64,000 bases of DNA from an uncultured Alphaproteobacteria bacterium (GCA_944393195.1 CALXZG010000003.1:35223-99222); one strand, 5' to 3'. Shown: positions 1 to 64,000, counted from the first letter of the stretch. Numbers and translations are program-made. The notes: generated by a model not told the origin, from the letters alone.

Positions 1-729
1 TAGAAAGTTGGTCCATTGGTTATCCGAGATATTTTTCACCGAGATATTTTGCGGGAAATAGTTCGTGGTACTTTGCGCCCCCGTAATTAAAGTCAGGTTG
101 GGGAGCGGGTTATAGGTAATATAACCGCCGACACCGCCGGTCGGATAGGCTTTGGTCATATTCTTGGCCAAAGAAAAGTTATTAAAGTAGTAAAGCGGTT
201 TGGATTTATAGGAGGCTTTACCGAAGGAGCCGATCAGAAATTGACCGGCAGACAGGCTGAAATTTTTCAGCTTGCCGGGCAGGCGGTGTGTATATGTCAG
301 GCGTTTGAAGTATTCGCGGCGCAGAGCGTCGTCGTTAATCGGTTCGACAATCCCGACGCGTTGTCCTAACTTTGTCGCATCCAAATGAGAATAATTGATG
401 TCTTCGTACAGAAGTTGGATAGAACCGGAACCCCATGTGTCGGAAGAAAACATATCCCAGCCGGCTTCAATTTCGTATTTATCCCGAAAGGCGGTGTTTT
501 CTCCGTTCGGGGCAGCACGTTGTGCCATAAAACCGGCACGAATCCGATAATCAAAACCGTATTTGTTGTGCAGATTTGCTTTCCAGTTTGTATATGTTTG
601 CGGCTTTTCCGACAGATTTGTCCAAATATCGGCGGGGGCGGCTTCATGTGCGGCGGCCGTTTGGGACAGGCCGAAAGAAAGTCCGGCCACAATAACCGTT
701 ACCGCGCAGCGGGAGAATGTTTTTTGCAT
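1..729 (-). CDS. Outer-membrane porin-like beta-barrel protein, N-terminal 243 codons (3' end lies outside the window)
   Basis: My own minus-strand translation from the ATG at 729 gives MQKTFSRCAVTVIVAGLSFGLSQTAAAHEAAPADIW..., a signal peptide. A Tyr/Gly/Asn-rich sequence follows. I checked every in-frame triplet down to position 1 and found no stop. It is absent from the ORF track because it has no stop in the window. Confidence 0.55.
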   Translation of the reverse strand, partial: MQKTFSRCAVTVIVAGLSFGLSQTAAAHEAAPADIWTNLSEKPQTYTNWKANLHNKYGFDYRIRAGFMAQRAAPNGENTAFRDKYEIEAGWDMFSSDTWGSGSIQLLYEDINYSHLDATKLGQRVGIVEPINDDALRREYFKRLTYTHRLPGKLKNFSLSAGQFLIGSFGKASYKSKPLYYFNNFSLAKNMTKAYPTGGVGGYITYNPLPNLTLITGAQSTTNYFPQNISVKNISDNQWTNFL

Positions 730-741
730 TAGTGTATCCTT

Positions 742-2358
742 TTAATCCAGTGTGTATTCGGTATCCGTGACGTATGGGTTGAAGCGTTCGACACGGTAGA
801 CCGTGTTATTGATCATCCCATCCGTTTCGGCTTCAAAAACAACGGTACCGTCCTTGACCTCAATAATTTTAGCAAAGGATTTGGCGGGTTGTTTGGCCGG
901 GTTTAAAGACGCTTCGACGCTTTGGATTGTTTCATCCCGATCCGCAACGATGTCCCCGAAGTTCATCAGGTAATGGCCTTCGGCAAATTTATCCACGTCC
1001 CCGAGGTAATGATTATACAGTTCGGGACCGCGTTTATATTGCCAATGAACGGAAACGGTCATGTCGGCTTCGTTGACTTGGAATTCAACGCCGCGTGACC
1101 AGCTGTTACCGGGGGTGTAATCGTCTATTGGGCCGTTGGTTCCTTTATCATAAATATCGCGATAGAGGCCGTTATCGAGGACGGTAAAGCGGTTGTTTCC
1201 TTGCGGTTTGGCGGCATGAGCGCCGTAGATGTAGTCAAAATCCGGCGTTGTCGGTTTAAGCAATTTGGCACGCATTTTGTCGGGAATCCAAGGGTTGTTC
1301 GGGTTCGCCAGAATCCATTTAACGGTCTTTGTTTTCCGATCGATTTTGAGCAGGAAGTTAAAGAAGCGCGCCGTCATAATCAGGCTATCGTCCGACGGAT
1401 CGTAATTCAATGAATTGAGGTGCATGGCGTCCATTTTGGCACGGCTGTAATTATCTTTATAGAGGTAATGTTCCAATGTTCGGGGAATGCGTTCGTTTTC
1501 CACACCTAGGATAGCGTCGACATCAAAGCGATCGACGACTTGGTTATCCGGTGTTAATTCGACGACGGTGTCGGCAATGGTTGATTTACCGGTTGCGTTG
1601 ACAAGAGCCAGATAGTTGCCGTTCGGCAGTTTGACGATATCGTGTTGGATATCGTCTTCGGCCTGAATCTTATGATGGATGCGGCCGAGCAAATCCAATT
1701 CATACAAGGAGTGGTATGCGACGGTATATTTAGCGTCGTGTTCTTCCGATCCCATGAGCAATGTTCCGTTCGGTAAAACGTGGAGCGGGGACATTTTTCC
1801 CATAATCGGGTCGGTTAAAACCCAGCGCACGTCGCCGTTTTTATCGAAAGCAAAAGCAAAGCTGCCCGGATTGACGATCACGCCGGGGGTAACGAATGTC
1901 AGGCCGGGTTTCATTTCGGACGGAACCGCTTTCAAAATGGTTACTTTGGTTTTCAATGGAATTTGTTCCGTTGTGATTGTCAGCGGGATATTTTGTGTTC
2001 CCCGATTCGATGAAATATGCAGGGTGACTTTATTTTCCCCTTCATACAGGCCGTAGACGGGGATAATATGTTGTTGGGAGATTGTTTTAAATTGATGGGA
2101 AATGGTTGTATCCGCATCTTTGCCCGCGACCGTAATCCCGACGGATGACGGAGTCGGTGTTGTAAAGGAGATTAGTGCCGTTAACGGAGAAATACCGTAA
2201 GGATTGACGAGAATCAACGGATGTTCCGCGGTATAGCCGGTTTGTTGTAATTCGGCCGCGATGTTGGCATTCATTTCCCGTTGATCGGAAATATAATCGG
2301 CGGAAACGGGAGCCGTCCAAATCAAGGTGGTTAGCAGCAAAAGGGTTGTGTATTTCAT
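742..2358 (-). CDS. Aryl-sulfate sulfotransferase (ASST family), secreted
   Basis: 538-aa ORF with an N-terminal signal peptide. Its length and motifs (NGNYLAL, MHLNSLNYDPSDDSLI, YGAHAA) resemble periplasmic arylsulfotransferases. Confidence 0.75.
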   Translation of the reverse strand: MKYTTLLLLTTLIWTAPVSADYISDQREMNANIAAELQQTGYTAEHPLILVNPYGISPLTALISFTTPTPSSVGITVAGKDADTTISHQFKTISQQHIIPVYGLYEGENKVTLHISSNRGTQNIPLTITTEQIPLKTKVTILKAVPSEMKPGLTFVTPGVIVNPGSFAFAFDKNGDVRWVLTDPIMGKMSPLHVLPNGTLLMGSEEHDAKYTVAYHSLYELDLLGRIHHKIQAEDDIQHDIVKLPNGNYLALVNATGKSTIADTVVELTPDNQVVDRFDVDAILGVENERIPRTLEHYLYKDNYSRAKMDAMHLNSLNYDPSDDSLIMTARFFNFLLKIDRKTKTVKWILANPNNPWIPDKMRAKLLKPTTPDFDYIYGAHAAKPQGNNRFTVLDNGLYRDIYDKGTNGPIDDYTPGNSWSRGVEFQVNEADMTVSVHWQYKRGPELYNHYLGDVDKFAEGHYLMNFGDIVADRDETIQSVEASLNPAKQPAKSFAKIIEVKDGTVVFEAETDGMINNTVYRVERFNPYVTDTEYTLD

Positions 2359-2823
2359 TTATTCCTCCACGGGTTTTTGTTGGTACAAAAGGGTTAAGTT
2401 TTGGGTTGCATCCTTGGGAACTTCAAAAATAACGGTTCCTTTACGGGTGCCCAATTTAATTTTCAGGCGGGTCATCGGGACGATGTTATAATCCACCAAA
2501 AAAGTATCGTCGGGGAGACGGTTTAAAACGGTATTACCGGCTTTTAATTGAATAGCGGCGGCATTGAAAGCAGGGGCATCCTGATCAACACGAACGGCCG
2601 TTATCGGAACAAGGACGTAAACGTGTTCCGGTGTCGGTTTTTGTTCGATATGGTGAAGCATGATATCACCGGTGTATGTTTCAACCTCTTGCTCCAAGGA
2701 CAATTCGGGGCGGATATCAAAAGCACCGGGGCGAATATCCCAGCCGTCAATAACGGTAGCGGAAGCGGCGGATGATATCAAGAAGCAACAAAACATCATA
2801 ATTTTGGTTAAATGAAAAGGCAT
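2359..2823 (-). CDS. Hypothetical exported protein, cotranscribed with the sulfotransferase
   Basis: 154-aa ORF with a signal peptide (FLISSAASA). Its stop directly abuts the start of the downstream ORF. Confidence 0.6.
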   Translation of the reverse strand: MPFHLTKIMMFCCFLISSAASATVIDGWDIRPGAFDIRPELSLEQEVETYTGDIMLHHIEQKPTPEHVYVLVPITAVRVDQDAPAFNAAAIQLKAGNTVLNRLPDDTFLVDYNIVPMTRLKIKLGTRKGTVIFEVPKDATQNLTLLYQQKPVEE

Positions 2824-3025
2824 TTGTTCCTGCTTTCAGTTAAGATATGTTCCATTACATCGTAATCCGATAGAAAATGCAAGATTTTTTTATGGCTTGG
2901 GGTGTTATGTTGAAAATAGTGGGGTGCTTTGTTGGTCACATTGTGTCAAAAGCGGGAGGGATTTATTGACGGAAAGCTTGTTTTTCCAATAAAAGGGCGT
3001 ATAGTAGAAAAAAAGGAGAGAGGCA

Positions 3026-3325
3026 ATGTCAGATACGGATTTAGCCTATGCTATTTTATCTGTGGTTGAAGAGGTGCCGGCGGGTAAGGTGGCGACTTAT
3101 GGACAGATTGCACGATTAATCGGACGACCGAAAAATGCCCGGCTGGTCGGTCAGATTTTACATCGTTCCCAGTTATATGGTGAATATCCATGTCATCGGA
3201 TTGTCAATCATAATGGGCGGTTGGTTCCCGGTTGGGAGGAGCAAGCCGATTTGTTGGCGGCGGAGGGCGTTGTCATGAAAGATCCCTTCCACGTTGATTT
3301 AAAGGCGTGTTTATGGGATGAGTAG
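3026..3325 (+). CDS. MGMT-family DNA-binding protein (methylated-DNA-protein-cysteine methyltransferase C-terminal domain only, YbaZ-like)
   Basis: 99 aa with GKVATYGQIA and PCHRIV motifs. AGGAGA Shine-Dalgarno upstream. Confidence 0.8.
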   Translation: MSDTDLAYAILSVVEEVPAGKVATYGQIARLIGRPKNARLVGQILHRSQLYGEYPCHRIVNHNGRLVPGWEEQADLLAAEGVVMKDPFHVDLKACLWDE

Positions 3326-3501
3326 GGGGGAAACAAAATGTGTCGGTATCGGTGGCCGATGTATGTTGCGTGAATCCGTTCATTAAACAAGGGGCGTTTT
3401 CGTTTTGAGAGTGTTTTAATTGTTTTTTTACCAAATAAAAGATGCGTTTTAAAAACATCTTTTATTTCAATATGTTATTTAAAACAGTGCAACGGTTTAA
3501 T

Positions 3502-3638
3502 GTACATTAAATTGTTACACTATTTATAACATAGTATGATTTATAATGCAAATTCTTTTTTGTTAATAATTAATTAGTTGTCGTTTTGTCATTTTTTTGT
3601 CCAAAATGTAACACAAAAAGGTACATTAAGTTGTTACA
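3502..3638 (+). promoter_or_regulatory. Two copies of an 18-nt motif, GTACATTAA(A/G)TTGTTACA, in the AT-rich leader of the lipoprotein gene
   Basis: Copies at 3502-3519 and 3621-3638 differ at one base. The second copy lies beside TGTAACA (3607-3613), which is the reverse complement of its TGTTACA end. The start codon is at 3660. Confidence 0.35.
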
Positions 3639-3659
3639 GTTTAGTAAAAGGAGAAAAAA

Positions 3660-4193
3660 ATGAAACAAACGATAGCGACTATTTTTGTATTGGCGCTTTT
3701 GGCGGGGTGTTCACCCTATCATCGCGGAGTAGAAAGTATGAATTTCAAACATACGGACATTCAAGTTCGTCCGTTGGAGGCGCATGTTCGTGTGGGCGAG
3801 CGCATTCAGGGTCGGGCAAAATGTAAGAGTTTGTTTGGAATTCCTTTGCAATCGCCGGCCAAAGAGGCTTATGGTGCAGAATTGCAAACAACCGAGGGAA
3901 ATATTGCCCCAAATGAATGCACAAGGGGTGCTATTTATGAAGCCATCAGTAGGTCGCATGCAGATATTATTGTGGCGCCACAATATGTTGTAGATGGATT
4001 TAATTTTTTGTGTCTTTTCGGTACGAGTGCCTGTTTATATAAGAGTTCCGATATTGTTGTGACCGGATATAAGGGAGTGTATTACGGACTTAAAGATATG
4101 GATGAAGATGTTGTGCGGGAGCGTTATAAAAATCAACCGATTGAAAATAAATCAAGTGGATTTGCTTCGGGTATGATTTCACTTATCAAATAA
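3660..4193 (+). CDS. Hypothetical lipoprotein
   Basis: 177 aa with lipobox LLAGC. AAGGAG Shine-Dalgarno upstream and an intrinsic terminator downstream. Confidence 0.7.
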   Translation: MKQTIATIFVLALLAGCSPYHRGVESMNFKHTDIQVRPLEAHVRVGERIQGRAKCKSLFGIPLQSPAKEAYGAELQTTEGNIAPNECTRGAIYEAISRSHADIIVAPQYVVDGFNFLCLFGTSACLYKSSDIVVTGYKGVYYGLKDMDEDVVRERYKNQPIENKSSGFASGMISLIK

Positions 4194-4236
4194 ACCATCC
4201 ATTTCATCATCGGTGAAATTCTTCTAACGTTTTTTA

Positions 4237-4265
4237 AGCCCCGTATCAAGCGGGGCTGTTTTTTA
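4237..4265 (+). terminator. Rho-independent terminator
   Basis: Hairpin AGCCCCG-tatcaag-CGGGGCT followed by a T-run. Confidence 0.8.
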
Positions 4266-4376
4266 ATAGAGTTCGGCGTTATGTTCGCGGTTTAAACCGC
4301 TCCCGTCCGAACATGGGTTCGTCCGCCTCAACCCTGACCATAAAAAAACCGTCCATAAAGGACGGTGTTTTTTAAA

Positions 4377-4496
4377 TGGTGAGCGCGGAGGATTGTCAAT
4401 TGCGAGGCAATTTATCCTTCACTAACGTTCAGGACCGCCTCCGGCGTCTACTCCGCTGACGCTTCGTGAACGAACCCAGGGCCACCTGATTAAAAG
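4377..4496 (-). pseudogene. Decayed 3' half of tRNA-Lys (anticodon loop to CCA) interrupted inside the T-arm
   Basis: 4471-4496 matches the intact tRNA-Lys segment 8254-8279 over 26 nt. 4377-4387 (tggtgagcgcg) matches its 3' end. About 83 unrelated nt sit between them where the T-loop should be. No 5' half is present. Confidence 0.7.
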
Positions 4497-4560
4497 AAGA
4501 TTATCATAAGTGTCATAAAAAATCACAAATGATAATGAATGACTTGATTTTATTAAATAA

Positions 4561-4851
4561 TTATATTATTATACCGTTATACATCATAACAAAAAAGCCC
4601 GTAAAATCATCTGAAAAAGCGGGACAGGAGCGGGACAAAATGGTTTGTTGGTTGAAAACAAAATACACGGGTGTGCGATACCTTGGCGCATATTTTTTCC
4701 ATGAGTCAATCGCTTTTTGTGCACTGAGAGGAAGAGGGTTTCTCCCAACCCAGACATAATGAATTCGGTGTGGAATCGGAGTGGGGCGAATGAGAAATAC
4801 TCCTGATACAAGTGTTATGATGATCATTAAAAACAGTGTTAATTTCTTCAT
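4561..4851 (-). pseudogene. Probable N-terminal remnant of a GT32/DXD-type glycosyltransferase
   Basis: The 96-aa ORF starts with a TM helix followed by IHYVWVG...P...AIDSWKKYAP, typical of the start of Gly_transf_sug-type enzymes. It then diverges and stops before any DXD motif. Confidence 0.4.
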
Positions 4852-5110
4852 TTCTTACTCTGAATCATAAAGTTTATAATAAGGGTTACATATTTCTATC
4901 ATACCTATTGAGTGTTGTTATATACTACAACTTCCTTGATAAAGTCAAAAAATAATACCACTGTTTCTAATCCCCAAAGATTGCCCAAATTGGTAGGGTA
5001 AAAAGATTTGTATGGAAAATGGAAATTGATGTATGCTATACAAACGATGCTATCACAGTGATGACTAATTGGCAATCGTTTTTTGAATGTTGTTTAAATG
5101 ATTCGGACAA

Positions 5111-7837
5111 TCAAAAATAATAAATCCCTTTGATTGAACCGATGTAATTTTGATAGCGGTGGCGAAAGGCAGCCTCTGCACCTAAGCGACATTCAAATTG
5201 AGACCCAAAGCGAGCGGTTAATCCCAGCGATAAATCGGCTTGCCACGGAGATAGCTTTTGGCCGGAAAGAGTATAGGTCCGTGCATTGTTTAAAATAACG
5301 CGACTGTTGTCTTTGTCAGAGGATAAATCGTAAGAGGCTCCGACTTCAAAAGACGGAATAATGGTCGTGTCCGATGTGGGTTTCCAACTTCTTTCAATGG
5401 AAAGTTTTGTAAAACCTGTTAAAAAATGAAGGTTGTTGGCAAGAATCTTTTGAGTCGCACTATCGGTTGATGTTCGGCGACGAATGAACGCATATTGTAG
5501 TCCGATTTTCGGCGTTACCATCCATTGTGATGGCGTGAAAACATATCCGATATCACTACGAATACCAGTTGTATAGGCTGATGGACGATTTATGACTTGA
5601 TATCCTCCGACATCTTTATTTTCTTTTAGGCGGCTATAAAAGAAAGAAAGCTTTGTGTTCCAGATGAAATTATTGGGTGTGTAAGATGTGTAAAAACCAA
5701 AACCATGTGTCGGTGTTTGAATACTTCTTAAGTGATCTTTTAGTCGATTGAATTGGTATAAATAGGCGGCTCCTACTGTCCAGTCATTTTTAATGTACTC
5801 TGCCCCGAATCCAATGCCGTATCCATAGATATGAAGTTCAGGGTAGGCCGTCGTTGCATCCAGACGGGATCCTGAACCAAAGGTGTCAGCCCACAAAATT
5901 CCTTGACCGCTACGGTATTCTTGGCGATTAGATCTATCCGTCATTTTTTGAAAATGATCAAGATAGGAAAGACCGAGAACTTGTAAAAGCGGAGCCGCAG
6001 AGGGAGCTAATGCCGTTAAAGCTTGAACATACTCATCACCGTTGTTTTGGACTAACATATCCAACTCTTCATAGATTGCATGCGCTGTCCCTGATTGCGT
6101 GGGAGAGGGATCTGTTTGCCACGCTGTTGCCGTGTTCTGGTTGTTTTGTGTGCCTCCGGATTTTTCAATTACATCTCGATAGGTCTGGCTTTGCTTTACC
6201 TCGTACCAACCGTCTCCCAATTTTGTGAATGTATACAAATTGTTCTCTATATTGGGCGAAAAGGCATCAATGAAGCTCTGCGTACTTTGTAACAAATGAA
6301 AAGAAAGAGAAGAATTTGATCCTAATACCGTGTTGGAGAGAGTAACTTTTAGCTTTGCTCCGGGTGTAATCGAAATCGAATCGGCGGTTAAAAATCCATA
6401 AGATGTACTGTCTTGAATGGTTAATGCTAAAACAGAGTTGGCGTCAAAAACGGCGTTTCCAACGGTGGCTTTTGTGCTTCCAATGTCCAGTGTTCCGTTT
6501 TCTACCGTTAACGAAGAGGCATTGAAAAAAGTGCCGTTGTCTTGAACTTGAGTAAGGCCGTCTGCAATAACGACCGAGCCGGTATAATCACTCATATCAG
6601 CGTTGAGTGAAATTGTTCCTCCGGTCGGAACATTCTCGCCGTTAATGACGTAGGGGCGATTGATAAATATATTGCCGGATCCGGTAATCGGGTCATTAAA
6701 TATCACGGCTTGATCGGGAGAGGCATTTAAATTTAAAACGCCGTTTGTGGAAATTGCATTCGGTGCTCCGTTGGCGGTATTCTCGGAAAATAAAACATCA
6801 CTGTTTTCTGCTACAATCGTCAAAACACCAGAGTTAAAAATAGCACCTCCATCCCCGCCTGCCGTGTTCTGTGTCAGGATACTATCTACAAGATACAAAA
6901 CATCATTATTATAAATGGCTCCACCATAGAAAATAGCTGAATTATTCGTAAAAGAGGCATTCTTGACAAGTGCATACATATCATCGCCCAACATACCGAC
7001 ATTGCCAATTGCTCCGCCATCAAACCCACTGTTGCTTATAAAAGTGGCATTATCAATCTCTAGTGTACCGCTGTTATAGATGGCTCCGATATCGGTTGAA
7101 GATGAGTTGTTTTCAAAATAGACATTTTTCAGTGTTGCCGTCGTCGCACTGTAAAGAGCCGAACCACTGGATCCTGTGTTTGAAATAAAACTAGCCGTAT
7201 CAATCGATACAGTTCCATCGTTAAAAAGGGCTCCGCCGTAACGATAGGACGTGTTGTTTTCAAAAAAAACATTGCTGAATGACGCCGTTGTCCCGAAGTC
7301 ACTGCTTAAAACACCGCCATTTCCCAAAGACGCTTTATTCCCTTGAAAAGCACTATCCGATACACTTAATGTAGCATTGTTTGTCAGAGAAAAGACCCCG
7401 CCGCCGCGGGAGGCTGTGTTGTTTGTAAAGGCTGAACTTGAAACTGATAGAGTTCCGCCACCATTTTGAAAAACGCCGCCACTTGGCGATTGGACAAATC
7501 CGGTATAGGCCGTGTTGATAGAGGCTGTTTTATCCAAAACGGAAAAACTTCCTCCGTTTGTGAGAGAAAGGGTTTGATCGGACAAAAGAATAAATCCGTT
7601 CATGCTGTTTCCTAAAAAACCGAAAGATGAACCGTCTATGTTTGTAACAGATGAGCCGGGACGTCCGATGGTTGTGTCGGCACTTAAAGTACCTGTGATT
7701 GTCAGATTATTTTCGGGTGCTTCGTATGACTTATATGCGGCGTAAAAGGAGTCATAATCAGAAACGTCTGTTGCTGCCGCAGAAAAAGCCGGAACGAGAG
7801 AGACTATCAGAACAAATCTTTGAAAGGTATTTAACAT
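5111..7837 (-). CDS. Autotransporter adhesin with Pmp-type (GGAI / FxxN) passenger repeats and a C-terminal beta-barrel
   Basis: 908 aa with a signal peptide. Repeats include FTNNTA/FQGNKA/FENNTS/FISNTG/FENNSS/FTNNSA and GGAIYN/GGAIGN/GGAIFN. The Tyr/Gly/Phe-rich C-terminal third ends in ...IKGIYYF. Confidence 0.85.
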   Translation of the reverse strand: MLNTFQRFVLIVSLVPAFSAAATDVSDYDSFYAAYKSYEAPENNLTITGTLSADTTIGRPGSSVTNIDGSSFGFLGNSMNGFILLSDQTLSLTNGGSFSVLDKTASINTAYTGFVQSPSGGVFQNGGGTLSVSSSAFTNNTASRGGGVFSLTNNATLSVSDSAFQGNKASLGNGGVLSSDFGTTASFSNVFFENNTSYRYGGALFNDGTVSIDTASFISNTGSSGSALYSATTATLKNVYFENNSSSTDIGAIYNSGTLEIDNATFISNSGFDGGAIGNVGMLGDDMYALVKNASFTNNSAIFYGGAIYNNDVLYLVDSILTQNTAGGDGGAIFNSGVLTIVAENSDVLFSENTANGAPNAISTNGVLNLNASPDQAVIFNDPITGSGNIFINRPYVINGENVPTGGTISLNADMSDYTGSVVIADGLTQVQDNGTFFNASSLTVENGTLDIGSTKATVGNAVFDANSVLALTIQDSTSYGFLTADSISITPGAKLKVTLSNTVLGSNSSLSFHLLQSTQSFIDAFSPNIENNLYTFTKLGDGWYEVKQSQTYRDVIEKSGGTQNNQNTATAWQTDPSPTQSGTAHAIYEELDMLVQNNGDEYVQALTALAPSAAPLLQVLGLSYLDHFQKMTDRSNRQEYRSGQGILWADTFGSGSRLDATTAYPELHIYGYGIGFGAEYIKNDWTVGAAYLYQFNRLKDHLRSIQTPTHGFGFYTSYTPNNFIWNTKLSFFYSRLKENKDVGGYQVINRPSAYTTGIRSDIGYVFTPSQWMVTPKIGLQYAFIRRRTSTDSATQKILANNLHFLTGFTKLSIERSWKPTSDTTIIPSFEVGASYDLSSDKDNSRVILNNARTYTLSGQKLSPWQADLSLGLTARFGSQFECRLGAEAAFRHRYQNYIGSIKGIYYF

Positions 7838-8042
7838 AATGACTCATTATTCCACTTTTAATGATGTAACTTATGTATGGTTTCGTAAAAGGGAATTCAA
7901 GAGAAAAATAAGCCGAAAATCATAGACTTTGGTCTTATTAAGGCGATTGTTTTTATTTGTTTCTGTGATGACGTCCGAATAAAAATGACACTCGTTGAAT
8001 TGGTGATACAAAAAAAACCGCCCAAACGGACGGTTCTGAAAA

Positions 8043-8061
8043 TGGTGAGCGCGCTGGGATT
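8043..8061 (-). repeat. 19-nt copy of the tRNA-Lys 3' end (att-like scar)
   Basis: tggtgagcgcgctgggatt is identical to 8234-8252. As at the intact gene, a terminator-like hairpin precedes it (aaaaaaaccgcccaaacggacgg). Confidence 0.7.
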
Positions 8062-8233
8062 GGGTATTCCCAAATATGAGCACATATTTGGGGCCCTTTC
8101 GCATCGTAAGATTCAACTGCGTTTTTTAGAAAAACTTGTTTCATCAACTAGCTGCTCGAACCGATTGGGTTCTCGACCCCTGCGCATATCACATCTATAA
8201 AAAAACCGTCCTGACGGACGGTGTTTTTATAAA

Positions 8234-8309
8234 TGGTGAGCGCGCTGGGATTCGAACCCAGGGCCACCTGATTAAAAGTCAGGTGCTCTACCAGCTGAGC
8301 TACGCACTC
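8234..8309 (-). tRNA. tRNA-Lys (anticodon UUU)
   Basis: The reverse complement GAGTGCGTAGCTCAGCTGGTAGAGCACCTGACTTTTAATCAGGTGGCCCTGGGTTCGAATCCCAGCGCGCTCACCA folds as a cloverleaf with a 7-bp acceptor stem. The anticodon loop is CTTTTAA, CCA is encoded, and a terminator hairpin lies downstream. Confidence 0.95.
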
Positions 8310-8528
8310 ATGCTCTAACGGATGAGGAGTATAGCAAAGTTCGTTCGGGTTGTCAAGTACTTTTTGCGGTATCGATTATTTTTTATTATAGGGGTACCAA
8401 AAAGGGATGAAATGTATCGGAGAAGGTGGGTGTCGGCAATTCAAATAGGAGGGGTGGGTGCTTTCTTTTTTTATTGCAATTTAAAACAAAGGGCGGTAGA
8501 ATGAGCGCAACAGCGAAAGGAGTCCGGT

Positions 8529-9314
8529 GTGCGGATGGAGTTATCTTTTATCAATAAATTGGGGCGGGTTGTCCTGAACTTTTTTGAGGCGACGGGACGG
8601 CTTGGTATTTTTTGCGGACAGACGATTTATCATTGTGTGACGCCGCCTTTTTACCTGAAATCTTTGGGACGGCAATTAATTGAAATCGGATTTTATTCGT
8701 TGCCGGTGGTGGCTTTGACGACGTTGTTTTCCGGTATGGTAATTGCCTTACAGACCTACACGGGATTTTCCCAATTTTCCGCGGAAGGCGCGGTGGCTAT
8801 GGTGGTGTTGGTGGCCGTGACGCGGGAATTGGCGCCGGTTATGGCGGGCTTAATGGTTGCGGGACGTATCGGTGCGGCGATGGCGGCGGAAATCGGAACG
8901 ATGCGCGTGACGGAGCAGATTGATGCGCTATCGACTTTATCGACGAACCCATTTAAATATTTGATTGCGCCGCGGGTTGTGGCCGGTGTTTTAATGTTGC
9001 CGGTTTTGGTTCTTATCGGTGATGTCATCGGTATTTGTGGCGGGTACATGATTGGTGTGTACAAATTGGAGTTTAATGCGACGACGTATTTGGTCAACAC
9101 ATGGCAATATTTAAAGCCGATGGATATTATATCGGGCTTAACAAAAGCCGGCGTTTTCGGTTTTATCATTACGTTATTGGGATGTTATAACGGGTTTCAA
9201 TCGAAAGGCGGGGCGCAGGGCGTCGGGCAGGCAACCACGAATGCGGTGGTATCGGCCAGTATTTTGATTTTAATATTCAACTATATTTTAACCGAAGTTT
9301 TCTTTAATGCATAA
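8529..9314 (+). CDS. mlaE: Phospholipid ABC transporter permease MlaE
   Basis: 261 aa, multi-TM, with motifs RELAPVMAGLMVAGRIGAAMAAEIGTMRVTEQIDAL. GTG start at 8529 (an ATG at 8535 is also possible). Confidence 0.9.
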   Translation: MRMELSFINKLGRVVLNFFEATGRLGIFCGQTIYHCVTPPFYLKSLGRQLIEIGFYSLPVVALTTLFSGMVIALQTYTGFSQFSAEGAVAMVVLVAVTRELAPVMAGLMVAGRIGAAMAAEIGTMRVTEQIDALSTLSTNPFKYLIAPRVVAGVLMLPVLVLIGDVIGICGGYMIGVYKLEFNATTYLVNTWQYLKPMDIISGLTKAGVFGFIITLLGCYNGFQSKGGAQGVGQATTNAVVSASILILIFNYILTEVFFNA

Positions 9315-9325
9315 GGAGGCGTCAA

Positions 9326-10129
9326 ATGGCTTTGTTTAATCATTCTGTTGCGCCGCAGGTTCCCAAGATACGAATGGTCGGGGTGTCGAAGGCTTTTGGT
9401 CGGAAGAAGGTTTTGAGCGGGTTGGATTTGGATGTGTATCCGGGTGAATCTTTGGTGATTATCGGCGGTTCCGGCACGGGAAAATCCGTAACGTTAAAAT
9501 GTATTTTAGGGTTGTTAAAGCCGGATGCCGGTCGGATTGAAATTGACGGACGGGATGTGGCGCAGATATCGGCCAAGGAGCGGGAAAAAGCGCTTTCGCA
9601 AATCGGCATGTTGTTTCAGAACGCGGCTTTGTTTGACAGTTTGAATGTATGGGAGAATGTGGCTTTTTCCCTCCTACAAAACAAAAAAATGGGGGCCAAG
9701 GATGCGCGAAAGATCGCGTTAAAAAAGTTGGCTCAGGTCGGGTTAAAAAGTGATGTGGCGGATGTGTATCCGGCGGATTTGTCCGGGGGGATGAAAAAAC
9801 GGGTCGGTTTGGCGCGAGCGATTGCGACGGATCCGGCGATTATCTTTTTTGACGAACCGACGACGGGGCTGGATCCGATTATGTCGGATGTGATTAACGA
9901 GTTAATTGTAGATACAGTCAAGGGCTTGGGGGCAACGGCTTTGACGATTACGCATGATATGAATTCGGCGCGAAAAATTGCCGATCGAATTGCGATGTTA
10001 TACGAAGGGAAGATTATTTGGGTCGGTACGGTCAAGGAGTTGGACAAGACGAAAAATCCGTATGTGCGTCAGTTCGTTGCGGGAAGTGCCAAGGGACCGA
10101 TTCAGATGGAAGTTAAGGTACCGAAGTAG
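9326..10129 (+). CDS. mlaF: Phospholipid ABC transporter ATP-binding protein MlaF
   Basis: Walker A GGSGTGKS, signature LSGGMKKRVGLARA, Walker B IIFFDEPTTGLD. Adjacent to mlaE. Confidence 0.9.
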   Translation: MALFNHSVAPQVPKIRMVGVSKAFGRKKVLSGLDLDVYPGESLVIIGGSGTGKSVTLKCILGLLKPDAGRIEIDGRDVAQISAKEREKALSQIGMLFQNAALFDSLNVWENVAFSLLQNKKMGAKDARKIALKKLAQVGLKSDVADVYPADLSGGMKKRVGLARAIATDPAIIFFDEPTTGLDPIMSDVINELIVDTVKGLGATALTITHDMNSARKIADRIAMLYEGKIIWVGTVKELDKTKNPYVRQFVAGSAKGPIQMEVKVPK

Positions 10130-10138
10130 GAACGGAAG

Positions 10139-11545
10139 ATGGTCAAAAGAAGCAGTCAGTATGTGTGTCAGAGTTGTGGTGCCGTTTTTGCGCGGTGGGC
10201 CGGTAAATGCGAGGCATGCGGGGAATGGAACACGTTGACGGAGGAAGCTGTTCCGTCGGCGGAGATGCCGCATATGACGGCGGGTAAAGGCGGGCGTAAA
10301 CTGACTTTTCAAGATTTACAGGGCGCGCCGGAAATTATTTTTCGCCTAAAATCCGGTATCGGGGAGTTGGATCGGGTTTGCGGTGGCGGGTTGGTGCCGG
10401 GGTCTGTCATCCTTGTCGGTGGGGATCCGGGAATTGGAAAATCGACTTTGTTGTTACAGGCGACGGCCAAGTTAGCGGCCGGTGTGAACAAGGTTGGTCG
10501 ACCGACGCGGTGTGTCTACATTTCGGGGGAAGAATCGGTGGATCAGGTTCGGCTACGGGCTTTGCGGTTAGGGTTGGCTTCGGCATCGGTTGAATTGGCG
10601 AGTGCGACAAATGTGCGGGACATTGTGGCGACGTTGGATGTGGGGGAAGCGCCGGATGTGGTCATTATTGATTCGATTCAGACGATGTATTCGGATACGT
10701 TGGATTCCGCACCGGGAACGGTTGGTCAGGTTCGGGCGGCGGGTAATGAGTTGATACGATTGGCCAAACGGCGGAACTTTACGTTATTTTTGGTCGGGCA
10801 TGTGACGAAAGAGGGGACTTTGGCGGGGCCTCGGGTATTGGAACACATGGTGGACACGGTGTTATATTTTGAGGGAGATCGCGGGCATCATTTCCGGATT
10901 TTACGGTCGGTCAAAAATCGGTTCGGGGCAACGGATGAAATCGGGGTTTTTGAGATGACAGAGCAAGGGCTTAGCGAAGTTAAAAATCCGTCGGCTTTGT
11001 TCTTGGCCGAGCGGCGCGGTAATATTGCGGGCAGTTGTGTTTTTTGCGGGATAGAGGGGTCGCGGCCGTTATTGGTTGAGATTCAGGCTTTGGTCGCGCC
11101 GATGAACGGGCAGGCACCGCGGCGGTCGGTGGTCGGGTGGGACGGCAACCGATTGTCGATGATTTTGGCGGTATTGGAGGCCCGTTGCGGTATTGTGGTC
11201 GGGGCGAAGGATGTGTATTTAAATGTTGCGGGCGGGATGAAAATCAGTGAGCCGGCCTGTGATACAGCGGTGGCTTTGGCGGTTATTTCGGCGTTGACGC
11301 AAAAGCCGGTACCGGCGGATATGGTGGTGTTCGGGGAAGTCGGTTTATCCGGTGAAATACGTGCCGTTCCGCAGCCGGATTTACGGTTGAAGGAGGCGGC
11401 TAAACTTGGGTTCACACGGGCTTTGATACCGCTACGACGGGCGACGAAGAAAGCCGTTCCGGAAACGGGTATTCGGGCGATAGAGGTCGGTCATTTGCGG
11501 TCTTTGGCGGAATCTTTTATGAATCATGAGGAGAAAAAATGTTAG
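10139..11545 (+). CDS. radA: DNA repair protein RadA/Sms
   Basis: N-terminal zinc ribbon CQSCGAVFARWAGKCEACGEWN, Walker A GGDPGIGKSTL, KNRFG motif, Lon-like C-terminus. Confidence 0.95.
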   Translation: MVKRSSQYVCQSCGAVFARWAGKCEACGEWNTLTEEAVPSAEMPHMTAGKGGRKLTFQDLQGAPEIIFRLKSGIGELDRVCGGGLVPGSVILVGGDPGIGKSTLLLQATAKLAAGVNKVGRPTRCVYISGEESVDQVRLRALRLGLASASVELASATNVRDIVATLDVGEAPDVVIIDSIQTMYSDTLDSAPGTVGQVRAAGNELIRLAKRRNFTLFLVGHVTKEGTLAGPRVLEHMVDTVLYFEGDRGHHFRILRSVKNRFGATDEIGVFEMTEQGLSEVKNPSALFLAERRGNIAGSCVFCGIEGSRPLLVEIQALVAPMNGQAPRRSVVGWDGNRLSMILAVLEARCGIVVGAKDVYLNVAGGMKISEPACDTAVALAVISALTQKPVPADMVVFGEVGLSGEIRAVPQPDLRLKEAAKLGFTRALIPLRRATKKAVPETGIRAIEVGHLRSLAESFMNHEEKKC

Positions 11546-12186
11546 GCGTTATTGATATCTTAGTCATCATCACGGTTGTTTTATCCGTTTTGTTTGCTTT
11601 GTATCGCGGGTTGGTGCGAGAGTTGTTAGGTATCGCAGCGTGGATTTTGGCCGGATTTGCGGCGTTATACAGCTATGGATGGGTACGGCCGATCATGGGA
11701 AAGATGATTGACAATCAGACCATTGCGGGGGTTGTCGGCTCGTTAATTGTGGCGTTGGTTGTTTTGATTTTAATGACGTTGATGAACTCGTTTATTGCCA
11801 GCCGGCTACGGGAGAGCGCTTTGAGCGGATTGGATCGAATTTTAGGATTGGTATTCGGTGTTTTTCGGGCGGCTTTATTAATTGCGGTTATATATATCGG
11901 AGCATCGATGGTGTTGTCGGAAAAGCAGTTGGCGGAGATGGAAGATGAAAATCGGTCTATTCCGTACATTCATGTGATGGCCGGGTGGTTGGAACAGATT
12001 GTTCCGGAAAACATCAAGGATGACATGAAAGCGTATGAGCAAGGTAAGTTGCAATCGGAGAAGATTCAAAAAATCGGTATTGATCTGCAAAAGAAAGTGG
12101 TTGATGAATTGGTTGAGTATCAGGAAAGTGACAAGCAATCATTGGATGATATGATTGAGTTGATTGCTGCGGAGGAGGAGCCATGA
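11539..12186 (+). CDS. cvpA: CvpA-family membrane protein
   Basis: 215 aa with N-terminal multi-TM CvpA-like helices. Overlaps the radA stop. Confidence 0.8.
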   Translation: MLGVIDILVIITVVLSVLFALYRGLVRELLGIAAWILAGFAALYSYGWVRPIMGKMIDNQTIAGVVGSLIVALVVLILMTLMNSFIASRLRESALSGLDRILGLVFGVFRAALLIAVIYIGASMVLSEKQLAEMEDENRSIPYIHVMAGWLEQIVPENIKDDMKAYEQGKLQSEKIQKIGIDLQKKVVDELVEYQESDKQSLDDMIELIAAEEEP

Positions 12187-12590
12187 AACCGGAGAAGTTG
12201 ATTCAACAGGCGCAAGAGTTAATTCGGGCGCGGTATTGTCGGGAAGGGCATCATGCCGTTGTGGCGGCGGCTTTGGTAACGACATCGGGGCATGTGTATA
12301 CGGCTTTGAATGTCGGGACGACACAGCCGTCCGTGGCAACGTGTGCGGAAATTATTGCCATCGGAATGGCGCACCGGGCAGAGCCGGATATGGTGATTGA
12401 TATGATTGTGGCGGTTCGGGATCCGGCGGCTTATGTCATATCGCCGTGTGGCAAGTGTCGGGAATATATTGCAGATTACGGACCGACGGCTCGGGTCATC
12501 GTACCTGCGGATAATCCGGCGGGATACGAGGTTGTTGCGATTGGTGATTTATTACCGAACAAGTATGAGAAAAAAGCATGCGTATGTTAA
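12183..12590 (+). CDS. Cytidine/deoxycytidylate deaminase-family zinc enzyme (small homotetrameric type)
   Basis: 135 aa with the CAE...PCGKCRE zinc-binding motifs. Confidence 0.75.
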   Translation: MKPEKLIQQAQELIRARYCREGHHAVVAAALVTTSGHVYTALNVGTTQPSVATCAEIIAIGMAHRAEPDMVIDMIVAVRDPAAYVISPCGKCREYIADYGPTARVIVPADNPAGYEVVAIGDLLPNKYEKKACVC

Positions 12591-13039
12591 TCTCGGCAAT
12601 CGGGCGAATGAAAAAGAAAAGTCCGGAGGAAACGTTAATCGAAGAATATATCCGCAAGACGCGTTGGCCGGTGACAGTCCGGGAAAGTGAAGAAAAGCGG
12701 GCTTTGTCGGGAGATGCGTTAAAAGAGGCCGAAGGGCGGTTATTATTGGGAACCGTGCCGACCGGTGCGAAAGTTGTGGCTTTGGATGAGCGGGGAGAGA
12801 TGTTGTCATCGTGTGAATTGGCGCGTAAGGTAGCGCATTGGCGGGACACGGGCGTTGAGGATGTGGCTTTTTTAATCGGTGGTGCGAACGGGCATGCCGA
12901 AGCGGTTCGACGGCGGGCGGATTTAGTTTTGTCTTTCGGTCGGATGACGTTGCCGCATATGTTAATGCGGGTAGTGGCGGCAGAGCAAATTTATCGCATT
13001 CGGACGATTTTGGACGGGCATCCCTACCATCGGGAATAA
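12578..13039 (+). CDS. rlmH: 23S rRNA (pseudouridine1915-N3)-methyltransferase RlmH
   Basis: 153-aa SPOUT fold with FLIGGANGH and LSFGRMTLPH motifs. Confidence 0.9.
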   Translation: MRMLISAIGRMKKKSPEETLIEEYIRKTRWPVTVRESEEKRALSGDALKEAEGRLLLGTVPTGAKVVALDERGEMLSSCELARKVAHWRDTGVEDVAFLIGGANGHAEAVRRRADLVLSFGRMTLPHMLMRVVAAEQIYRIRTILDGHPYHRE

Positions 13040-13058
13040 ATTTGACGGAGAGAGGCAT

Positions 13059-15728
13059 ATGAAACAATTTTATACCGAAACAATAGAGGCTGTTTTGGCC
13101 GCTTTTAAGACGGACGGCCATGCCGGATTGACAGAGGATCAGGTTATGGCGGCACAGGCAAAATACGGGATGAATCAGATTCCCGCCCCCAAGAGAAAAA
13201 GTGCCTTGATTCGGTTTTTGCTTCAAATACATCAACCGTTAATTTATGTCTTAATTTTATCGGCGACGATTGCTTTGTGTTTAGGGGAGTATGTGGATGC
13301 GGCCGTGATTTACGGTGTGGTTATCGGCAATGCCGTTATGGGCTTTTTTCAGGAAGACAAGGCTTTGAAAGATTTGTCGAAATTAACACAAACAATTGAA
13401 TTGAAAACGCACGTGGTGCGGCATAATGATGTTCGGTGTATCGCAGCATCGGAGTTGGTTCCGGGGGATGTGGTTTTACTCTATTCGGGAGATAAGGTGC
13501 CGGCGGATATCCGATTGATTCAGGCAACGGATATGAAGGTGGAGGAGGCTTCTTTGACCGGAGAATCGGTGCCGGTAGAAAAAAACATTCAAGTGTTGCC
13601 TGCGGATACGGGCCTGGCCGATCGAACAAATATGGTGTATTCATCGACTTTGGTGACATTTGGCAGCGGTAAGGGGGTTGTCGTTGCAACGGGACGGCAG
13701 ACGGAAATCGGCAAGATATCGCAAATGATTCATGAGGCGACGGATTTAAAAACGCCTTTGACGCTTAAAATTGAAGATTTTAGTCAAAAATTGCTTTGGT
13801 TAATTGTCTTTTTTTCCGTATTGGCTTTTGTTGTGGGATGGATGAAGGGGATGCCTTTTGTCGATACGTTTATGTCGGGTGTGGCTATGGCGGTCGCGGC
13901 GATCCCGGAAGGATTACCGGCGGCGGTGACGATTATTTTGGCTATTGGTGTTAACCGGATGTTAAAGCGGCGGGCGATTGTCAGAAAATTGCCGGCGGTT
14001 GAAACGTTGGGCAGCACGTCTATTATTTGTTCGGATAAAACCGGTACGTTGACGGAAAACAAAATGACGGTACAAAAAATCGTGGCGGGTGGTGTTTCTT
14101 TCCGTGTGACGGGAACGGGGTATGACGGTGTCGGTCAAATTTTGCCGGAAGAGCCGAATGAGGCCTTAGATATGTGTTTAAAAACAGGTGTGTTGTGTAA
14201 CACAGCTTCTTTGGGACATGAAAAAACGCATGCGGATGCCGAGGGAGATCCGACGGAAATTGCGTTGTTGGTATCGGCTTTAAAACGCGGATCCGGACAA
14301 TTGGAGGGGAGAGCCGATCATACCTGTTTGTCGGCTATTCCGTTTGAGTCCGCTTATCAATACATGGCGTGTTTACAGGAAGACGGTGTTATTTATGTTA
14401 AGGGGGCCGTGGAGGCTGTTTTGCCTTTTTGTGTCGGACAGATGGATGCGTCGGGTCAAGTGGTTAAGATAGATAAAGATTCGATATTACAACAGATGGA
14501 GACGTTGGCCGGAGAAGGCTTACGTGTGTTGGGGTTTGCTATTCGCCGCGGATTTAAGGGACGTTCCATTCAGCATAAAGACGTTCAAGGAGATTTAATC
14601 TTTATCGGTATGCAGGCAATGATTGATCCGCCGAGAGAGGAAGCCGTTAAAGCAATAGCGGCCTGTCAAGCGGCGGGAATTCGTGTTAAAATGATTACGG
14701 GAGATCATGTGGTGACGGCGCGGGCGATCGCCGAGAAAATGGGATTATGCGGGTCATCCCGGTCGGTGTGTGTGATGAACGGAAGTGATATTACGCGCGC
14801 CAGTGATGCCGAACTAAAACGGGTGGCCCCTTCAATTGATGTTTTTGCACGAGTGACACCGGAAGATAAGTTACGTTTGGTTAAAGCATTGCAGGGAACG
14901 GGGGCTATTGTAGCCATGACGGGTGACGGTGTTAATGATGCGCCGGCTTTAAAGCAGGCGAACATTGGAATTGCCATGGGTAAAAACGGGACAGACGTTG
15001 CCAAAGAAGCGGCCGCCATTGTCTTAATGGATGATAATTTTGCGACAATTGAATCGGCCGTGGAAGAGGGACGGGGTGTTTTTGATAATTTAGTTAAGTT
15101 TATTTTGTGGACGTTACCGACCAGTTTTGCCGAGGCTATGATTGTGATGTTGGCCATTTTTTTCAATTGGACGGTTCCGATTTCGCCGGTACAGATTTTA
15201 TGGATCAACATGGTGACAACAATTTTGTTGGGTATTATGTTTTCATTTGAGCCGATTGAAAGAGGTATTATGAATCGCCCGCCGCGTCAGCCGAGCGCCC
15301 CGATTCTGACACCGGCGGTATCCTATCGTATTATAAGCGTGATGACGATGATAACGATTTTGTGCTTTATGGCTTTTGAGTGGGCCCGCGAGGCGGGGGC
15401 AACGGTTGCCGAGGGGCGAACGCTTGTCGTCAATGTCATTGTGATGACGGGAATTTTCTTTATGTTTGCCTGTCGATCGTTTCGTCAATCTGTATTTAAA
15501 ACAGGAATTTTGGCGAATAAACCGATGTTGTTCGGTGCGGTCGGGATGATCGGCCTGCAAATTGTATTTACGTATACTTGGTTGTTTCAGCAGGCTTTTA
15601 GGACAGCGGCAATCGGTTGGCGGGGATGGATGGTCGCATTATTGTGCGCAACAATCGTGGTTGTTATGGTTGAATGTGAAAAGTGGGTCTTGCGCCGGAT
15701 TGCCGTTTCGGCGAAAGAATGCCGATAA
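13059..15728 (+). CDS. P-type cation-transporting ATPase (type II, Ca2+/Mg2+-like)
   Basis: 889 aa with TGES, PEGLPA, CSDKTGTLT and TGDGVNDAPAL motifs and about 10 TM segments. Confidence 0.9.
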   Translation: MKQFYTETIEAVLAAFKTDGHAGLTEDQVMAAQAKYGMNQIPAPKRKSALIRFLLQIHQPLIYVLILSATIALCLGEYVDAAVIYGVVIGNAVMGFFQEDKALKDLSKLTQTIELKTHVVRHNDVRCIAASELVPGDVVLLYSGDKVPADIRLIQATDMKVEEASLTGESVPVEKNIQVLPADTGLADRTNMVYSSTLVTFGSGKGVVVATGRQTEIGKISQMIHEATDLKTPLTLKIEDFSQKLLWLIVFFSVLAFVVGWMKGMPFVDTFMSGVAMAVAAIPEGLPAAVTIILAIGVNRMLKRRAIVRKLPAVETLGSTSIICSDKTGTLTENKMTVQKIVAGGVSFRVTGTGYDGVGQILPEEPNEALDMCLKTGVLCNTASLGHEKTHADAEGDPTEIALLVSALKRGSGQLEGRADHTCLSAIPFESAYQYMACLQEDGVIYVKGAVEAVLPFCVGQMDASGQVVKIDKDSILQQMETLAGEGLRVLGFAIRRGFKGRSIQHKDVQGDLIFIGMQAMIDPPREEAVKAIAACQAAGIRVKMITGDHVVTARAIAEKMGLCGSSRSVCVMNGSDITRASDAELKRVAPSIDVFARVTPEDKLRLVKALQGTGAIVAMTGDGVNDAPALKQANIGIAMGKNGTDVAKEAAAIVLMDDNFATIESAVEEGRGVFDNLVKFILWTLPTSFAEAMIVMLAIFFNWTVPISPVQILWINMVTTILLGIMFSFEPIERGIMNRPPRQPSAPILTPAVSYRIISVMTMITILCFMAFEWAREAGATVAEGRTLVVNVIVMTGIFFMFACRSFRQSVFKTGILANKPMLFGAVGMIGLQIVFTYTWLFQQAFRTAAIGWRGWMVALLCATIVVVMVECEKWVLRRIAVSAKECR

Positions 15729-15791
15729 TCGCTTGACAGACGGGGAAAAATCTGTAATAGTAGCAGGCAGACTAGCGAAAGGATTTAAAAC

Positions 15792-16631
15792 ATGCATTCT
15801 AATTTATTCCTACGGATTGTGTCGGCCGTTATTTTGGCGCCGGTTGTCTTGGGTTCTGTTTGGTTCGGGCGCTTGGCGTATGAAGATTACTCCATTCCTT
15901 TGTATTCAATTTTATTGGCTGTTTTCGGGACGGCTTTGGCCTGGGAATGGGGGCATATGTTTAAAAAAGAAGGAGCGGCCAATCAGTTGTTGATTGCTTT
16001 GACGGCTTGTTTGGCGGCTTTTTTGACGGAAGGAAATCCGTTGTTCGTTTTATGGATTGTTTTGGTCGGAACGACGGCGGTTTTTTGGAAGTCGGGGTAT
16101 CAGTTTAAATTTGCTTTGGGTGTTCCGTATATTTGTCTGCCGATTTTATCGTTGGGGTACATTTATTATGTGAATGAAAGTATCAGCCGGGAGATTGTTT
16201 TGTGGTTGTTCTTTGTGGTTTGGGCAACGGATATCGGCGGGTACATTGTCGGCAAAACAATCGGCGGGCCGAAGTTGGCACCGAAAATCAGTGCGAAAAA
16301 AACATGGGCTGGTTTGTTCGGCGGTATCTTTTTTGCCATGGGTGTTGCCTATGTCTTTGCGTTGTATTTAAAGGCAAACGGATTAATTCCGCCGGGCGCC
16401 GAATACTTTCATCATTTGACGCGGGTATTGGTTTTGTCCGCAGGCGGCTTGGCCGTATTATCTCAGGCCGGGGACTTTTTTGAATCGGCGATTAAGCGCA
16501 AGTTAAACATCAAAGATTCCAGCAACTTAATTCCGGGACACGGCGGTGTTTTTGATCGGGTGGACGGATTGTTGTTCGCGTCCGTGGCAACGGCTGTGGC
16601 GTTGGCTTTGGTCAATAACGGGATTGTCTAA
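15792..16631 (+). CDS. cdsA: Phosphatidate cytidylyltransferase
   Basis: 279 aa, multi-TM, with C-terminal signature SAIKRKLNIKDSSNLIPGHGGVFDRVDGL. Confidence 0.9.
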   Translation: MHSNLFLRIVSAVILAPVVLGSVWFGRLAYEDYSIPLYSILLAVFGTALAWEWGHMFKKEGAANQLLIALTACLAAFLTEGNPLFVLWIVLVGTTAVFWKSGYQFKFALGVPYICLPILSLGYIYYVNESISREIVLWLFFVVWATDIGGYIVGKTIGGPKLAPKISAKKTWAGLFGGIFFAMGVAYVFALYLKANGLIPPGAEYFHHLTRVLVLSAGGLAVLSQAGDFFESAIKRKLNIKDSSNLIPGHGGVFDRVDGLLFASVATAVALALVNNGIV

Positions 16632-17729
16632 ATGTTAATGACATTGTTGTACATATTCGCCTTTATTCTGGTTTTATCTTTGGTCGTCATTGTGCATGAG
16701 GGTGGGCATTTCATTATGGCCCGGTTATGTGGTGTGGCGGTTGTGGAATTCTCTTTGGGATTCGGAAAAGAATTGTGCGGATGGACGGATAAGCATGGAA
16801 CCCGGTGGAAGGTTTGTGCGTTGCCGTTTGGCGGATATGTCAAAATGTTGGGTGATGAGGACGCGGCAAGTGCCAAGTCCGGCGTTAAGGAAGTGGCTCC
16901 GGAAATGCGCCCCTATACGTTTATGGCGCAAAAGTTGTGGAAGCGGGCGGCGATTATTTTTGCCGGACCGGCGATGAATTATGTTTTTGCGGTTTTCATT
17001 TTAACGGGTATTCTATGGACGGTGGGGCAGGTTGTGATTCCGCCGGTAATCGGTTCGGTTGAGGATGGTTCGGCGGCGGCCGAGGCCGGATTAAAGCCGG
17101 GAGATGAAATTGTGCGCGTTAACGGGGAAAAAGCTGTTGAATTTTCGGATGTGCAGCGCATTGTGCGGTTGGCGGAAAAGGATGAGGCTTTGGTTATGCG
17201 CATTCGGCGGGACGGTACCGAGTTTGACGTGACGGTTCGGCCGCAGTATGATTCGGCGGCAGACTATCCGCGGGTTGGTGTGATGTCGGCCATGGAGGCA
17301 ATCACGATAGATGACGATATCGGTTTCGGGCGGGCTTTTGTTTTGTCGGTTCGGGATGTGGCGCGAATGACGACGGATACGGTGACGTATTTAGGGCAGG
17401 TCATTACGCGGGAGCGGTCGGGCAAGGATATGCGTGGGCCGATCGGTATTGCCGAAGCATCAGGAGATGCGCTGCGCGGCGGATGGTTAAGTTTAATGGT
17501 CTTTATTGCCCAGATTTCGGTCGCGATCGGGTTTATGAATTTATTGCCGATTCCGTTGTTGGACGGCGGTCATTTATTCTTTTATGCAATTGAAGCGGTT
17601 CGGCGCAAGCCAATGTCGGACAAGGCGCAGAATGGCTTTTTGTGGGTCGGTCTCGGCTTTTTAATGATGTTATTGGCGTATACTTTATTTTTGGATATCC
17701 CCCGTATTTGGATGAGGATCATGGGATGA
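16632..17729 (+). CDS. rseP: RIP zinc metalloprotease RseP (M50)
   Basis: HEGGHF motif in TM1, a PDZ segment, and NLLPIPLLDGGH near the C-terminus. Confidence 0.9.
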   Translation: MLMTLLYIFAFILVLSLVVIVHEGGHFIMARLCGVAVVEFSLGFGKELCGWTDKHGTRWKVCALPFGGYVKMLGDEDAASAKSGVKEVAPEMRPYTFMAQKLWKRAAIIFAGPAMNYVFAVFILTGILWTVGQVVIPPVIGSVEDGSAAAEAGLKPGDEIVRVNGEKAVEFSDVQRIVRLAEKDEALVMRIRRDGTEFDVTVRPQYDSAADYPRVGVMSAMEAITIDDDIGFGRAFVLSVRDVARMTTDTVTYLGQVITRERSGKDMRGPIGIAEASGDALRGGWLSLMVFIAQISVAIGFMNLLPIPLLDGGHLFFYAIEAVRRKPMSDKAQNGFLWVGLGFLMMLLAYTLFLDIPRIWMRIMG

Positions 17730-19984
17730 AGAAAATTATTGCCGTTTTATGTGTGGGAACATGTTTGGCTTCGCCGGTTATGGCGGAGGTATTAAAGCGG
17801 GTTGATATTACGGGGACGCGGCGAATTGAAAACGCGACGGTGATGAGTTACTTGCGCTTACAGGTGGGGGATGATGTATCCGCGGCGGATTTGGATACGG
17901 CGACAAAGACTTTGTTCGCGACCGGATTATTTTCCGATGTCAATATGAAAATGGCGGATGGGGTTGTTTCGATTCGGGTGGAAGAAAATCCGATTGTTCA
18001 CACGGTTTATTTTGAGGGAAATGATTCGTTGGATGATCAGGTGTTGCAGACGGAAGTTTTATTAAAATCCCGTATGGTATACACACGGCGCAAGTTGCAG
18101 GACGATGCGGCTCGGTTAGTTGAGGTTTATAAACGGAACGGACGGTTTGGGGCGCGGGTAACGCCGAAGATTATTCCGAAGGATCAAAATCGGGTAGATA
18201 TTGTTTTTGAAATTGATGAAGGTGCCAAGACGACGATTCAGAAAATCAATATTGTCGGGAACAAAGCTTTCAGCGGGGATGTGTTGCGGGACAAGATGAT
18301 TTCGAAAGAAAAAGCTTGGTACCGGTTTTTATCGTCGACGGACACATATGATCCGGATCGGTTAAACTATGATCAGGAATTATTGCGCCGGCATTATTTA
18401 CAGAACGGGTATGTTGATTTTAAGGTCAAAAGTGCGACGGCCGAATTAACGCCGGACAACACGGGATTTATCATTACGATTGATATTGACGAAGGGGTAC
18501 GCTATCGTTTTGGTGATGTGGCCATGTCGGTGACTTTACCGGATTATCAGGGGGCGGACAAAATTAAGGATTTTGTGGCTTTTAAAACCGGGGATTATTT
18601 CAATGCGGATTTGGTTGAAACGACGGTAGAACGGATTACGGAAGCGATTGAGAATGAAGGATATGCTTTTGTGGAAGTTGTACCGGACTTTACGAAAGAC
18701 GATACGGGGCGGACAGTGGCCATTTCTTTCCGAGTCAGTGAGGGACCGAAAGTCTTTATTGATCAGATTCAGGTAAGGGGAAATTCCCGAACATTGGATA
18801 AGGTTATTCGGCGGGAGTTTCGCTTAAAAGAGGGAGATGCTTTTAACGCGGCGCGCTTACGGCGGTCAAAGCAGCGGGTTGAGGATTTGGATTATTTCAG
18901 TCGGGTTGATTTGCAGACGCAGCCGACGAGTCAGCCGGATCGGGTAACGGCGATAATGGATGTGGCGGAAAAATCGACGGGGGCTTTTAACATCGGGGTC
19001 GGTTGGTCGTCGTATGACGGGATGTTATTTGAAACCGGAATTCAGGAGCGCAATGTTTTAGGGACGGGTAAAATCATGGGGATTAACATGATGTTGTCCC
19101 AGAAAGAAACACAATATTCCATCGGCTTAACGGATCCGTACTTTATGGATAAAAATTTATTGGCCGGGGTGGATATTTTTCACACAACGCGGGATAACAG
19201 TGATTCCAGTTCGTACAGCTATACAACGACGGGTGGCAGTATTCGTTTCGGATGGGATTATACCGAACGGTTGCGGCAATCGGTGCGGTATACGCTACGG
19301 CAGGATGATGTGAACGATATTGATGATGATGCGTCGATTTATATTAAAGAGCAACGCGGGAAAAACATTGTTTCTTTGATCGGGCAGGAATTAATTTATG
19401 ATCGGCGGGATAGTCGTATCAATCCGACGACGGGGTATTACACGTCATTGGGGGCGGATGTGGCCGGATTGGGCGGTGATTCCAAGTTCGTGCGGTTAAA
19501 TGTGACGGGTATTCGATATTTTCCGGTTGCCGAAGACGTCGTTTTGTCTTTGCGGGGAGATGCCGGTCGAATTTGGGGAATCGGTGGTCGAGATGTTCGC
19601 ATTAACGATCGGTATTTTTTAGGCGATGCTTCTTTGCGCGGGTTTGAATACGGTGGTGTCGGCGCGCGGGATCGGGCGACGGATGATGCTTTGGGCGGTC
19701 AATGGTATGCGACGGTTAGTGCAGAGGTAACATTCCCGATCGGATTGCCGAAAGAATTAGGAATTAAGGGTAAGTTGTTTACGGATGCGGGATGGATCGG
19801 GCGACCGGAACATTTTGATTCGGCAACAATGGTTTACTCCGATAAAACGCGTATGGCGGTTGGAACGGGTATTTTGTGGCAATCGCCGATGGGGATGATT
19901 AACCTTGACTTTTCATACCCTGTCATGAAAGCGAAAGAAGATAAGACAAGGGTATTTCGTTTGAACTTTGGGAAAGGATTTTAG
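17726..19984 (+). CDS. bamA: Outer membrane protein assembly factor BamA
   Basis: I place the start at the ATG at 17726 (MKKIIAVLCVGTCLASPVMA signal peptide), which forms an ATGA overlap with rseP. POTRA repeats are followed by an Omp85 barrel ending in ...RLNFGKGF. Confidence 0.9.
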   Translation: MKKIIAVLCVGTCLASPVMAEVLKRVDITGTRRIENATVMSYLRLQVGDDVSAADLDTATKTLFATGLFSDVNMKMADGVVSIRVEENPIVHTVYFEGNDSLDDQVLQTEVLLKSRMVYTRRKLQDDAARLVEVYKRNGRFGARVTPKIIPKDQNRVDIVFEIDEGAKTTIQKINIVGNKAFSGDVLRDKMISKEKAWYRFLSSTDTYDPDRLNYDQELLRRHYLQNGYVDFKVKSATAELTPDNTGFIITIDIDEGVRYRFGDVAMSVTLPDYQGADKIKDFVAFKTGDYFNADLVETTVERITEAIENEGYAFVEVVPDFTKDDTGRTVAISFRVSEGPKVFIDQIQVRGNSRTLDKVIRREFRLKEGDAFNAARLRRSKQRVEDLDYFSRVDLQTQPTSQPDRVTAIMDVAEKSTGAFNIGVGWSSYDGMLFETGIQERNVLGTGKIMGINMMLSQKETQYSIGLTDPYFMDKNLLAGVDIFHTTRDNSDSSSYSYTTTGGSIRFGWDYTERLRQSVRYTLRQDDVNDIDDDASIYIKEQRGKNIVSLIGQELIYDRRDSRINPTTGYYTSLGADVAGLGGDSKFVRLNVTGIRYFPVAEDVVLSLRGDAGRIWGIGGRDVRINDRYFLGDASLRGFEYGGVGARDRATDDALGGQWYATVSAEVTFPIGLPKELGIKGKLFTDAGWIGRPEHFDSATMVYSDKTRMAVGTGILWQSPMGMINLDFSYPVMKAKEDKTRVFRLNFGKGF

Positions 19985-19986
19985 AT

Positions 19987-20658
19987 ATGGTAAAAAAGAA
20001 AGAAAAAGCGGTTAAATCACCGGTTGTCGCCAAAGCCGCGGCAATGTGTTCTCGTATCGGACAGCGGTGTCGTACGCGGTGTGCGGCGGTGTTGGCGGCG
20101 AAAGCTGCGGGCTTAATCGGCGTGATGGTTTTGGTCGCTTTGGGAATGAATGTCTGGACGGAAAACCGGGTTGTGATTCTTGAAGCGGATCGTGTCACGC
20201 AAGAAGTGACGGCTTTTAAACTGATTCGGGCGGAAGAGGGAAAATACGTCGCCCAATGGAATGCCGAAACCGATGTTGAGGTACGGGCTTTACAGGCAGA
20301 ACAGGACGAATTGAATAAGGAGAAGTCAAAACTGAGCGCGGCGCAATATAAGAAAAAGCAGGAGGCCTTAGCGAAGAAAATTGAAGTTTTGAAACGCAAG
20401 AATGAGTATCGGGTACGTCAGATTGCGACGGCTTCCCGGCAGGCGGCCTTATCAATACAAAAAGAGATGGGGGAGGCTATCAAGCGGGTTGCAAAGCGTG
20501 AACACGCCGGTATCATATTAAATTCGAGCAACGTTATTTATGCGGATGATGAAACGAATAATATAACGGACGCTGTGATTAAAGAGATGAACAAGGCGAT
20601 TACGTCAGTTACATATCCGAATCCGTTAACGTTTCAATTTACTTCGGGAGAAAAATAA
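19987..20658 (+). CDS. OmpH/Skp-like periplasmic chaperone
   Basis: 223 aa with an N-terminal hydrophobic anchor and a Lys/Glu/Gln coiled-coil core. Canonical position between bamA and lpxD. Confidence 0.7.
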   Translation: MVKKKEKAVKSPVVAKAAAMCSRIGQRCRTRCAAVLAAKAAGLIGVMVLVALGMNVWTENRVVILEADRVTQEVTAFKLIRAEEGKYVAQWNAETDVEVRALQAEQDELNKEKSKLSAAQYKKKQEALAKKIEVLKRKNEYRVRQIATASRQAALSIQKEMGEAIKRVAKREHAGIILNSSNVIYADDETNNITDAVIKEMNKAITSVTYPNPLTFQFTSGEK

Positions 20659-21744
20659 ATGGCAGACCCCCGTTTCTTTCAAAAAATAAATCAATTAACT
20701 TTGGCACAAGTGGCTTCCCTGGGGGAAGTCGCTTTGCCGGATACAGCGGACAAAGAACGTGTTTTCACGGATGTGGCGGATTTAGACAGTGCCGGTCCGG
20801 ATGATATTTCGTGGGCTTTTATCCCCAAAGTACGCGAGGCGTTAAAAAACACAAAAGCCGGTGCCGTGATTGTGCCGGAAAAATTTGTGTCTTTGGTGCC
20901 GGAGGGATGCATTCCGTTGGTATCGGCGGATGCGCATCGGTCGTACGGATTGGTGGCCAGTGCTTTTTACCCGAATCGGGTAGAGGCTTTTATTTCGGAG
21001 AAAGCGATAATTGATCCGACGGCGGAGATTGGTGACGGATGTCGGGTTGAGGCCGGGGCTTTTATCGGAGCGCATGTTAAATTGGGGGCGCGGTGTTATG
21101 TGCAGCCGAATGCGGTGATTATGGCCGGCGTCCAAATGGGGGATGATTGCGTTGTCGGTGCCAATGCGACGGTGTCGCACTGTATCGCGGGGAACAAAGT
21201 GTACATCTATCCGGGGTGTCATATCGGGCAGGACGGATTCGGTTTTGCGATGTCTCCGGCAAAGGGGCCGCAAAAGGTCCCGCAGTTGGGACGTGTTGTC
21301 ATCGGTGATGATGTGGAAATCGGATCATCGACGTGTGTTGATCGCGGGGCGATGGGTGATACGGTGATTGGCAGCGGATCGCGCATTGATAATTTGGTTC
21401 AGGTGGCGCACAATGTCAAGCTGGGCAAATGTTGCGTGATGGTGTCTCAGGTCGGGATTGCAGGCAGTTGTGAATTCGGTGATTTTGTGGTGGCCGGCGG
21501 TCAGGTCGGTTTTGCGGGACATTTAAAAATCGGAACGGGCGCGCAGATTGCGGCGCAATCCGGGCTGATGAGTGATGTGCCGGCGGGGGCTATTTTAATG
21601 GGGTCTCCGGCCGTGCCGCATAAAGAATACATGCGGCAAGTATTGGCGATTAAAAGTTTAACCAATCGAAAAGACGGCAAGCCTAAATTTTCATGGAAAG
21701 TTTATTTTATCAATCTGATATCAAAAATAAAAAAGAAAGGATAA
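20659..21744 (+). CDS. lpxD: UDP-3-O-acylglucosamine N-acyltransferase
   Basis: 361 aa with hexapeptide repeats throughout. Position is bamA-skp-lpxD-fabZ. Confidence 0.9.
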   Translation: MADPRFFQKINQLTLAQVASLGEVALPDTADKERVFTDVADLDSAGPDDISWAFIPKVREALKNTKAGAVIVPEKFVSLVPEGCIPLVSADAHRSYGLVASAFYPNRVEAFISEKAIIDPTAEIGDGCRVEAGAFIGAHVKLGARCYVQPNAVIMAGVQMGDDCVVGANATVSHCIAGNKVYIYPGCHIGQDGFGFAMSPAKGPQKVPQLGRVVIGDDVEIGSSTCVDRGAMGDTVIGSGSRIDNLVQVAHNVKLGKCCVMVSQVGIAGSCEFGDFVVAGGQVGFAGHLKIGTGAQIAAQSGLMSDVPAGAILMGSPAVPHKEYMRQVLAIKSLTNRKDGKPKFSWKVYFINLISKIKKKG

Positions 21745-21747
21745 CTT

Positions 21748-22230
21748 ATGACAGAAGAAAATCAACAACAAGTGAATCCGGTTATACCGGAAGTACGCAT
21801 CGGTGAAATTTTAAAATTATTACCGCATCGCTATCCGTTTTTATTAGTGGATAAGATGAAGGATGTGGAGCCGGGTGTATCCGGTATCGGTGTGAAAAAC
21901 GTGACAATGAATGAACCGTTTTTCCAAGGGCACTTTCCGGAAAACCCGGTTATGCCGGGCGTGTTGCAGATTGAGGCGATGGCGCAATCGGCGGGAATTA
22001 TTGTGTTATTATCTTTCCCGGAAGAAGAACGCAGCGGCAACAGTGTGTATTTCATGACGGTAGATGAAGTGAAATTCCGCAAGCCTGTTTTACCGGGGGA
22101 TGTGGTTGAATTCCATGTTCGGAAAGAACAAGCGGTTCGGAATGTGTTTAAGTTTCGCGGGGAAGCCTATGTCGATGGTAAGTTGGTGTCGCAGGCTATT
22201 TTCAGCGCGATGGTTTTTAAGAAGGCTTAG
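21748..22230 (+). CDS. fabZ: 3-hydroxyacyl-ACP dehydratase FabZ
   Basis: 160 aa with LPHRYPFLLVD and FFQGHFP...PVMPGVL motifs. Confidence 0.95.
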   Translation: MTEENQQQVNPVIPEVRIGEILKLLPHRYPFLLVDKMKDVEPGVSGIGVKNVTMNEPFFQGHFPENPVMPGVLQIEAMAQSAGIIVLLSFPEEERSGNSVYFMTVDEVKFRKPVLPGDVVEFHVRKEQAVRNVFKFRGEAYVDGKLVSQAIFSAMVFKKA

Positions 22231-22249
22231 AGAAAGGAGTTTCCCCCCT

Positions 22250-23050
22250 ATGGTTCAGATTCATCCTTCTGCGATTGTTGATCCGAAAGCCGAATTAGCC
22301 GATGATGTGGTTGTTGGACCGTTTTGTACGGTCGGACCGCATGTGCGAATCGGTGCCGGGTCGCGGCTTATTTCTCATGTTGTGGTAGACGGTTATACGA
22401 CGATGGGGGAACGTAATACCGTTTATCCGTTCGCGACGTTAGGGTTGTTGGCGCAACACAAGCGCAGTAATGCACCGGATGCGGTGTTGATTATCGGAGA
22501 TGACAATACGTTCCGCGAACATGTGACGGCGCATGTCGGGTCGGAAGTTGACAATAAAATCACGCGTATCGGAAACCGTAATTTATTTTTGGTGGCGAGT
22601 CATATTGCACATGATTGTGTATTGGGCGACGATATTGTGATGAGCAACAATGCGACATTGGCGGGGCATGTACATGTCGGAGATCGGGCGACGATTGGCG
22701 GGTTGGCGGCTATTTTGCAATTTACCCGTATCGGTGCCGGTGCGATGATTGGCGGTATGTGCGGTATCGTGCGGGATGTGATTCCGTATGGGTTGGTGAT
22801 GGGCGGACCTCGATCAGGGTTGGCCGGATTAAACTTAATCGGATTACAGCGCCAAGGTGTGGCAAAAGAGGATATTATCACTTTACAGCAGGCCTATAAG
22901 ACCTTATTTAACAAGGAGGATGCAACACCGTTTGCAGAGCGGTTGCAGGCTTTGGCCGCGAGGGAGGCTTATCGAACTAACGCCTTGGTTCGGCAGGTGA
23001 TTGATTTTGTCTTACATCCGTCCAAAAACAATATTTTGCAGCCGGATTAG
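22250..23050 (+). CDS. lpxA: UDP-N-acetylglucosamine acyltransferase
   Basis: I place the start at the ATG at 22250 (MVQIHPSAIVDP) behind an AAGGAG Shine-Dalgarno. The track ORF extends upstream into fabZ. Hexapeptide repeats plus a helical C-terminus. Confidence 0.9.
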   Translation: MVQIHPSAIVDPKAELADDVVVGPFCTVGPHVRIGAGSRLISHVVVDGYTTMGERNTVYPFATLGLLAQHKRSNAPDAVLIIGDDNTFREHVTAHVGSEVDNKITRIGNRNLFLVASHIAHDCVLGDDIVMSNNATLAGHVHVGDRATIGGLAAILQFTRIGAGAMIGGMCGIVRDVIPYGLVMGGPRSGLAGLNLIGLQRQGVAKEDIITLQQAYKTLFNKEDATPFAERLQALAAREAYRTNALVRQVIDFVLHPSKNNILQPD

Positions 23051-23068
23051 AGAACGAGGAGAACGCCG

Positions 23069-23887
23069 ATGCGAAAATTAGGGATTATTGCCGGAAACGG
23101 TGCTTTGCCGCGCGGGTTAATTACCGCTTGTCAGACGGCGGGGCGTCCCTTTTTTGTCATCGGATTAAAAGGTCATGCGGCGCCGGATTTGTTGACCGGG
23201 GGCATTCCGGGAGCTTTTGTTCGGGTCGGATCGGTCGGTCGGACCGTGCGGCTATTTAAAAAAGCGAAAGTTCAGGATATTGTCTTTATTGGTGGCGTTC
23301 GACGGCCATCGATGGTTGAGGTCATGCCGGATGTCGGCGGGGCTTTGTTGTTGATGCGGCTTGGATTCCGGATGTTGGGGGATGACAATTTGTTGCGGGC
23401 GATTGCGGCGGAAGCGGAGCGGCATGGTTTTCGGGTTGTCGGGATTGATGACTTGATGCCGGAGTTGGTGGTGCAGCCGGGAGTATACGGATCGGTTGTA
23501 CCGACGAAAGCGGATCAGGCGGATATTCGGCAAGGGTATCAGGTTGCCAAATTGTTGGGGCAAGCGGATGTCGGGCAAGCGGTTATTGTTCAGCGCGGAT
23601 TGGTTTTATCGGTTGAAGGGATTGAAGGAACGGCGGCTTTAATTCGACGAACGGCGGAGTTAAAACGGAAAGGTGGCGGCGGTGTTTTGGTTAAGGTAGC
23701 CAAGCCGCAACAGGATCGCCGGATGGATTTACCGACGATCGGGCCGGCGACGGTTCAGGCAGTCTTTGAGGCCGGATTAAAGGGGATTGCGGTTGAGGCC
23801 GGCGGGGCTTTGTTGGCGGAAGCGGACAAAACGGTGGCGTTGGCGAATCGGCTTCATATTTTTGTCGTCGGGGTAAAGGGGGAATAG
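23069..23887 (+). CDS. lpxI: UDP-2,3-diacylglucosamine pyrophosphatase LpxI (DUF1009)
   Basis: 272 aa between lpxA and lpxB. GIIAG.G.LP N-terminus and DVGQAVIV...GIEGT motif. Confidence 0.8.
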   Translation: MRKLGIIAGNGALPRGLITACQTAGRPFFVIGLKGHAAPDLLTGGIPGAFVRVGSVGRTVRLFKKAKVQDIVFIGGVRRPSMVEVMPDVGGALLLMRLGFRMLGDDNLLRAIAAEAERHGFRVVGIDDLMPELVVQPGVYGSVVPTKADQADIRQGYQVAKLLGQADVGQAVIVQRGLVLSVEGIEGTAALIRRTAELKRKGGGGVLVKVAKPQQDRRMDLPTIGPATVQAVFEAGLKGIAVEAGGALLAEADKTVALANRLHIFVVGVKGE

Positions 23888-23890
23888 AGA

Positions 23891-25045
23891 ATGAGTCAGT
23901 TACGGGTCTATTTAATCGCAGGCGAGCCGTCGGGAGATTTATTAGGGGCGCGTTTAATGCGGGCGATGAAGAAACAAATGGGCGATTCGGTTGTGTTTGA
24001 CGGTGTCGGCGGGGAGGCTATGGCGGCCGAAGGGTTACACAGCTTATTTGATATTCGGGATTTGGCGGTGATGGGCCTTGTGGAAGTGATTCCGAGTATT
24101 CCGAAAATTTTGCGTCATTTGGATGAGATTGTGGCGGATATTCAAGAAAAAAAGCCCGATATTGTCATGACGATTGACAGTTACAGTTTTTCGGCGCGGG
24201 TGCATCAGCGATTAAAGAAAGCCGGATATACGCAGCCGCATGTCCATTGTGTGGCACCGCAGGTGTGGGCTTGGAAAAAAGGGCGGGCGAAAAAAATCGG
24301 TCAATTCGTGGATCATTTGTTTTGTCTGTTACCGAACGAGCAGGATTATTTCACGCCCCATGGAATGCCGACGACTTTTATCGGGCATCCGGTAATCGAA
24401 GGCGGGGCGGACAAGGGGGATGGTGCGGCTTTTCGGGCGCGCTACGGTATTGCGTCGGATGCGACGGTTTTGTGTGTTTTACCGGGCAGTCGTAAGAATG
24501 AAATCAAATATTTGTTGCCGGTCTTTAAGGAATCGGCAGAGCTATTGCAAAGTTACGTGCCGAATTTGTTTGTGGTTATTCCGACGGTCGCGACGGTGGC
24601 CGATCGGATTCGGAAAGAGTTGGCTTCGTGGCCGGTACCGCATGTCATCGTTTCCGGAGAACGGGAACGGTATGATGCTTTTGCAGCGGCAACGGTGGCT
24701 TTGGCTGCGTCGGGGACGGTCAGTTTGGAATTGGCGATGGCGGGGGTACCGCATTTAATTGCCTATAAGGTTAGTCCGTTAACGGGGGCAATTGCCCGGC
24801 GCTTATTAAAGATTCGGTTTGTCAATTTATTAAATTTATTGGCGGATCAGGAAATCATTCCCGAATTATTGCAGGAAGATTGTACGGTTGACAATGTGGT
24901 GGAAACGCTTCGGCAATTATTGGAACATCCGGAGCAGGCAACGACGGAGAGCCTGAAAAAATTAGGGTTGGGAGATCCGCATTCGCCGTCGGATAAGTTG
25001 GCAGAAGAGCTGCAAAAAATAGCGCGGCAGAGGAAAAAAGAATGA
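23891..25045 (+). CDS. lpxB: Lipid-A-disaccharide synthase
   Basis: 384 aa with an AGEPSGDLLGARL N-terminus and a GT-B fold C-terminus, SGTVSLELA. Confidence 0.9.
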   Translation: MSQLRVYLIAGEPSGDLLGARLMRAMKKQMGDSVVFDGVGGEAMAAEGLHSLFDIRDLAVMGLVEVIPSIPKILRHLDEIVADIQEKKPDIVMTIDSYSFSARVHQRLKKAGYTQPHVHCVAPQVWAWKKGRAKKIGQFVDHLFCLLPNEQDYFTPHGMPTTFIGHPVIEGGADKGDGAAFRARYGIASDATVLCVLPGSRKNEIKYLLPVFKESAELLQSYVPNLFVVIPTVATVADRIRKELASWPVPHVIVSGERERYDAFAAATVALAASGTVSLELAMAGVPHLIAYKVSPLTGAIARRLLKIRFVNLLNLLADQEIIPELLQEDCTVDNVVETLRQLLEHPEQATTESLKKLGLGDPHSPSDKLAEELQKIARQRKKE

Positions 25046-25725
25046 GTATTGAAGAACGCAGAACGTTGTATCATTTTCCGTTGTGTCCTTTTTCACGCAA
25101 GGTACGCCTTGTCCTGTTTGAAAAAGGAATTCCGTATGCGTTGGTTCAGGAAACGCCTTGGTTACGGCGACCGGATTTTTTAAAACTCAATCCGTTGGGC
25201 GATTTGCCGGTTTTGGTGGAGCCGGACGGGCATGTGTTGACGAATCATCAGGCGATTTGCGAGTATTTGAATGAGGTTTTTCCGGTGCCGACGATGTTGG
25301 GGGAAACGGCACGAGGGCGCGCCGAAATCCGGCGTATTGCAAATTGGTTTGACACGTCTTTTTACATGGATGTGTTTAAGCCGTTAGTCGGGGAGCGGGT
25401 GTATAAGGCTTTGAAAGGCAGCGGTGCGCCGAATTCATTATTGATTCGGGCCGCACGGGAAAACTTAAAAAACTATATGGGATATGTGGATTGGTTGGCC
25501 GCACGGCGGAGTTATTTAGGGGGGCGTAACCTGTCATTGGCGGATTTAACGGTCGCGGCGCACTTGTCCGTATTGGATTATTTGGGGGAGATGGCATGGG
25601 AAAATTATCCGGATGCAAAGTTGTGGTATGCAAAAATTAAGTCCCGACCTGCATTTAGTTCTTTACTTAATGATAAATTAGCTGGTATAATGCCATCAGA
25701 AACGTATACCGATTTGGATTTTTAA
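25042..25725 (+). CDS. Glutathione S-transferase family protein
   Basis: 227 aa with a thioredoxin-like N-terminus (LYHFPLCPFSRKVR, NPLGDLPVL) and a helical C-domain. Confidence 0.8.
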   Translation: MSIEERRTLYHFPLCPFSRKVRLVLFEKGIPYALVQETPWLRRPDFLKLNPLGDLPVLVEPDGHVLTNHQAICEYLNEVFPVPTMLGETARGRAEIRRIANWFDTSFYMDVFKPLVGERVYKALKGSGAPNSLLIRAARENLKNYMGYVDWLAARRSYLGGRNLSLADLTVAAHLSVLDYLGEMAWENYPDAKLWYAKIKSRPAFSSLLNDKLAGIMPSETYTDLDF

Positions 25726-25735
25726 GGAGTTACCG

Positions 25736-26143
25736 ATGAAGCGTTTGAAATTGATGATGTTAATGGGGCTTTGCTTGTTGGGATTGAGTGCTTGCGGCGG
25801 CGGGCAGAAAGTCTTTTATTGGGAGCGTCCGAACACGGGGGCCGTTTGGTTTGCCCGGGATCACAATTATTGCATCGGGGAGGCCGATTATTGGCCGTTT
25901 ACATGGCCGGGGTTGCCTTGGGGATGGGGGGCTCCGCCGGAATTGAATTTACGATTTGACAATGACTCCGATCATGGGGTGTGGGCACAATTCGTGCCGA
26001 TGCCGGGGGCTCAACCGGTGTATGTCAATACGACGGTTGGAGACTGGTCGGTATCATACAGTGATTATGAGGCGTGTATGGAGGCTCGGGATTACGTTCA
26101 ACGGAAACCGGCAACGCAAAACAGGCAGGTCTTTTATCAATAG
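25736..26143 (+). CDS. Hypothetical lipoprotein
   Basis: 135 aa with lipobox LGLSAC. Trp-rich. Confidence 0.65.
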   Translation: MKRLKLMMLMGLCLLGLSACGGGQKVFYWERPNTGAVWFARDHNYCIGEADYWPFTWPGLPWGWGAPPELNLRFDNDSDHGVWAQFVPMPGAQPVYVNTTVGDWSVSYSDYEACMEARDYVQRKPATQNRQVFYQ

Positions 26144-26159
26144 AGATGAAATCTGACAA

Positions 26160-27296
26160 ATGAATCAGAATCCGGTTGTCTTACAAGTTCTGCCGACTTT
26201 GGAAATGGGAGGCGTTGAGCGGGGAACGGTTGAAGTAGCGGCGGCTTTGCAACAGGCCGGCATTCGTAATTATGTGGTTTCGGCAGGTGGTCCGATGGTT
26301 CGGGAACTGACCAAAATGGGCGTAGAGCATATCACTTTGCCGGTTCAGCGTAAAAATCCGTTGGTGATATGGCGGAATATCAGTCGGTTGGTGCGGGTTA
26401 TTCGGGATAAAAAAATCACCTTGGTTCATGTGCGATCTCGGGCACCGGCTTGGGCAGTCAAGTATGCCTGTCGACGGACGGGGGTACCTTTTGTGACGAC
26501 GTATCACGGTGTGTATGGCATTGAGCCGGCTTGGCTTAAAAAACCCTACAATCGGGTCATGACAGTCGGAAAGCGGGTTATTGCCGTATCGGATTTTGTG
26601 AAGCGTCACATTATGACCGAATACGGGGTGCCAGCCGATCGGATTGTAACGATTTATCGGGGAGCGGATGTTCGGCGGTTTAATCCGGATCGGGTGATGT
26701 TGGAGCGCGTGACGGATTTAATGCAGGCGTATCAGATATCGCCGGAAAAGCCTGTCATTACGTTGGTCGGTCGGTTGACTAAAATTAAGGGACACGGCGT
26801 GTTATTGGCGGCTTTGGCGCAGATGCGGCATAAGGATGTGACATGTTTGTTTGTCGGGTCGGATCAGGGGCGGTCGGCATATGTGGCCGAATTGCGGGAG
26901 CAGATTCATTCTTTGCCGGCGCAAACATCGGTTCAAATGATTAAATCGTGTGCGGACATGCCGGCGCTGTATTTAATGAGTGATGTGATCGTCAATGCAT
27001 CGATTGTACCGGAGTCTTTCGGGCGGACGGTAACGGAGGCTCAGGCAATGGGGCGGATTGTTGTGGCGAGTGCGCATGGCGGGGCGTGCGAGACGATTCG
27101 GGACGGAGAAACGGGCTTTTTAGTGCCGCCGGGAGATGTGACGGCTTTGGCCGAACGCTTGGATCAGGTGTTGGATATGTCGGTCGGGGATCGCAAGAAG
27201 ATGCAAGCGGCGGGAATTGCGTCGGTGCGGGAGCGTTTTTCCGTGCAAAGTATGTGTGCGCAGACGATTGCTTTATATCAAGAGGTATCTTTATGA
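26160..27296 (+). CDS. Glycosyltransferase family 4 (GT-B)
   Basis: 378 aa with GGVERG at the N-terminus and an E(x7)E-like region, ESFGRTVTEAQAMGRIVVAS...ETI.DG.TG. Confidence 0.85.
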   Translation: MNQNPVVLQVLPTLEMGGVERGTVEVAAALQQAGIRNYVVSAGGPMVRELTKMGVEHITLPVQRKNPLVIWRNISRLVRVIRDKKITLVHVRSRAPAWAVKYACRRTGVPFVTTYHGVYGIEPAWLKKPYNRVMTVGKRVIAVSDFVKRHIMTEYGVPADRIVTIYRGADVRRFNPDRVMLERVTDLMQAYQISPEKPVITLVGRLTKIKGHGVLLAALAQMRHKDVTCLFVGSDQGRSAYVAELREQIHSLPAQTSVQMIKSCADMPALYLMSDVIVNASIVPESFGRTVTEAQAMGRIVVASAHGGACETIRDGETGFLVPPGDVTALAERLDQVLDMSVGDRKKMQAAGIASVRERFSVQSMCAQTIALYQEVSL

Positions 27297-27712
27297 GAAA
27301 GAAGAAAGAAAAAGAAGTCAGAGAAATGACACCGGAGGAGCGCTACTCGCAATTGGAGCAGATGGCATCTGTATTAGAGCGGATGCGGATTGGCGAATAT
27401 GTCAATAACTTTAATCGGCCGATGCGGATTATTTGGTTGAATTTGTTGAGCGGAATTGCGAAAGGGGTCGGCTTGACAATCGGGGCGACGTTGGTTATTG
27501 CAATTATCTTTAAGTTATTAAGTGCGTTGATTGCGATGAATATTCCGTATTTAACGGATGTTTTACAGGATGTGGTGCAGATTGTCAAAGCTACGCCGGG
27601 ATTAGATAAGATGCATTCGTTGACGACGGTTGAAACGCATGTCGGGGATCAGCAGGTGGATGTTATTGTCATGGATCCGAAGGAGGCAGAAAATGGAGCA
27701 AAATCAAATTAA
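27293..27712 (+). CDS. Small membrane protein (DUF5665-like)
   Basis: I place the start at the ATG at 27293, forming an ATGA overlap with the GT4 gene. About 139 aa with a basic N-terminus and a hairpin TM region, LNLLSGIAKGVGLTIGATLVIAIIF. The family name is from memory only. Confidence 0.55.
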   Translation: MRKKKEKEVREMTPEERYSQLEQMASVLERMRIGEYVNNFNRPMRIIWLNLLSGIAKGVGLTIGATLVIAIIFKLLSALIAMNIPYLTDVLQDVVQIVKATPGLDKMHSLTTVETHVGDQQVDVIVMDPKEAENGAKSN

Positions 27713-28466
27713 AGTCGGTATTATCGGGTATGGTGTCATCGGGGAAACATTCGGTCGGTGGTTACAGGCGCATACGGCGTGTCGGATGGCTATATCGGAT
27801 CCGCCAAAGGGGTTAAACGATGATTTGACGGGATGTTCGATTTTCTTTATCGGGATTCATATTCCGACGGAGGCGGACGGAACGCAGGATTTAACGACCT
27901 TGAAGGAAATCATTCGGGGATTGCCGGCAGGACCGGTGGTGATTCGGACGACGTTATTGCCGGGGACGTGTGATGCTTTAACGGCGGAGTTGGGACGGCC
28001 GGTGTATTTTATGCCGGAGTTTTTAACGGAGCGGACATGCTATGACGATTTTTGTCAGCAGGATGTTATTATCACGGGGGCGACCGATATTTTGGATGTG
28101 ATTTTTGCCTCCAAAAGGCGGCAATACATGAGCAATATTGAAGCGGAAATTACCAAATATGCGCACAATGTGTTTGGGGCTTTGGCCGTTACTTATTACA
28201 ACGGTATTTATGAATTATGTCAGAAGAGCGGTGCCGACTATCAAAAAGTGCGGGAAGGCTTTTTATTGAGCGGTTATTTAAGTCCGACGCATACGTTTGT
28301 GCCGGGTCCGGACGGCAAGTTCGGTTATGGCGGTAAGTGCTTCCCGAAAGATGTGAATGCTTTTGCGCAAATGAATCAGGGAACGCCGTTGGGCGAATTG
28401 TTGGCAACGGCCGCACGGCAAAATGAATATTATCGCGCTAAGCCGGTTAAATCGTCAGAGAAATGA
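27693..28466 (+). CDS. Short UDP-glucose/GDP-mannose dehydrogenase-family protein (lacks the usual C-terminal domain)
   Basis: Start placed at MEQNQIKVGIIGYGVIG (Rossmann fold). Motifs PEFLTER and GGKCFPKD (catalytic Cys) are present. At about 257 aa it is much shorter than typical family members. Confidence 0.65.
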   Translation: MEQNQIKVGIIGYGVIGETFGRWLQAHTACRMAISDPPKGLNDDLTGCSIFFIGIHIPTEADGTQDLTTLKEIIRGLPAGPVVIRTTLLPGTCDALTAELGRPVYFMPEFLTERTCYDDFCQQDVIITGATDILDVIFASKRRQYMSNIEAEITKYAHNVFGALAVTYYNGIYELCQKSGADYQKVREGFLLSGYLSPTHTFVPGPDGKFGYGGKCFPKDVNAFAQMNQGTPLGELLATAARQNEYYRAKPVKSSEK

Positions 28467-28473
28467 TATTGTT

Positions 28474-28500
28474 AAATCCCCGTCGGTCGGCGGGGATTTT
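28474..28500. terminator. Bidirectional intrinsic terminator between convergent genes
   Basis: AAATCCCCG-tcggtcgg-CGGGGATTT flanked by A/T runs. Confidence 0.75.
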
Positions 28501-28523
28501 TGTTGAACAACGGTGCAGATATT

Positions 28524-29213
28524 TTAACGTGTACCGTAATGGGGAAAAAGGGCGGATAATTGATCTTGCAAAGCTTGGTCCCGAAAAAAGGAGCGAATGG
28601 CGGATTCTTCCGGCGGGTTAATGTCACCGTCGAAAGTTCGGTAGGTTTGCAAGACATAGGTTGAAACGTTGGCGGCGGCCAATTCTTTACCGAGGCGGGC
28701 GATGTCATCGATTGTCAGGTACCGCGGATCGCATGTGGTGCGGACTTCAAAATCAATCCGATTATCCCGAAGAATGGTCAGGCTTTCCCACACTTTGTCC
28801 ACCATATGCGGGCGACCGGTCAGCAGGTCATATTTATCGCGGGGTGCTTTCACATCCAAGCCGACCCAATCAATCAGGGGTAACAGATCGCGCAGGCGGT
28901 CGGGATAAACGCCCGATGTATGGATGGCCAGTTGGTAACCGAGGGATTTAATGTATTCGGCCAAAGATGTTATACCGGGCATCATCAGTGGTTCTCCACC
29001 GGACAGGACAATACCGTCCAAGCGATTTCGACGGCTTTCCAAAAAGGCAAAAATATCTGTCCAATCGGTATCGGTCGGGGTATCGGGCGATTGTAGTGCC
29101 GGATTTTGGCAAAACGGGCACCGAAGCGGGCAACCTTGCAGAAAAATAACAGCCGCCAAACGGCCGGGAAAATCGATGGTGGTAAAGGGAACCAGTCCCG
29201 CAGCGTGTATCAT
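28524..29213 (-). CDS. nrdG: Anaerobic ribonucleoside-triphosphate reductase activating protein (radical SAM)
   Basis: 229 aa with the CPLRCPFCQNP cluster motif and SGGEP. Adjacent to nrdD. Confidence 0.9.
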   Translation of the reverse strand: MIHAAGLVPFTTIDFPGRLAAVIFLQGCPLRCPFCQNPALQSPDTPTDTDWTDIFAFLESRRNRLDGIVLSGGEPLMMPGITSLAEYIKSLGYQLAIHTSGVYPDRLRDLLPLIDWVGLDVKAPRDKYDLLTGRPHMVDKVWESLTILRDNRIDFEVRTTCDPRYLTIDDIARLGKELAAANVSTYVLQTYRTFDGDINPPEESAIRSFFRDQALQDQLSALFPHYGTR

Positions 29214-29269
29214 GGTCTTTTTTATCGTGAAAAAAAGGGGGCCGATATGCCCCCTTGTCGATTTTTATG

Positions 29270-29455
29270 TTAACCGGCTTTCCGCATTTCACAGGGGCAG
29301 GCATTGCTTTCAACAAACCAAACGCGTTCGTCAAATTCGCTTTTTTTCCCTTTATTGAATTGACTGTACGGACGAAAATAACCCATAACCCGTGTCCAAC
29401 ATTCAACCGGTTGCCGTAAAGATGCGTTGGCTTCCAAAATTTCTTTATCCGTCAT
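29270..29455 (-). CDS. Stand-alone NrdD C-terminal glycyl-radical segment (61 aa)
   Basis: MTDKEILEANASLRQPVECWTRVMGYFRPYSQFNKGKKSEFDERVWF... From memory, the E. coli NrdD C-terminus reads RRVCGYLGSPDARPFNAGKQEEVKRRV. AAGGAG lies 8 nt upstream of the ATG. The ORF is in a different frame from nrdD, whose stop is at 29481-29483. Confidence 0.65.
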   Translation of the reverse strand: MTDKEILEANASLRQPVECWTRVMGYFRPYSQFNKGKKSEFDERVWFVESNACPCEMRKAG

Positions 29456-29480
29456 TTTTTTTCTCCTTTTTGGTTTGTTG

Positions 29481-31538
29481 TTAAATGGCTTCCAATTCTT
29501 TTCGTTTTTGTTCAATCAATTCCTGATCACAGAGCGGGCAGAATTGGTGTTCCCCGTTCAGGTATCCGTGCTTGGGACAAATGGAATAAACCGGTGTCAC
29601 CGAAACATATGGCAGGCGGTAGTTTTCCAAAACGCGGCGAACCAGCGACTTACACGCGTCGGAGGAGGAAATCCGCTCATTCATGTACAGGTGCAGCACG
29701 GTGCCGCCTGTATATTGTGTTTGCAGGTCGTCCTGATAATCCAAGGCGGTAAACGGATCATCCGTAAAGCCGACAGGTAATTGAGAAGAGTTGGTGTAAT
29801 AGGGCGCTTCGTGTGTACCGGCTTGCAAAATATCCGGGAACCGTTTTTGGTCTTCGCGCGCGAAGCGATAAGTTGTTCCTTCGGCCGGTGTTGCTTCCAG
29901 ATTATACATATTGCCTGTTTCGGCCTGAAAATCGACTAATTTATTCCGGATATGGGTTAACAGCTTTTTAGCAAATTCGCGGCCGAACGGTGTTGTGATA
30001 TTATTGCGGTCGTTTGTGAAGTTGCGAATCATTTCGTTAATCCCGTTCACACCGATGGTGGAAAAGTGGCTGCGGAATGTGCCGAGGTATCGTTTTGTAT
30101 ATGGATACAGGCCGCGATCCATGTGCATGGAAATGACTTTCCGTTTGATCTCGAGAGAGGTTTTGGCCAGTTCGAGCAATTCGTTTAAGCGTTTATATAA
30201 AGCTTCTTCATTATTTTGATACAAATAACCAAGGCGGGCGCAATTGATGGTAACAACACCGATCGAACCGGTTTGTTCCGCCGAACCGAACAGCCCGCCG
30301 CCGCGTTTCTTTAACTCGGTCAGATCCAAGCGCAAACGGCAGCACATGGAGCGTACGTCGCTGGGCTTCATATCCGAATTGACGTAGTTGGAGAAATAGG
30401 GCAGGCCGTACTTGGCCGTCATTTCAAACAGCAGGTCGATATTCGGTGAATCCCACGGGAACGCATCGGTAATATTATAGGTCGGAATCGGGAAGGTAAA
30501 GGGACGACCTTTGGAATCCCCTTCACGCATGACTTCCAAGAATGCTTTGTTAATCATATCCATTTCGGGTTGTAAGTCGCCGAAAGTAAAGCTTTGGACT
30601 TCGCCGCCGATGATCGGATGTTTATCGGCTAAATCCGCCGGGCACGTCCAATCAAACGTCAGGTTGGTAAACGGTGTTTGGGTTCCCCAACGTGACGGAA
30701 CATTCAGGTTGAAAATAAACGATTGCATGGCTTGTTTAACGTCGGTATAGCTTAAATTTTCAATCCGAATAAACGGTGCCAGATACGTGTCGGCAGAAGA
30801 GAATGCCTGAGCTCCGGCCCATTCATTTTGCAGGGTGCCGAGGAAGTTGACCATTTGGCTGAACGCGGAAACAAGGTGGCGCGGCGGTTTGGATTCGACT
30901 TTATTCGGAACACCGTTAAAGCCTTCTTCTATTAAAACACGCAAGGACCAACCGGCACAATAACCGCACAACATGTCGAGGTCGTGGATATGGTAATCAC
31001 CGTTTTTATGGGCTAAACCGATTTCCGGTGTGTAGACATGATTCAGCCAATAGTTGGCAACCACTTTGCCCGAGACATTCAAAATAAGACCGCCGAGAGA
31101 GTAGCCTTGGTTCGCGTTGGCGTTGACGCGCCAGTCGGAGCGATCCAGATATTCATTAATAGAGGAAACGGCATCGATAACGGCTTTTTTGTCTTTACGG
31201 GCCTTTTCCCGTTGTTCGCGGTAGACAATATAGGCACGTGCCGTTTTGTAGTAATTGGAGGAAATCAGCACTTGTTCCACGACATCTTGAATTTGTTCGA
31301 TTGTTGGGGTAACGGCGCCGGCAAAGCGGTATTTTAACACTTTAATGACCTGTTGTGTTAACAGCCACGCTTCTTCGGAGCCGAATTCAGCGGTGGCTTC
31401 ACCGGCCTTGGTAATGGCAGCGGCAATGCGGGAAGCATCAAAGGCAATTCGTTCGCCGTCACGTTTAATGACGTCCGATAACGGGCCCAAATCTATCGGT
31501 GCGGCGATTTCTTCTTTTTTTTGAATGTCTTCCAACAT
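29481..31538 (-). CDS. nrdD: Anaerobic ribonucleoside-triphosphate reductase large protein (ATP-cone + class III core + Zn ribbon, no glycyl-radical loop)
   Basis: 685 aa with an ATP-cone N-terminus (VIKRDGERIAFDASRI). The core includes CCRLRLD. It ends in a CPKHGY...CPLCD zinc ribbon. Confidence 0.9.
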   Translation of the reverse strand: MLEDIQKKEEIAAPIDLGPLSDVIKRDGERIAFDASRIAAAITKAGEATAEFGSEEAWLLTQQVIKVLKYRFAGAVTPTIEQIQDVVEQVLISSNYYKTARAYIVYREQREKARKDKKAVIDAVSSINEYLDRSDWRVNANANQGYSLGGLILNVSGKVVANYWLNHVYTPEIGLAHKNGDYHIHDLDMLCGYCAGWSLRVLIEEGFNGVPNKVESKPPRHLVSAFSQMVNFLGTLQNEWAGAQAFSSADTYLAPFIRIENLSYTDVKQAMQSFIFNLNVPSRWGTQTPFTNLTFDWTCPADLADKHPIIGGEVQSFTFGDLQPEMDMINKAFLEVMREGDSKGRPFTFPIPTYNITDAFPWDSPNIDLLFEMTAKYGLPYFSNYVNSDMKPSDVRSMCCRLRLDLTELKKRGGGLFGSAEQTGSIGVVTINCARLGYLYQNNEEALYKRLNELLELAKTSLEIKRKVISMHMDRGLYPYTKRYLGTFRSHFSTIGVNGINEMIRNFTNDRNNITTPFGREFAKKLLTHIRNKLVDFQAETGNMYNLEATPAEGTTYRFAREDQKRFPDILQAGTHEAPYYTNSSQLPVGFTDDPFTALDYQDDLQTQYTGGTVLHLYMNERISSSDACKSLVRRVLENYRLPYVSVTPVYSICPKHGYLNGEHQFCPLCDQELIEQKRKELEAI

Positions 31539-31935
31539 TTTGTGATATCCTTTCGTTGTTTTTACTATATCTAGTAGTATTTATTTCTTTTTCTGTTATT
31601 CAAAAGAGACTATTTTTTGCGGCGCGTCAACCCTTTTTTTTGGACAAAAAATTTTAAAAACGCTCATATGATTGTAAGTGATTAGAAAAGCGTATTTCTT
31701 TTTTTTTAAAGATAGGAAAAAAAGATGCCATCAAAAGAGGTATTTTCGGGAGATATGAAATCCGGATAAATGACCCGTCAAAAAAGGGGTGTTCGATAAC
31801 GGCTGTTTTTGGGGCTTTTCGGTTCGTTAACCGATTCGGATTTCGGGTATATGTCGATTTGTATTCCAGGCGTAAAATTTTACAGAATAGGGCTTGACAT
31901 TTCGGGCGGTATCGGGTAAGATACCCTTGATTTTT

Positions 31936-32009
31936 GCGGGTGTAGCTCAATGGTAGAGCGGAAGCTTCCCAAGCTTAAGACGAGGGTTCGATTCCCTTCA
32001 CCCGCTCCA
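31936..32009 (+). tRNA. tRNA-Gly (anticodon CCC)
   Basis: GCGGGTGTAGCTCAATGGTAGAGCGGAAGCTTCCCAAGCTTAAGACGAGGGTTCGATTCCCTTCACCCGCTCCA folds as a cloverleaf with anticodon loop TTCCCAA and encoded CCA. Confidence 0.9.
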
Positions 32010-32013
32010 ATTC

Positions 32014-32039
32014 AGACCGGTTGTTCCGGTCTTTTTTTT
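32014..32039 (+). terminator. Rho-independent terminator after tRNA-Gly
   Basis: AGACCGG-ttgtt-CCGGTCT followed by T7. Confidence 0.85.
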
Positions 32040-32201
32040 ATTCGGGAAATACCGCCTTGGGATTCTTTAACCCCAATATCAATTTGGTAAGCAAAGAGAA
32101 AATACATGCGCTTGGTTCGGTTGACAATGGGGCGGGTGGTGCCTAAGTCAACAGAGGGAATAGTCCCGATCAATTTGTATGATGAGAGGAGGGGGATTAT
32201 C

Positions 32202-32237
32202 ATGCCGGGTTGTGGTTGCGGTACAAAGAAGAAATAG
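32202..32237 (+). CDS. Candidate 11-codon mini-ORF, MPGCGCGTKKK
   Basis: GAGGAGGGGG Shine-Dalgarno 6 nt upstream of the ATG. Stop TAG. A strong terminator follows immediately at 32047-32077... see the separate terminator feature for exact coordinates. Too short to evaluate statistically. Confidence 0.3.
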   Translation: MPGCGCGTKKK

Positions 32238-32246
32238 TGTGTTCAG

Positions 32247-32277
32247 TCATCTCTGTTTCGGCAGAGATGATTTTTTT
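32247..32277 (+). terminator. Rho-independent terminator after the mini-ORF
   Basis: TCATCTCTG-tttcgg-CAGAGATGA (32247-32270) followed by T7 (32271-32277). Confidence 0.8.
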
Positions 32278-32417
32278 ATGGAATGGGTGGCGGCGGTGCA
32301 AAAATAAAAGAAATGGCCATACATACAAACGGATGGGATATCAAAAGGAAACCCGCCCACGGGAATGGGCGGGTTGATGATTTTCCCCGAATGGGGAAAT
32401 CCTTTCCGGCATTTTGG

Positions 32418-32987
32418 TTAGAAATGCCAATAGACACCAACGGAAACATCCGTTAAATCGTCAACGACATCGGCACGGCTGTCGTGCAGGTTCACATACC
32501 GAACCATCCCGCGCACGGACACGTTATCCGTCATGTGATATTGCGCACCGGCACCGATCCGCCAACCGAGGTTGTTTTCTTTTTCGGAACCGGCCAACAC
32601 GCCCGAATAGTCGGCTTTGAACCAATAATAGCCCAAACCGACTGTTCCGATTAAATCAACTTTATCGTGAACGGGTACGTATCCCAACACGTCAACACCG
32701 GCCGCCTGAAAACCGGTTTCGGTATTGAGCATGTTGCCAAACGTTTTATCTTCGTCTTTGGACAGTTGATAAAAGGCTTCCACACCCCAATTTTGGTGCG
32801 GACGCACACCGGCGGAAATAAAACCGGCGTGGTGTTTGCTTTCGGCCAAGGCATCAAAACCGCTTCCGTATCCGGCGTCGGCGAAGGTGTATCCCGCCCC
32901 GACATACGGATTGAGTTCGGTTGCCTGAACCGCCGTTGCCAAAGTTGTTGTTAACATGAAAGCCGATAAAAGATATTTTTTAGTCAT
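32418..32987 (-). CDS. Small 8-strand-type outer-membrane beta-barrel protein (OMP_b-brl/OmpW-like)
   Basis: 189 aa with signal peptide ...ATAVQA. Alternating aromatic/Gly strands and a terminal ...VGVYWHF. Confidence 0.8.
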   Translation of the reverse strand: MTKKYLLSAFMLTTTLATAVQATELNPYVGAGYTFADAGYGSGFDALAESKHHAGFISAGVRPHQNWGVEAFYQLSKDEDKTFGNMLNTETGFQAAGVDVLGYVPVHDKVDLIGTVGLGYYWFKADYSGVLAGSEKENNLGWRIGAGAQYHMTDNVSVRGMVRYVNLHDSRADVVDDLTDVSVGVYWHF

Positions 32988-33201
32988 GTAAGACTCCTTG
33001 TTGTTTATGAAACAAACACCTTTGTCCGAATTGACAAAGGTGATCGGGGAGTTAACAAGTCTAATTACACAAAAGACCCCTGTGGCCTTTAAGGCTACGT
33101 CCTAGGGGCAATGCCCGAAGGAGCATAACCCCTGAACATACGCCACAGGCTCCCCGACCGAAGTCAAGGAATGGTTTAAAGGATAGCATTTTTCCCATAA
33201 G

Positions 33202-33230
33202 AAAAAAATGCCACCTTTCGGATGAGGTGG
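33202..33230 (-). terminator. Intrinsic terminator with no ORF upstream (minus strand)
   Basis: The minus strand reads CCACCT-catccgaa-AGGTGG then cATTTTTTT. No convincing CDS lies between it and the pnp terminator at 33668-33699. Confidence 0.6.
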
Positions 33231-33572
33231 TTCGCTCACCCATGTGTAATTTTGAGCTTGTTAAGGCCCTTTTGCACCTTACGGTACGCAGGATACAGGT
33301 TACCCCGCATCCGTTCGTTAGTATATATGCGTCCTATGTGAAAGTCAATCTGTTTTTAGGGAGGGGAAATCGGGGGATTTTTAAGGTGTGGAATGTGTTA
33401 AAAGATCCTCGCTTGCGCAAGGATACTGCGTAAATCAAAAGTTGCCGGTGGCAAGTTTTGATGCGCAAAGCAATGAAACACCGCGCGCCAAGGCAGCGGG
33501 AGTCGCCGCCGGCAAGCGGATGTTGGAATTGGAAAGGGAGTAAGATGGTCCAAAGACCCCCGATCAAGTCGG

Positions 33573-33651
33573 GGATGACGGGGTGCTAATTGATCAGGGA
33601 TGACGGGAAAAATAAAAAGCGCAAGGATGACGTAGAATTATAAGGGATGAC
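33573..33651. repeat. Four direct copies of GGATGAC
   Basis: Copies at 33573, 33598, 33625 and 33645. Three are GGGATGAC. Spacing is 25, 27 and 20 nt, in the non-coding DNA just downstream of pnp. Confidence 0.6.
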
Positions 33652-33667
33652 AGTTTTTCGGTATAGA

Positions 33668-33699
33668 TAAAAAAATCCCCGGCCGGGTGGTCGGGGATT
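33668..33699 (-). terminator. pnp intrinsic terminator
   Basis: The minus strand reads AATCCCCG-accacccggc-CGGGGATT followed by a T-run, 17 nt after the pnp stop. Confidence 0.8.
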
Positions 33700-33715
33700 G
33701 AGACGTAATGGATGG

Positions 33716-35965
33716 TTAATCCATCGTCATTTCGTCCGCGGAACTGTCCGCAATCACTTCACGCACCGGTTCGGCGGTGTGATGGTCGTGGTGATCGTGG
33801 TGCCGGTCTTTCCGATCTTTCCGATCCCCGCGGTCTTTACGCGGTTCTTCCGGCAGATCAATCGTTTCACCGGTTTCTTGGTTGACACGTTTCATGGACA
33901 GGCGGATTTTGCCGCGATTGTCCTGACCCATGTATTTGACCCAGACTTTGTCGCCTTCTTTCACCATATCGGTGACTTTTTCGACACGGTGCGGTGCCAT
34001 TTCAGAGATGTGGACAAGGCCGTCCGTTTTTCCCATGAACGTCACAAAAGCGCCGAAGTCCATAATTTTACAGACCGTGCCGTAGTAGTTTTGGCCTTCT
34101 TCCGGTTCGGCTACAATGCTTTGAATCCAATCATAGGCAGCTTTGCCCGCGGCCTGATCAACAGCCGCAATCCGGACGGTACCGTCGTCTTCAATATCCA
34201 CTTTGGCACCAGTTGTTTCGACGATTTCGCGAATGACTTTACCACCCGTTCCGATAACGTCACGGATTTTTTCTTTATCAATGACAAACGCCTGAATCCG
34301 AGGGGCATTCGGGCTGACCTCCGGACGCGGGGCGGCCAGCGATTCCGCCATTTTACCCAAGATAAATTGACGGCCTTCGTGCGCTTGCGCCAAAGCGGTT
34401 TTCATAATCTCGGTCGTGATGGAGGTGATTTTAATATCCATCTGTAAGGCCGTGACACCGTCTTTGGTACCGGCGACTTTAAAGTCCATATCGCCCAAGT
34501 GGTCTTCGTCGCCCAAAATATCGGACAGAACGACAAAGCGATCGCCTTCTTTAATTAAACCCATGGCGATCCCCGCGACCGGTTTTTTCATCGGAACGCC
34601 GGCGTCCATTAATGCCAAGGTTGAACCGCAAACCGTTGCCATGGAGGAGGAGCCGTTGGATTCCATAATATCGGACACAACGCGAATCGTGTACGGGAAG
34701 GAATCGCCCTTGGGCAACATCGGATGAATGGCGCGCCATGCCAGTTTTCCGTGGCCGATTTCGCGGCGACCCGGAGAACCCATGCGGCCGACTTCGCCCA
34801 CCGAATACGGCGGGAAGTTGTAGTGTAACATAAAGGATTCTTTATATTCACCGGCCAGCGAATCAATGATTTGTTCGTCTTCACCGGTACCGAGGGTTGC
34901 CGTGACCATGGCTTGCGTTTCACCGCGGGTGAACAGAGCGGACCCGTGCGCTTTGGGCAACAGACCGACTTCGGTTTCAATGACGCGGATGGTTTTGGTA
35001 TCGCGACCGTCAATCCGAACGCCCGTTTCCAAAACAGCGTCACGCATGATGCGAGCTTCCAATTCGTGGAAGACTTTGTCACAGACGGCATCTTCGGCTT
35101 CACGATCGGCAAAGAGGGCGTGCGCCTTTTCCCGAACGGCGGCAACGGCGTCTTGACGCGCCAGTTTTTCATGAATTTGGTAAGCAGCCTTAATATCGGC
35201 ACCTAATTTTTCCATGATTTCCGCACGAACCGTCGCGTATTCGGCGGGTTCGGCCTGAACTTCCCAGGGATCTTTGGCGCATTCTTCGGCCAAAGCGATA
35301 ATCATTTCAATGACGGGTTTAATGCTTTCGTGACCGAACGAAACCGCGCCCAACATGATGTCTTCGGACAATTCTTGCGCTTCGGATTCCACCATTAAAA
35401 CGCCTTCCATCGTACCGGCGACAACCAAGTCCAATTGGCTGTGCTTAATGGCTTTCATGTCCGGATTTAAGACGTAGGCTCCGTCAATATATCCGACGCG
35501 GGCGCCGGCGATAGGGCCGAGGAACGGCAGGCCGGAAATGGTCAGGGCGGCACTGGCCGCAATCATGGCGACGATATCCGGTTGTGTTGACAAATCGTGG
35601 CTGATCAACGTACAGACGACCTGTGTTTCATTATTAAATCCCTTGACAAACAACGGCCGAATCGGGCGGTCGATTAAACGAGATGTTAATACTTCGTGTT
35701 CGGAGGGTTTTCCTTCACGTTTGAAAAAGCCCCCGGGAATCCGGCCGGCCGCGTATGTTTTTTCCTGATAATTAACGGTCAGCGGAATAAAATCTTCAAA
35801 AGTTTCCGGTGTTTTTTTGCTGGCACAAACAGCGGCGTGTACCATGGTATCGCCGTACCGGACGATGACGGCGCCGTCAGCTTGACGAGACATTTTGCCG
35901 GTTTCAATCGACAATGTTTTGCCGCCCCATGTCATTTCTTTCTTAAATGTTTTAAAAATACTCAT
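33716..35965 (-). CDS. pnp: Polyribonucleotide nucleotidyltransferase (PNPase)
   Basis: Start placed at [16 protein letters not shown] (ATG at 35965, GGAAAGGAAAG Shine-Dalgarno). Two RNase PH domains, then KH and S1. About 55 extra C-terminal residues are rich in Arg/Asp/His. Confidence 0.95.
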
Positions 35966-35991
35966 ATTCTTTCCTTTCCTACATATGAATG

Positions 35992-36017
35992 GGGAGGACA
36001 TCCCCTGACGTCCTCCC
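35992..36017 (-). promoter_or_regulatory. rpsO-pnp intergenic hairpin (likely processing/attenuation stem)
   Basis: GGGAGGAC-N10-GTCCTCCC, a perfect 8-bp GC-rich stem between the rpsO stop and the pnp Shine-Dalgarno. Confidence 0.5.
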
Positions 36018-36025
36018 GGCGGATC

Positions 36026-36295
36026 TTATTTCCGCAGACCCAGACGGGCAATCAGGCTTTCATAGCGGGCCTGATCAGCATCTTTAACGTATTTCAGCAA
36101 CCGACGGCGTTTTTCCACCATTTTCATTAACCCGCGACGGGAATGGAAATCTTTCGCATGCGTTTGCATGTGGGCGGCCAAAGCCGTGATCTTTTCCGTT
36201 AAAATCGCGATTTGCACTTCCGGTGAGCCGGTATCTTTGGCCGTCGTAGCGAAATCTTTGATAATTTGTTGTTTTTGTTCTTTTTGTAACGACAT
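36026..36295 (-). CDS. rpsO: 30S ribosomal protein S15
   Basis: Start placed at [15 protein letters not shown]... 89 aa, including [14 protein letters not shown] and HSRRGL. Confidence 0.95.
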
Positions 36296-36477
36296 CGTTA
36301 TTTTCCTTTCTATGTTAAGTGTTCTGCCTTTTCCTCCGGCCACAGCGGCACGAACCGAGATATCGATCAGTCCGGTCATCAGCGGCTTTCGCCGAAAAAG
36401 ACCGTGACAGTATACTCTATCTTTTTTAAAAAATCAAGTAATTATTTTAACGGGCGTGGGGTGATAATGGCGCATGA

Positions 36478-37737
36478 TTAAATAGCAGGGGGCAGGATAT
36501 CGATGGTTGTCAGACGGTTTTTATCCCGGCCGACGACAGTTAAGGTATATCCGTCAATAACGAATGTTTGTCCCGGTGTCGGGATACGTTCGGCGCGATA
36601 CAGAATCAGTCCGGCGATGGTGGCGGCCTCTTCATCCGGTAATTCCCATTTAAAGTGACGATTCAGGTCGCGGATAGTAACGCCGCCGTCGATTCGCCAA
36701 GCACCGGCGTTGGTTTTAGTAAATTGCAACGTCGATTGTTCGGGGGTATCATTTTCATCCGAGATATCGCCGACGATTTCTTCCAGAACATCTTCCAAGG
36801 TAACGACACCTTGCAGATCGCCGTATTCGTCGACGACAAGGGCAAAATGTTCGCGGCGTTTTTTAAAGGCGAGTAATTGATCCAGCAGGGATGTTGTGTT
36901 GAGAACAAACCACGGTTTTGTACAATAATCCAGAACGCGCAGGTTAGGATAGCCGGCGGTGAACGCATTCATCATTTTTAAAACGGCTTTGACATGCAAA
37001 ATACCGACAATGTTATCGCGTTTGCCTTTCCAAAGGGGGATACGGCTGAACGGTGTATGGCTGACAAAATCAAAAATTTCACGCGGTTTGGCGGCGACGT
37101 TCAATGAGACCAGATGGCTGCGATGAACCATAATATCGCCGACCGTCACTTCGTCCAGATCCAGAACGCTTTTAACCATGCCTTTTTCCTGAGTCAGGGT
37201 GTTGTCATCATCCATATCAATGGCACCGCGGATTTCGGCTTTTAATTGTTCTTCGGTATCGGTTTCCTGTTTGGCTTTCGGTAATAGGTAGATTAAACCG
37301 CGGGCGATGGTATTCAACGCCCAGGTAAATGGGGCGAAAACTTTAATACAGAGGGTGAGCAAAGGGGTAACCCGCATTGCAAAAGAATAAGGTGTACTGA
37401 GCGCATATGTTTTTGGCAGAATTTCGGAAAAAATCAGGATGACAACGCTGACGACAAAAGTTGCCATGATGACGCCCCAGCGTTCCCCGAAGATATCAAT
37501 CATCAGGCTTGTGGACACGGCGGTTGCCGCGATATTGACGACGTTATTGCCGAATAACAGAGTGCTGAGCAGTTTGTCGCCGTTGGCTTTAATTCGGTTC
37601 AGTTGACGGGCACGTTTGTTGCCTTGTTTTTCCTGATCATGCAACAGCGGGGCGGAAACGGCGGTGACGGCTGTTTCGGTACCGGAGAAGAAAAAAGAAC
37701 AGCTGAGCAGAAAGAGGAGGGTTAAGTAAGCAGACAT
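36478..37737 (-). CDS. CNNM/HlyC/CorC-family transporter (DUF21 + CBS pair + CorC_HlyC), TlyC-like
   Basis: 419 aa with 4 N-terminal TM helices, a CBS pair and a C-terminal transporter-associated domain. Confidence 0.85.
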   Translation of the reverse strand: MSAYLTLLFLLSCSFFFSGTETAVTAVSAPLLHDQEKQGNKRARQLNRIKANGDKLLSTLLFGNNVVNIAATAVSTSLMIDIFGERWGVIMATFVVSVVILIFSEILPKTYALSTPYSFAMRVTPLLTLCIKVFAPFTWALNTIARGLIYLLPKAKQETDTEEQLKAEIRGAIDMDDDNTLTQEKGMVKSVLDLDEVTVGDIMVHRSHLVSLNVAAKPREIFDFVSHTPFSRIPLWKGKRDNIVGILHVKAVLKMMNAFTAGYPNLRVLDYCTKPWFVLNTTSLLDQLLAFKKRREHFALVVDEYGDLQGVVTLEDVLEEIVGDISDENDTPEQSTLQFTKTNAGAWRIDGGVTIRDLNRHFKWELPDEEAATIAGLILYRAERIPTPGQTFVIDGYTLTVVGRDKNRLTTIDILPPAI

Positions 37738-37739
37738 GA

Positions 37740-38327
37740 TTATCCTTTCTTATGCAAGCGGTGCCGAACCGGAGACGGGGAGTCAATCGGTGTGATGAGA
37801 CCGCGTTCTTCCAATTGTTTCAGCAGGCGACCGGCGGTTTTGGCCGGATGTTCGTCGTAAGAGGAAACCGTTAAATCGGCCAACGCGTACAACGGGTAGC
37901 ATTCTTGGACAAGGCGTTCGATGACTTTTTGGTTGTCGGCCGCCGGAACAAGGGGGCGATGCGTTCGGCCTTCCGTCCGACTGGAAATAACGTCGGCTTC
38001 GGCCTTAATCCAAACGGAAACGGCTTTGTCGGCCGCGACCTGTCGGGTTGCTTCGGACAAAAAGGCACCCCCGCCGGATGACAGGACGCAAGGTGTACCG
38101 TTGAGCAGGCGTTTCATGACACGTTCTTCGCCGGCGCGGAATTCTTTTTCCCCGTATCGGGCGAACAGATCTGAAATGGAAAAGCCGGTCATTTGTTCGA
38201 TTTCGCGGTCACTGTCCAAAAACGGCAGTCCCAATCGTTTGGCGATAATGCGTCCCAGGCTTGTCTTGCCGACGCCCATCATGCCGACCAGCAAAATTAT
38301 TTTGGATGTTAACAGACGGTATGTCAT
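37740..38327 (-). CDS. aroK: Shikimate kinase
   Basis: Walker A VGMMGVGKTSLG and LGLPFLDSDREIE. Start placed at MTYRLLTSK (an alternative ATG lies at 38351). The track ORF extends further upstream. Confidence 0.85.
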   Translation of the reverse strand: MTYRLLTSKIILLVGMMGVGKTSLGRIIAKRLGLPFLDSDREIEQMTGFSISDLFARYGEKEFRAGEERVMKRLLNGTPCVLSSGGGAFLSEATRQVAADKAVSVWIKAEADVISSRTEGRTHRPLVPAADNQKVIERLVQECYPLYALADLTVSSYDEHPAKTAGRLLKQLEERGLITPIDSPSPVRHRLHKKG

Positions 38328-38420
38328 TGTTCTTTGTCTTGACAAAATCATTTTTACGGAATACTCTTGAACATATAACATAACATGATTTTTATCTTGT
38401 GTCCAGTCAAGGAGTGAAAA

Positions 38421-38567
38421 ATGCGTCAAAACAGTGAAAAAAAGCATACGATTTTAAAAATTTTAGCCGTCATCGGTGTCGGGTTTTTAATTTTTGTTGC
38501 CGTGGCCGATTTTGCGCCGGAGCAGACACCGGTGGAAAAGGCAATTGCGTATGGCGATATTCAATAG
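38421..38567 (+). CDS. Candidate 48-aa single-TM protein
   Basis: AAGGAG lies 6 nt upstream of the ATG. Sequence is MRQNSEKKHTILKILAVIGVGFLIFVAVADFAPEQTPVEKAIAYGDIQ. It overlaps the next start by 17 nt and is below the track length cutoff. Confidence 0.45.
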   Translation: MRQNSEKKHTILKILAVIGVGFLIFVAVADFAPEQTPVEKAIAYGDIQ

Positions 38568-40062
38568 AATCGGTTGGTGTGTCGTCATCGCGGGGTTATT
38601 TATCGGACGCTTGGGAAATGCGACTGTCCGGATGGATGACTTACCCGATTTAGCTGTCGACGGAATTGGGGTAACGACGGTTTTTCCGGCCTCTATTTGG
38701 CAGGGGGGCGGAACGATATCGGATTTAACCGAACAGGTTCGGGGCGCCGGTAGGTTATCTTTATTGCCGGCCGAACGGGAGATTTTGCGGCAATTGATTA
38801 TGACGGACACCAGTGCCGAGCCGGCTTTGGTGGGCGGGGACGGTTCTTTTTGGACAGCTCGGGCAGATGCGTTGATGGCGCAGGGGTTGTTTGAAGATGT
38901 GATTGAATTGGTTGATCAGGTGCCGGTTGAACAACAGACGCCGGTTATGAAACAGCGTCGGTCGGCGGCGTTGTTCGGTGCCGGTCGGATAACGGAAGCG
39001 TGTGCCGAAAAGACGATGGCGGTTTGGGAGGATCGGGAAAATGCCGTACGGGCCGCGTGTGTCTTTTATCAGGGATCGCGGGAGGCCGCTGCTTTGGCGT
39101 TCGATGTTTATCGGGAAGGCGGATCGGATGATGTGTGGATGACGGCCGCGGGCAGTCGGTTGTTTTTGGGGCGCGGGGAGCAGCCGGCGGATGAGCCGGA
39201 TCTGTGGGCGGTCGGGTTGGCTGCGGCGGCTTTCGGCGTGGATGGTATGGAGGGATGGTCCCGCGGATTGTTGCGGGCAGCAGCATTGAATCCGCAAGTG
39301 CCGGTAGATGTGCGTTTGGCGGCAGCCGAAAAAGGAGCTTTGCAAGCGAAAGATTGGCAAACCGTTTTAGAGGCGGTTGCAACGGCGGATAAAGCCGATC
39401 ATTCGAAAAAGGTATCAGAAGTTCGGGAACGGGCGCGATTGTATCAGGCGGCCGTTGCGGCTTCGGACAAGAAACGGTTTGAAGCCGTTCGGGATTTATT
39501 GGCGGCTTTGCGAAAGGCCGGGGTTATGGAAGCTTGGGCACCGGTTGTGTCGCCGTTGGCTATTTCCGTTGAGGTGCAATCGGAACGGGCGGACACGGCT
39601 GCGGATATGATTGTGGCGTGCACTTGGGCGAACGAATTAACGGCGGCACATGCCTGGTATGTTGTATTGTCGGAAAAAGATGCCGTGGCGGCTTTGCGGT
39701 TATCTGGTGTATTAAATGCAATGGGGGCCGGGGTTCCAAAATCGATTGATCCGTTGATTCGGGCGTGTGTGGCGGCGGGGAATTGTGCGGAAGCGTTGCG
39801 CGGTATTCCGTTTTATTTTCCGGCTTCACCGGCTATGGCGGTGCAGGTACCGTCGATTCAGGGGGGGTATCCGGGGTTCGTGACGGGGGCCGTGTGGCAG
39901 CAAATAGCGGATGGCGCGGTCGGTGCAGGGTTATTAAACGGTTTGGGTTTATTGAGTCGGTCGGCGGCGGTTGAGCGGCCGTTGGTTGAAACGATCATGA
40001 AGGCGGTACCGCGCGGAATGGGGGAAGCCGTATTGCGGGAGCGATTGTTGCGTGGCCTATAA
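38551..40062 (+). CDS. Hypothetical Ala-rich exported/anchored protein
   Basis: Start placed at MAIFNRIGWCVVIAGLFIGRLGNA, a hydrophobic N-terminus. About 503 aa with no motif I recognise. It occupies the slot between aroK and xerD. Confidence 0.6.
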   Translation: MAIFNRIGWCVVIAGLFIGRLGNATVRMDDLPDLAVDGIGVTTVFPASIWQGGGTISDLTEQVRGAGRLSLLPAEREILRQLIMTDTSAEPALVGGDGSFWTARADALMAQGLFEDVIELVDQVPVEQQTPVMKQRRSAALFGAGRITEACAEKTMAVWEDRENAVRAACVFYQGSREAAALAFDVYREGGSDDVWMTAAGSRLFLGRGEQPADEPDLWAVGLAAAAFGVDGMEGWSRGLLRAAALNPQVPVDVRLAAAEKGALQAKDWQTVLEAVATADKADHSKKVSEVRERARLYQAAVAASDKKRFEAVRDLLAALRKAGVMEAWAPVVSPLAISVEVQSERADTAADMIVACTWANELTAAHAWYVVLSEKDAVAALRLSGVLNAMGAGVPKSIDPLIRACVAAGNCAEALRGIPFYFPASPAMAVQVPSIQGGYPGFVTGAVWQQIADGAVGAGLLNGLGLLSRSAAVERPLVETIMKAVPRGMGEAVLRERLLRGL

Positions 40063-40975
40063 TCCCGATAAATATATTGATTCCTTTTTGGAAATGATTG
40101 TGGCCGAGCGGGGGGCTTCGCCGCGGACGGTTGTATCGTATCGGCGGGATTTGGATGATTTAAGTGCGTATTTACGAAAAAATCAAAAAATAACGTTGGT
40201 GCGAGCCAAGCATGATCATTTAAAGAATTATTTGCGGCAGTTGGCGGCGCAGAATTTAACGGTTAAGACACAGGCACGACGGTTGTCGGCTATCCGCGAA
40301 TTTTACCGATTTTTATTTTCGGAAAATATCGTTGTTTCCAATCCGTCGGATTATTTATTATCGCCGAAGTTAAATAAGCCGCTGCCTAAATATTTGACGG
40401 AAGAGGAAGTGGTTCGGTTGTTGGAAACGGCCCGTCGGGAAAACAAGCGTATGTACACAATGTTGGAAGTGTTATATGCGACGGGAATGCGTGTCAGTGA
40501 ATTGGTTGAATTGCCGGTATTGGCGTTGACACGGGATTATCGAACCTTGACCGTTATCGGTAAGGGGAATAAGGAACGACTTGTGCCGTTGAATGAGCCG
40601 GCGGCTCGGGCTTTGTCGGATTGGTTGACGGAGCGGGAAAAAGACCTGCCCCCCGGGCGTGTGAGCAAGTGGCTTTTTCCGTCGGCATCTCGAACAGGAC
40701 ATCTGACACGAGATGGATTTTTCAAGCATTTAAAGCAGGTGGCTTTGTTGGCGGGGATTCCGCCGGAACGGGTATCACCCCATGTTTTTCGGCATTCTTT
40801 TGCAAGTCATTTAATTGCGCATGATGCGGATTTGCGGTCGGTGCAAAAGTTATTGGGGCATGCGGACATTGCAACAACGGAGATTTACACGCATGTTTTA
40901 GCGGATCGGTTGAAAAAGGTAGTTGAAAAATCTCATCCTTTAGCGTATAGTAAGGGCAAAGGAATGAATAGATGA
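40052..40975 (+). CDS. xerD: Site-specific tyrosine recombinase XerD
   Basis: 307 aa with RR...LSAIREFYRFL, ATGMRVSEL and HVFRHSFASHL...LLGHADIATTEIYTHV motifs. Confidence 0.9.
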   Translation: MAYNPDKYIDSFLEMIVAERGASPRTVVSYRRDLDDLSAYLRKNQKITLVRAKHDHLKNYLRQLAAQNLTVKTQARRLSAIREFYRFLFSENIVVSNPSDYLLSPKLNKPLPKYLTEEEVVRLLETARRENKRMYTMLEVLYATGMRVSELVELPVLALTRDYRTLTVIGKGNKERLVPLNEPAARALSDWLTEREKDLPPGRVSKWLFPSASRTGHLTRDGFFKHLKQVALLAGIPPERVSPHVFRHSFASHLIAHDADLRSVQKLLGHADIATTEIYTHVLADRLKKVVEKSHPLAYSKGKGMNR

Positions 40976-43900
40976 CGATTTTGGACAAATATATCTTAAA
41001 GCAGATATTGGTCGGGTTTGCCCTTGTGTTAATCAGCATGACGGTGTTGGTCTGGTTAACGCAATCGTTACGCATGATTGACATGATTGTGACAAAAGGG
41101 GTTTCGGTCGGTGTTTTTGTGCGTATGACGATTTTGGTATTGCCGAATTTTATGCAGATTTTGTCGCCAATTGCTTTGTTTGCCGTGACATTATTTACGT
41201 TTATTCGCATGCAGTCGGACAAAGAAGTGATGGTGATGCAGGCCGTGGGGATGAGCACGGGGCAAATTATGCGGGCGCCTTTGATTTTGGCAGGTATATT
41301 GGCCGCCGCGGGGTATTTGTTTTCGATTTTCGTCATTCCGGCGGCAAACACGGATTTACGGGAATTGCAATGGAAAATTCGGAATGATTTGTCCCATTTG
41401 TTATTACAGGAAGGGCAATTTAATTCGTTTAAGAACGGGTTGACTTTGTATGTTCGGGAGCGAACGCCGGACGGTAATGTCAAAGGCGTATTCGCGTATG
41501 AGGCCAAAGGGAAAGGGCAGAATCAGGTTTCTATCTTGGCGGCGGAATCCGGTACTGTTTTTCAGGAACCGGCGGGTGTGCGTGTTGTTTTTAATGCCGG
41601 TGCGCGGCATGAATATAATCCGGAGACCAAGCAGTTTTCTATTTTAAAATTTGACAAGTACACGATGTCTTTTGCCGATAAAAATCAAAGCACGGGAACG
41701 CGGCGGGCGGATGTGCGCGAGTTGTCTTTGCGGCAGTTATGGGCGGCAGAACCGACAGATGCGGCGAATATGGCTCAGTACCGTAAGCATAAAGTGGAAT
41801 TAGCCAAGCGATTGTTGCAGCCGTTGTATAATTTCACGTTTGTCTTTTTGGCGATGTTTGGGATTTTATCCGGATATTACAGTCGGCGGGGACAAGCCGG
41901 GCGAATTAACTTTGTTGTCGGGGCAGCCTTAATCGTGCAATCGTTGGCGCTTGCTTTTGAAAATATGGCCGGTAAAAATTTATGGTTTTTAATCCTTGTT
42001 TTTTTGAATGTTTGGATTCCGATGGTTATTACAGGGTGGGCTTTATTTCGGTCACGGAAAAAGAAGCGGAAAGCACCGAAGTGGTTCTTTTGGGCGACGA
42101 TTCTGATCATCGGTGCGGTCAGTTGTCCGGCGCGGGCTTTGGTTGCGTTGAATGATGTTTCTTTTGATAAAGATATGCCGGTTGATTTTGAAGCGGATCA
42201 GGTGTCTTATAATCAGGCCGCGAATGAGGTAGAAGCGCATGGCAATGTTGTTTTGCGGCAGAATGGGACGACGGTAACGACGGAAGAGATTCGGTTTAAT
42301 CGGAACAGTAATCAGATTTTTGCGCCGAACGCGGTGCGGATGGCGATGCCGGACGGGACGACGGCCGAGACGGAGGGCGTCGTTTTGTCGGGAGGCATGA
42401 CGGATATGTCAACGGGTCCGATGCGCGCCCGATTATATGAGGGGACTCGGTTAGCGGCGGATCGGATGAAGCGGACGCAGGACGGAAATCGGGTTTATTT
42501 ACGGGAGGCAACGTATACGCCGTGTGACACGTGTGGGGATGAGGCACCTTTGTGGCGATTGCGGGCGAAGAATTTAAAGCATGATAAAGCAGCGCAGGAA
42601 ATTGTATTTAAGCATGTTTTTTTAGATGTAAAAGATGTACCGGTTTTATATCTGCCGTATTTACAGATGCCGGATTTTACGATTAAGCGTAAGACGGGAT
42701 TTTTGCCGCCGAGTTTGGCGAGTGGGACGGAGATGAAAGGCGGAATTGAGCTGCCTTTGTTTGTTAATGTGGCGGACAATCAGAATTTAACGATAACGCC
42801 GGTTGTTTCCCCGTCACATTTTCCGTTGTTGTTGGCTGATTATCAGGGGATCTATGACCGAGGGGCTTTTAATTTACAGGTGAGCGGAACGCGGGATAAA
42901 GACGACGAGCATAATCAAGCGCATATTAAGGCCGACTTTCGATATGATATGACGGATCATTGGCGGATGAGTGGGCAATTGTTCCGAGTGGCGACGGATA
43001 CTTATTTCCGTAAGTATCGGATTCCGGGCATTGATGATTCGCAATCTTTTTTAACGTCGGATATTAAAGCAGAACGGTTTGGCAATCGCAGTTATTTTAA
43101 AGTTCAGGGATATTCGTTTCAAAGTTTGCAGGATAATGTGGATTCCAAATCGATTCCCGTTATTTTGCCGGTGATGGATTATCAATACAATACAGCGCCT
43201 TTGACAGATTTCGGGATGTATGCTTTTACCCGTGTGAATGCGGCTTTAATCAACACACGGCAGCATTTCAAATCCAATCGGTTGTCGGTGACGCAGGGAA
43301 TCAGCGCGCCGTGGGTGACCCCGATCGGGTTATCTGTCCGAACGACGGCTTCCGTTCGGGCGGACGGATATGCGGTGGATACGGGGCGGTATGCCTTTGC
43401 CGATCGACGAACAGAGGATAATTACACGGCCGGTCGGATTTATCCGAATGTGGCGGTTGAAATGTCCTATCCGATGTTTTCGGCGGGTAAGCGAACTATG
43501 CAGGTGTTGGAGCCGATTGTGATGGTTGTCGCCGCGCCGAACGGTGGAAATAATGATAAAATTCCGAATGTGGACAGTTTAGTCTTTGATTTCGATGATA
43601 CAAACTTATTTTCGGCCAATCGGTTCGCGGGGTATGATCGGGTCGAGCCGGGAACACGGGTCAACTATGGGGTTAAATGGTCGTTGTTCAGTCATCAGAG
43701 TAATCGGTCTTTGTCAGCCTTGTTTGGTCAGAGCTATCGGTTTAACGATAATGCAATGATGACGGAGTTAATGGGGTATAACCCGCACTTTTCCGATTAT
43801 GTCGGGCGCGTTCAGATTCAGAATCAGTATTTAGCTTTGGCATATCGGTTCCGGTTGGATCAGGCCGATTTTTCCATGAAAAAAAGCGAGGTGTCTTTGT

Positions 43901-44226
43901 CCGGCGGGACGGATCCTTTGCGGTTGGGAATTGATTATGTTTATTTAAATTCGTATCAAATCAGTGATAATTATTACCCGACGCGGGAGGAGGTTGTTTT
44001 TTACGGGAGCAGCAAGTTGACGAAAAGTTGGTCTTTGTCGGGGTATTACCGGTATGATTTGTCGGGGGACGGCGGACCGATTGAATCGGGTGGGGCTTTA
44101 CGGTATGACAATGAATGTTTGGCTTTGGTGTTTGAATTGGACAAGTCCTTTACGCGGGACCGCGATTATGAGGGCGGAACGTCGTTTATGTTGAAAGTTA
44201 TTTTAAAAACATTAGGGGGAGAGTAA
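40972..44226 (+). CDS. Single ORF encoding an LptF/LptG-family permease (aa 1-about 360) joined in frame to LptD (aa about 390-1084)
   Basis: The N-terminus MTILDKYILKQILVGF... has 6 TM helices of YjgP/YjgQ type. Next come RSRKKKRKAPK and WFFWATILIIGAVSCPARA, which looks like a signal peptide. An OstA-like N-domain follows (PVDFEADQVSYNQAANEVEAHGNVVL), then a large barrel. No stop and no in-frame ATG/GTG/TTG occurs at the junction (42049-42138). Confidence 0.8.
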   Translation: MTILDKYILKQILVGFALVLISMTVLVWLTQSLRMIDMIVTKGVSVGVFVRMTILVLPNFMQILSPIALFAVTLFTFIRMQSDKEVMVMQAVGMSTGQIMRAPLILAGILAAAGYLFSIFVIPAANTDLRELQWKIRNDLSHLLLQEGQFNSFKNGLTLYVRERTPDGNVKGVFAYEAKGKGQNQVSILAAESGTVFQEPAGVRVVFNAGARHEYNPETKQFSILKFDKYTMSFADKNQSTGTRRADVRELSLRQLWAAEPTDAANMAQYRKHKVELAKRLLQPLYNFTFVFLAMFGILSGYYSRRGQAGRINFVVGAALIVQSLALAFENMAGKNLWFLILVFLNVWIPMVITGWALFRSRKKKRKAPKWFFWATILIIGAVSCPARALVALNDVSFDKDMPVDFEADQVSYNQAANEVEAHGNVVLRQNGTTVTTEEIRFNRNSNQIFAPNAVRMAMPDGTTAETEGVVLSGGMTDMSTGPMRARLYEGTRLAADRMKRTQDGNRVYLREATYTPCDTCGDEAPLWRLRAKNLKHDKAAQEIVFKHVFLDVKDVPVLYLPYLQMPDFTIKRKTGFLPPSLASGTEMKGGIELPLFVNVADNQNLTITPVVSPSHFPLLLADYQGIYDRGAFNLQVSGTRDKDDEHNQAHIKADFRYDMTDHWRMSGQLFRVATDTYFRKYRIPGIDDSQSFLTSDIKAERFGNRSYFKVQGYSFQSLQDNVDSKSIPVILPVMDYQYNTAPLTDFGMYAFTRVNAALINTRQHFKSNRLSVTQGISAPWVTPIGLSVRTTASVRADGYAVDTGRYAFADRRTEDNYTAGRIYPNVAVEMSYPMFSAGKRTMQVLEPIVMVVAAPNGGNNDKIPNVDSLVFDFDDTNLFSANRFAGYDRVEPGTRVNYGVKWSLFSHQSNRSLSALFGQSYRFNDNAMMTELMGYNPHFSDYVGRVQIQNQYLALAYRFRLDQADFSMKKSEVSLSGGTDPLRLGIDYVYLNSYQISDNYYPTREEVVFYGSSKLTKSWSLSGYYRYDLSGDGGPIESGGALRYDNECLALVFELDKSFTRDRDYEGGTSFMLKVILKTLGGE

Positions 44227-45401
44227 TGCAAAAATGGCAATATATGGTAGCGGCGGTTTTAACGATGATCGTATCGACGGCGCGGGCGGAATCGATTGCG
44301 GCTGTCGTAGATGATGTCCCGATTTCTTCTTTTGATGTGGCGGCGCGCGCGCGGTTAATGATGTTGCAGGAGGGGCGTGAGGGAGAAAAAGCCTCGGCCG
44401 AGCAGAAAAAAGCGGCGTTGGAGGCTTTGATTGAAGATCAGATTAAACGGCAAGCTGCCGAGCAACAGGGGATTCATGTGTCGGAAGATGAGGTGGCACG
44501 GGCCGTTCGGCATTTGGAGCAACAAAACCGGATGGCCGAAGGTGGTTTTAAGGCCGTATTGGCACGGAACAATATTCCGGAGTCAGTGTTTGAAAATCAG
44601 ATTCGGGCGGATTTGGGATGGTTACAGGTTATGCAACGGCAGGGCAAAGGTGTGACGGTTCGCCCCGAAGATATTGTGGCGCGGCAGGCAATGATCCGAA
44701 AGGAGTTGGCGCAAGAATCGTTGCATTTTGCGGAAATCGTTTTACCGGATGAGGAAACGGCTTTGGACGTGGCGGCGGAATTGGCAAATGGGGCGGCTTT
44801 TCGGACGTTGGCGGAAACGAAATCAATTGCCGATACGCGGTCGCATGGTGGTGAGGTTCGGGACGCAACGCGTTTTTATTACGGGGCGGAGGTAGCTCCT
44901 ATTTTAGCGCAAATGGCACCGGGACAGTTGTCTCGGCCGATTAAGGTACCACAGGGGTATGCTTTGGTTTTAATGATCGGGCGGCGGGACGCGATTACAA
45001 CGGATACGGTGACGGTGTGGGATTTAATGCAGGCGGTTGTGGCCCCGGATAGTCCGGTGGTTCAAGTCTTAACGCCGAATTTTTCGGGCGGTTGTGAGGC
45101 TTTTGCAATGGCGGTTTCGAAAACGGCCGTTCCGGGGACGATGCAACGGGGGCAGGTATCGCCGACGCAGGTGCCGAGTGAGTTGAAAGCGGTATTGACG
45201 GAAGCGGCTTTTGAAAAACCGGTGGGGCCCGTGATGACACCGGCCGGGGCTTTATATTTAATGAAATGCGGGGAGTCGGTCGAACGGGTTGTTCCGGATG
45301 AGGCGGAGCTTCGGGAACAGATTGAAATGGAGCAAATGGGACGATTATCTCAGCAATTATTGGCAGAAGTCCGGCGGGATGCGGTCATTGAATATAAATA
45401 G
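44226..45401 (+). CDS. surA: SurA-like periplasmic chaperone / parvulin PPIase
   Basis: 391 aa with a signal peptide. SurA N-domain-like helices and a parvulin-like segment (PIKVPQGYALVLM). TAATG overlap with the lptD stop, the canonical lptD-surA order. Confidence 0.7.
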   Translation: MQKWQYMVAAVLTMIVSTARAESIAAVVDDVPISSFDVAARARLMMLQEGREGEKASAEQKKAALEALIEDQIKRQAAEQQGIHVSEDEVARAVRHLEQQNRMAEGGFKAVLARNNIPESVFENQIRADLGWLQVMQRQGKGVTVRPEDIVARQAMIRKELAQESLHFAEIVLPDEETALDVAAELANGAAFRTLAETKSIADTRSHGGEVRDATRFYYGAEVAPILAQMAPGQLSRPIKVPQGYALVLMIGRRDAITTDTVTVWDLMQAVVAPDSPVVQVLTPNFSGGCEAFAMAVSKTAVPGTMQRGQVSPTQVPSELKAVLTEAAFEKPVGPVMTPAGALYLMKCGESVERVVPDEAELREQIEMEQMGRLSQQLLAEVRRDAVIEYK

Positions 45402-45409
45402 GAGGTTGT

Positions 45410-46261
45410 ATGGGGGCGAAAATCATTGATGGAAAAGCTTTGGCTGCCGAAATACGGCAGGCTTTGGCGACGCAGGTGGCGGGATTTGAACGGGCGCCGC
45501 GGTTGGCGGTTATTTTAGTTGGAGATGATCCGGCAAGTCAGGTTTATGTTCGGCATAAAACGGCGGCTGCGGCCGAGGTCGGAATTCAATCGGAAACGTA
45601 TCAATTGTCGCCGGTCATGACGCAGGATGCTTTGATTTCTTTTATTGTCGAATTAAATGAAAATCCCGATGTGGATGCGATTTTGGTACAATTACCGTTG
45701 CCGCCCCACATGAATGCGGCCGCGGTATTGGATGCCATTCATCCCGACAAAGATGCCGATGGGTTGACCAGTCGTAATTTAGGAAAATTGTTTGCCGGTT
45801 ATCCGGCGATTAAGCCGTGTACACCCTTGGCTTGTTTGGCTTTGATTAAAAGTGTCATGCCGGATACGGAGGGGGCGAACGCGGTCATTGTAGGACGATC
45901 CCGCTTGGTGGGAAAACCTTTGGCACAGTTATTATTGGAAGCGCAATGTACGGTGACGCAGGCGCATTCACGGACACGGGATTTGGCCGATGTTTGTCGG
46001 CGGGCGGATATTTTGGTGGCGGCAACAGGGCGGCCGGGATTAATCACGGGCGATTTCATTAAGCCGGGTGCGGTTGTGATTGATGTTGGGATTAATCGGA
46101 CGGCGGCCGGTAAATTAACAGGGGATGTTGTTTTTGATGACGCCGTGAAAATCGCCGGCGCGATAACGCCTGTTCCCGGTGGCGTCGGACCGATGACGGT
46201 GACGATGTTGTTGCAGAATGTTGTTGATATCTTTTTGAAAAAAAAGCTTGCAGGTATTTAA
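45410..46261 (+). CDS. folD: Bifunctional methylenetetrahydrofolate dehydrogenase/cyclohydrolase
   Basis: 283 aa with motifs ILVGDDPASQVYV, ILVQLPLP, VIVGRSRLVGKP and TPVPGGVGPMT. Confidence 0.95.
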   Translation: MGAKIIDGKALAAEIRQALATQVAGFERAPRLAVILVGDDPASQVYVRHKTAAAAEVGIQSETYQLSPVMTQDALISFIVELNENPDVDAILVQLPLPPHMNAAAVLDAIHPDKDADGLTSRNLGKLFAGYPAIKPCTPLACLALIKSVMPDTEGANAVIVGRSRLVGKPLAQLLLEAQCTVTQAHSRTRDLADVCRRADILVAATGRPGLITGDFIKPGAVVIDVGINRTAAGKLTGDVVFDDAVKIAGAITPVPGGVGPMTVTMLLQNVVDIFLKKKLAGI

Positions 46262-46320
46262 GGTTGTGATATAATAAAATTAAGGGAACAGGAAAACGGA
46301 TTGAGCAGAGGAGGCATCCG

Positions 46321-47262
46321 ATGAAGGGAATGTTATCTAAATGGATTGTAATCGGCGTTATCGGTCTGATGAGTGCTAACTCCGTTTCGGCTCAGGAACT
46401 GGTGAGTTCTCTCAGTGAATATCCGAGTTTGATTGCGTTGGTATCGCAGGCGGGATCGGCTGTGTCGGCGTATGATACGTTGGTGGAAGCCGGTGTGACG
46501 ATGAATAACACATTGGGCGGGATTAACCGTTATGTGTCGCCGGTGTTGGGTGCGGCCGGTCGGATTGCCGGAGAAAATTACAGTTTGACCAGTAAAATGC
46601 CGACATCCGTAAAAGGGTTAATGTTGGCGAATATGTCGCCACAAGAAGCGTCGGACGCGATGACGGGGTTGTTAATCCTGGACAAGACAATGACATATAC
46701 GGATGATGCTTTGGCAAAAATTCGGGAAAACCGTGTTGAGGCCATCAATGATACGGCGATTACGTCTATGGCGTATGCTTTGGGAAATGAAGCGGCCATT
46801 AAAAAAGAACAGGAAACAGACGGGTTGGTGGCACAGGCCTTGGGAAATGCAACGGATATGCAGGCTTTGTTCCGGACGTTAACGGCGGTTGATCGGCAGA
46901 CGTTGGTCGTCAGCTTACAGAATTCGGCAATTGAATCAACATCGGCTTCCGTTAAGGCTATGCGAGCGTTAGACGGTGTTGAACAGTCGGCGGCTACAGC
47001 AGCGGAAGAAGCGGCCGAAGGGGAGTCTTTATTGGATAATGTGGCTTCCGGTTTAGGGGCAGCGGATGACGCGGCGGCGGCAGGATTAGGTTTATTGAGT
47101 GATACGATGAAAGGGGTTTCCAGCGGTGTCGGAAATGCGGTAAAGGGGACTCAAAACGCGGTCAGCAGCGGTTCAAAGGCGGCCACCGAATGGGTTGTGG
47201 ATGCTTTTAAATCGTCCGGTGATGATGGTCTGGCGGAAGCGGACAAAGGAGGGGCGTCATGA
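46321..47262 (+). CDS. T4SS-linked secreted protein A (unknown family)
   Basis: 313 aa, AGAGGAGG Shine-Dalgarno, signal peptide ...SANSVSA. The helical Ala/Gln-rich body has a Gly/Ala/Ser-rich tail. ATGA overlap with the next ORF. Confidence 0.75.
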   Translation: MKGMLSKWIVIGVIGLMSANSVSAQELVSSLSEYPSLIALVSQAGSAVSAYDTLVEAGVTMNNTLGGINRYVSPVLGAAGRIAGENYSLTSKMPTSVKGLMLANMSPQEASDAMTGLLILDKTMTYTDDALAKIRENRVEAINDTAITSMAYALGNEAAIKKEQETDGLVAQALGNATDMQALFRTLTAVDRQTLVVSLQNSAIESTSASVKAMRALDGVEQSAATAAEEAAEGESLLDNVASGLGAADDAAAAGLGLLSDTMKGVSSGVGNAVKGTQNAVSSGSKAATEWVVDAFKSSGDDGLAEADKGGAS

Positions 47263-47942
47263 AGAATATTTGGACATATTTAGCGGCGAGTATCGCGGTT
47301 GTCGGGTTTGTCGGCGCGGCGCATGCCATTCCGATTGTGAGTCCGCCGGAAACGATTGCAACGATTAAAGATTTGACGCAGAACGAAACGATCAAAGGAA
47401 TTTCCGATATGCATCAGGAATATCAGGATGCCAGCAATAATATCATGAAATTGCAGACGGCAGCCGGACAGTTAAAGCAATATACTTCGGTGAAGGATGC
47501 GTTATTGGGACGGTCGAATGTTTTATCCGGCGGTATGGGTGTTTTGGGAATTCAGTTAAACAATCCGATTAATGCGTTGTCGGATACGACATTGCGAAAC
47601 ATGGCGAATACGATTGCTTATCCGACGAGTGAGGATGCTCTGCAAAACATGGCGGATCAGGAGTTGCAACGGTTGGCTTGGAAGCAGGCGGAAATTGCGG
47701 GAGATTTAGCGGTTGAAGGAATTGCCCGGGCGTGGATGACGCAGACGGAAGCGTCGGCCAAAAGTCAGGCATTGAGTGAGTATGGGAAAGAAGTAGATAA
47801 TGCGAAGACGCAGTCGGATGTTTTGTTGTCGTTGATTCGAATCAGTTCGGAAATTACGTCCGATATGAACACGCGGGTTATTGTGACATCCGGCGGGGTG
47901 GCAACGGGTAGTGCGGCTGTGTTGCGGGACATTAAGATATAG
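47259..47942 (+). CDS. T4SS-linked secreted protein B (possibly VirB5/TrbJ-like)
   Basis: 227 aa with signal peptide ...VGAAHA. The mature N-terminus is IPIVSPPETIATIKDLTQ..., followed by Gln-rich helices. Size and layout resemble minor-pilin VirB5/TrbJ proteins, by eye only. Confidence 0.7.
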   Translation: MKNIWTYLAASIAVVGFVGAAHAIPIVSPPETIATIKDLTQNETIKGISDMHQEYQDASNNIMKLQTAAGQLKQYTSVKDALLGRSNVLSGGMGVLGIQLNNPINALSDTTLRNMANTIAYPTSEDALQNMADQELQRLAWKQAEIAGDLAVEGIARAWMTQTEASAKSQALSEYGKEVDNAKTQSDVLLSLIRISSEITSDMNTRVIVTSGGVATGSAAVLRDIKI

Positions 47943-47958
47943 AGAGGAGGCGAGCGCG

Positions 47959-49695
47959 ATGAAAATGGTATCAAAAGCAATAGCGTTGATGTGTTTGGCG
48001 GTTGTCGCGCCGGCTTCGGCCAAGGTGACAATCGGGCCGATCAGTTTGGGAATTGAGGTTGCTAATACGGCAGAAACGCTTGGGCAGATTGAACAATTCA
48101 ATACGGTTATGTCGTACAAGAATTCGGTTTGTGAAGTTTTGGGGGCCGGATTATGTGATGCCGTGGTCAATCAAATTGCGGCGTGTACAAAGGCCGCGGT
48201 TAGTAATATGGGTAATATTGATGCCTTGCGGGAAGGAGCGGCGCAAGAGGCTTTTGTCCAAGCGGCACAGGGATGTGCGGGCGATTTATGGATTACGGAT
48301 TGTTTAAACGCGACGACGGGGTCTTTGACCGATTTAAAACGGAAGACGGATACGTTGTCGACACAGCCGGAAAATTTACAGCGTATTGCCGAACGGCAGA
48401 TTGTGGATCCCCTCAGTGGTGAAACAATCAGTGCTAAAATCACATCGGTTCAACGGGCGGAAAGCAGTTTAGAGTCGGGATATGATTTATTAACCGGTAA
48501 TGGTGCGCAAACGGCATTAGGGGCGAGTGCGTTATCTGCTTTGCGTAATGCGACCGCCGAGACAAGTAATATGAAAATGTTGCAGGCTTGTTCACAGGAT
48601 GCGTTGAATGCGACGGAGTGGGTGCCGGCGATCAGTGTGCCGAGTCCGATGGATTTGGCGCCGTCCGTACCGTCTTCGGTTCAGGAGATTTTGACGGCGA
48701 CGAAAGAGGGGGCCGAGGATTTGTTATCGAAGGCCAGTGCCGCCAAGGATAAAGCCGTGGATTACACCAAAGCGACACGGACGTATCAGGCGATGCGCAG
48801 CGGATATGAGGCGGCGAATGACGGTATGTCCTTATATTTAGAAGGGGCAAATGCGGCGAATCAGCTGGACCGTAATTTAACGGGGTTGAGTGGATTACGA
48901 CCCGAGGTCAGTCGGAGTTTCGTGTCAAGTGGTAAACAGGGTGTGTTGCAGACGGCCGATTCGATTGATGCTTTGACAGATGTAGCGGGTAAGGCGTATG
49001 AGCGGTTTGGCGGTTCGACGTATATTGATCCGTTATTGGATAAGGCCGGAGATGCCACTCAGTCGTATGTGGATGGGGCAAAGGATATGGCCTCCGGAGC
49101 TTGGGATTCTATCAGTGGCAGCGGTGTCGGGCAGAGTGTCGGCGGCGCTTTAGGGGCTGTGTCCGATGGCGCAAAAAGTGTGTGGGGCGGTATCGGTACC
49201 GGCGTCGATGCGACAAATGCGGGGATTGATGCCGTCGGCGGTGCCGTTACGGATGCCGGTGGGGCGGTCAGTGATACCGTCAATGATGCGACGGCGGCGA
49301 CGGCCCAGTTTATGGATGACAAAATGACGGCCTTACAGAACAAAATTACCGGATTGATGAAGGCGGGTGCTGATACATCGATTGAGATGGTTCGTAAAAA
49401 TCAGAATGACATGCAGATTAATTCCAATTCGAACGGTATCGGTGGCGGGCAAAGGGCTTCGGCTTTGGTTACCCAAAACGGGGCCAAAGAGTTTGAGCAA
49501 TTGTCGGATGGTGCCAGTTCAGCCGAAGATATTATGAATTTGTTGAAGCAAATTGCATTGGTTCGGGTACAGGCGTTACAGAAAAATACGGCCATTACGT
49601 CGTTAAAGTCTCAGATTGCCGAACAGGATGCAATTGACAGTGTGATTGTCAATGGTGTGATTGATCAATTCGGGACGGATGAAACGGAGGGGTAA
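47959..49695 (+). CDS. T4SS-linked secreted protein C (unknown family)
   Basis: Start placed at MKMVSKAIALMCLAVVAPASA behind a GAGGAGG Shine-Dalgarno. About 578 aa with a Cys-containing N-domain, a long Gly/Ala/Ser/Asp low-complexity middle and a coiled C-terminus. Confidence 0.75.
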   Translation: MKMVSKAIALMCLAVVAPASAKVTIGPISLGIEVANTAETLGQIEQFNTVMSYKNSVCEVLGAGLCDAVVNQIAACTKAAVSNMGNIDALREGAAQEAFVQAAQGCAGDLWITDCLNATTGSLTDLKRKTDTLSTQPENLQRIAERQIVDPLSGETISAKITSVQRAESSLESGYDLLTGNGAQTALGASALSALRNATAETSNMKMLQACSQDALNATEWVPAISVPSPMDLAPSVPSSVQEILTATKEGAEDLLSKASAAKDKAVDYTKATRTYQAMRSGYEAANDGMSLYLEGANAANQLDRNLTGLSGLRPEVSRSFVSSGKQGVLQTADSIDALTDVAGKAYERFGGSTYIDPLLDKAGDATQSYVDGAKDMASGAWDSISGSGVGQSVGGALGAVSDGAKSVWGGIGTGVDATNAGIDAVGGAVTDAGGAVSDTVNDATAATAQFMDDKMTALQNKITGLMKAGADTSIEMVRKNQNDMQINSNSNGIGGGQRASALVTQNGAKEFEQLSDGASSAEDIMNLLKQIALVRVQALQKNTAITSLKSQIAEQDAIDSVIVNGVIDQFGTDETEG

Positions 49696-49696
49696 G

Positions 49697-50371
49697 ATGA
49701 TGAAATCGATGATTGAAAAGATTTGTGTCGGGCTTATTCTGACGGGGATGGCGGTACCGGTGTCAGCTACTTTTGTGGTGGGCGATATCATGCGTGGTTT
49801 GGAAAAGACTTTGGAAGGCGTGGATCGGACGGTTCAATCGGTTAGCGAGCAGATGAAGAATCAGAATTTGGAAGAGCAGATTCAGACGTGGAGCGGGACG
49901 GTTGAGGTAACGACCAAGCCGTCATGGCAAATGTATGATTATTTATTAAAGACACCGTTTAATACGTTGCCGTCCAGTAAAATCGGCTTGGCACAAGAGG
50001 ATATGGCCGCGGCGCGGGAGTTTGTCAGATCAACGTTCTTTTTGCCGGCGGGGTCGGATCCGACGGATGCGGAGAAGGAAGCTATTTTAGCGTTGCGGCG
50101 GGAATATGTGTCGACGTTGGCTCAGGAGCAGACGACTTTGGCGACGGGTATTCGGGAGAATGTGGCGCAGGATTTAAAAAATACGCAGGAGGCCGAAGGG
50201 TCCGGTGGCGGTATTTTACAGGAAATTCAATTGGATACGCAGACAATGCGGTCGTTAACGATGTTGTCGGCGGCGAATGTGATTATGGGTATTAAAATGA
50301 TGGAGTTGGAGGCGGCTCAGATGTTATTGGACAAAGATGTCGTTTTAGAGACCGCTCCGACCGGTAAGTAG
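49697..50371 (+). CDS. T4SS-linked secreted protein D (possibly VirB5/TrbJ-like)
   Basis: Start placed at MMKSMIEKICVGLILTGMAVPVSA, 1 nt after the previous stop. Mature N-terminus TFVVGDIMRGLEKTLEG. About 224 aa, helical. Confidence 0.7.
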   Translation: MMKSMIEKICVGLILTGMAVPVSATFVVGDIMRGLEKTLEGVDRTVQSVSEQMKNQNLEEQIQTWSGTVEVTTKPSWQMYDYLLKTPFNTLPSSKIGLAQEDMAAAREFVRSTFFLPAGSDPTDAEKEAILALRREYVSTLAQEQTTLATGIRENVAQDLKNTQEAEGSGGGILQEIQLDTQTMRSLTMLSAANVIMGIKMMELEAAQMLLDKDVVLETAPTGK

Positions 50372-50381
50372 GGAGGCAGAC

Positions 50382-51101
50382 ATGAAGACGATACGGACAA
50401 TAATAAATGGTTTGGTTGCGGTCGGAATGGTGTGTTTCATGTCTATGCCGGCTAAGGCCTTTTTGTTAATCGACTTTTTATTGGCGCCGGAACCGACGCC
50501 GGTAAGCGATCCGGTCAGTATTGCGCCACAGACGGTTGTGCAAGGTATTCAAAACGTCTTGTCGACGTATACGGCGGTTGAGCAGGAATTGCAGGGACAG
50601 TTACGAAACCTGCATTTTGAGCCGGAATTTATGGGAATTAAGTTAACGATTGAAGCCAATAATCAGATGGCGCCGATTGCCAAAGGATTATTGACGGCGG
50701 ATCCGTTGACGGAAAAGTATGCCGGGATGAGTGCGAAAGATTTGGCGGCGGATGCTCAGACTATTTTGACAACAGTATCGGGAACGATTGATTCTGTGAG
50801 CAATTATATGCAGACGCGCCGATATGAGGAGCAGGCTTCGGCAATTGAAATGTTGGCGGCGGTTTTGGTTTTTAAAAGCGGAACCGAGCAAGTTCAGGAC
50901 ATGTTGCGTAAATTTGATATGGGAAAATATGAAACGGCGGAAAATTACAAGGCGGCTTTGGAAGGAAATTTGGCGGTCAGCACGGTATACAATCAGATGT
51001 TGAGTTTGGAACAGCAAGTGACGGCGATGCGCTTAAATACGTTGAGTTCCCAGCGTATGATTACGGCTTCACCGATTTCCAAGGGATTATCCGGTCAGTA
51101 A
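50382..51101 (+). CDS. T4SS-linked secreted protein E (possibly VirB5/TrbJ-like)
   Basis: 239 aa with signal peptide ...SMPAKA. Helical and Gln/Leu-rich. GGGAGG Shine-Dalgarno. Confidence 0.7.
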   Translation: MKTIRTIINGLVAVGMVCFMSMPAKAFLLIDFLLAPEPTPVSDPVSIAPQTVVQGIQNVLSTYTAVEQELQGQLRNLHFEPEFMGIKLTIEANNQMAPIAKGLLTADPLTEKYAGMSAKDLAADAQTILTTVSGTIDSVSNYMQTRRYEEQASAIEMLAAVLVFKSGTEQVQDMLRKFDMGKYETAENYKAALEGNLAVSTVYNQMLSLEQQVTAMRLNTLSSQRMITASPISKGLSGQ

Positions 51102-51116
51102 AGGGGAGAAGAAAAG

Positions 51117-52721
51117 ATGCGTTCTGTTTATTTAGCGGCGATGATGTTAGTGGCAACGGGCATGGTAATGCCGGCTGCCGCTTTGGAATTTACGGTGGCT
51201 AAGCCGACGGTTGTTGCCAAGCCGATGACGTCGGTCGGTGTTGATGATACGGCTTTACAGAAAGCGTTGGCGGTTCACAATGCCATGAATGAGATGCGGA
51301 CGCTGTTGCAAAAGCAGAAAAATCAGGAGGTCATGCAGAAAAATTTAGAGCTGCAACAAAAAAAGATGAAGGCTATGCAGCAATGTAATATTAAGCGGTT
51401 GGCCAAGGATTTTAAAAATCCCGAAGATGTTTGGAAGAAAATGACGGATGAATATGATACGCGGGAACGGGATTTGGCGATTTACATTAATTCGGCCGAT
51501 GATATGACGGACGAACAGCGGGCGACATTGAAAGAGAATTTGGAAAACGGTTATTTTTCGGATGAGTCTTTGGCAGAGGTAATGGCGTATTGGGATATCG
51601 GCAACGATATTTTAACGGATGTATATGCGAATCAGGATAAATGGGGGGAGCGTCTGTCGCCGGATGCGGCGTCTTTACCGTTGTGGGAAGATCAGAAGTA
51701 TATCTTTGACAAAGAGTGGAATCAAAAGTATGAGGCAATCAACCTGTATTTCGGGGTACCGCCGAACGGACGGCCGCTTATCGGAGAAGAGCGATATGAC
51801 TATAAAAATACCGATCAATTACAAGCGGCGCATGATGCTTATTTAGCGGCTTTAACAGCCAAAAATCCGGTTAAAGCAGCGTTGATGCCGCCGGAAATGC
51901 GGGAAGCGATGGTGGCACCGAAGCCTTTGCCGCCCAAAGAAGAAAGTGTCATGTATATTGAAACGGATGATCCGGAAAAGCGGGTTTATCCGGCTTTACC
52001 GGAGCCATGGCGTCAGTATCAGGCCGATCATTTCCGGGACATTAATCCGAATGGGGAGATGGCATCGGATTTTAGTCGGGGGTTGGAGTTAAAGGATTCG
52101 GCTAAAAACCGGACATCGGCGGAGCAAAACAATCGATTGACGGTTTATCAGGCTTTGAAAAAAGAGTTGGACGGTGCGGAAAAAATGGATTTAGCCATGA
52201 AGCAGAGTGTGGATCAGACTGCCGCCTCCGTTCAACAAAAATTGATGAATAATTTGGATTTGTCGGGCGAGGTTGATTTGACGGATTCCAAGGCGGTTGA
52301 GGATGTTATGAATCGGTTACGGGCCGAAAAAGACAGGATGATTGCTTTGGCGGAAGCACAGTTGGCCGAGGAAGCCAAGTGGGAGGCTTTGGCATGGGAT
52401 CAATTGGCGGATAAACAACGGTTGGAATCTTCGTCGGCAATGGTTGAGCTGTCCAAGACAAATCCCGCGTATTATGAAAAGGTTAAGGATGTATTGGGGA
52501 CTTCTGTCGTGCAACGGAATCGTGAATTGTTGACGGCTTTAAAAAAGGATACGGAGGCTGTGGTTGCGATTACGCCGACAAACGCAAAGGATATTGATCG
52601 GAAAATCCGGGAAGCGCGGGCCGAAGAAGCGTTGTTACAGAAGCGGGACGAATGGGAGAAGGAGTTAGCGGCCGAGGAAGAACGTCCTATTGATGATTTA
52701 TGTATTAACGGGGGCGTATAA
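51117..52721 (+). CDS. T4SS-linked secreted coiled-coil protein F (unknown family)
   Basis: 534 aa with signal peptide ...MPAAA. Lys/Glu/Gln-rich coiled coils flank a Trp/Tyr/Pro-rich middle. Its 3' end overlaps the virB8-like ORF. Confidence 0.75.
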   Translation: MRSVYLAAMMLVATGMVMPAAALEFTVAKPTVVAKPMTSVGVDDTALQKALAVHNAMNEMRTLLQKQKNQEVMQKNLELQQKKMKAMQQCNIKRLAKDFKNPEDVWKKMTDEYDTRERDLAIYINSADDMTDEQRATLKENLENGYFSDESLAEVMAYWDIGNDILTDVYANQDKWGERLSPDAASLPLWEDQKYIFDKEWNQKYEAINLYFGVPPNGRPLIGEERYDYKNTDQLQAAHDAYLAALTAKNPVKAALMPPEMREAMVAPKPLPPKEESVMYIETDDPEKRVYPALPEPWRQYQADHFRDINPNGEMASDFSRGLELKDSAKNRTSAEQNNRLTVYQALKKELDGAEKMDLAMKQSVDQTAASVQQKLMNNLDLSGEVDLTDSKAVEDVMNRLRAEKDRMIALAEAQLAEEAKWEALAWDQLADKQRLESSSAMVELSKTNPAYYEKVKDVLGTSVVQRNRELLTALKKDTEAVVAITPTNAKDIDRKIREARAEEALLQKRDEWEKELAAEEERPIDDLCINGGV

Positions 52722-53343
52722 GGTGCGGCAATTTTCTTTACGTGAATTATCGTTGCGCGGGTGGTTGATTATCACGTCGGTGGTGATGGCGGTCAATATC
52801 TTTTTGGCATTGACATTGGTTCATTTTGCCCCCCAAATTCAGGTGGTGGCGCAGTTGTTTTCGCCGAATATTATGAATTTCGGGCAATTAACGGAAGCGA
52901 CGAGTTTTGACGGGCAGGTCAGTGACAAGCGGTTAATTGATGAGATGTTGGTTCGGTACTATGTTCGAATGCGAAATGATTTTATTCGAGATCAATATGA
53001 ATTATCGAACAGATGGGGGCCGTCGGGGCCGGTTGCACGGCTATCTTCGTTGAATGTGTATCAGGATTTTTGGGCGCAAAAAGGGGAGATGGAGGAATTA
53101 GCCAAAAAATATCCGGGAACGGCCGCGACATATATTACGTCGGTATCGCGTCTGGATAATATTTTTACCGTTGATTTTGATGTATATGAGTGGGTGAACG
53201 GCGGCGTGGCGCGTGTCAGTGGTCGCAGGGCCGTTATCCGGGTTTCGGACATACCGACGCGCCGTTCTTTTGCGACAGATATGGTTAATCCTTATGGGTT
53301 GACCGTCCTGCAATATACCGAAACAGAAAAAAAACGCGGATAA
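52690..53343 (+). CDS. VirB8-like protein, divergent paralog I
   Basis: Bitopic, with TM helix WLIITSVVMAVNIFLALTLVHF. Periplasmic part has LIDEMLVRYYVRMRNDF and a C-terminal NPYGLTVLQYTE (VirB8 NPLGF-type motif). The start could instead be the GTG at 52723, right after the upstream stop. Confidence 0.7.
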   Translation: MMIYVLTGAYKVRQFSLRELSLRGWLIITSVVMAVNIFLALTLVHFAPQIQVVAQLFSPNIMNFGQLTEATSFDGQVSDKRLIDEMLVRYYVRMRNDFIRDQYELSNRWGPSGPVARLSSLNVYQDFWAQKGEMEELAKKYPGTAATYITSVSRLDNIFTVDFDVYEWVNGGVARVSGRRAVIRVSDIPTRRSFATDMVNPYGLTVLQYTETEKKRG

Positions 53344-53427
53344 GGTTTATTTTTTTGTTGGCTATTTTATTTTTATGTGCTAAGTTGAAGTCAGTTCTGT
53401 ATTTTTAATGAGAGGAAGAGGAACAAA

Positions 53428-53604
53428 ATGACAAAATATTTGGCCATTATTTTGGGTGTTAGTGCTTTGATTTTAGCGGCTTGCGGGTCGGTTTATGAAA
53501 AAGAAACCGTCGGTATCGGGCCGGATTATTCCGAACTGAAAAAATCGCCGTGTGCTTGTTTGCAATTGGAAAAAGCGCCGGCTTTGCCTGTTTGGTTTTC
53601 GTAA
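53428..53604 (+). CDS. Small lipoprotein, VirB7-position candidate (58 aa)
   Basis: MTKYLAIILGVSALILAACGS... has a lipobox LAAC. GAGGAAGAGGAA lies upstream. It sits between the two virB8 genes, as virB7 does in rvh loci (order recalled from memory). Below the track length cutoff. Confidence 0.6.
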   Translation: MTKYLAIILGVSALILAACGSVYEKETVGIGPDYSELKKSPCACLQLEKAPALPVWFS

Positions 53605-53625
53605 TTTGAATCGGGAGAACGGCGC

Positions 53626-54357
53626 ATGGACGTCCGTCAGCAAGACCAGCGTGCGGGGATTTCTGCTTCCGGGGTAGGTCCGGAGGAGGTATCGCCGGAA
53701 GCACAACGTGAACGCAGTTATTTGTGGATGTCACGTGTTTTCGGGCTTGTCAGTATGGCAGCGTTGATTGCCAATTTAATCTTAATTGTGGCTGTATTTT
53801 CTTTGCTACCGATTGTTCGGGTGCAACCGTTTTATGTTTCCACGCAGGATAAAGATCAGCAGATTATTACGATACAGCGACCGGCACCGGAAGTTTTATC
53901 GTCTAAGGAGTTGCAGGAATCTTTTGTTCGGCAGTATTTGGTTGCGCGGTTGGGTATCGGGTCGGATGTCAATGAATTGGAACGCCGATGGGGCAATGAC
54001 GGTTTGGTGCAATGGATGAGCGGCGAGGCGGTGTTCAATGAGTTTTTACGAACGGCACCGGCGTTGGTGGCTCAGGCACAGCAGGAAGGCTTGACGCGGA
54101 ATGTTCGCATTTTAAATGCGTCGACGTATCCGGTGCAGGGCGGCGGTATTGTGTGGCAGGCCGAGGTTGAGTTGGTGGATATGAAGTTGGACATGAAAGA
54201 GCTGGTTAAAACAAAATGGGCTGTTTTGCTTGAAATCAGGTTCGGACAATTGCGAGAAGGATTGCGTTGGGATCAGCGTTTGAAGAATCCGCTCGGGTTT
54301 TCCGTAGTGCGGTTTAGTATGCGGGCTTTGGACGGGGAAGGAGCGGATGGTGCATAA
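53626..54357 (+). CDS. virB8: VirB8, paralog II
   Basis: 243 aa with a cytoplasmic N-terminus and TM helix VFGLVSMAALIANLILIVAVFSLL. Motifs FVRQYLVAR and C-terminal KNPLGFSVVRF. Confidence 0.85.
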   Translation: MDVRQQDQRAGISASGVGPEEVSPEAQRERSYLWMSRVFGLVSMAALIANLILIVAVFSLLPIVRVQPFYVSTQDKDQQIITIQRPAPEVLSSKELQESFVRQYLVARLGIGSDVNELERRWGNDGLVQWMSGEAVFNEFLRTAPALVAQAQQEGLTRNVRILNASTYPVQGGGIVWQAEVELVDMKLDMKELVKTKWAVLLEIRFGQLREGLRWDQRLKNPLGFSVVRFSMRALDGEGADGA

Positions 54358-54451
54358 AAATGATAAAATTATCATTTTTTTGTAGACTTTACGACTGTTT
54401 TTGTTTAGGATAGCAACAGAGGTATTTTAATATAAAGAGGAGAAATCTGGA

Positions 54452-56194
54452 ATGGGAATGAAAAAAACGCAAAAAATGCACTGGTTGGGTGCCATCAGTT
54501 TGGCGGTTTTGACGGCGGTTTCTGCGCAGGCGCAGCAAATGTTGCCGACGGATACGGAAGCGGCTCAGTTGGAGGATGCCATTGCCCAAACGACGGGTGA
54601 GTTTGATCAGGTTAATTTAGGGTATATTCACTCGCTCGGCATGCAGCAAAAAGCGTGGAATGACCCGTTGTCTCATATGGGAGAAGGACAATTAAAGCCG
54701 GGGTATTCGCGGTATAATTGGTCCCCGGATGTTATTTTGCCGATCCGCCTGCGGGAAGGGATGATGACGCTTATCAACCTGCCGGCTTGGGAATTGATTG
54801 AAAAAGTGCATATCGGATCTCCGGAATCTTTCGGTGGTGAAGTGGCGGCGCCGAATTCTCTCCTCTTGTATCCCGATCCGGCTTATATCGGTGTTGACTG
54901 TAACATGATTGTATTCGGGCGTTCCGGTAACCGGTATGTTTTCTATCTGCGGAGTGAAACGTATAATACGGACAAAATCACGCAATCCGTTGTGGATGTG
55001 TTGGTCGGGCCGCGGTATACACCGGCTTCGGCAGGGGGGAACCTCGGAAATTTTAATGGTGCCACGGCGACGGCGGCGGCGACTTCCGGCTATGGATCTT
55101 CTGCGCCGGGTTGGTCGGCTCGTGGCAATTTGACGCCGGGCGGATCACAAAATCCGCAAATCGGGTTGAATACGGCTTCGACGGGGCCAAAAAATTGGCT
55201 GGGGAGTATTCCGGTTGATCCGGAACAGTTCCGGTTTGATATTGAGATGTATTTGCCGAACCCGGAGGATGTAGATATCGCGCCGGATAATGTATGGCGG
55301 GACAATATTTTTACCTATATTGATTTAGGGCCGAAAGCTTTGACGATGACGCAACGGCCGGTTGTTAATTTAATTGTGCAAGATTCCGAAGTACCGGTCG
55401 GTTTCCGGACGCGGGGACCGAACAGCCGTTTAATTGTTGTTGAGGCGGTTGGTGATTTGGTGTTGCGCAACGGTAAAAAGATTATTTGTTTGAAGTTGCG
55501 TCGGGATCCGGCTTCGGGCTTGGAATTTGTGGATTACAGCGGTTCGAACGAACAGACGGGTAATTGGAATGCGCCGGCGGTACCGGATAATTATCCGCAG
55601 GGCGGAGCGACCGGTGCGACAGATCCGGCACCGGCCCCGGTTGATACGGATGCTATGTTAATGCGTAAGCAGCCGGTTATGACGATGGACGGCGAAGTGA
55701 TTACGACGGAAGCGGTTGTTGACGGTTGCACGGAAGAATGTCCGGATACGGATGCGTATGAGGTCATGATGCAACAGGAAAAAGTCGAAGTGATGGCACC
55801 GTTACCGACAATTCCGACGGCTGTGCGGTATTCTCCGACAGCCAATGCGGGAATTACGGGTGTGATTAACCAGATCATGACGCAACCGGCCGCGGCGCCT
55901 AAGGCTCCTGTCAACAGGGCGGCGACGGCGGTATCGGAAACGATTTCCGTTGAGTTGGGATCCAATGCAAATATTGCCGATTTGGAAAAAACGTGGAATG
56001 AAATCGTGGCACAAAACGGTGATATTTTAAAGGGGTATGAGCCGTATTATTCTGTTGATACAACGGCGGACGGTGATGTGCGGGAGTTGTTCCGGTTGCG
56101 CGTCGGGCCGATGGCCGATGTAAAGACAGGTGATGCTTTGTGCCGGAAATTAGGACGGCGGGGCGTATCTTGTTCCGTTATTCGGGTACAGTAA
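54452..56194 (+). CDS. virB9: VirB9/TrbG-family protein with a Gly/Ala-rich linker and a C-terminal SPOR-like domain
   Basis: 580 aa with signal peptide ...AVSAQA. The N-domain has PIRLREGMMTLINLPAWELIEKVHIGS...NMIVFGRSGNRYVFYL. The C-domain has FTYIDLG...RLIVVEAVGDLVLRNGKKIICL. The last 84 aa or so are ISVELGS...FRLRVGPMADVKTGDALCRKLGRRGVSCSVIRVQ. Confidence 0.85.
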   Translation: MGMKKTQKMHWLGAISLAVLTAVSAQAQQMLPTDTEAAQLEDAIAQTTGEFDQVNLGYIHSLGMQQKAWNDPLSHMGEGQLKPGYSRYNWSPDVILPIRLREGMMTLINLPAWELIEKVHIGSPESFGGEVAAPNSLLLYPDPAYIGVDCNMIVFGRSGNRYVFYLRSETYNTDKITQSVVDVLVGPRYTPASAGGNLGNFNGATATAAATSGYGSSAPGWSARGNLTPGGSQNPQIGLNTASTGPKNWLGSIPVDPEQFRFDIEMYLPNPEDVDIAPDNVWRDNIFTYIDLGPKALTMTQRPVVNLIVQDSEVPVGFRTRGPNSRLIVVEAVGDLVLRNGKKIICLKLRRDPASGLEFVDYSGSNEQTGNWNAPAVPDNYPQGGATGATDPAPAPVDTDAMLMRKQPVMTMDGEVITTEAVVDGCTEECPDTDAYEVMMQQEKVEVMAPLPTIPTAVRYSPTANAGITGVINQIMTQPAAAPKAPVNRAATAVSETISVELGSNANIADLEKTWNEIVAQNGDILKGYEPYYSVDTTADGDVRELFRLRVGPMADVKTGDALCRKLGRRGVSCSVIRVQ

Positions 56195-56230
56195 AGAGGA
56201 TTAGTCATTATTTTAAGATAGGGGCATGCT

Positions 56231-64000: not shown

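Follow-up and report, generated by a model that had tools for sequence, protein, structure and literature searches.

What kind of proteins are encoded by a block of six genes that leads directly into the T4SS genes of an uncultured bacterium from the Alphaproteobacteria? A preliminary description of this locus had treated the six products (ORFs A to F) as one kind of Sec-dependent, helical, low-complexity protein of no known family, serving perhaps as periplasmic or surface structural parts, a pilus substitute, or secreted substrates or adhesins. The explanation favoured here, as the probable though by no means settled one, is that the products of the block are structural parts, exported via Sec, of a chromosomal rvh-like T4SS, with A–E being five ancient, position-conserved VirB5 paralogs. 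The window, i.e., the whole stretch of DNA that was analysed, is 64,000 nucleotides long.

Gene organisation of the block

The six genes are closely packed on the + strand and are preceded by a short promoter-like sequence:

46267..46275, + strand: TGATATAAT, an extended -10-like sequence between folD and ORF A (a gap of 59 nt), 45 nt 5' of the ORF A start; read from the sequence
46321..47262, + strand: ORF A, 313 aa; signal peptide, VirB5-like helical core (~27-235), low-complexity Ala/Gly/Ser/Asp tail
47259..47942, + strand: ORF B, 227 aa; signal peptide, mature N-terminus IPIVSP; VirB5-like
47959..49695, + strand: ORF C, 578 aa; VirB5-like core interrupted by a ~390-aa insertion
49697..50371, + strand: ORF D, 224 aa; signal peptide, mature N-terminus TFVVGD; VirB5-like
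50382..51101, + strand: ORF E, 239 aa; signal peptide, short extension, then a PVSDP motif
51117..52721, + strand: ORF F, 534 aa; signal peptide, all-helical, C90 and C529 invariant, conserved PRPLPP stretch

ORF C is counted from an ATG, the mechanical ORF beginning at a GTG at 47911, and an independent gene call places the start of ORF D one codon later, giving 223 aa. The tight junctions described earlier, including the overlap of the last ORF with a virB8-like gene, were borne out. A and B overlap by 4 nt (ATGA), the gaps B/C, C/D, D/E and E/F are 16, 1, 10 and 15 nt, and F overlaps the VirB8-like gene (VirB8a) by 29-32 nt. Translational coupling, as named in the earlier description, may follow from such overlaps and close spacing. 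A GGAG/GGAGG-type Shine-Dalgarno site precedes all six starts. The six ORFs are real genes and not chance ORFs, because they are conserved (51 homologs of F; six positions kept in relatives).

The Sec-type nature of all six proteins also stood up to inspection. Each N-terminus has one or two basic residues, a hydrophobic stretch and an AxA-type cleavage site, predicted by eye in A to F as VSA|Q, AHA|I, ASA|K, VSA|T, AKA|F and AAA|L. A Kyte-Doolittle scan found no further 19-residue segment at or above 1.6 beyond the signal peptides. The proteins are rich in Ala, Ser, Leu, Gly, Thr, Gln and Glu; true low complexity is confined to the C-terminal tail of A (~220-313) and the ~390-aa insertion in C. 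The earlier impression of low complexity is thus right for these two regions and wrong for F, which has sharply conserved motifs.

Within the block, no terminator-like excess, DNA tandem repeats or Rfam matches were found by scanning, and a promoter scan was uninformative. TGATATAAT is a possible promoter of the block; the consensus scan missed it because it lacks a -35 match. The block and the vir genes are probably co-transcribed.

The neighbouring T4SS genes

On its 5' side, the block follows envelope-biogenesis genes on the same strand. These comprise surA, folD and a gene that fuses LptFG to LptD; ~20 kb farther 5', the window also has bamA, skp and lpx genes. On its 3' side, it leads into the order VirB8–VirB7–VirB8–VirB9–VirB10–VirB11:

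52693..53343, + strand: VirB8a, fast-evolving VirB8 paralog, its start overlapping the end of F; Pfam VirB8 32.9 bits; NPYG
53428..53604, + strand: VirB7-like lipoprotein of 58 aa with a LAAC lipobox; found in 35 related loci
53626..54357, + strand: VirB8b, conserved VirB8 paralog; Pfam VirB8 51.9 bits; NPLG
54452..56194, + strand: VirB9/CagX-like protein with a C-terminal SPOR domain
56231..63070, + strand: giant VirB10, 2279 aa; beta-flower repeats N-terminal to the TrbI/VirB10 domain
63092..64000, + strand: VirB11 ATPase, cut by the window end

VirB2, VirB3, VirB4, VirB6 and VirD4 of this organism were not found, and the upstream part of the window contains no further T4SS gene. In the nearest relative, VirB11 is followed by a pilin-like ORF and housekeeping genes, with no VirD4. 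Searching for exact matches to VirB10 and to the window's first gene added no further context for the remaining T4SS.

A–E are paralogs of each other

When the proteins of the window were compared all-against-all by BLASTP, no paralogy emerged; it is visible with profiles only. By profile comparison, A–E are ancient paralogs, with pairwise profile-profile probabilities among them of 80–97%. For the mature regions, hhalign gave 97.4% for A-B, 95.8% for B-D, 96.4% for C-D (198 columns), 95.8% for E-B and 80.4% for E-D, the last match spanning the N-terminal motif and the first helix. The controls F, VirB8 and VirB9 scored at most 25% against the A–E profiles. Non-iterated HMMs of the A and B orthologs matched B, C and D orthologs at E-values of 3e-11 to 1e-4. 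Paralogy rests on these searches and on position-defined alignments; iterated HMM searches, which merged the A-D families, were set aside because of possible drift.

The mutual identity of A–E is below 20%. D is the best conserved of the five and E the most diverged. The core of C maps to residues 1-60 and 454-564, around a lineage-specific insertion with Gly/Ala/Ser/Asp-rich stretches, and its orthologs elsewhere are mostly 165-350 aa long. The view of the six proteins as one kind had to be given up: profile comparison leaves F unrelated to A–E, and the mutual paralogy of the other five had gone unnoticed.

Relation of A–E to VirB5

VirB5 is hard to recognise and has been reported missing from the rvh, F, Ptl and ComB T4SSs; in a 2026 preprint, TraH is reportedly proposed as the VirB5 of the F plasmid. 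Direct searches of A–F against Pfam, NCBIfam and PDB gave no family match. A–E reached no Pfam or NCBIfam threshold, only sub-threshold noise being seen, and neither PF07996 nor the VirB5 NCBIfam models matched them even at E<=1; these models also missed 25 D-family and 24 B-family members. The statement that no known family is present therefore holds for direct searches, but not for profile-profile comparison, from which A–E are probably strongly diverged homologs of VirB5 (PF07996).

VirB11 of the window is nearest (~40% identity) to three alphaproteobacterial plasmid T4SSs. Each of these encodes one protein in the interval from VirB4 to the next gene, and the part that follows its signal peptide opens with IPVID or VPVLD. 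On the PF07996 scale, on which TrwJ has 122.9 bits, this VirB5 trio scores 30.3, 16 and 12.6 bits, and the Erythrobacter plasmid copy (30.3 bits) passes the gathering score of 24.7. Against the trio, D reached 95.2% (E 2.5e-8, 116 columns), A 94.1% (E 1.3e-7, 112 columns), B 79.7%, E 62.2% and C 21.5%, compared with 0.2% for the control F (0.2-1.3% over all comparisons of F with VirB5). When 12 canonical VirB5 proteins were used, the B family reached 96.8% with signal peptides, 81% without them and 76.7% in a separate hhalign, while E reached 0.6%. C and E appear to be tied to VirB5 only via their paralogs, D (96.4%) and B (95.8%), respectively. These probabilities are to be read with the caveat that helical, compositionally biased proteins inflate profile scores, and several of those for VirB5 fell once signal peptides were removed. 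In PDB sequence-profile searches, TrwJ was the top match of the D profile (E 0.033) and the third for the B profile; such weak TrwJ matches rest partly on the signal peptide.

Three families carry a ΦPVxD motif at the start of the mature protein or close to it: B (IPV/VPV..D), D (F/I/C-P-V-x-D) and E (PV.D after a short extension), the VirB5 consensus being GIPVfD. No such motif is evident in A and C. The model of D, the sole A–E member modelled, has a pLDDT of 88.6 and predicted helices at 31-66, 124-165 and 173-212, along with a small appendage. Its secondary structure fits the published description of TraC as a three-helix bundle with a globular appendage (PMC2653234). Foldseek of this model against PDB gave nothing significant (best E 1.3); CagL appeared five times at a non-significant E of 2.6-5.3, and TraC and TrwJ were absent from the best 50 matches.

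ORF F, an orphan subunit

F belongs to a well-conserved, all-helical orphan family that always lies directly 5' of VirB8a. It has 51 homologs, 25 invariant residues and sharply conserved motifs, and its model has a pLDDT of 84.6 and a pTM of 0.73. No PDB match was obtained for F by fold (Foldseek, best E 0.22) or by sequence profile. It was also considered as a relative of A–E or VirB5, and as the protein at the VirB6 position; profile comparison showed no relation to the former, and none was seen to the ~430-aa hydrophilic proteins at that position in the closest plasmid T4SSs. F may be a clade-specific periplasmic helical subunit that is probably co-translated with VirB8a and would co-evolve with this divergent paralog.

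Conservation and evolutionary rates

The clade that carries this locus comprises uncultured animal- and human-gut Alphaproteobacteria with a chromosomal rvh-like T4SS. Of the ~30 MAG loci that cover this region, most share the order FolD–[five]–F–VirB8. The longer order FolD-[five]-F-VirB8a-VirB7-VirB8b-VirB9-VirB10 was found again in relatives, exactly five such genes being present in 24 loci, and all five A–E positions are kept in almost every relative. The co-occurrence with vir genes on which the preliminary description had staked its reading is thus strongly positive. An exhaustive search of 1.84 billion proteins returned only 74 representatives of the D family, as compared with 5-7 proteins from word-indexed searches. 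Where named, the homologs of F and of the D family all come from this clade.

The block might also be envelope housekeeping that merely adjoins the vir genes, as the upstream envelope-biogenesis genes share its strand and the whole LptFGD-SurA-FolD-block-vir order is syntenic. This is very improbable, since neither Pfam nor NCBIfam yields a housekeeping family, the distribution is very narrow (the 51 F homologs and 74 D-family representatives among billions of proteins), the VirB5 links stand, and F physically overlaps VirB8a.

Sequence change is much faster in A–F and VirB8a than in VirB7, VirB8b, VirB9 and VirB11. A–E are the fastest at the locus, with 25-40% identity where VirB9 has 60-79%, and they bear lineage-specific insertions in the appendage or tail; F is better conserved than A–E in the identity table. 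Such rates and insertions would suit VirB5 homologs used alternately, as tip adhesins that could replace one another on different host or target surfaces. A role of this type has been proposed for the several TrwJ copies of Bartonella Trw, and multiple sequence-variable TrwJ (VirB5) and TrwL (VirB2) copies are known in that system (PMC12857230). A repertoire of this kind would, however, predict recent duplications and a shifting copy number, whereas the copies here are old, positionally orthologous across the clade and less than 20% identical, their number is nearly fixed at five, and all five adjoin closely, across short junctions, in a single operon-like array. Alternate use is, therefore, rather unlikely.

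Proposed role in the secretion machine

In the T4SSs studied, VirB5 is placed, as a pentamer, on the VirB6 platform of the periplasmic stalk and is carried outward as the pilus-tip adhesin. The stalk tip is a homopentamer in the sole system solved at high resolution. The VirB5 pentamer sits on the VirB6 pentamer of the stalk (PMC9259494). The suggestion of periplasmic or surface structural parts is thus supported for A–E, VirB5 being the known stalk and pilus-tip subunit and adhesin. A pilus substitute is not, because A–E appear to be diverged VirB5 homologs; for the same reason, they would not be a new family.

Under the favoured explanation, each protein would cross the inner membrane via Sec and lose its signal peptide. 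Assembly on the stalk would then involve the three-helix bundle together with the exposed ΦPVxD N-terminus, and the variable appendage region and low-complexity insertions would form the outward-facing, fast-evolving part. As all five are kept in almost every relative with such low mutual identity, A–E may act jointly and not as substitutes for one another. The simplest form of this would be a mixed pentamer, which is possible and is suggested solely by the count of five. A more specific and distinctly tentative proposal is that the stalk tip is built from five dedicated, anciently diverged VirB5 paralogs, one per position, with F as a new periplasmic partner of VirB8a. Such a stalk would be asymmetric and subfunctionalised, would belong to an rvh-like machine outside Rickettsiales, and would have a counterpart in the five VirB6 paralogs of Rickettsiales.

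Comparison with known systems

A–E resemble VirB5/TraC/TrwJ in length (~220-270 aa), Sec signal peptide, ΦPVxD mature N-terminus, three long helices with an appendage, location within a virB-type cluster and profile links (B 77-97%; A and D 94-95% via the plasmid VirB5s). They differ in lying below the Pfam threshold, in being five ancient paralogs and not one gene, in the large insertions or tails of some copies, and in their position 5' of VirB8 instead of between VirB4 and VirB6.

Bartonella Trw also has several VirB5 homologs (TrwJ), which lie in tandem at a single T4SS locus and change fast in sequence. The Trw copies were amplified jointly with neighbouring trw genes, and their number varies between species. 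The five genes here are, in contrast, deeply diverged, positionally orthologous clade-wide and fixed in number, with no VirB6 or VirB7 co-duplicated.

The gene order resembles that of rvh, which is also chromosomal and split from other vir genes. In R. typhi, rvh has the order VirB8 - VirB7 - VirB8 - VirB9 - VirB10 - VirB11, with one fast-evolving and one conserved VirB8 (PMC4676284). Here, too, a divergent VirB8 pair flanks VirB7 and is followed by VirB9, VirB10 and VirB11, VirB8a being faster than VirB8b. The rvh-type loss of NPXG in the divergent VirB8 is not seen, as both paralogs keep it. The locus further differs in the absence of a second VirB9 upstream and, in the nearest relative, of VirD4 after VirB11, and in its host, a gut MAG lineage labelled only Alphaproteobacteria. 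In rvh, VirB4 and VirB9 are duplicated and VirD4 follows VirB11. Lastly, rvh is reported without VirB5 and with five VirB6 paralogs (PMC2653234), as against five VirB5-like genes here.

The H. pylori Cag system offers a secreted helical VirB5 analogue, CagL, beside further secreted accessory proteins (CagI, CagH), as well as a CagX-like VirB9 and a giant repeat-bearing, CagY-like VirB10. CagL gave no significant sequence or fold match, and the gene order is unlike.

In Bordetella ptx-ptl, five Sec-dependent proteins are encoded directly 5' of a T4SS without an adjacent VirD4. Pertussis toxin subunits are beta-rich or enzymatic, unlike the helical, VirB5-like A–E, in which no toxin domain was found. 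By this analogy, A–F could be cargo exported in two steps and not machine parts. Six signal-peptide proteins do lie immediately 5' of the T4SS genes, probably co-transcribed with them, and the missing VirD4 of the nearest relative has a parallel in Ptl, which likewise lacks VirD4 and VirB5 (PMC12857230). Against this stand the VirB5 homology of A–E, the N-terminal motif in the B, D and E families, the predicted three-helix fold of D, the absence of any toxin, enzyme or AB5-type domain in Pfam and NCBIfam searches, and the all-helical models of D and F. F is also more conserved than A–E, as expected for a machine part, and VirD4 may be encoded at another site, as happens with the scattered rvh loci. 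Cargo is, on balance, improbable.

Under the favoured explanation of A–E as VirB5 paralogs, the VirB5 function appears to be divided among five old paralogs beside a conserved orphan subunit, across the whole gut clade. In these abundant uncultured gut bacteria, the locus marks a part of the secretion machine that evolves fast and is probably exposed at the surface; the targets of this machine may be host cells, protists or other bacteria. If the five assemble together, they would represent a naturally heteromeric form of that otherwise pentameric tip of the stalk and would provide a concrete reason for the unexplained five-fold duplication of VirB6 in Rickettsiales.

Gene content of the block and its surroundings

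The window is chromosomal and carries mla genes, bamA, skp, lpxD/A/I/B, nrdD, pnp, surA and folD, all of them housekeeping genes. Between folD (45410-46261) and the first VirB8-like gene, the interval is filled by six ORFs, A to F. The preliminary description had proposed this block, and it was confirmed by an independent gene call from the public assembly of the same sequence. Downstream of F follow VirB8a, a VirB7-like gene, VirB8b, VirB9/CagX-like, VirB10 and VirB11, the last truncated by the window end.

Genes of the block and of the adjoining type IV secretion system (T4SS); lengths of A to F are from the independent gene call
46321-47262, plus strand, ORF A, 313 aa
47259-47942, plus strand, ORF B, 227 aa
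47959-49695, plus strand, ORF C, 578 aa
49697-50371, plus strand, ORF D, 223 aa
50382-51101, plus strand, ORF E, 239 aa
51117-52721, plus strand, ORF F, 534 aa
52693-53343, plus strand, VirB8a, NPXG motif kept as NPYG
between VirB8a and VirB8b, VirB7-like lipoprotein, 58 aa, lipobox LAAC
53626-54357, plus strand, VirB8b, NPXG motif kept as NPLG
54452-56194, plus strand, VirB9/CagX-like, C-terminal SPOR (peptidoglycan-binding) domain (E 7.7e-4, slightly under the Pfam cut-off)
56231-63070, plus strand, VirB10, 2279 aa, TrbI domain preceded by DUF3659 and at least 12 beta-flower (Bflower_2) repeats

The close junctions claimed earlier were also found: A and B share a 4-nt ATGA overlap, the later gaps are 16, 1, 10 and 15 nt, F overlaps VirB8a by 29-32 nt, and a GGAG(G) site lies 5' of every start. 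All six proteins have a signal-peptide-like N-terminus closing with an AxA-type site, and a hydrophobicity scan gave no second hydrophobic segment in any of them, in line with the claim of exported proteins free of further TM helices. The low complexity ascribed to the whole block held only in part, as it is confined to the tail of A and an insertion in C, and F is not low-complexity. Insertions of Gly/Val/Ser/Asp-rich repeats (e.g. SGAVDSVTGSVSNTIGGVVGGV) are lineage-specific, and the paralog affected differs between genomes: D after the signal peptide in a related MAG locus (L016 7464-8756) and, in the window, C in its middle and A at its end.

In the closest relative MAG (L054), VirB10 has 2609 aa (1446-9275) even though VirB11 is 99% identical, which suggests that the repeat number of VirB10 varies between the two. 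No VirD4 follows VirB11 in this relative. A 514-aa ORF lies directly 3' of VirB11 there (L054 10547-12091, plus strand), just past the window end. Its N-terminus is type-IV-pilin-like (GRSMVEILGVLAVVGVL), and it has long Thr-Glu repeats, a Cys-rich C-terminal part and no Pfam match; beyond it are rplT, secF, secD and yajC.

Other features of the window were observed. A single ORF of 1084 aa (40972-44226, plus strand) joins an LptF/LptG permease (residues 6-360), an LptC/LptA-like part (403-486) and an LptD barrel (658-1020). The independent gene call has the same product, and relatives have one match per locus. As one polypeptide, the fusion would bridge the inner and outer membranes for LPS. 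A 908-aa protein (5111-7837, minus strand) with Chlamydia polymorphic-membrane-protein repeats is a possible autotransporter-type adhesin. A 522-aa Ala-rich ORF (38494-40062, plus strand), 5' of a XerC/D-type recombinase gene, has no family match and no homolog in the related loci searched. GC skew is very strongly positive (0.25-0.35) over the long plus-strand gene runs at 8000-28000 and 38000-64000.

Distribution and evolutionary rates

Homologs of F number 51; all lack Pfam domains and are uninformatively named. When a single genome per species was scanned, 40 loci were found, nearly all from uncultured Alphaproteobacteria MAGs of ruminants (rumen and other gut sites), rabbit gut or human gut. 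The order LptFG-LptD fusion, SurA, FolD, small secreted proteins, F, VirB8a, VirB7, VirB8b, VirB9, VirB10 recurs wherever the contig is long enough. Co-occurrence of the block with the vir genes, proposed as a test in the preliminary description, is therefore strong, and its absence, named there as grounds for refutation, is clearly not the case. Exactly five genes separate folD from F in 24 loci; elsewhere there are six in a few loci (a split gene or an extra copy) or fewer were detected. The position of F is constant, directly 5' of VirB8a, overlapping or abutting it.

When the identities of each gene to the same set of relatives were compared, A to E reached 25-40%, and F and VirB8a 24-48%, against 58-65% for FolD, 43-77% for VirB8b, 60-79% for VirB9 and 63-84% for VirB7. 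In the closest MAG, VirB9 is 98% and VirB11 99% identical, and D, E, F and VirB8a only 73-81%. Judged by these identities, A to F together with VirB8a are a fast-evolving module within a conserved machine.

A similar layout is known from Rickettsia. In R. typhi, the main rvh islet has the order VirB8-VirB7-VirB8-VirB9-VirB10-VirB11 (PMC4676284), and the same order is seen here, with two VirB8 paralogs flanking VirB7 and the upstream copy evolving faster. RvhB8-II of Rickettsia does not keep NPXG (PMC4676284), whereas both VirB8 copies keep it here.

A to E as paralogs, probably related to VirB5

BLASTP within the window revealed no paralogy among A to E. Ortholog alignments were then built separately for each of the five gene positions and compared as profiles. 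With signal peptides, the hhalign probabilities were 97.9% for A-B, 96.3% for B-C, 96.1% for B-D, 96.5% for B-E and 96.8% for C-D, the controls (F, VirB8 and VirB9) staying at or below 25%. Removal of the signal peptides lowered the values (A-B 96.5%, C-D 81.7%, A-D 74.6%, B-D 69.5%). Searched without iteration, the A and B HMMs still match orthologs of other positions (E 3e-11 to 5e-4). A separate hhalign run on fresh alignments gave 97.4% for A-B, 95.8% for B-D, 96.4% for C-D (198 columns), 95.8% for E-B and 80.4% for E-D, the aligned columns lying in the mature regions each time. By profile comparison, A to E are thus mutually paralogous; no kinship of F with them was found.

Direct family matches were absent for all five. 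Against PDB sequences, the top match of the D-family profile was the R388 plasmid VirB5, TrwJ (E 0.033), in an alignment that takes in the signal peptide and the first few residues of the mature protein. Against 12 annotated plasmid VirB5 genes, taken as the canonical set, the B family scored 96.8% (191 columns) with signal peptides and 81% (168 columns) without them (76.7% in a separate hhalign run); the D family scored 30%, yet it is collinear from the mature N-terminus.

The window VirB11 has its nearest counterparts, at about 40% identity, in three T4SSs of alphaproteobacterial plasmids, each with one protein of 251-273 aa after VirB4 that begins IPVID, IPTID or VPVLD past the signal peptide. 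These three proteins match canonical VirB5 at 85% (hhalign), and the Erythrobacter copy exceeds the gathering score of the VirB5 family PF07996 (30.3 vs 24.7 bits). Against this trio, hhalign gave 95.2% for D (E 2.5e-8, 116 columns), 94.1% for A, 79.7% for B, 62.2% for E and 21.5% for C, with 0.2% for F as control. A ΦPVxD motif stands at or near the mature N-terminus in the B, D and E families, as in VirB5. In the AlphaFold model of D (pLDDT 88.6, from an alignment of 78 sequences), a small appendage separates the first of three long helices from the second, which agrees with the description of TraC as three long helices and an appendage (PMC2653234). Foldseek returned no significant match for this model, CagL recurring only at E 2.6-5.3. 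Taken together, profiles and model make it quite probable that the A to E family is homologous to VirB5.

In the same plasmids (L124, L126 and L127), the gene in the usual VirB6 slot codes for a protein of 422-453 aa that is hydrophilic and rich in Ala, Gln and Glu (L124 10050-11333, L126 5526-6791, L127 5497-6855), none with a Pfam match and two of the three without an obvious signal peptide.

ORF F

Conservation within the F family is high, and its invariant residues include C90, W106, Y170, G177, an LWEDQK stretch, PRPLPP and C529. Its model is confident and all-helical (pLDDT 84.6, pTM 0.73). No counterpart was found in the PDB by fold or by sequence, and F is unrelated to VirB5 and to the VirB6-position proteins of the closest plasmids. 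From its position, overlap and similar rates, F may be a periplasmic subunit that is specific to the clade and linked to VirB8a.

Proposed role of the block

The stalk of the R388 system consists of a VirB5 pentamer on top of a VirB6 pentamer (PMC9259494), and VirB5 is thought to initiate pilus growth and then reside at the tip (PMC12857230). On the simplest reading, A to E would supply the VirB5 function of the window T4SS, being exported by Sec and then assembled on the stalk. They could be used jointly, possibly one of each per pentamer. Use as a set of interchangeable copies, on the pattern of Bartonella Trw, is less favoured than joint use, because five deeply diverged copies are held at fixed positions across the clade. 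A role of A to F as pertussis-toxin-like cargo is less likely and not favoured.

The component types, VirB5 and an rvh-like T4SS, are already known. The literature searched yielded no description of the arrangement itself, in which five ancient, putative VirB5 paralogs and an orphan subunit occur together in a lineage of gut bacteria that is not among the named Rickettsiales.
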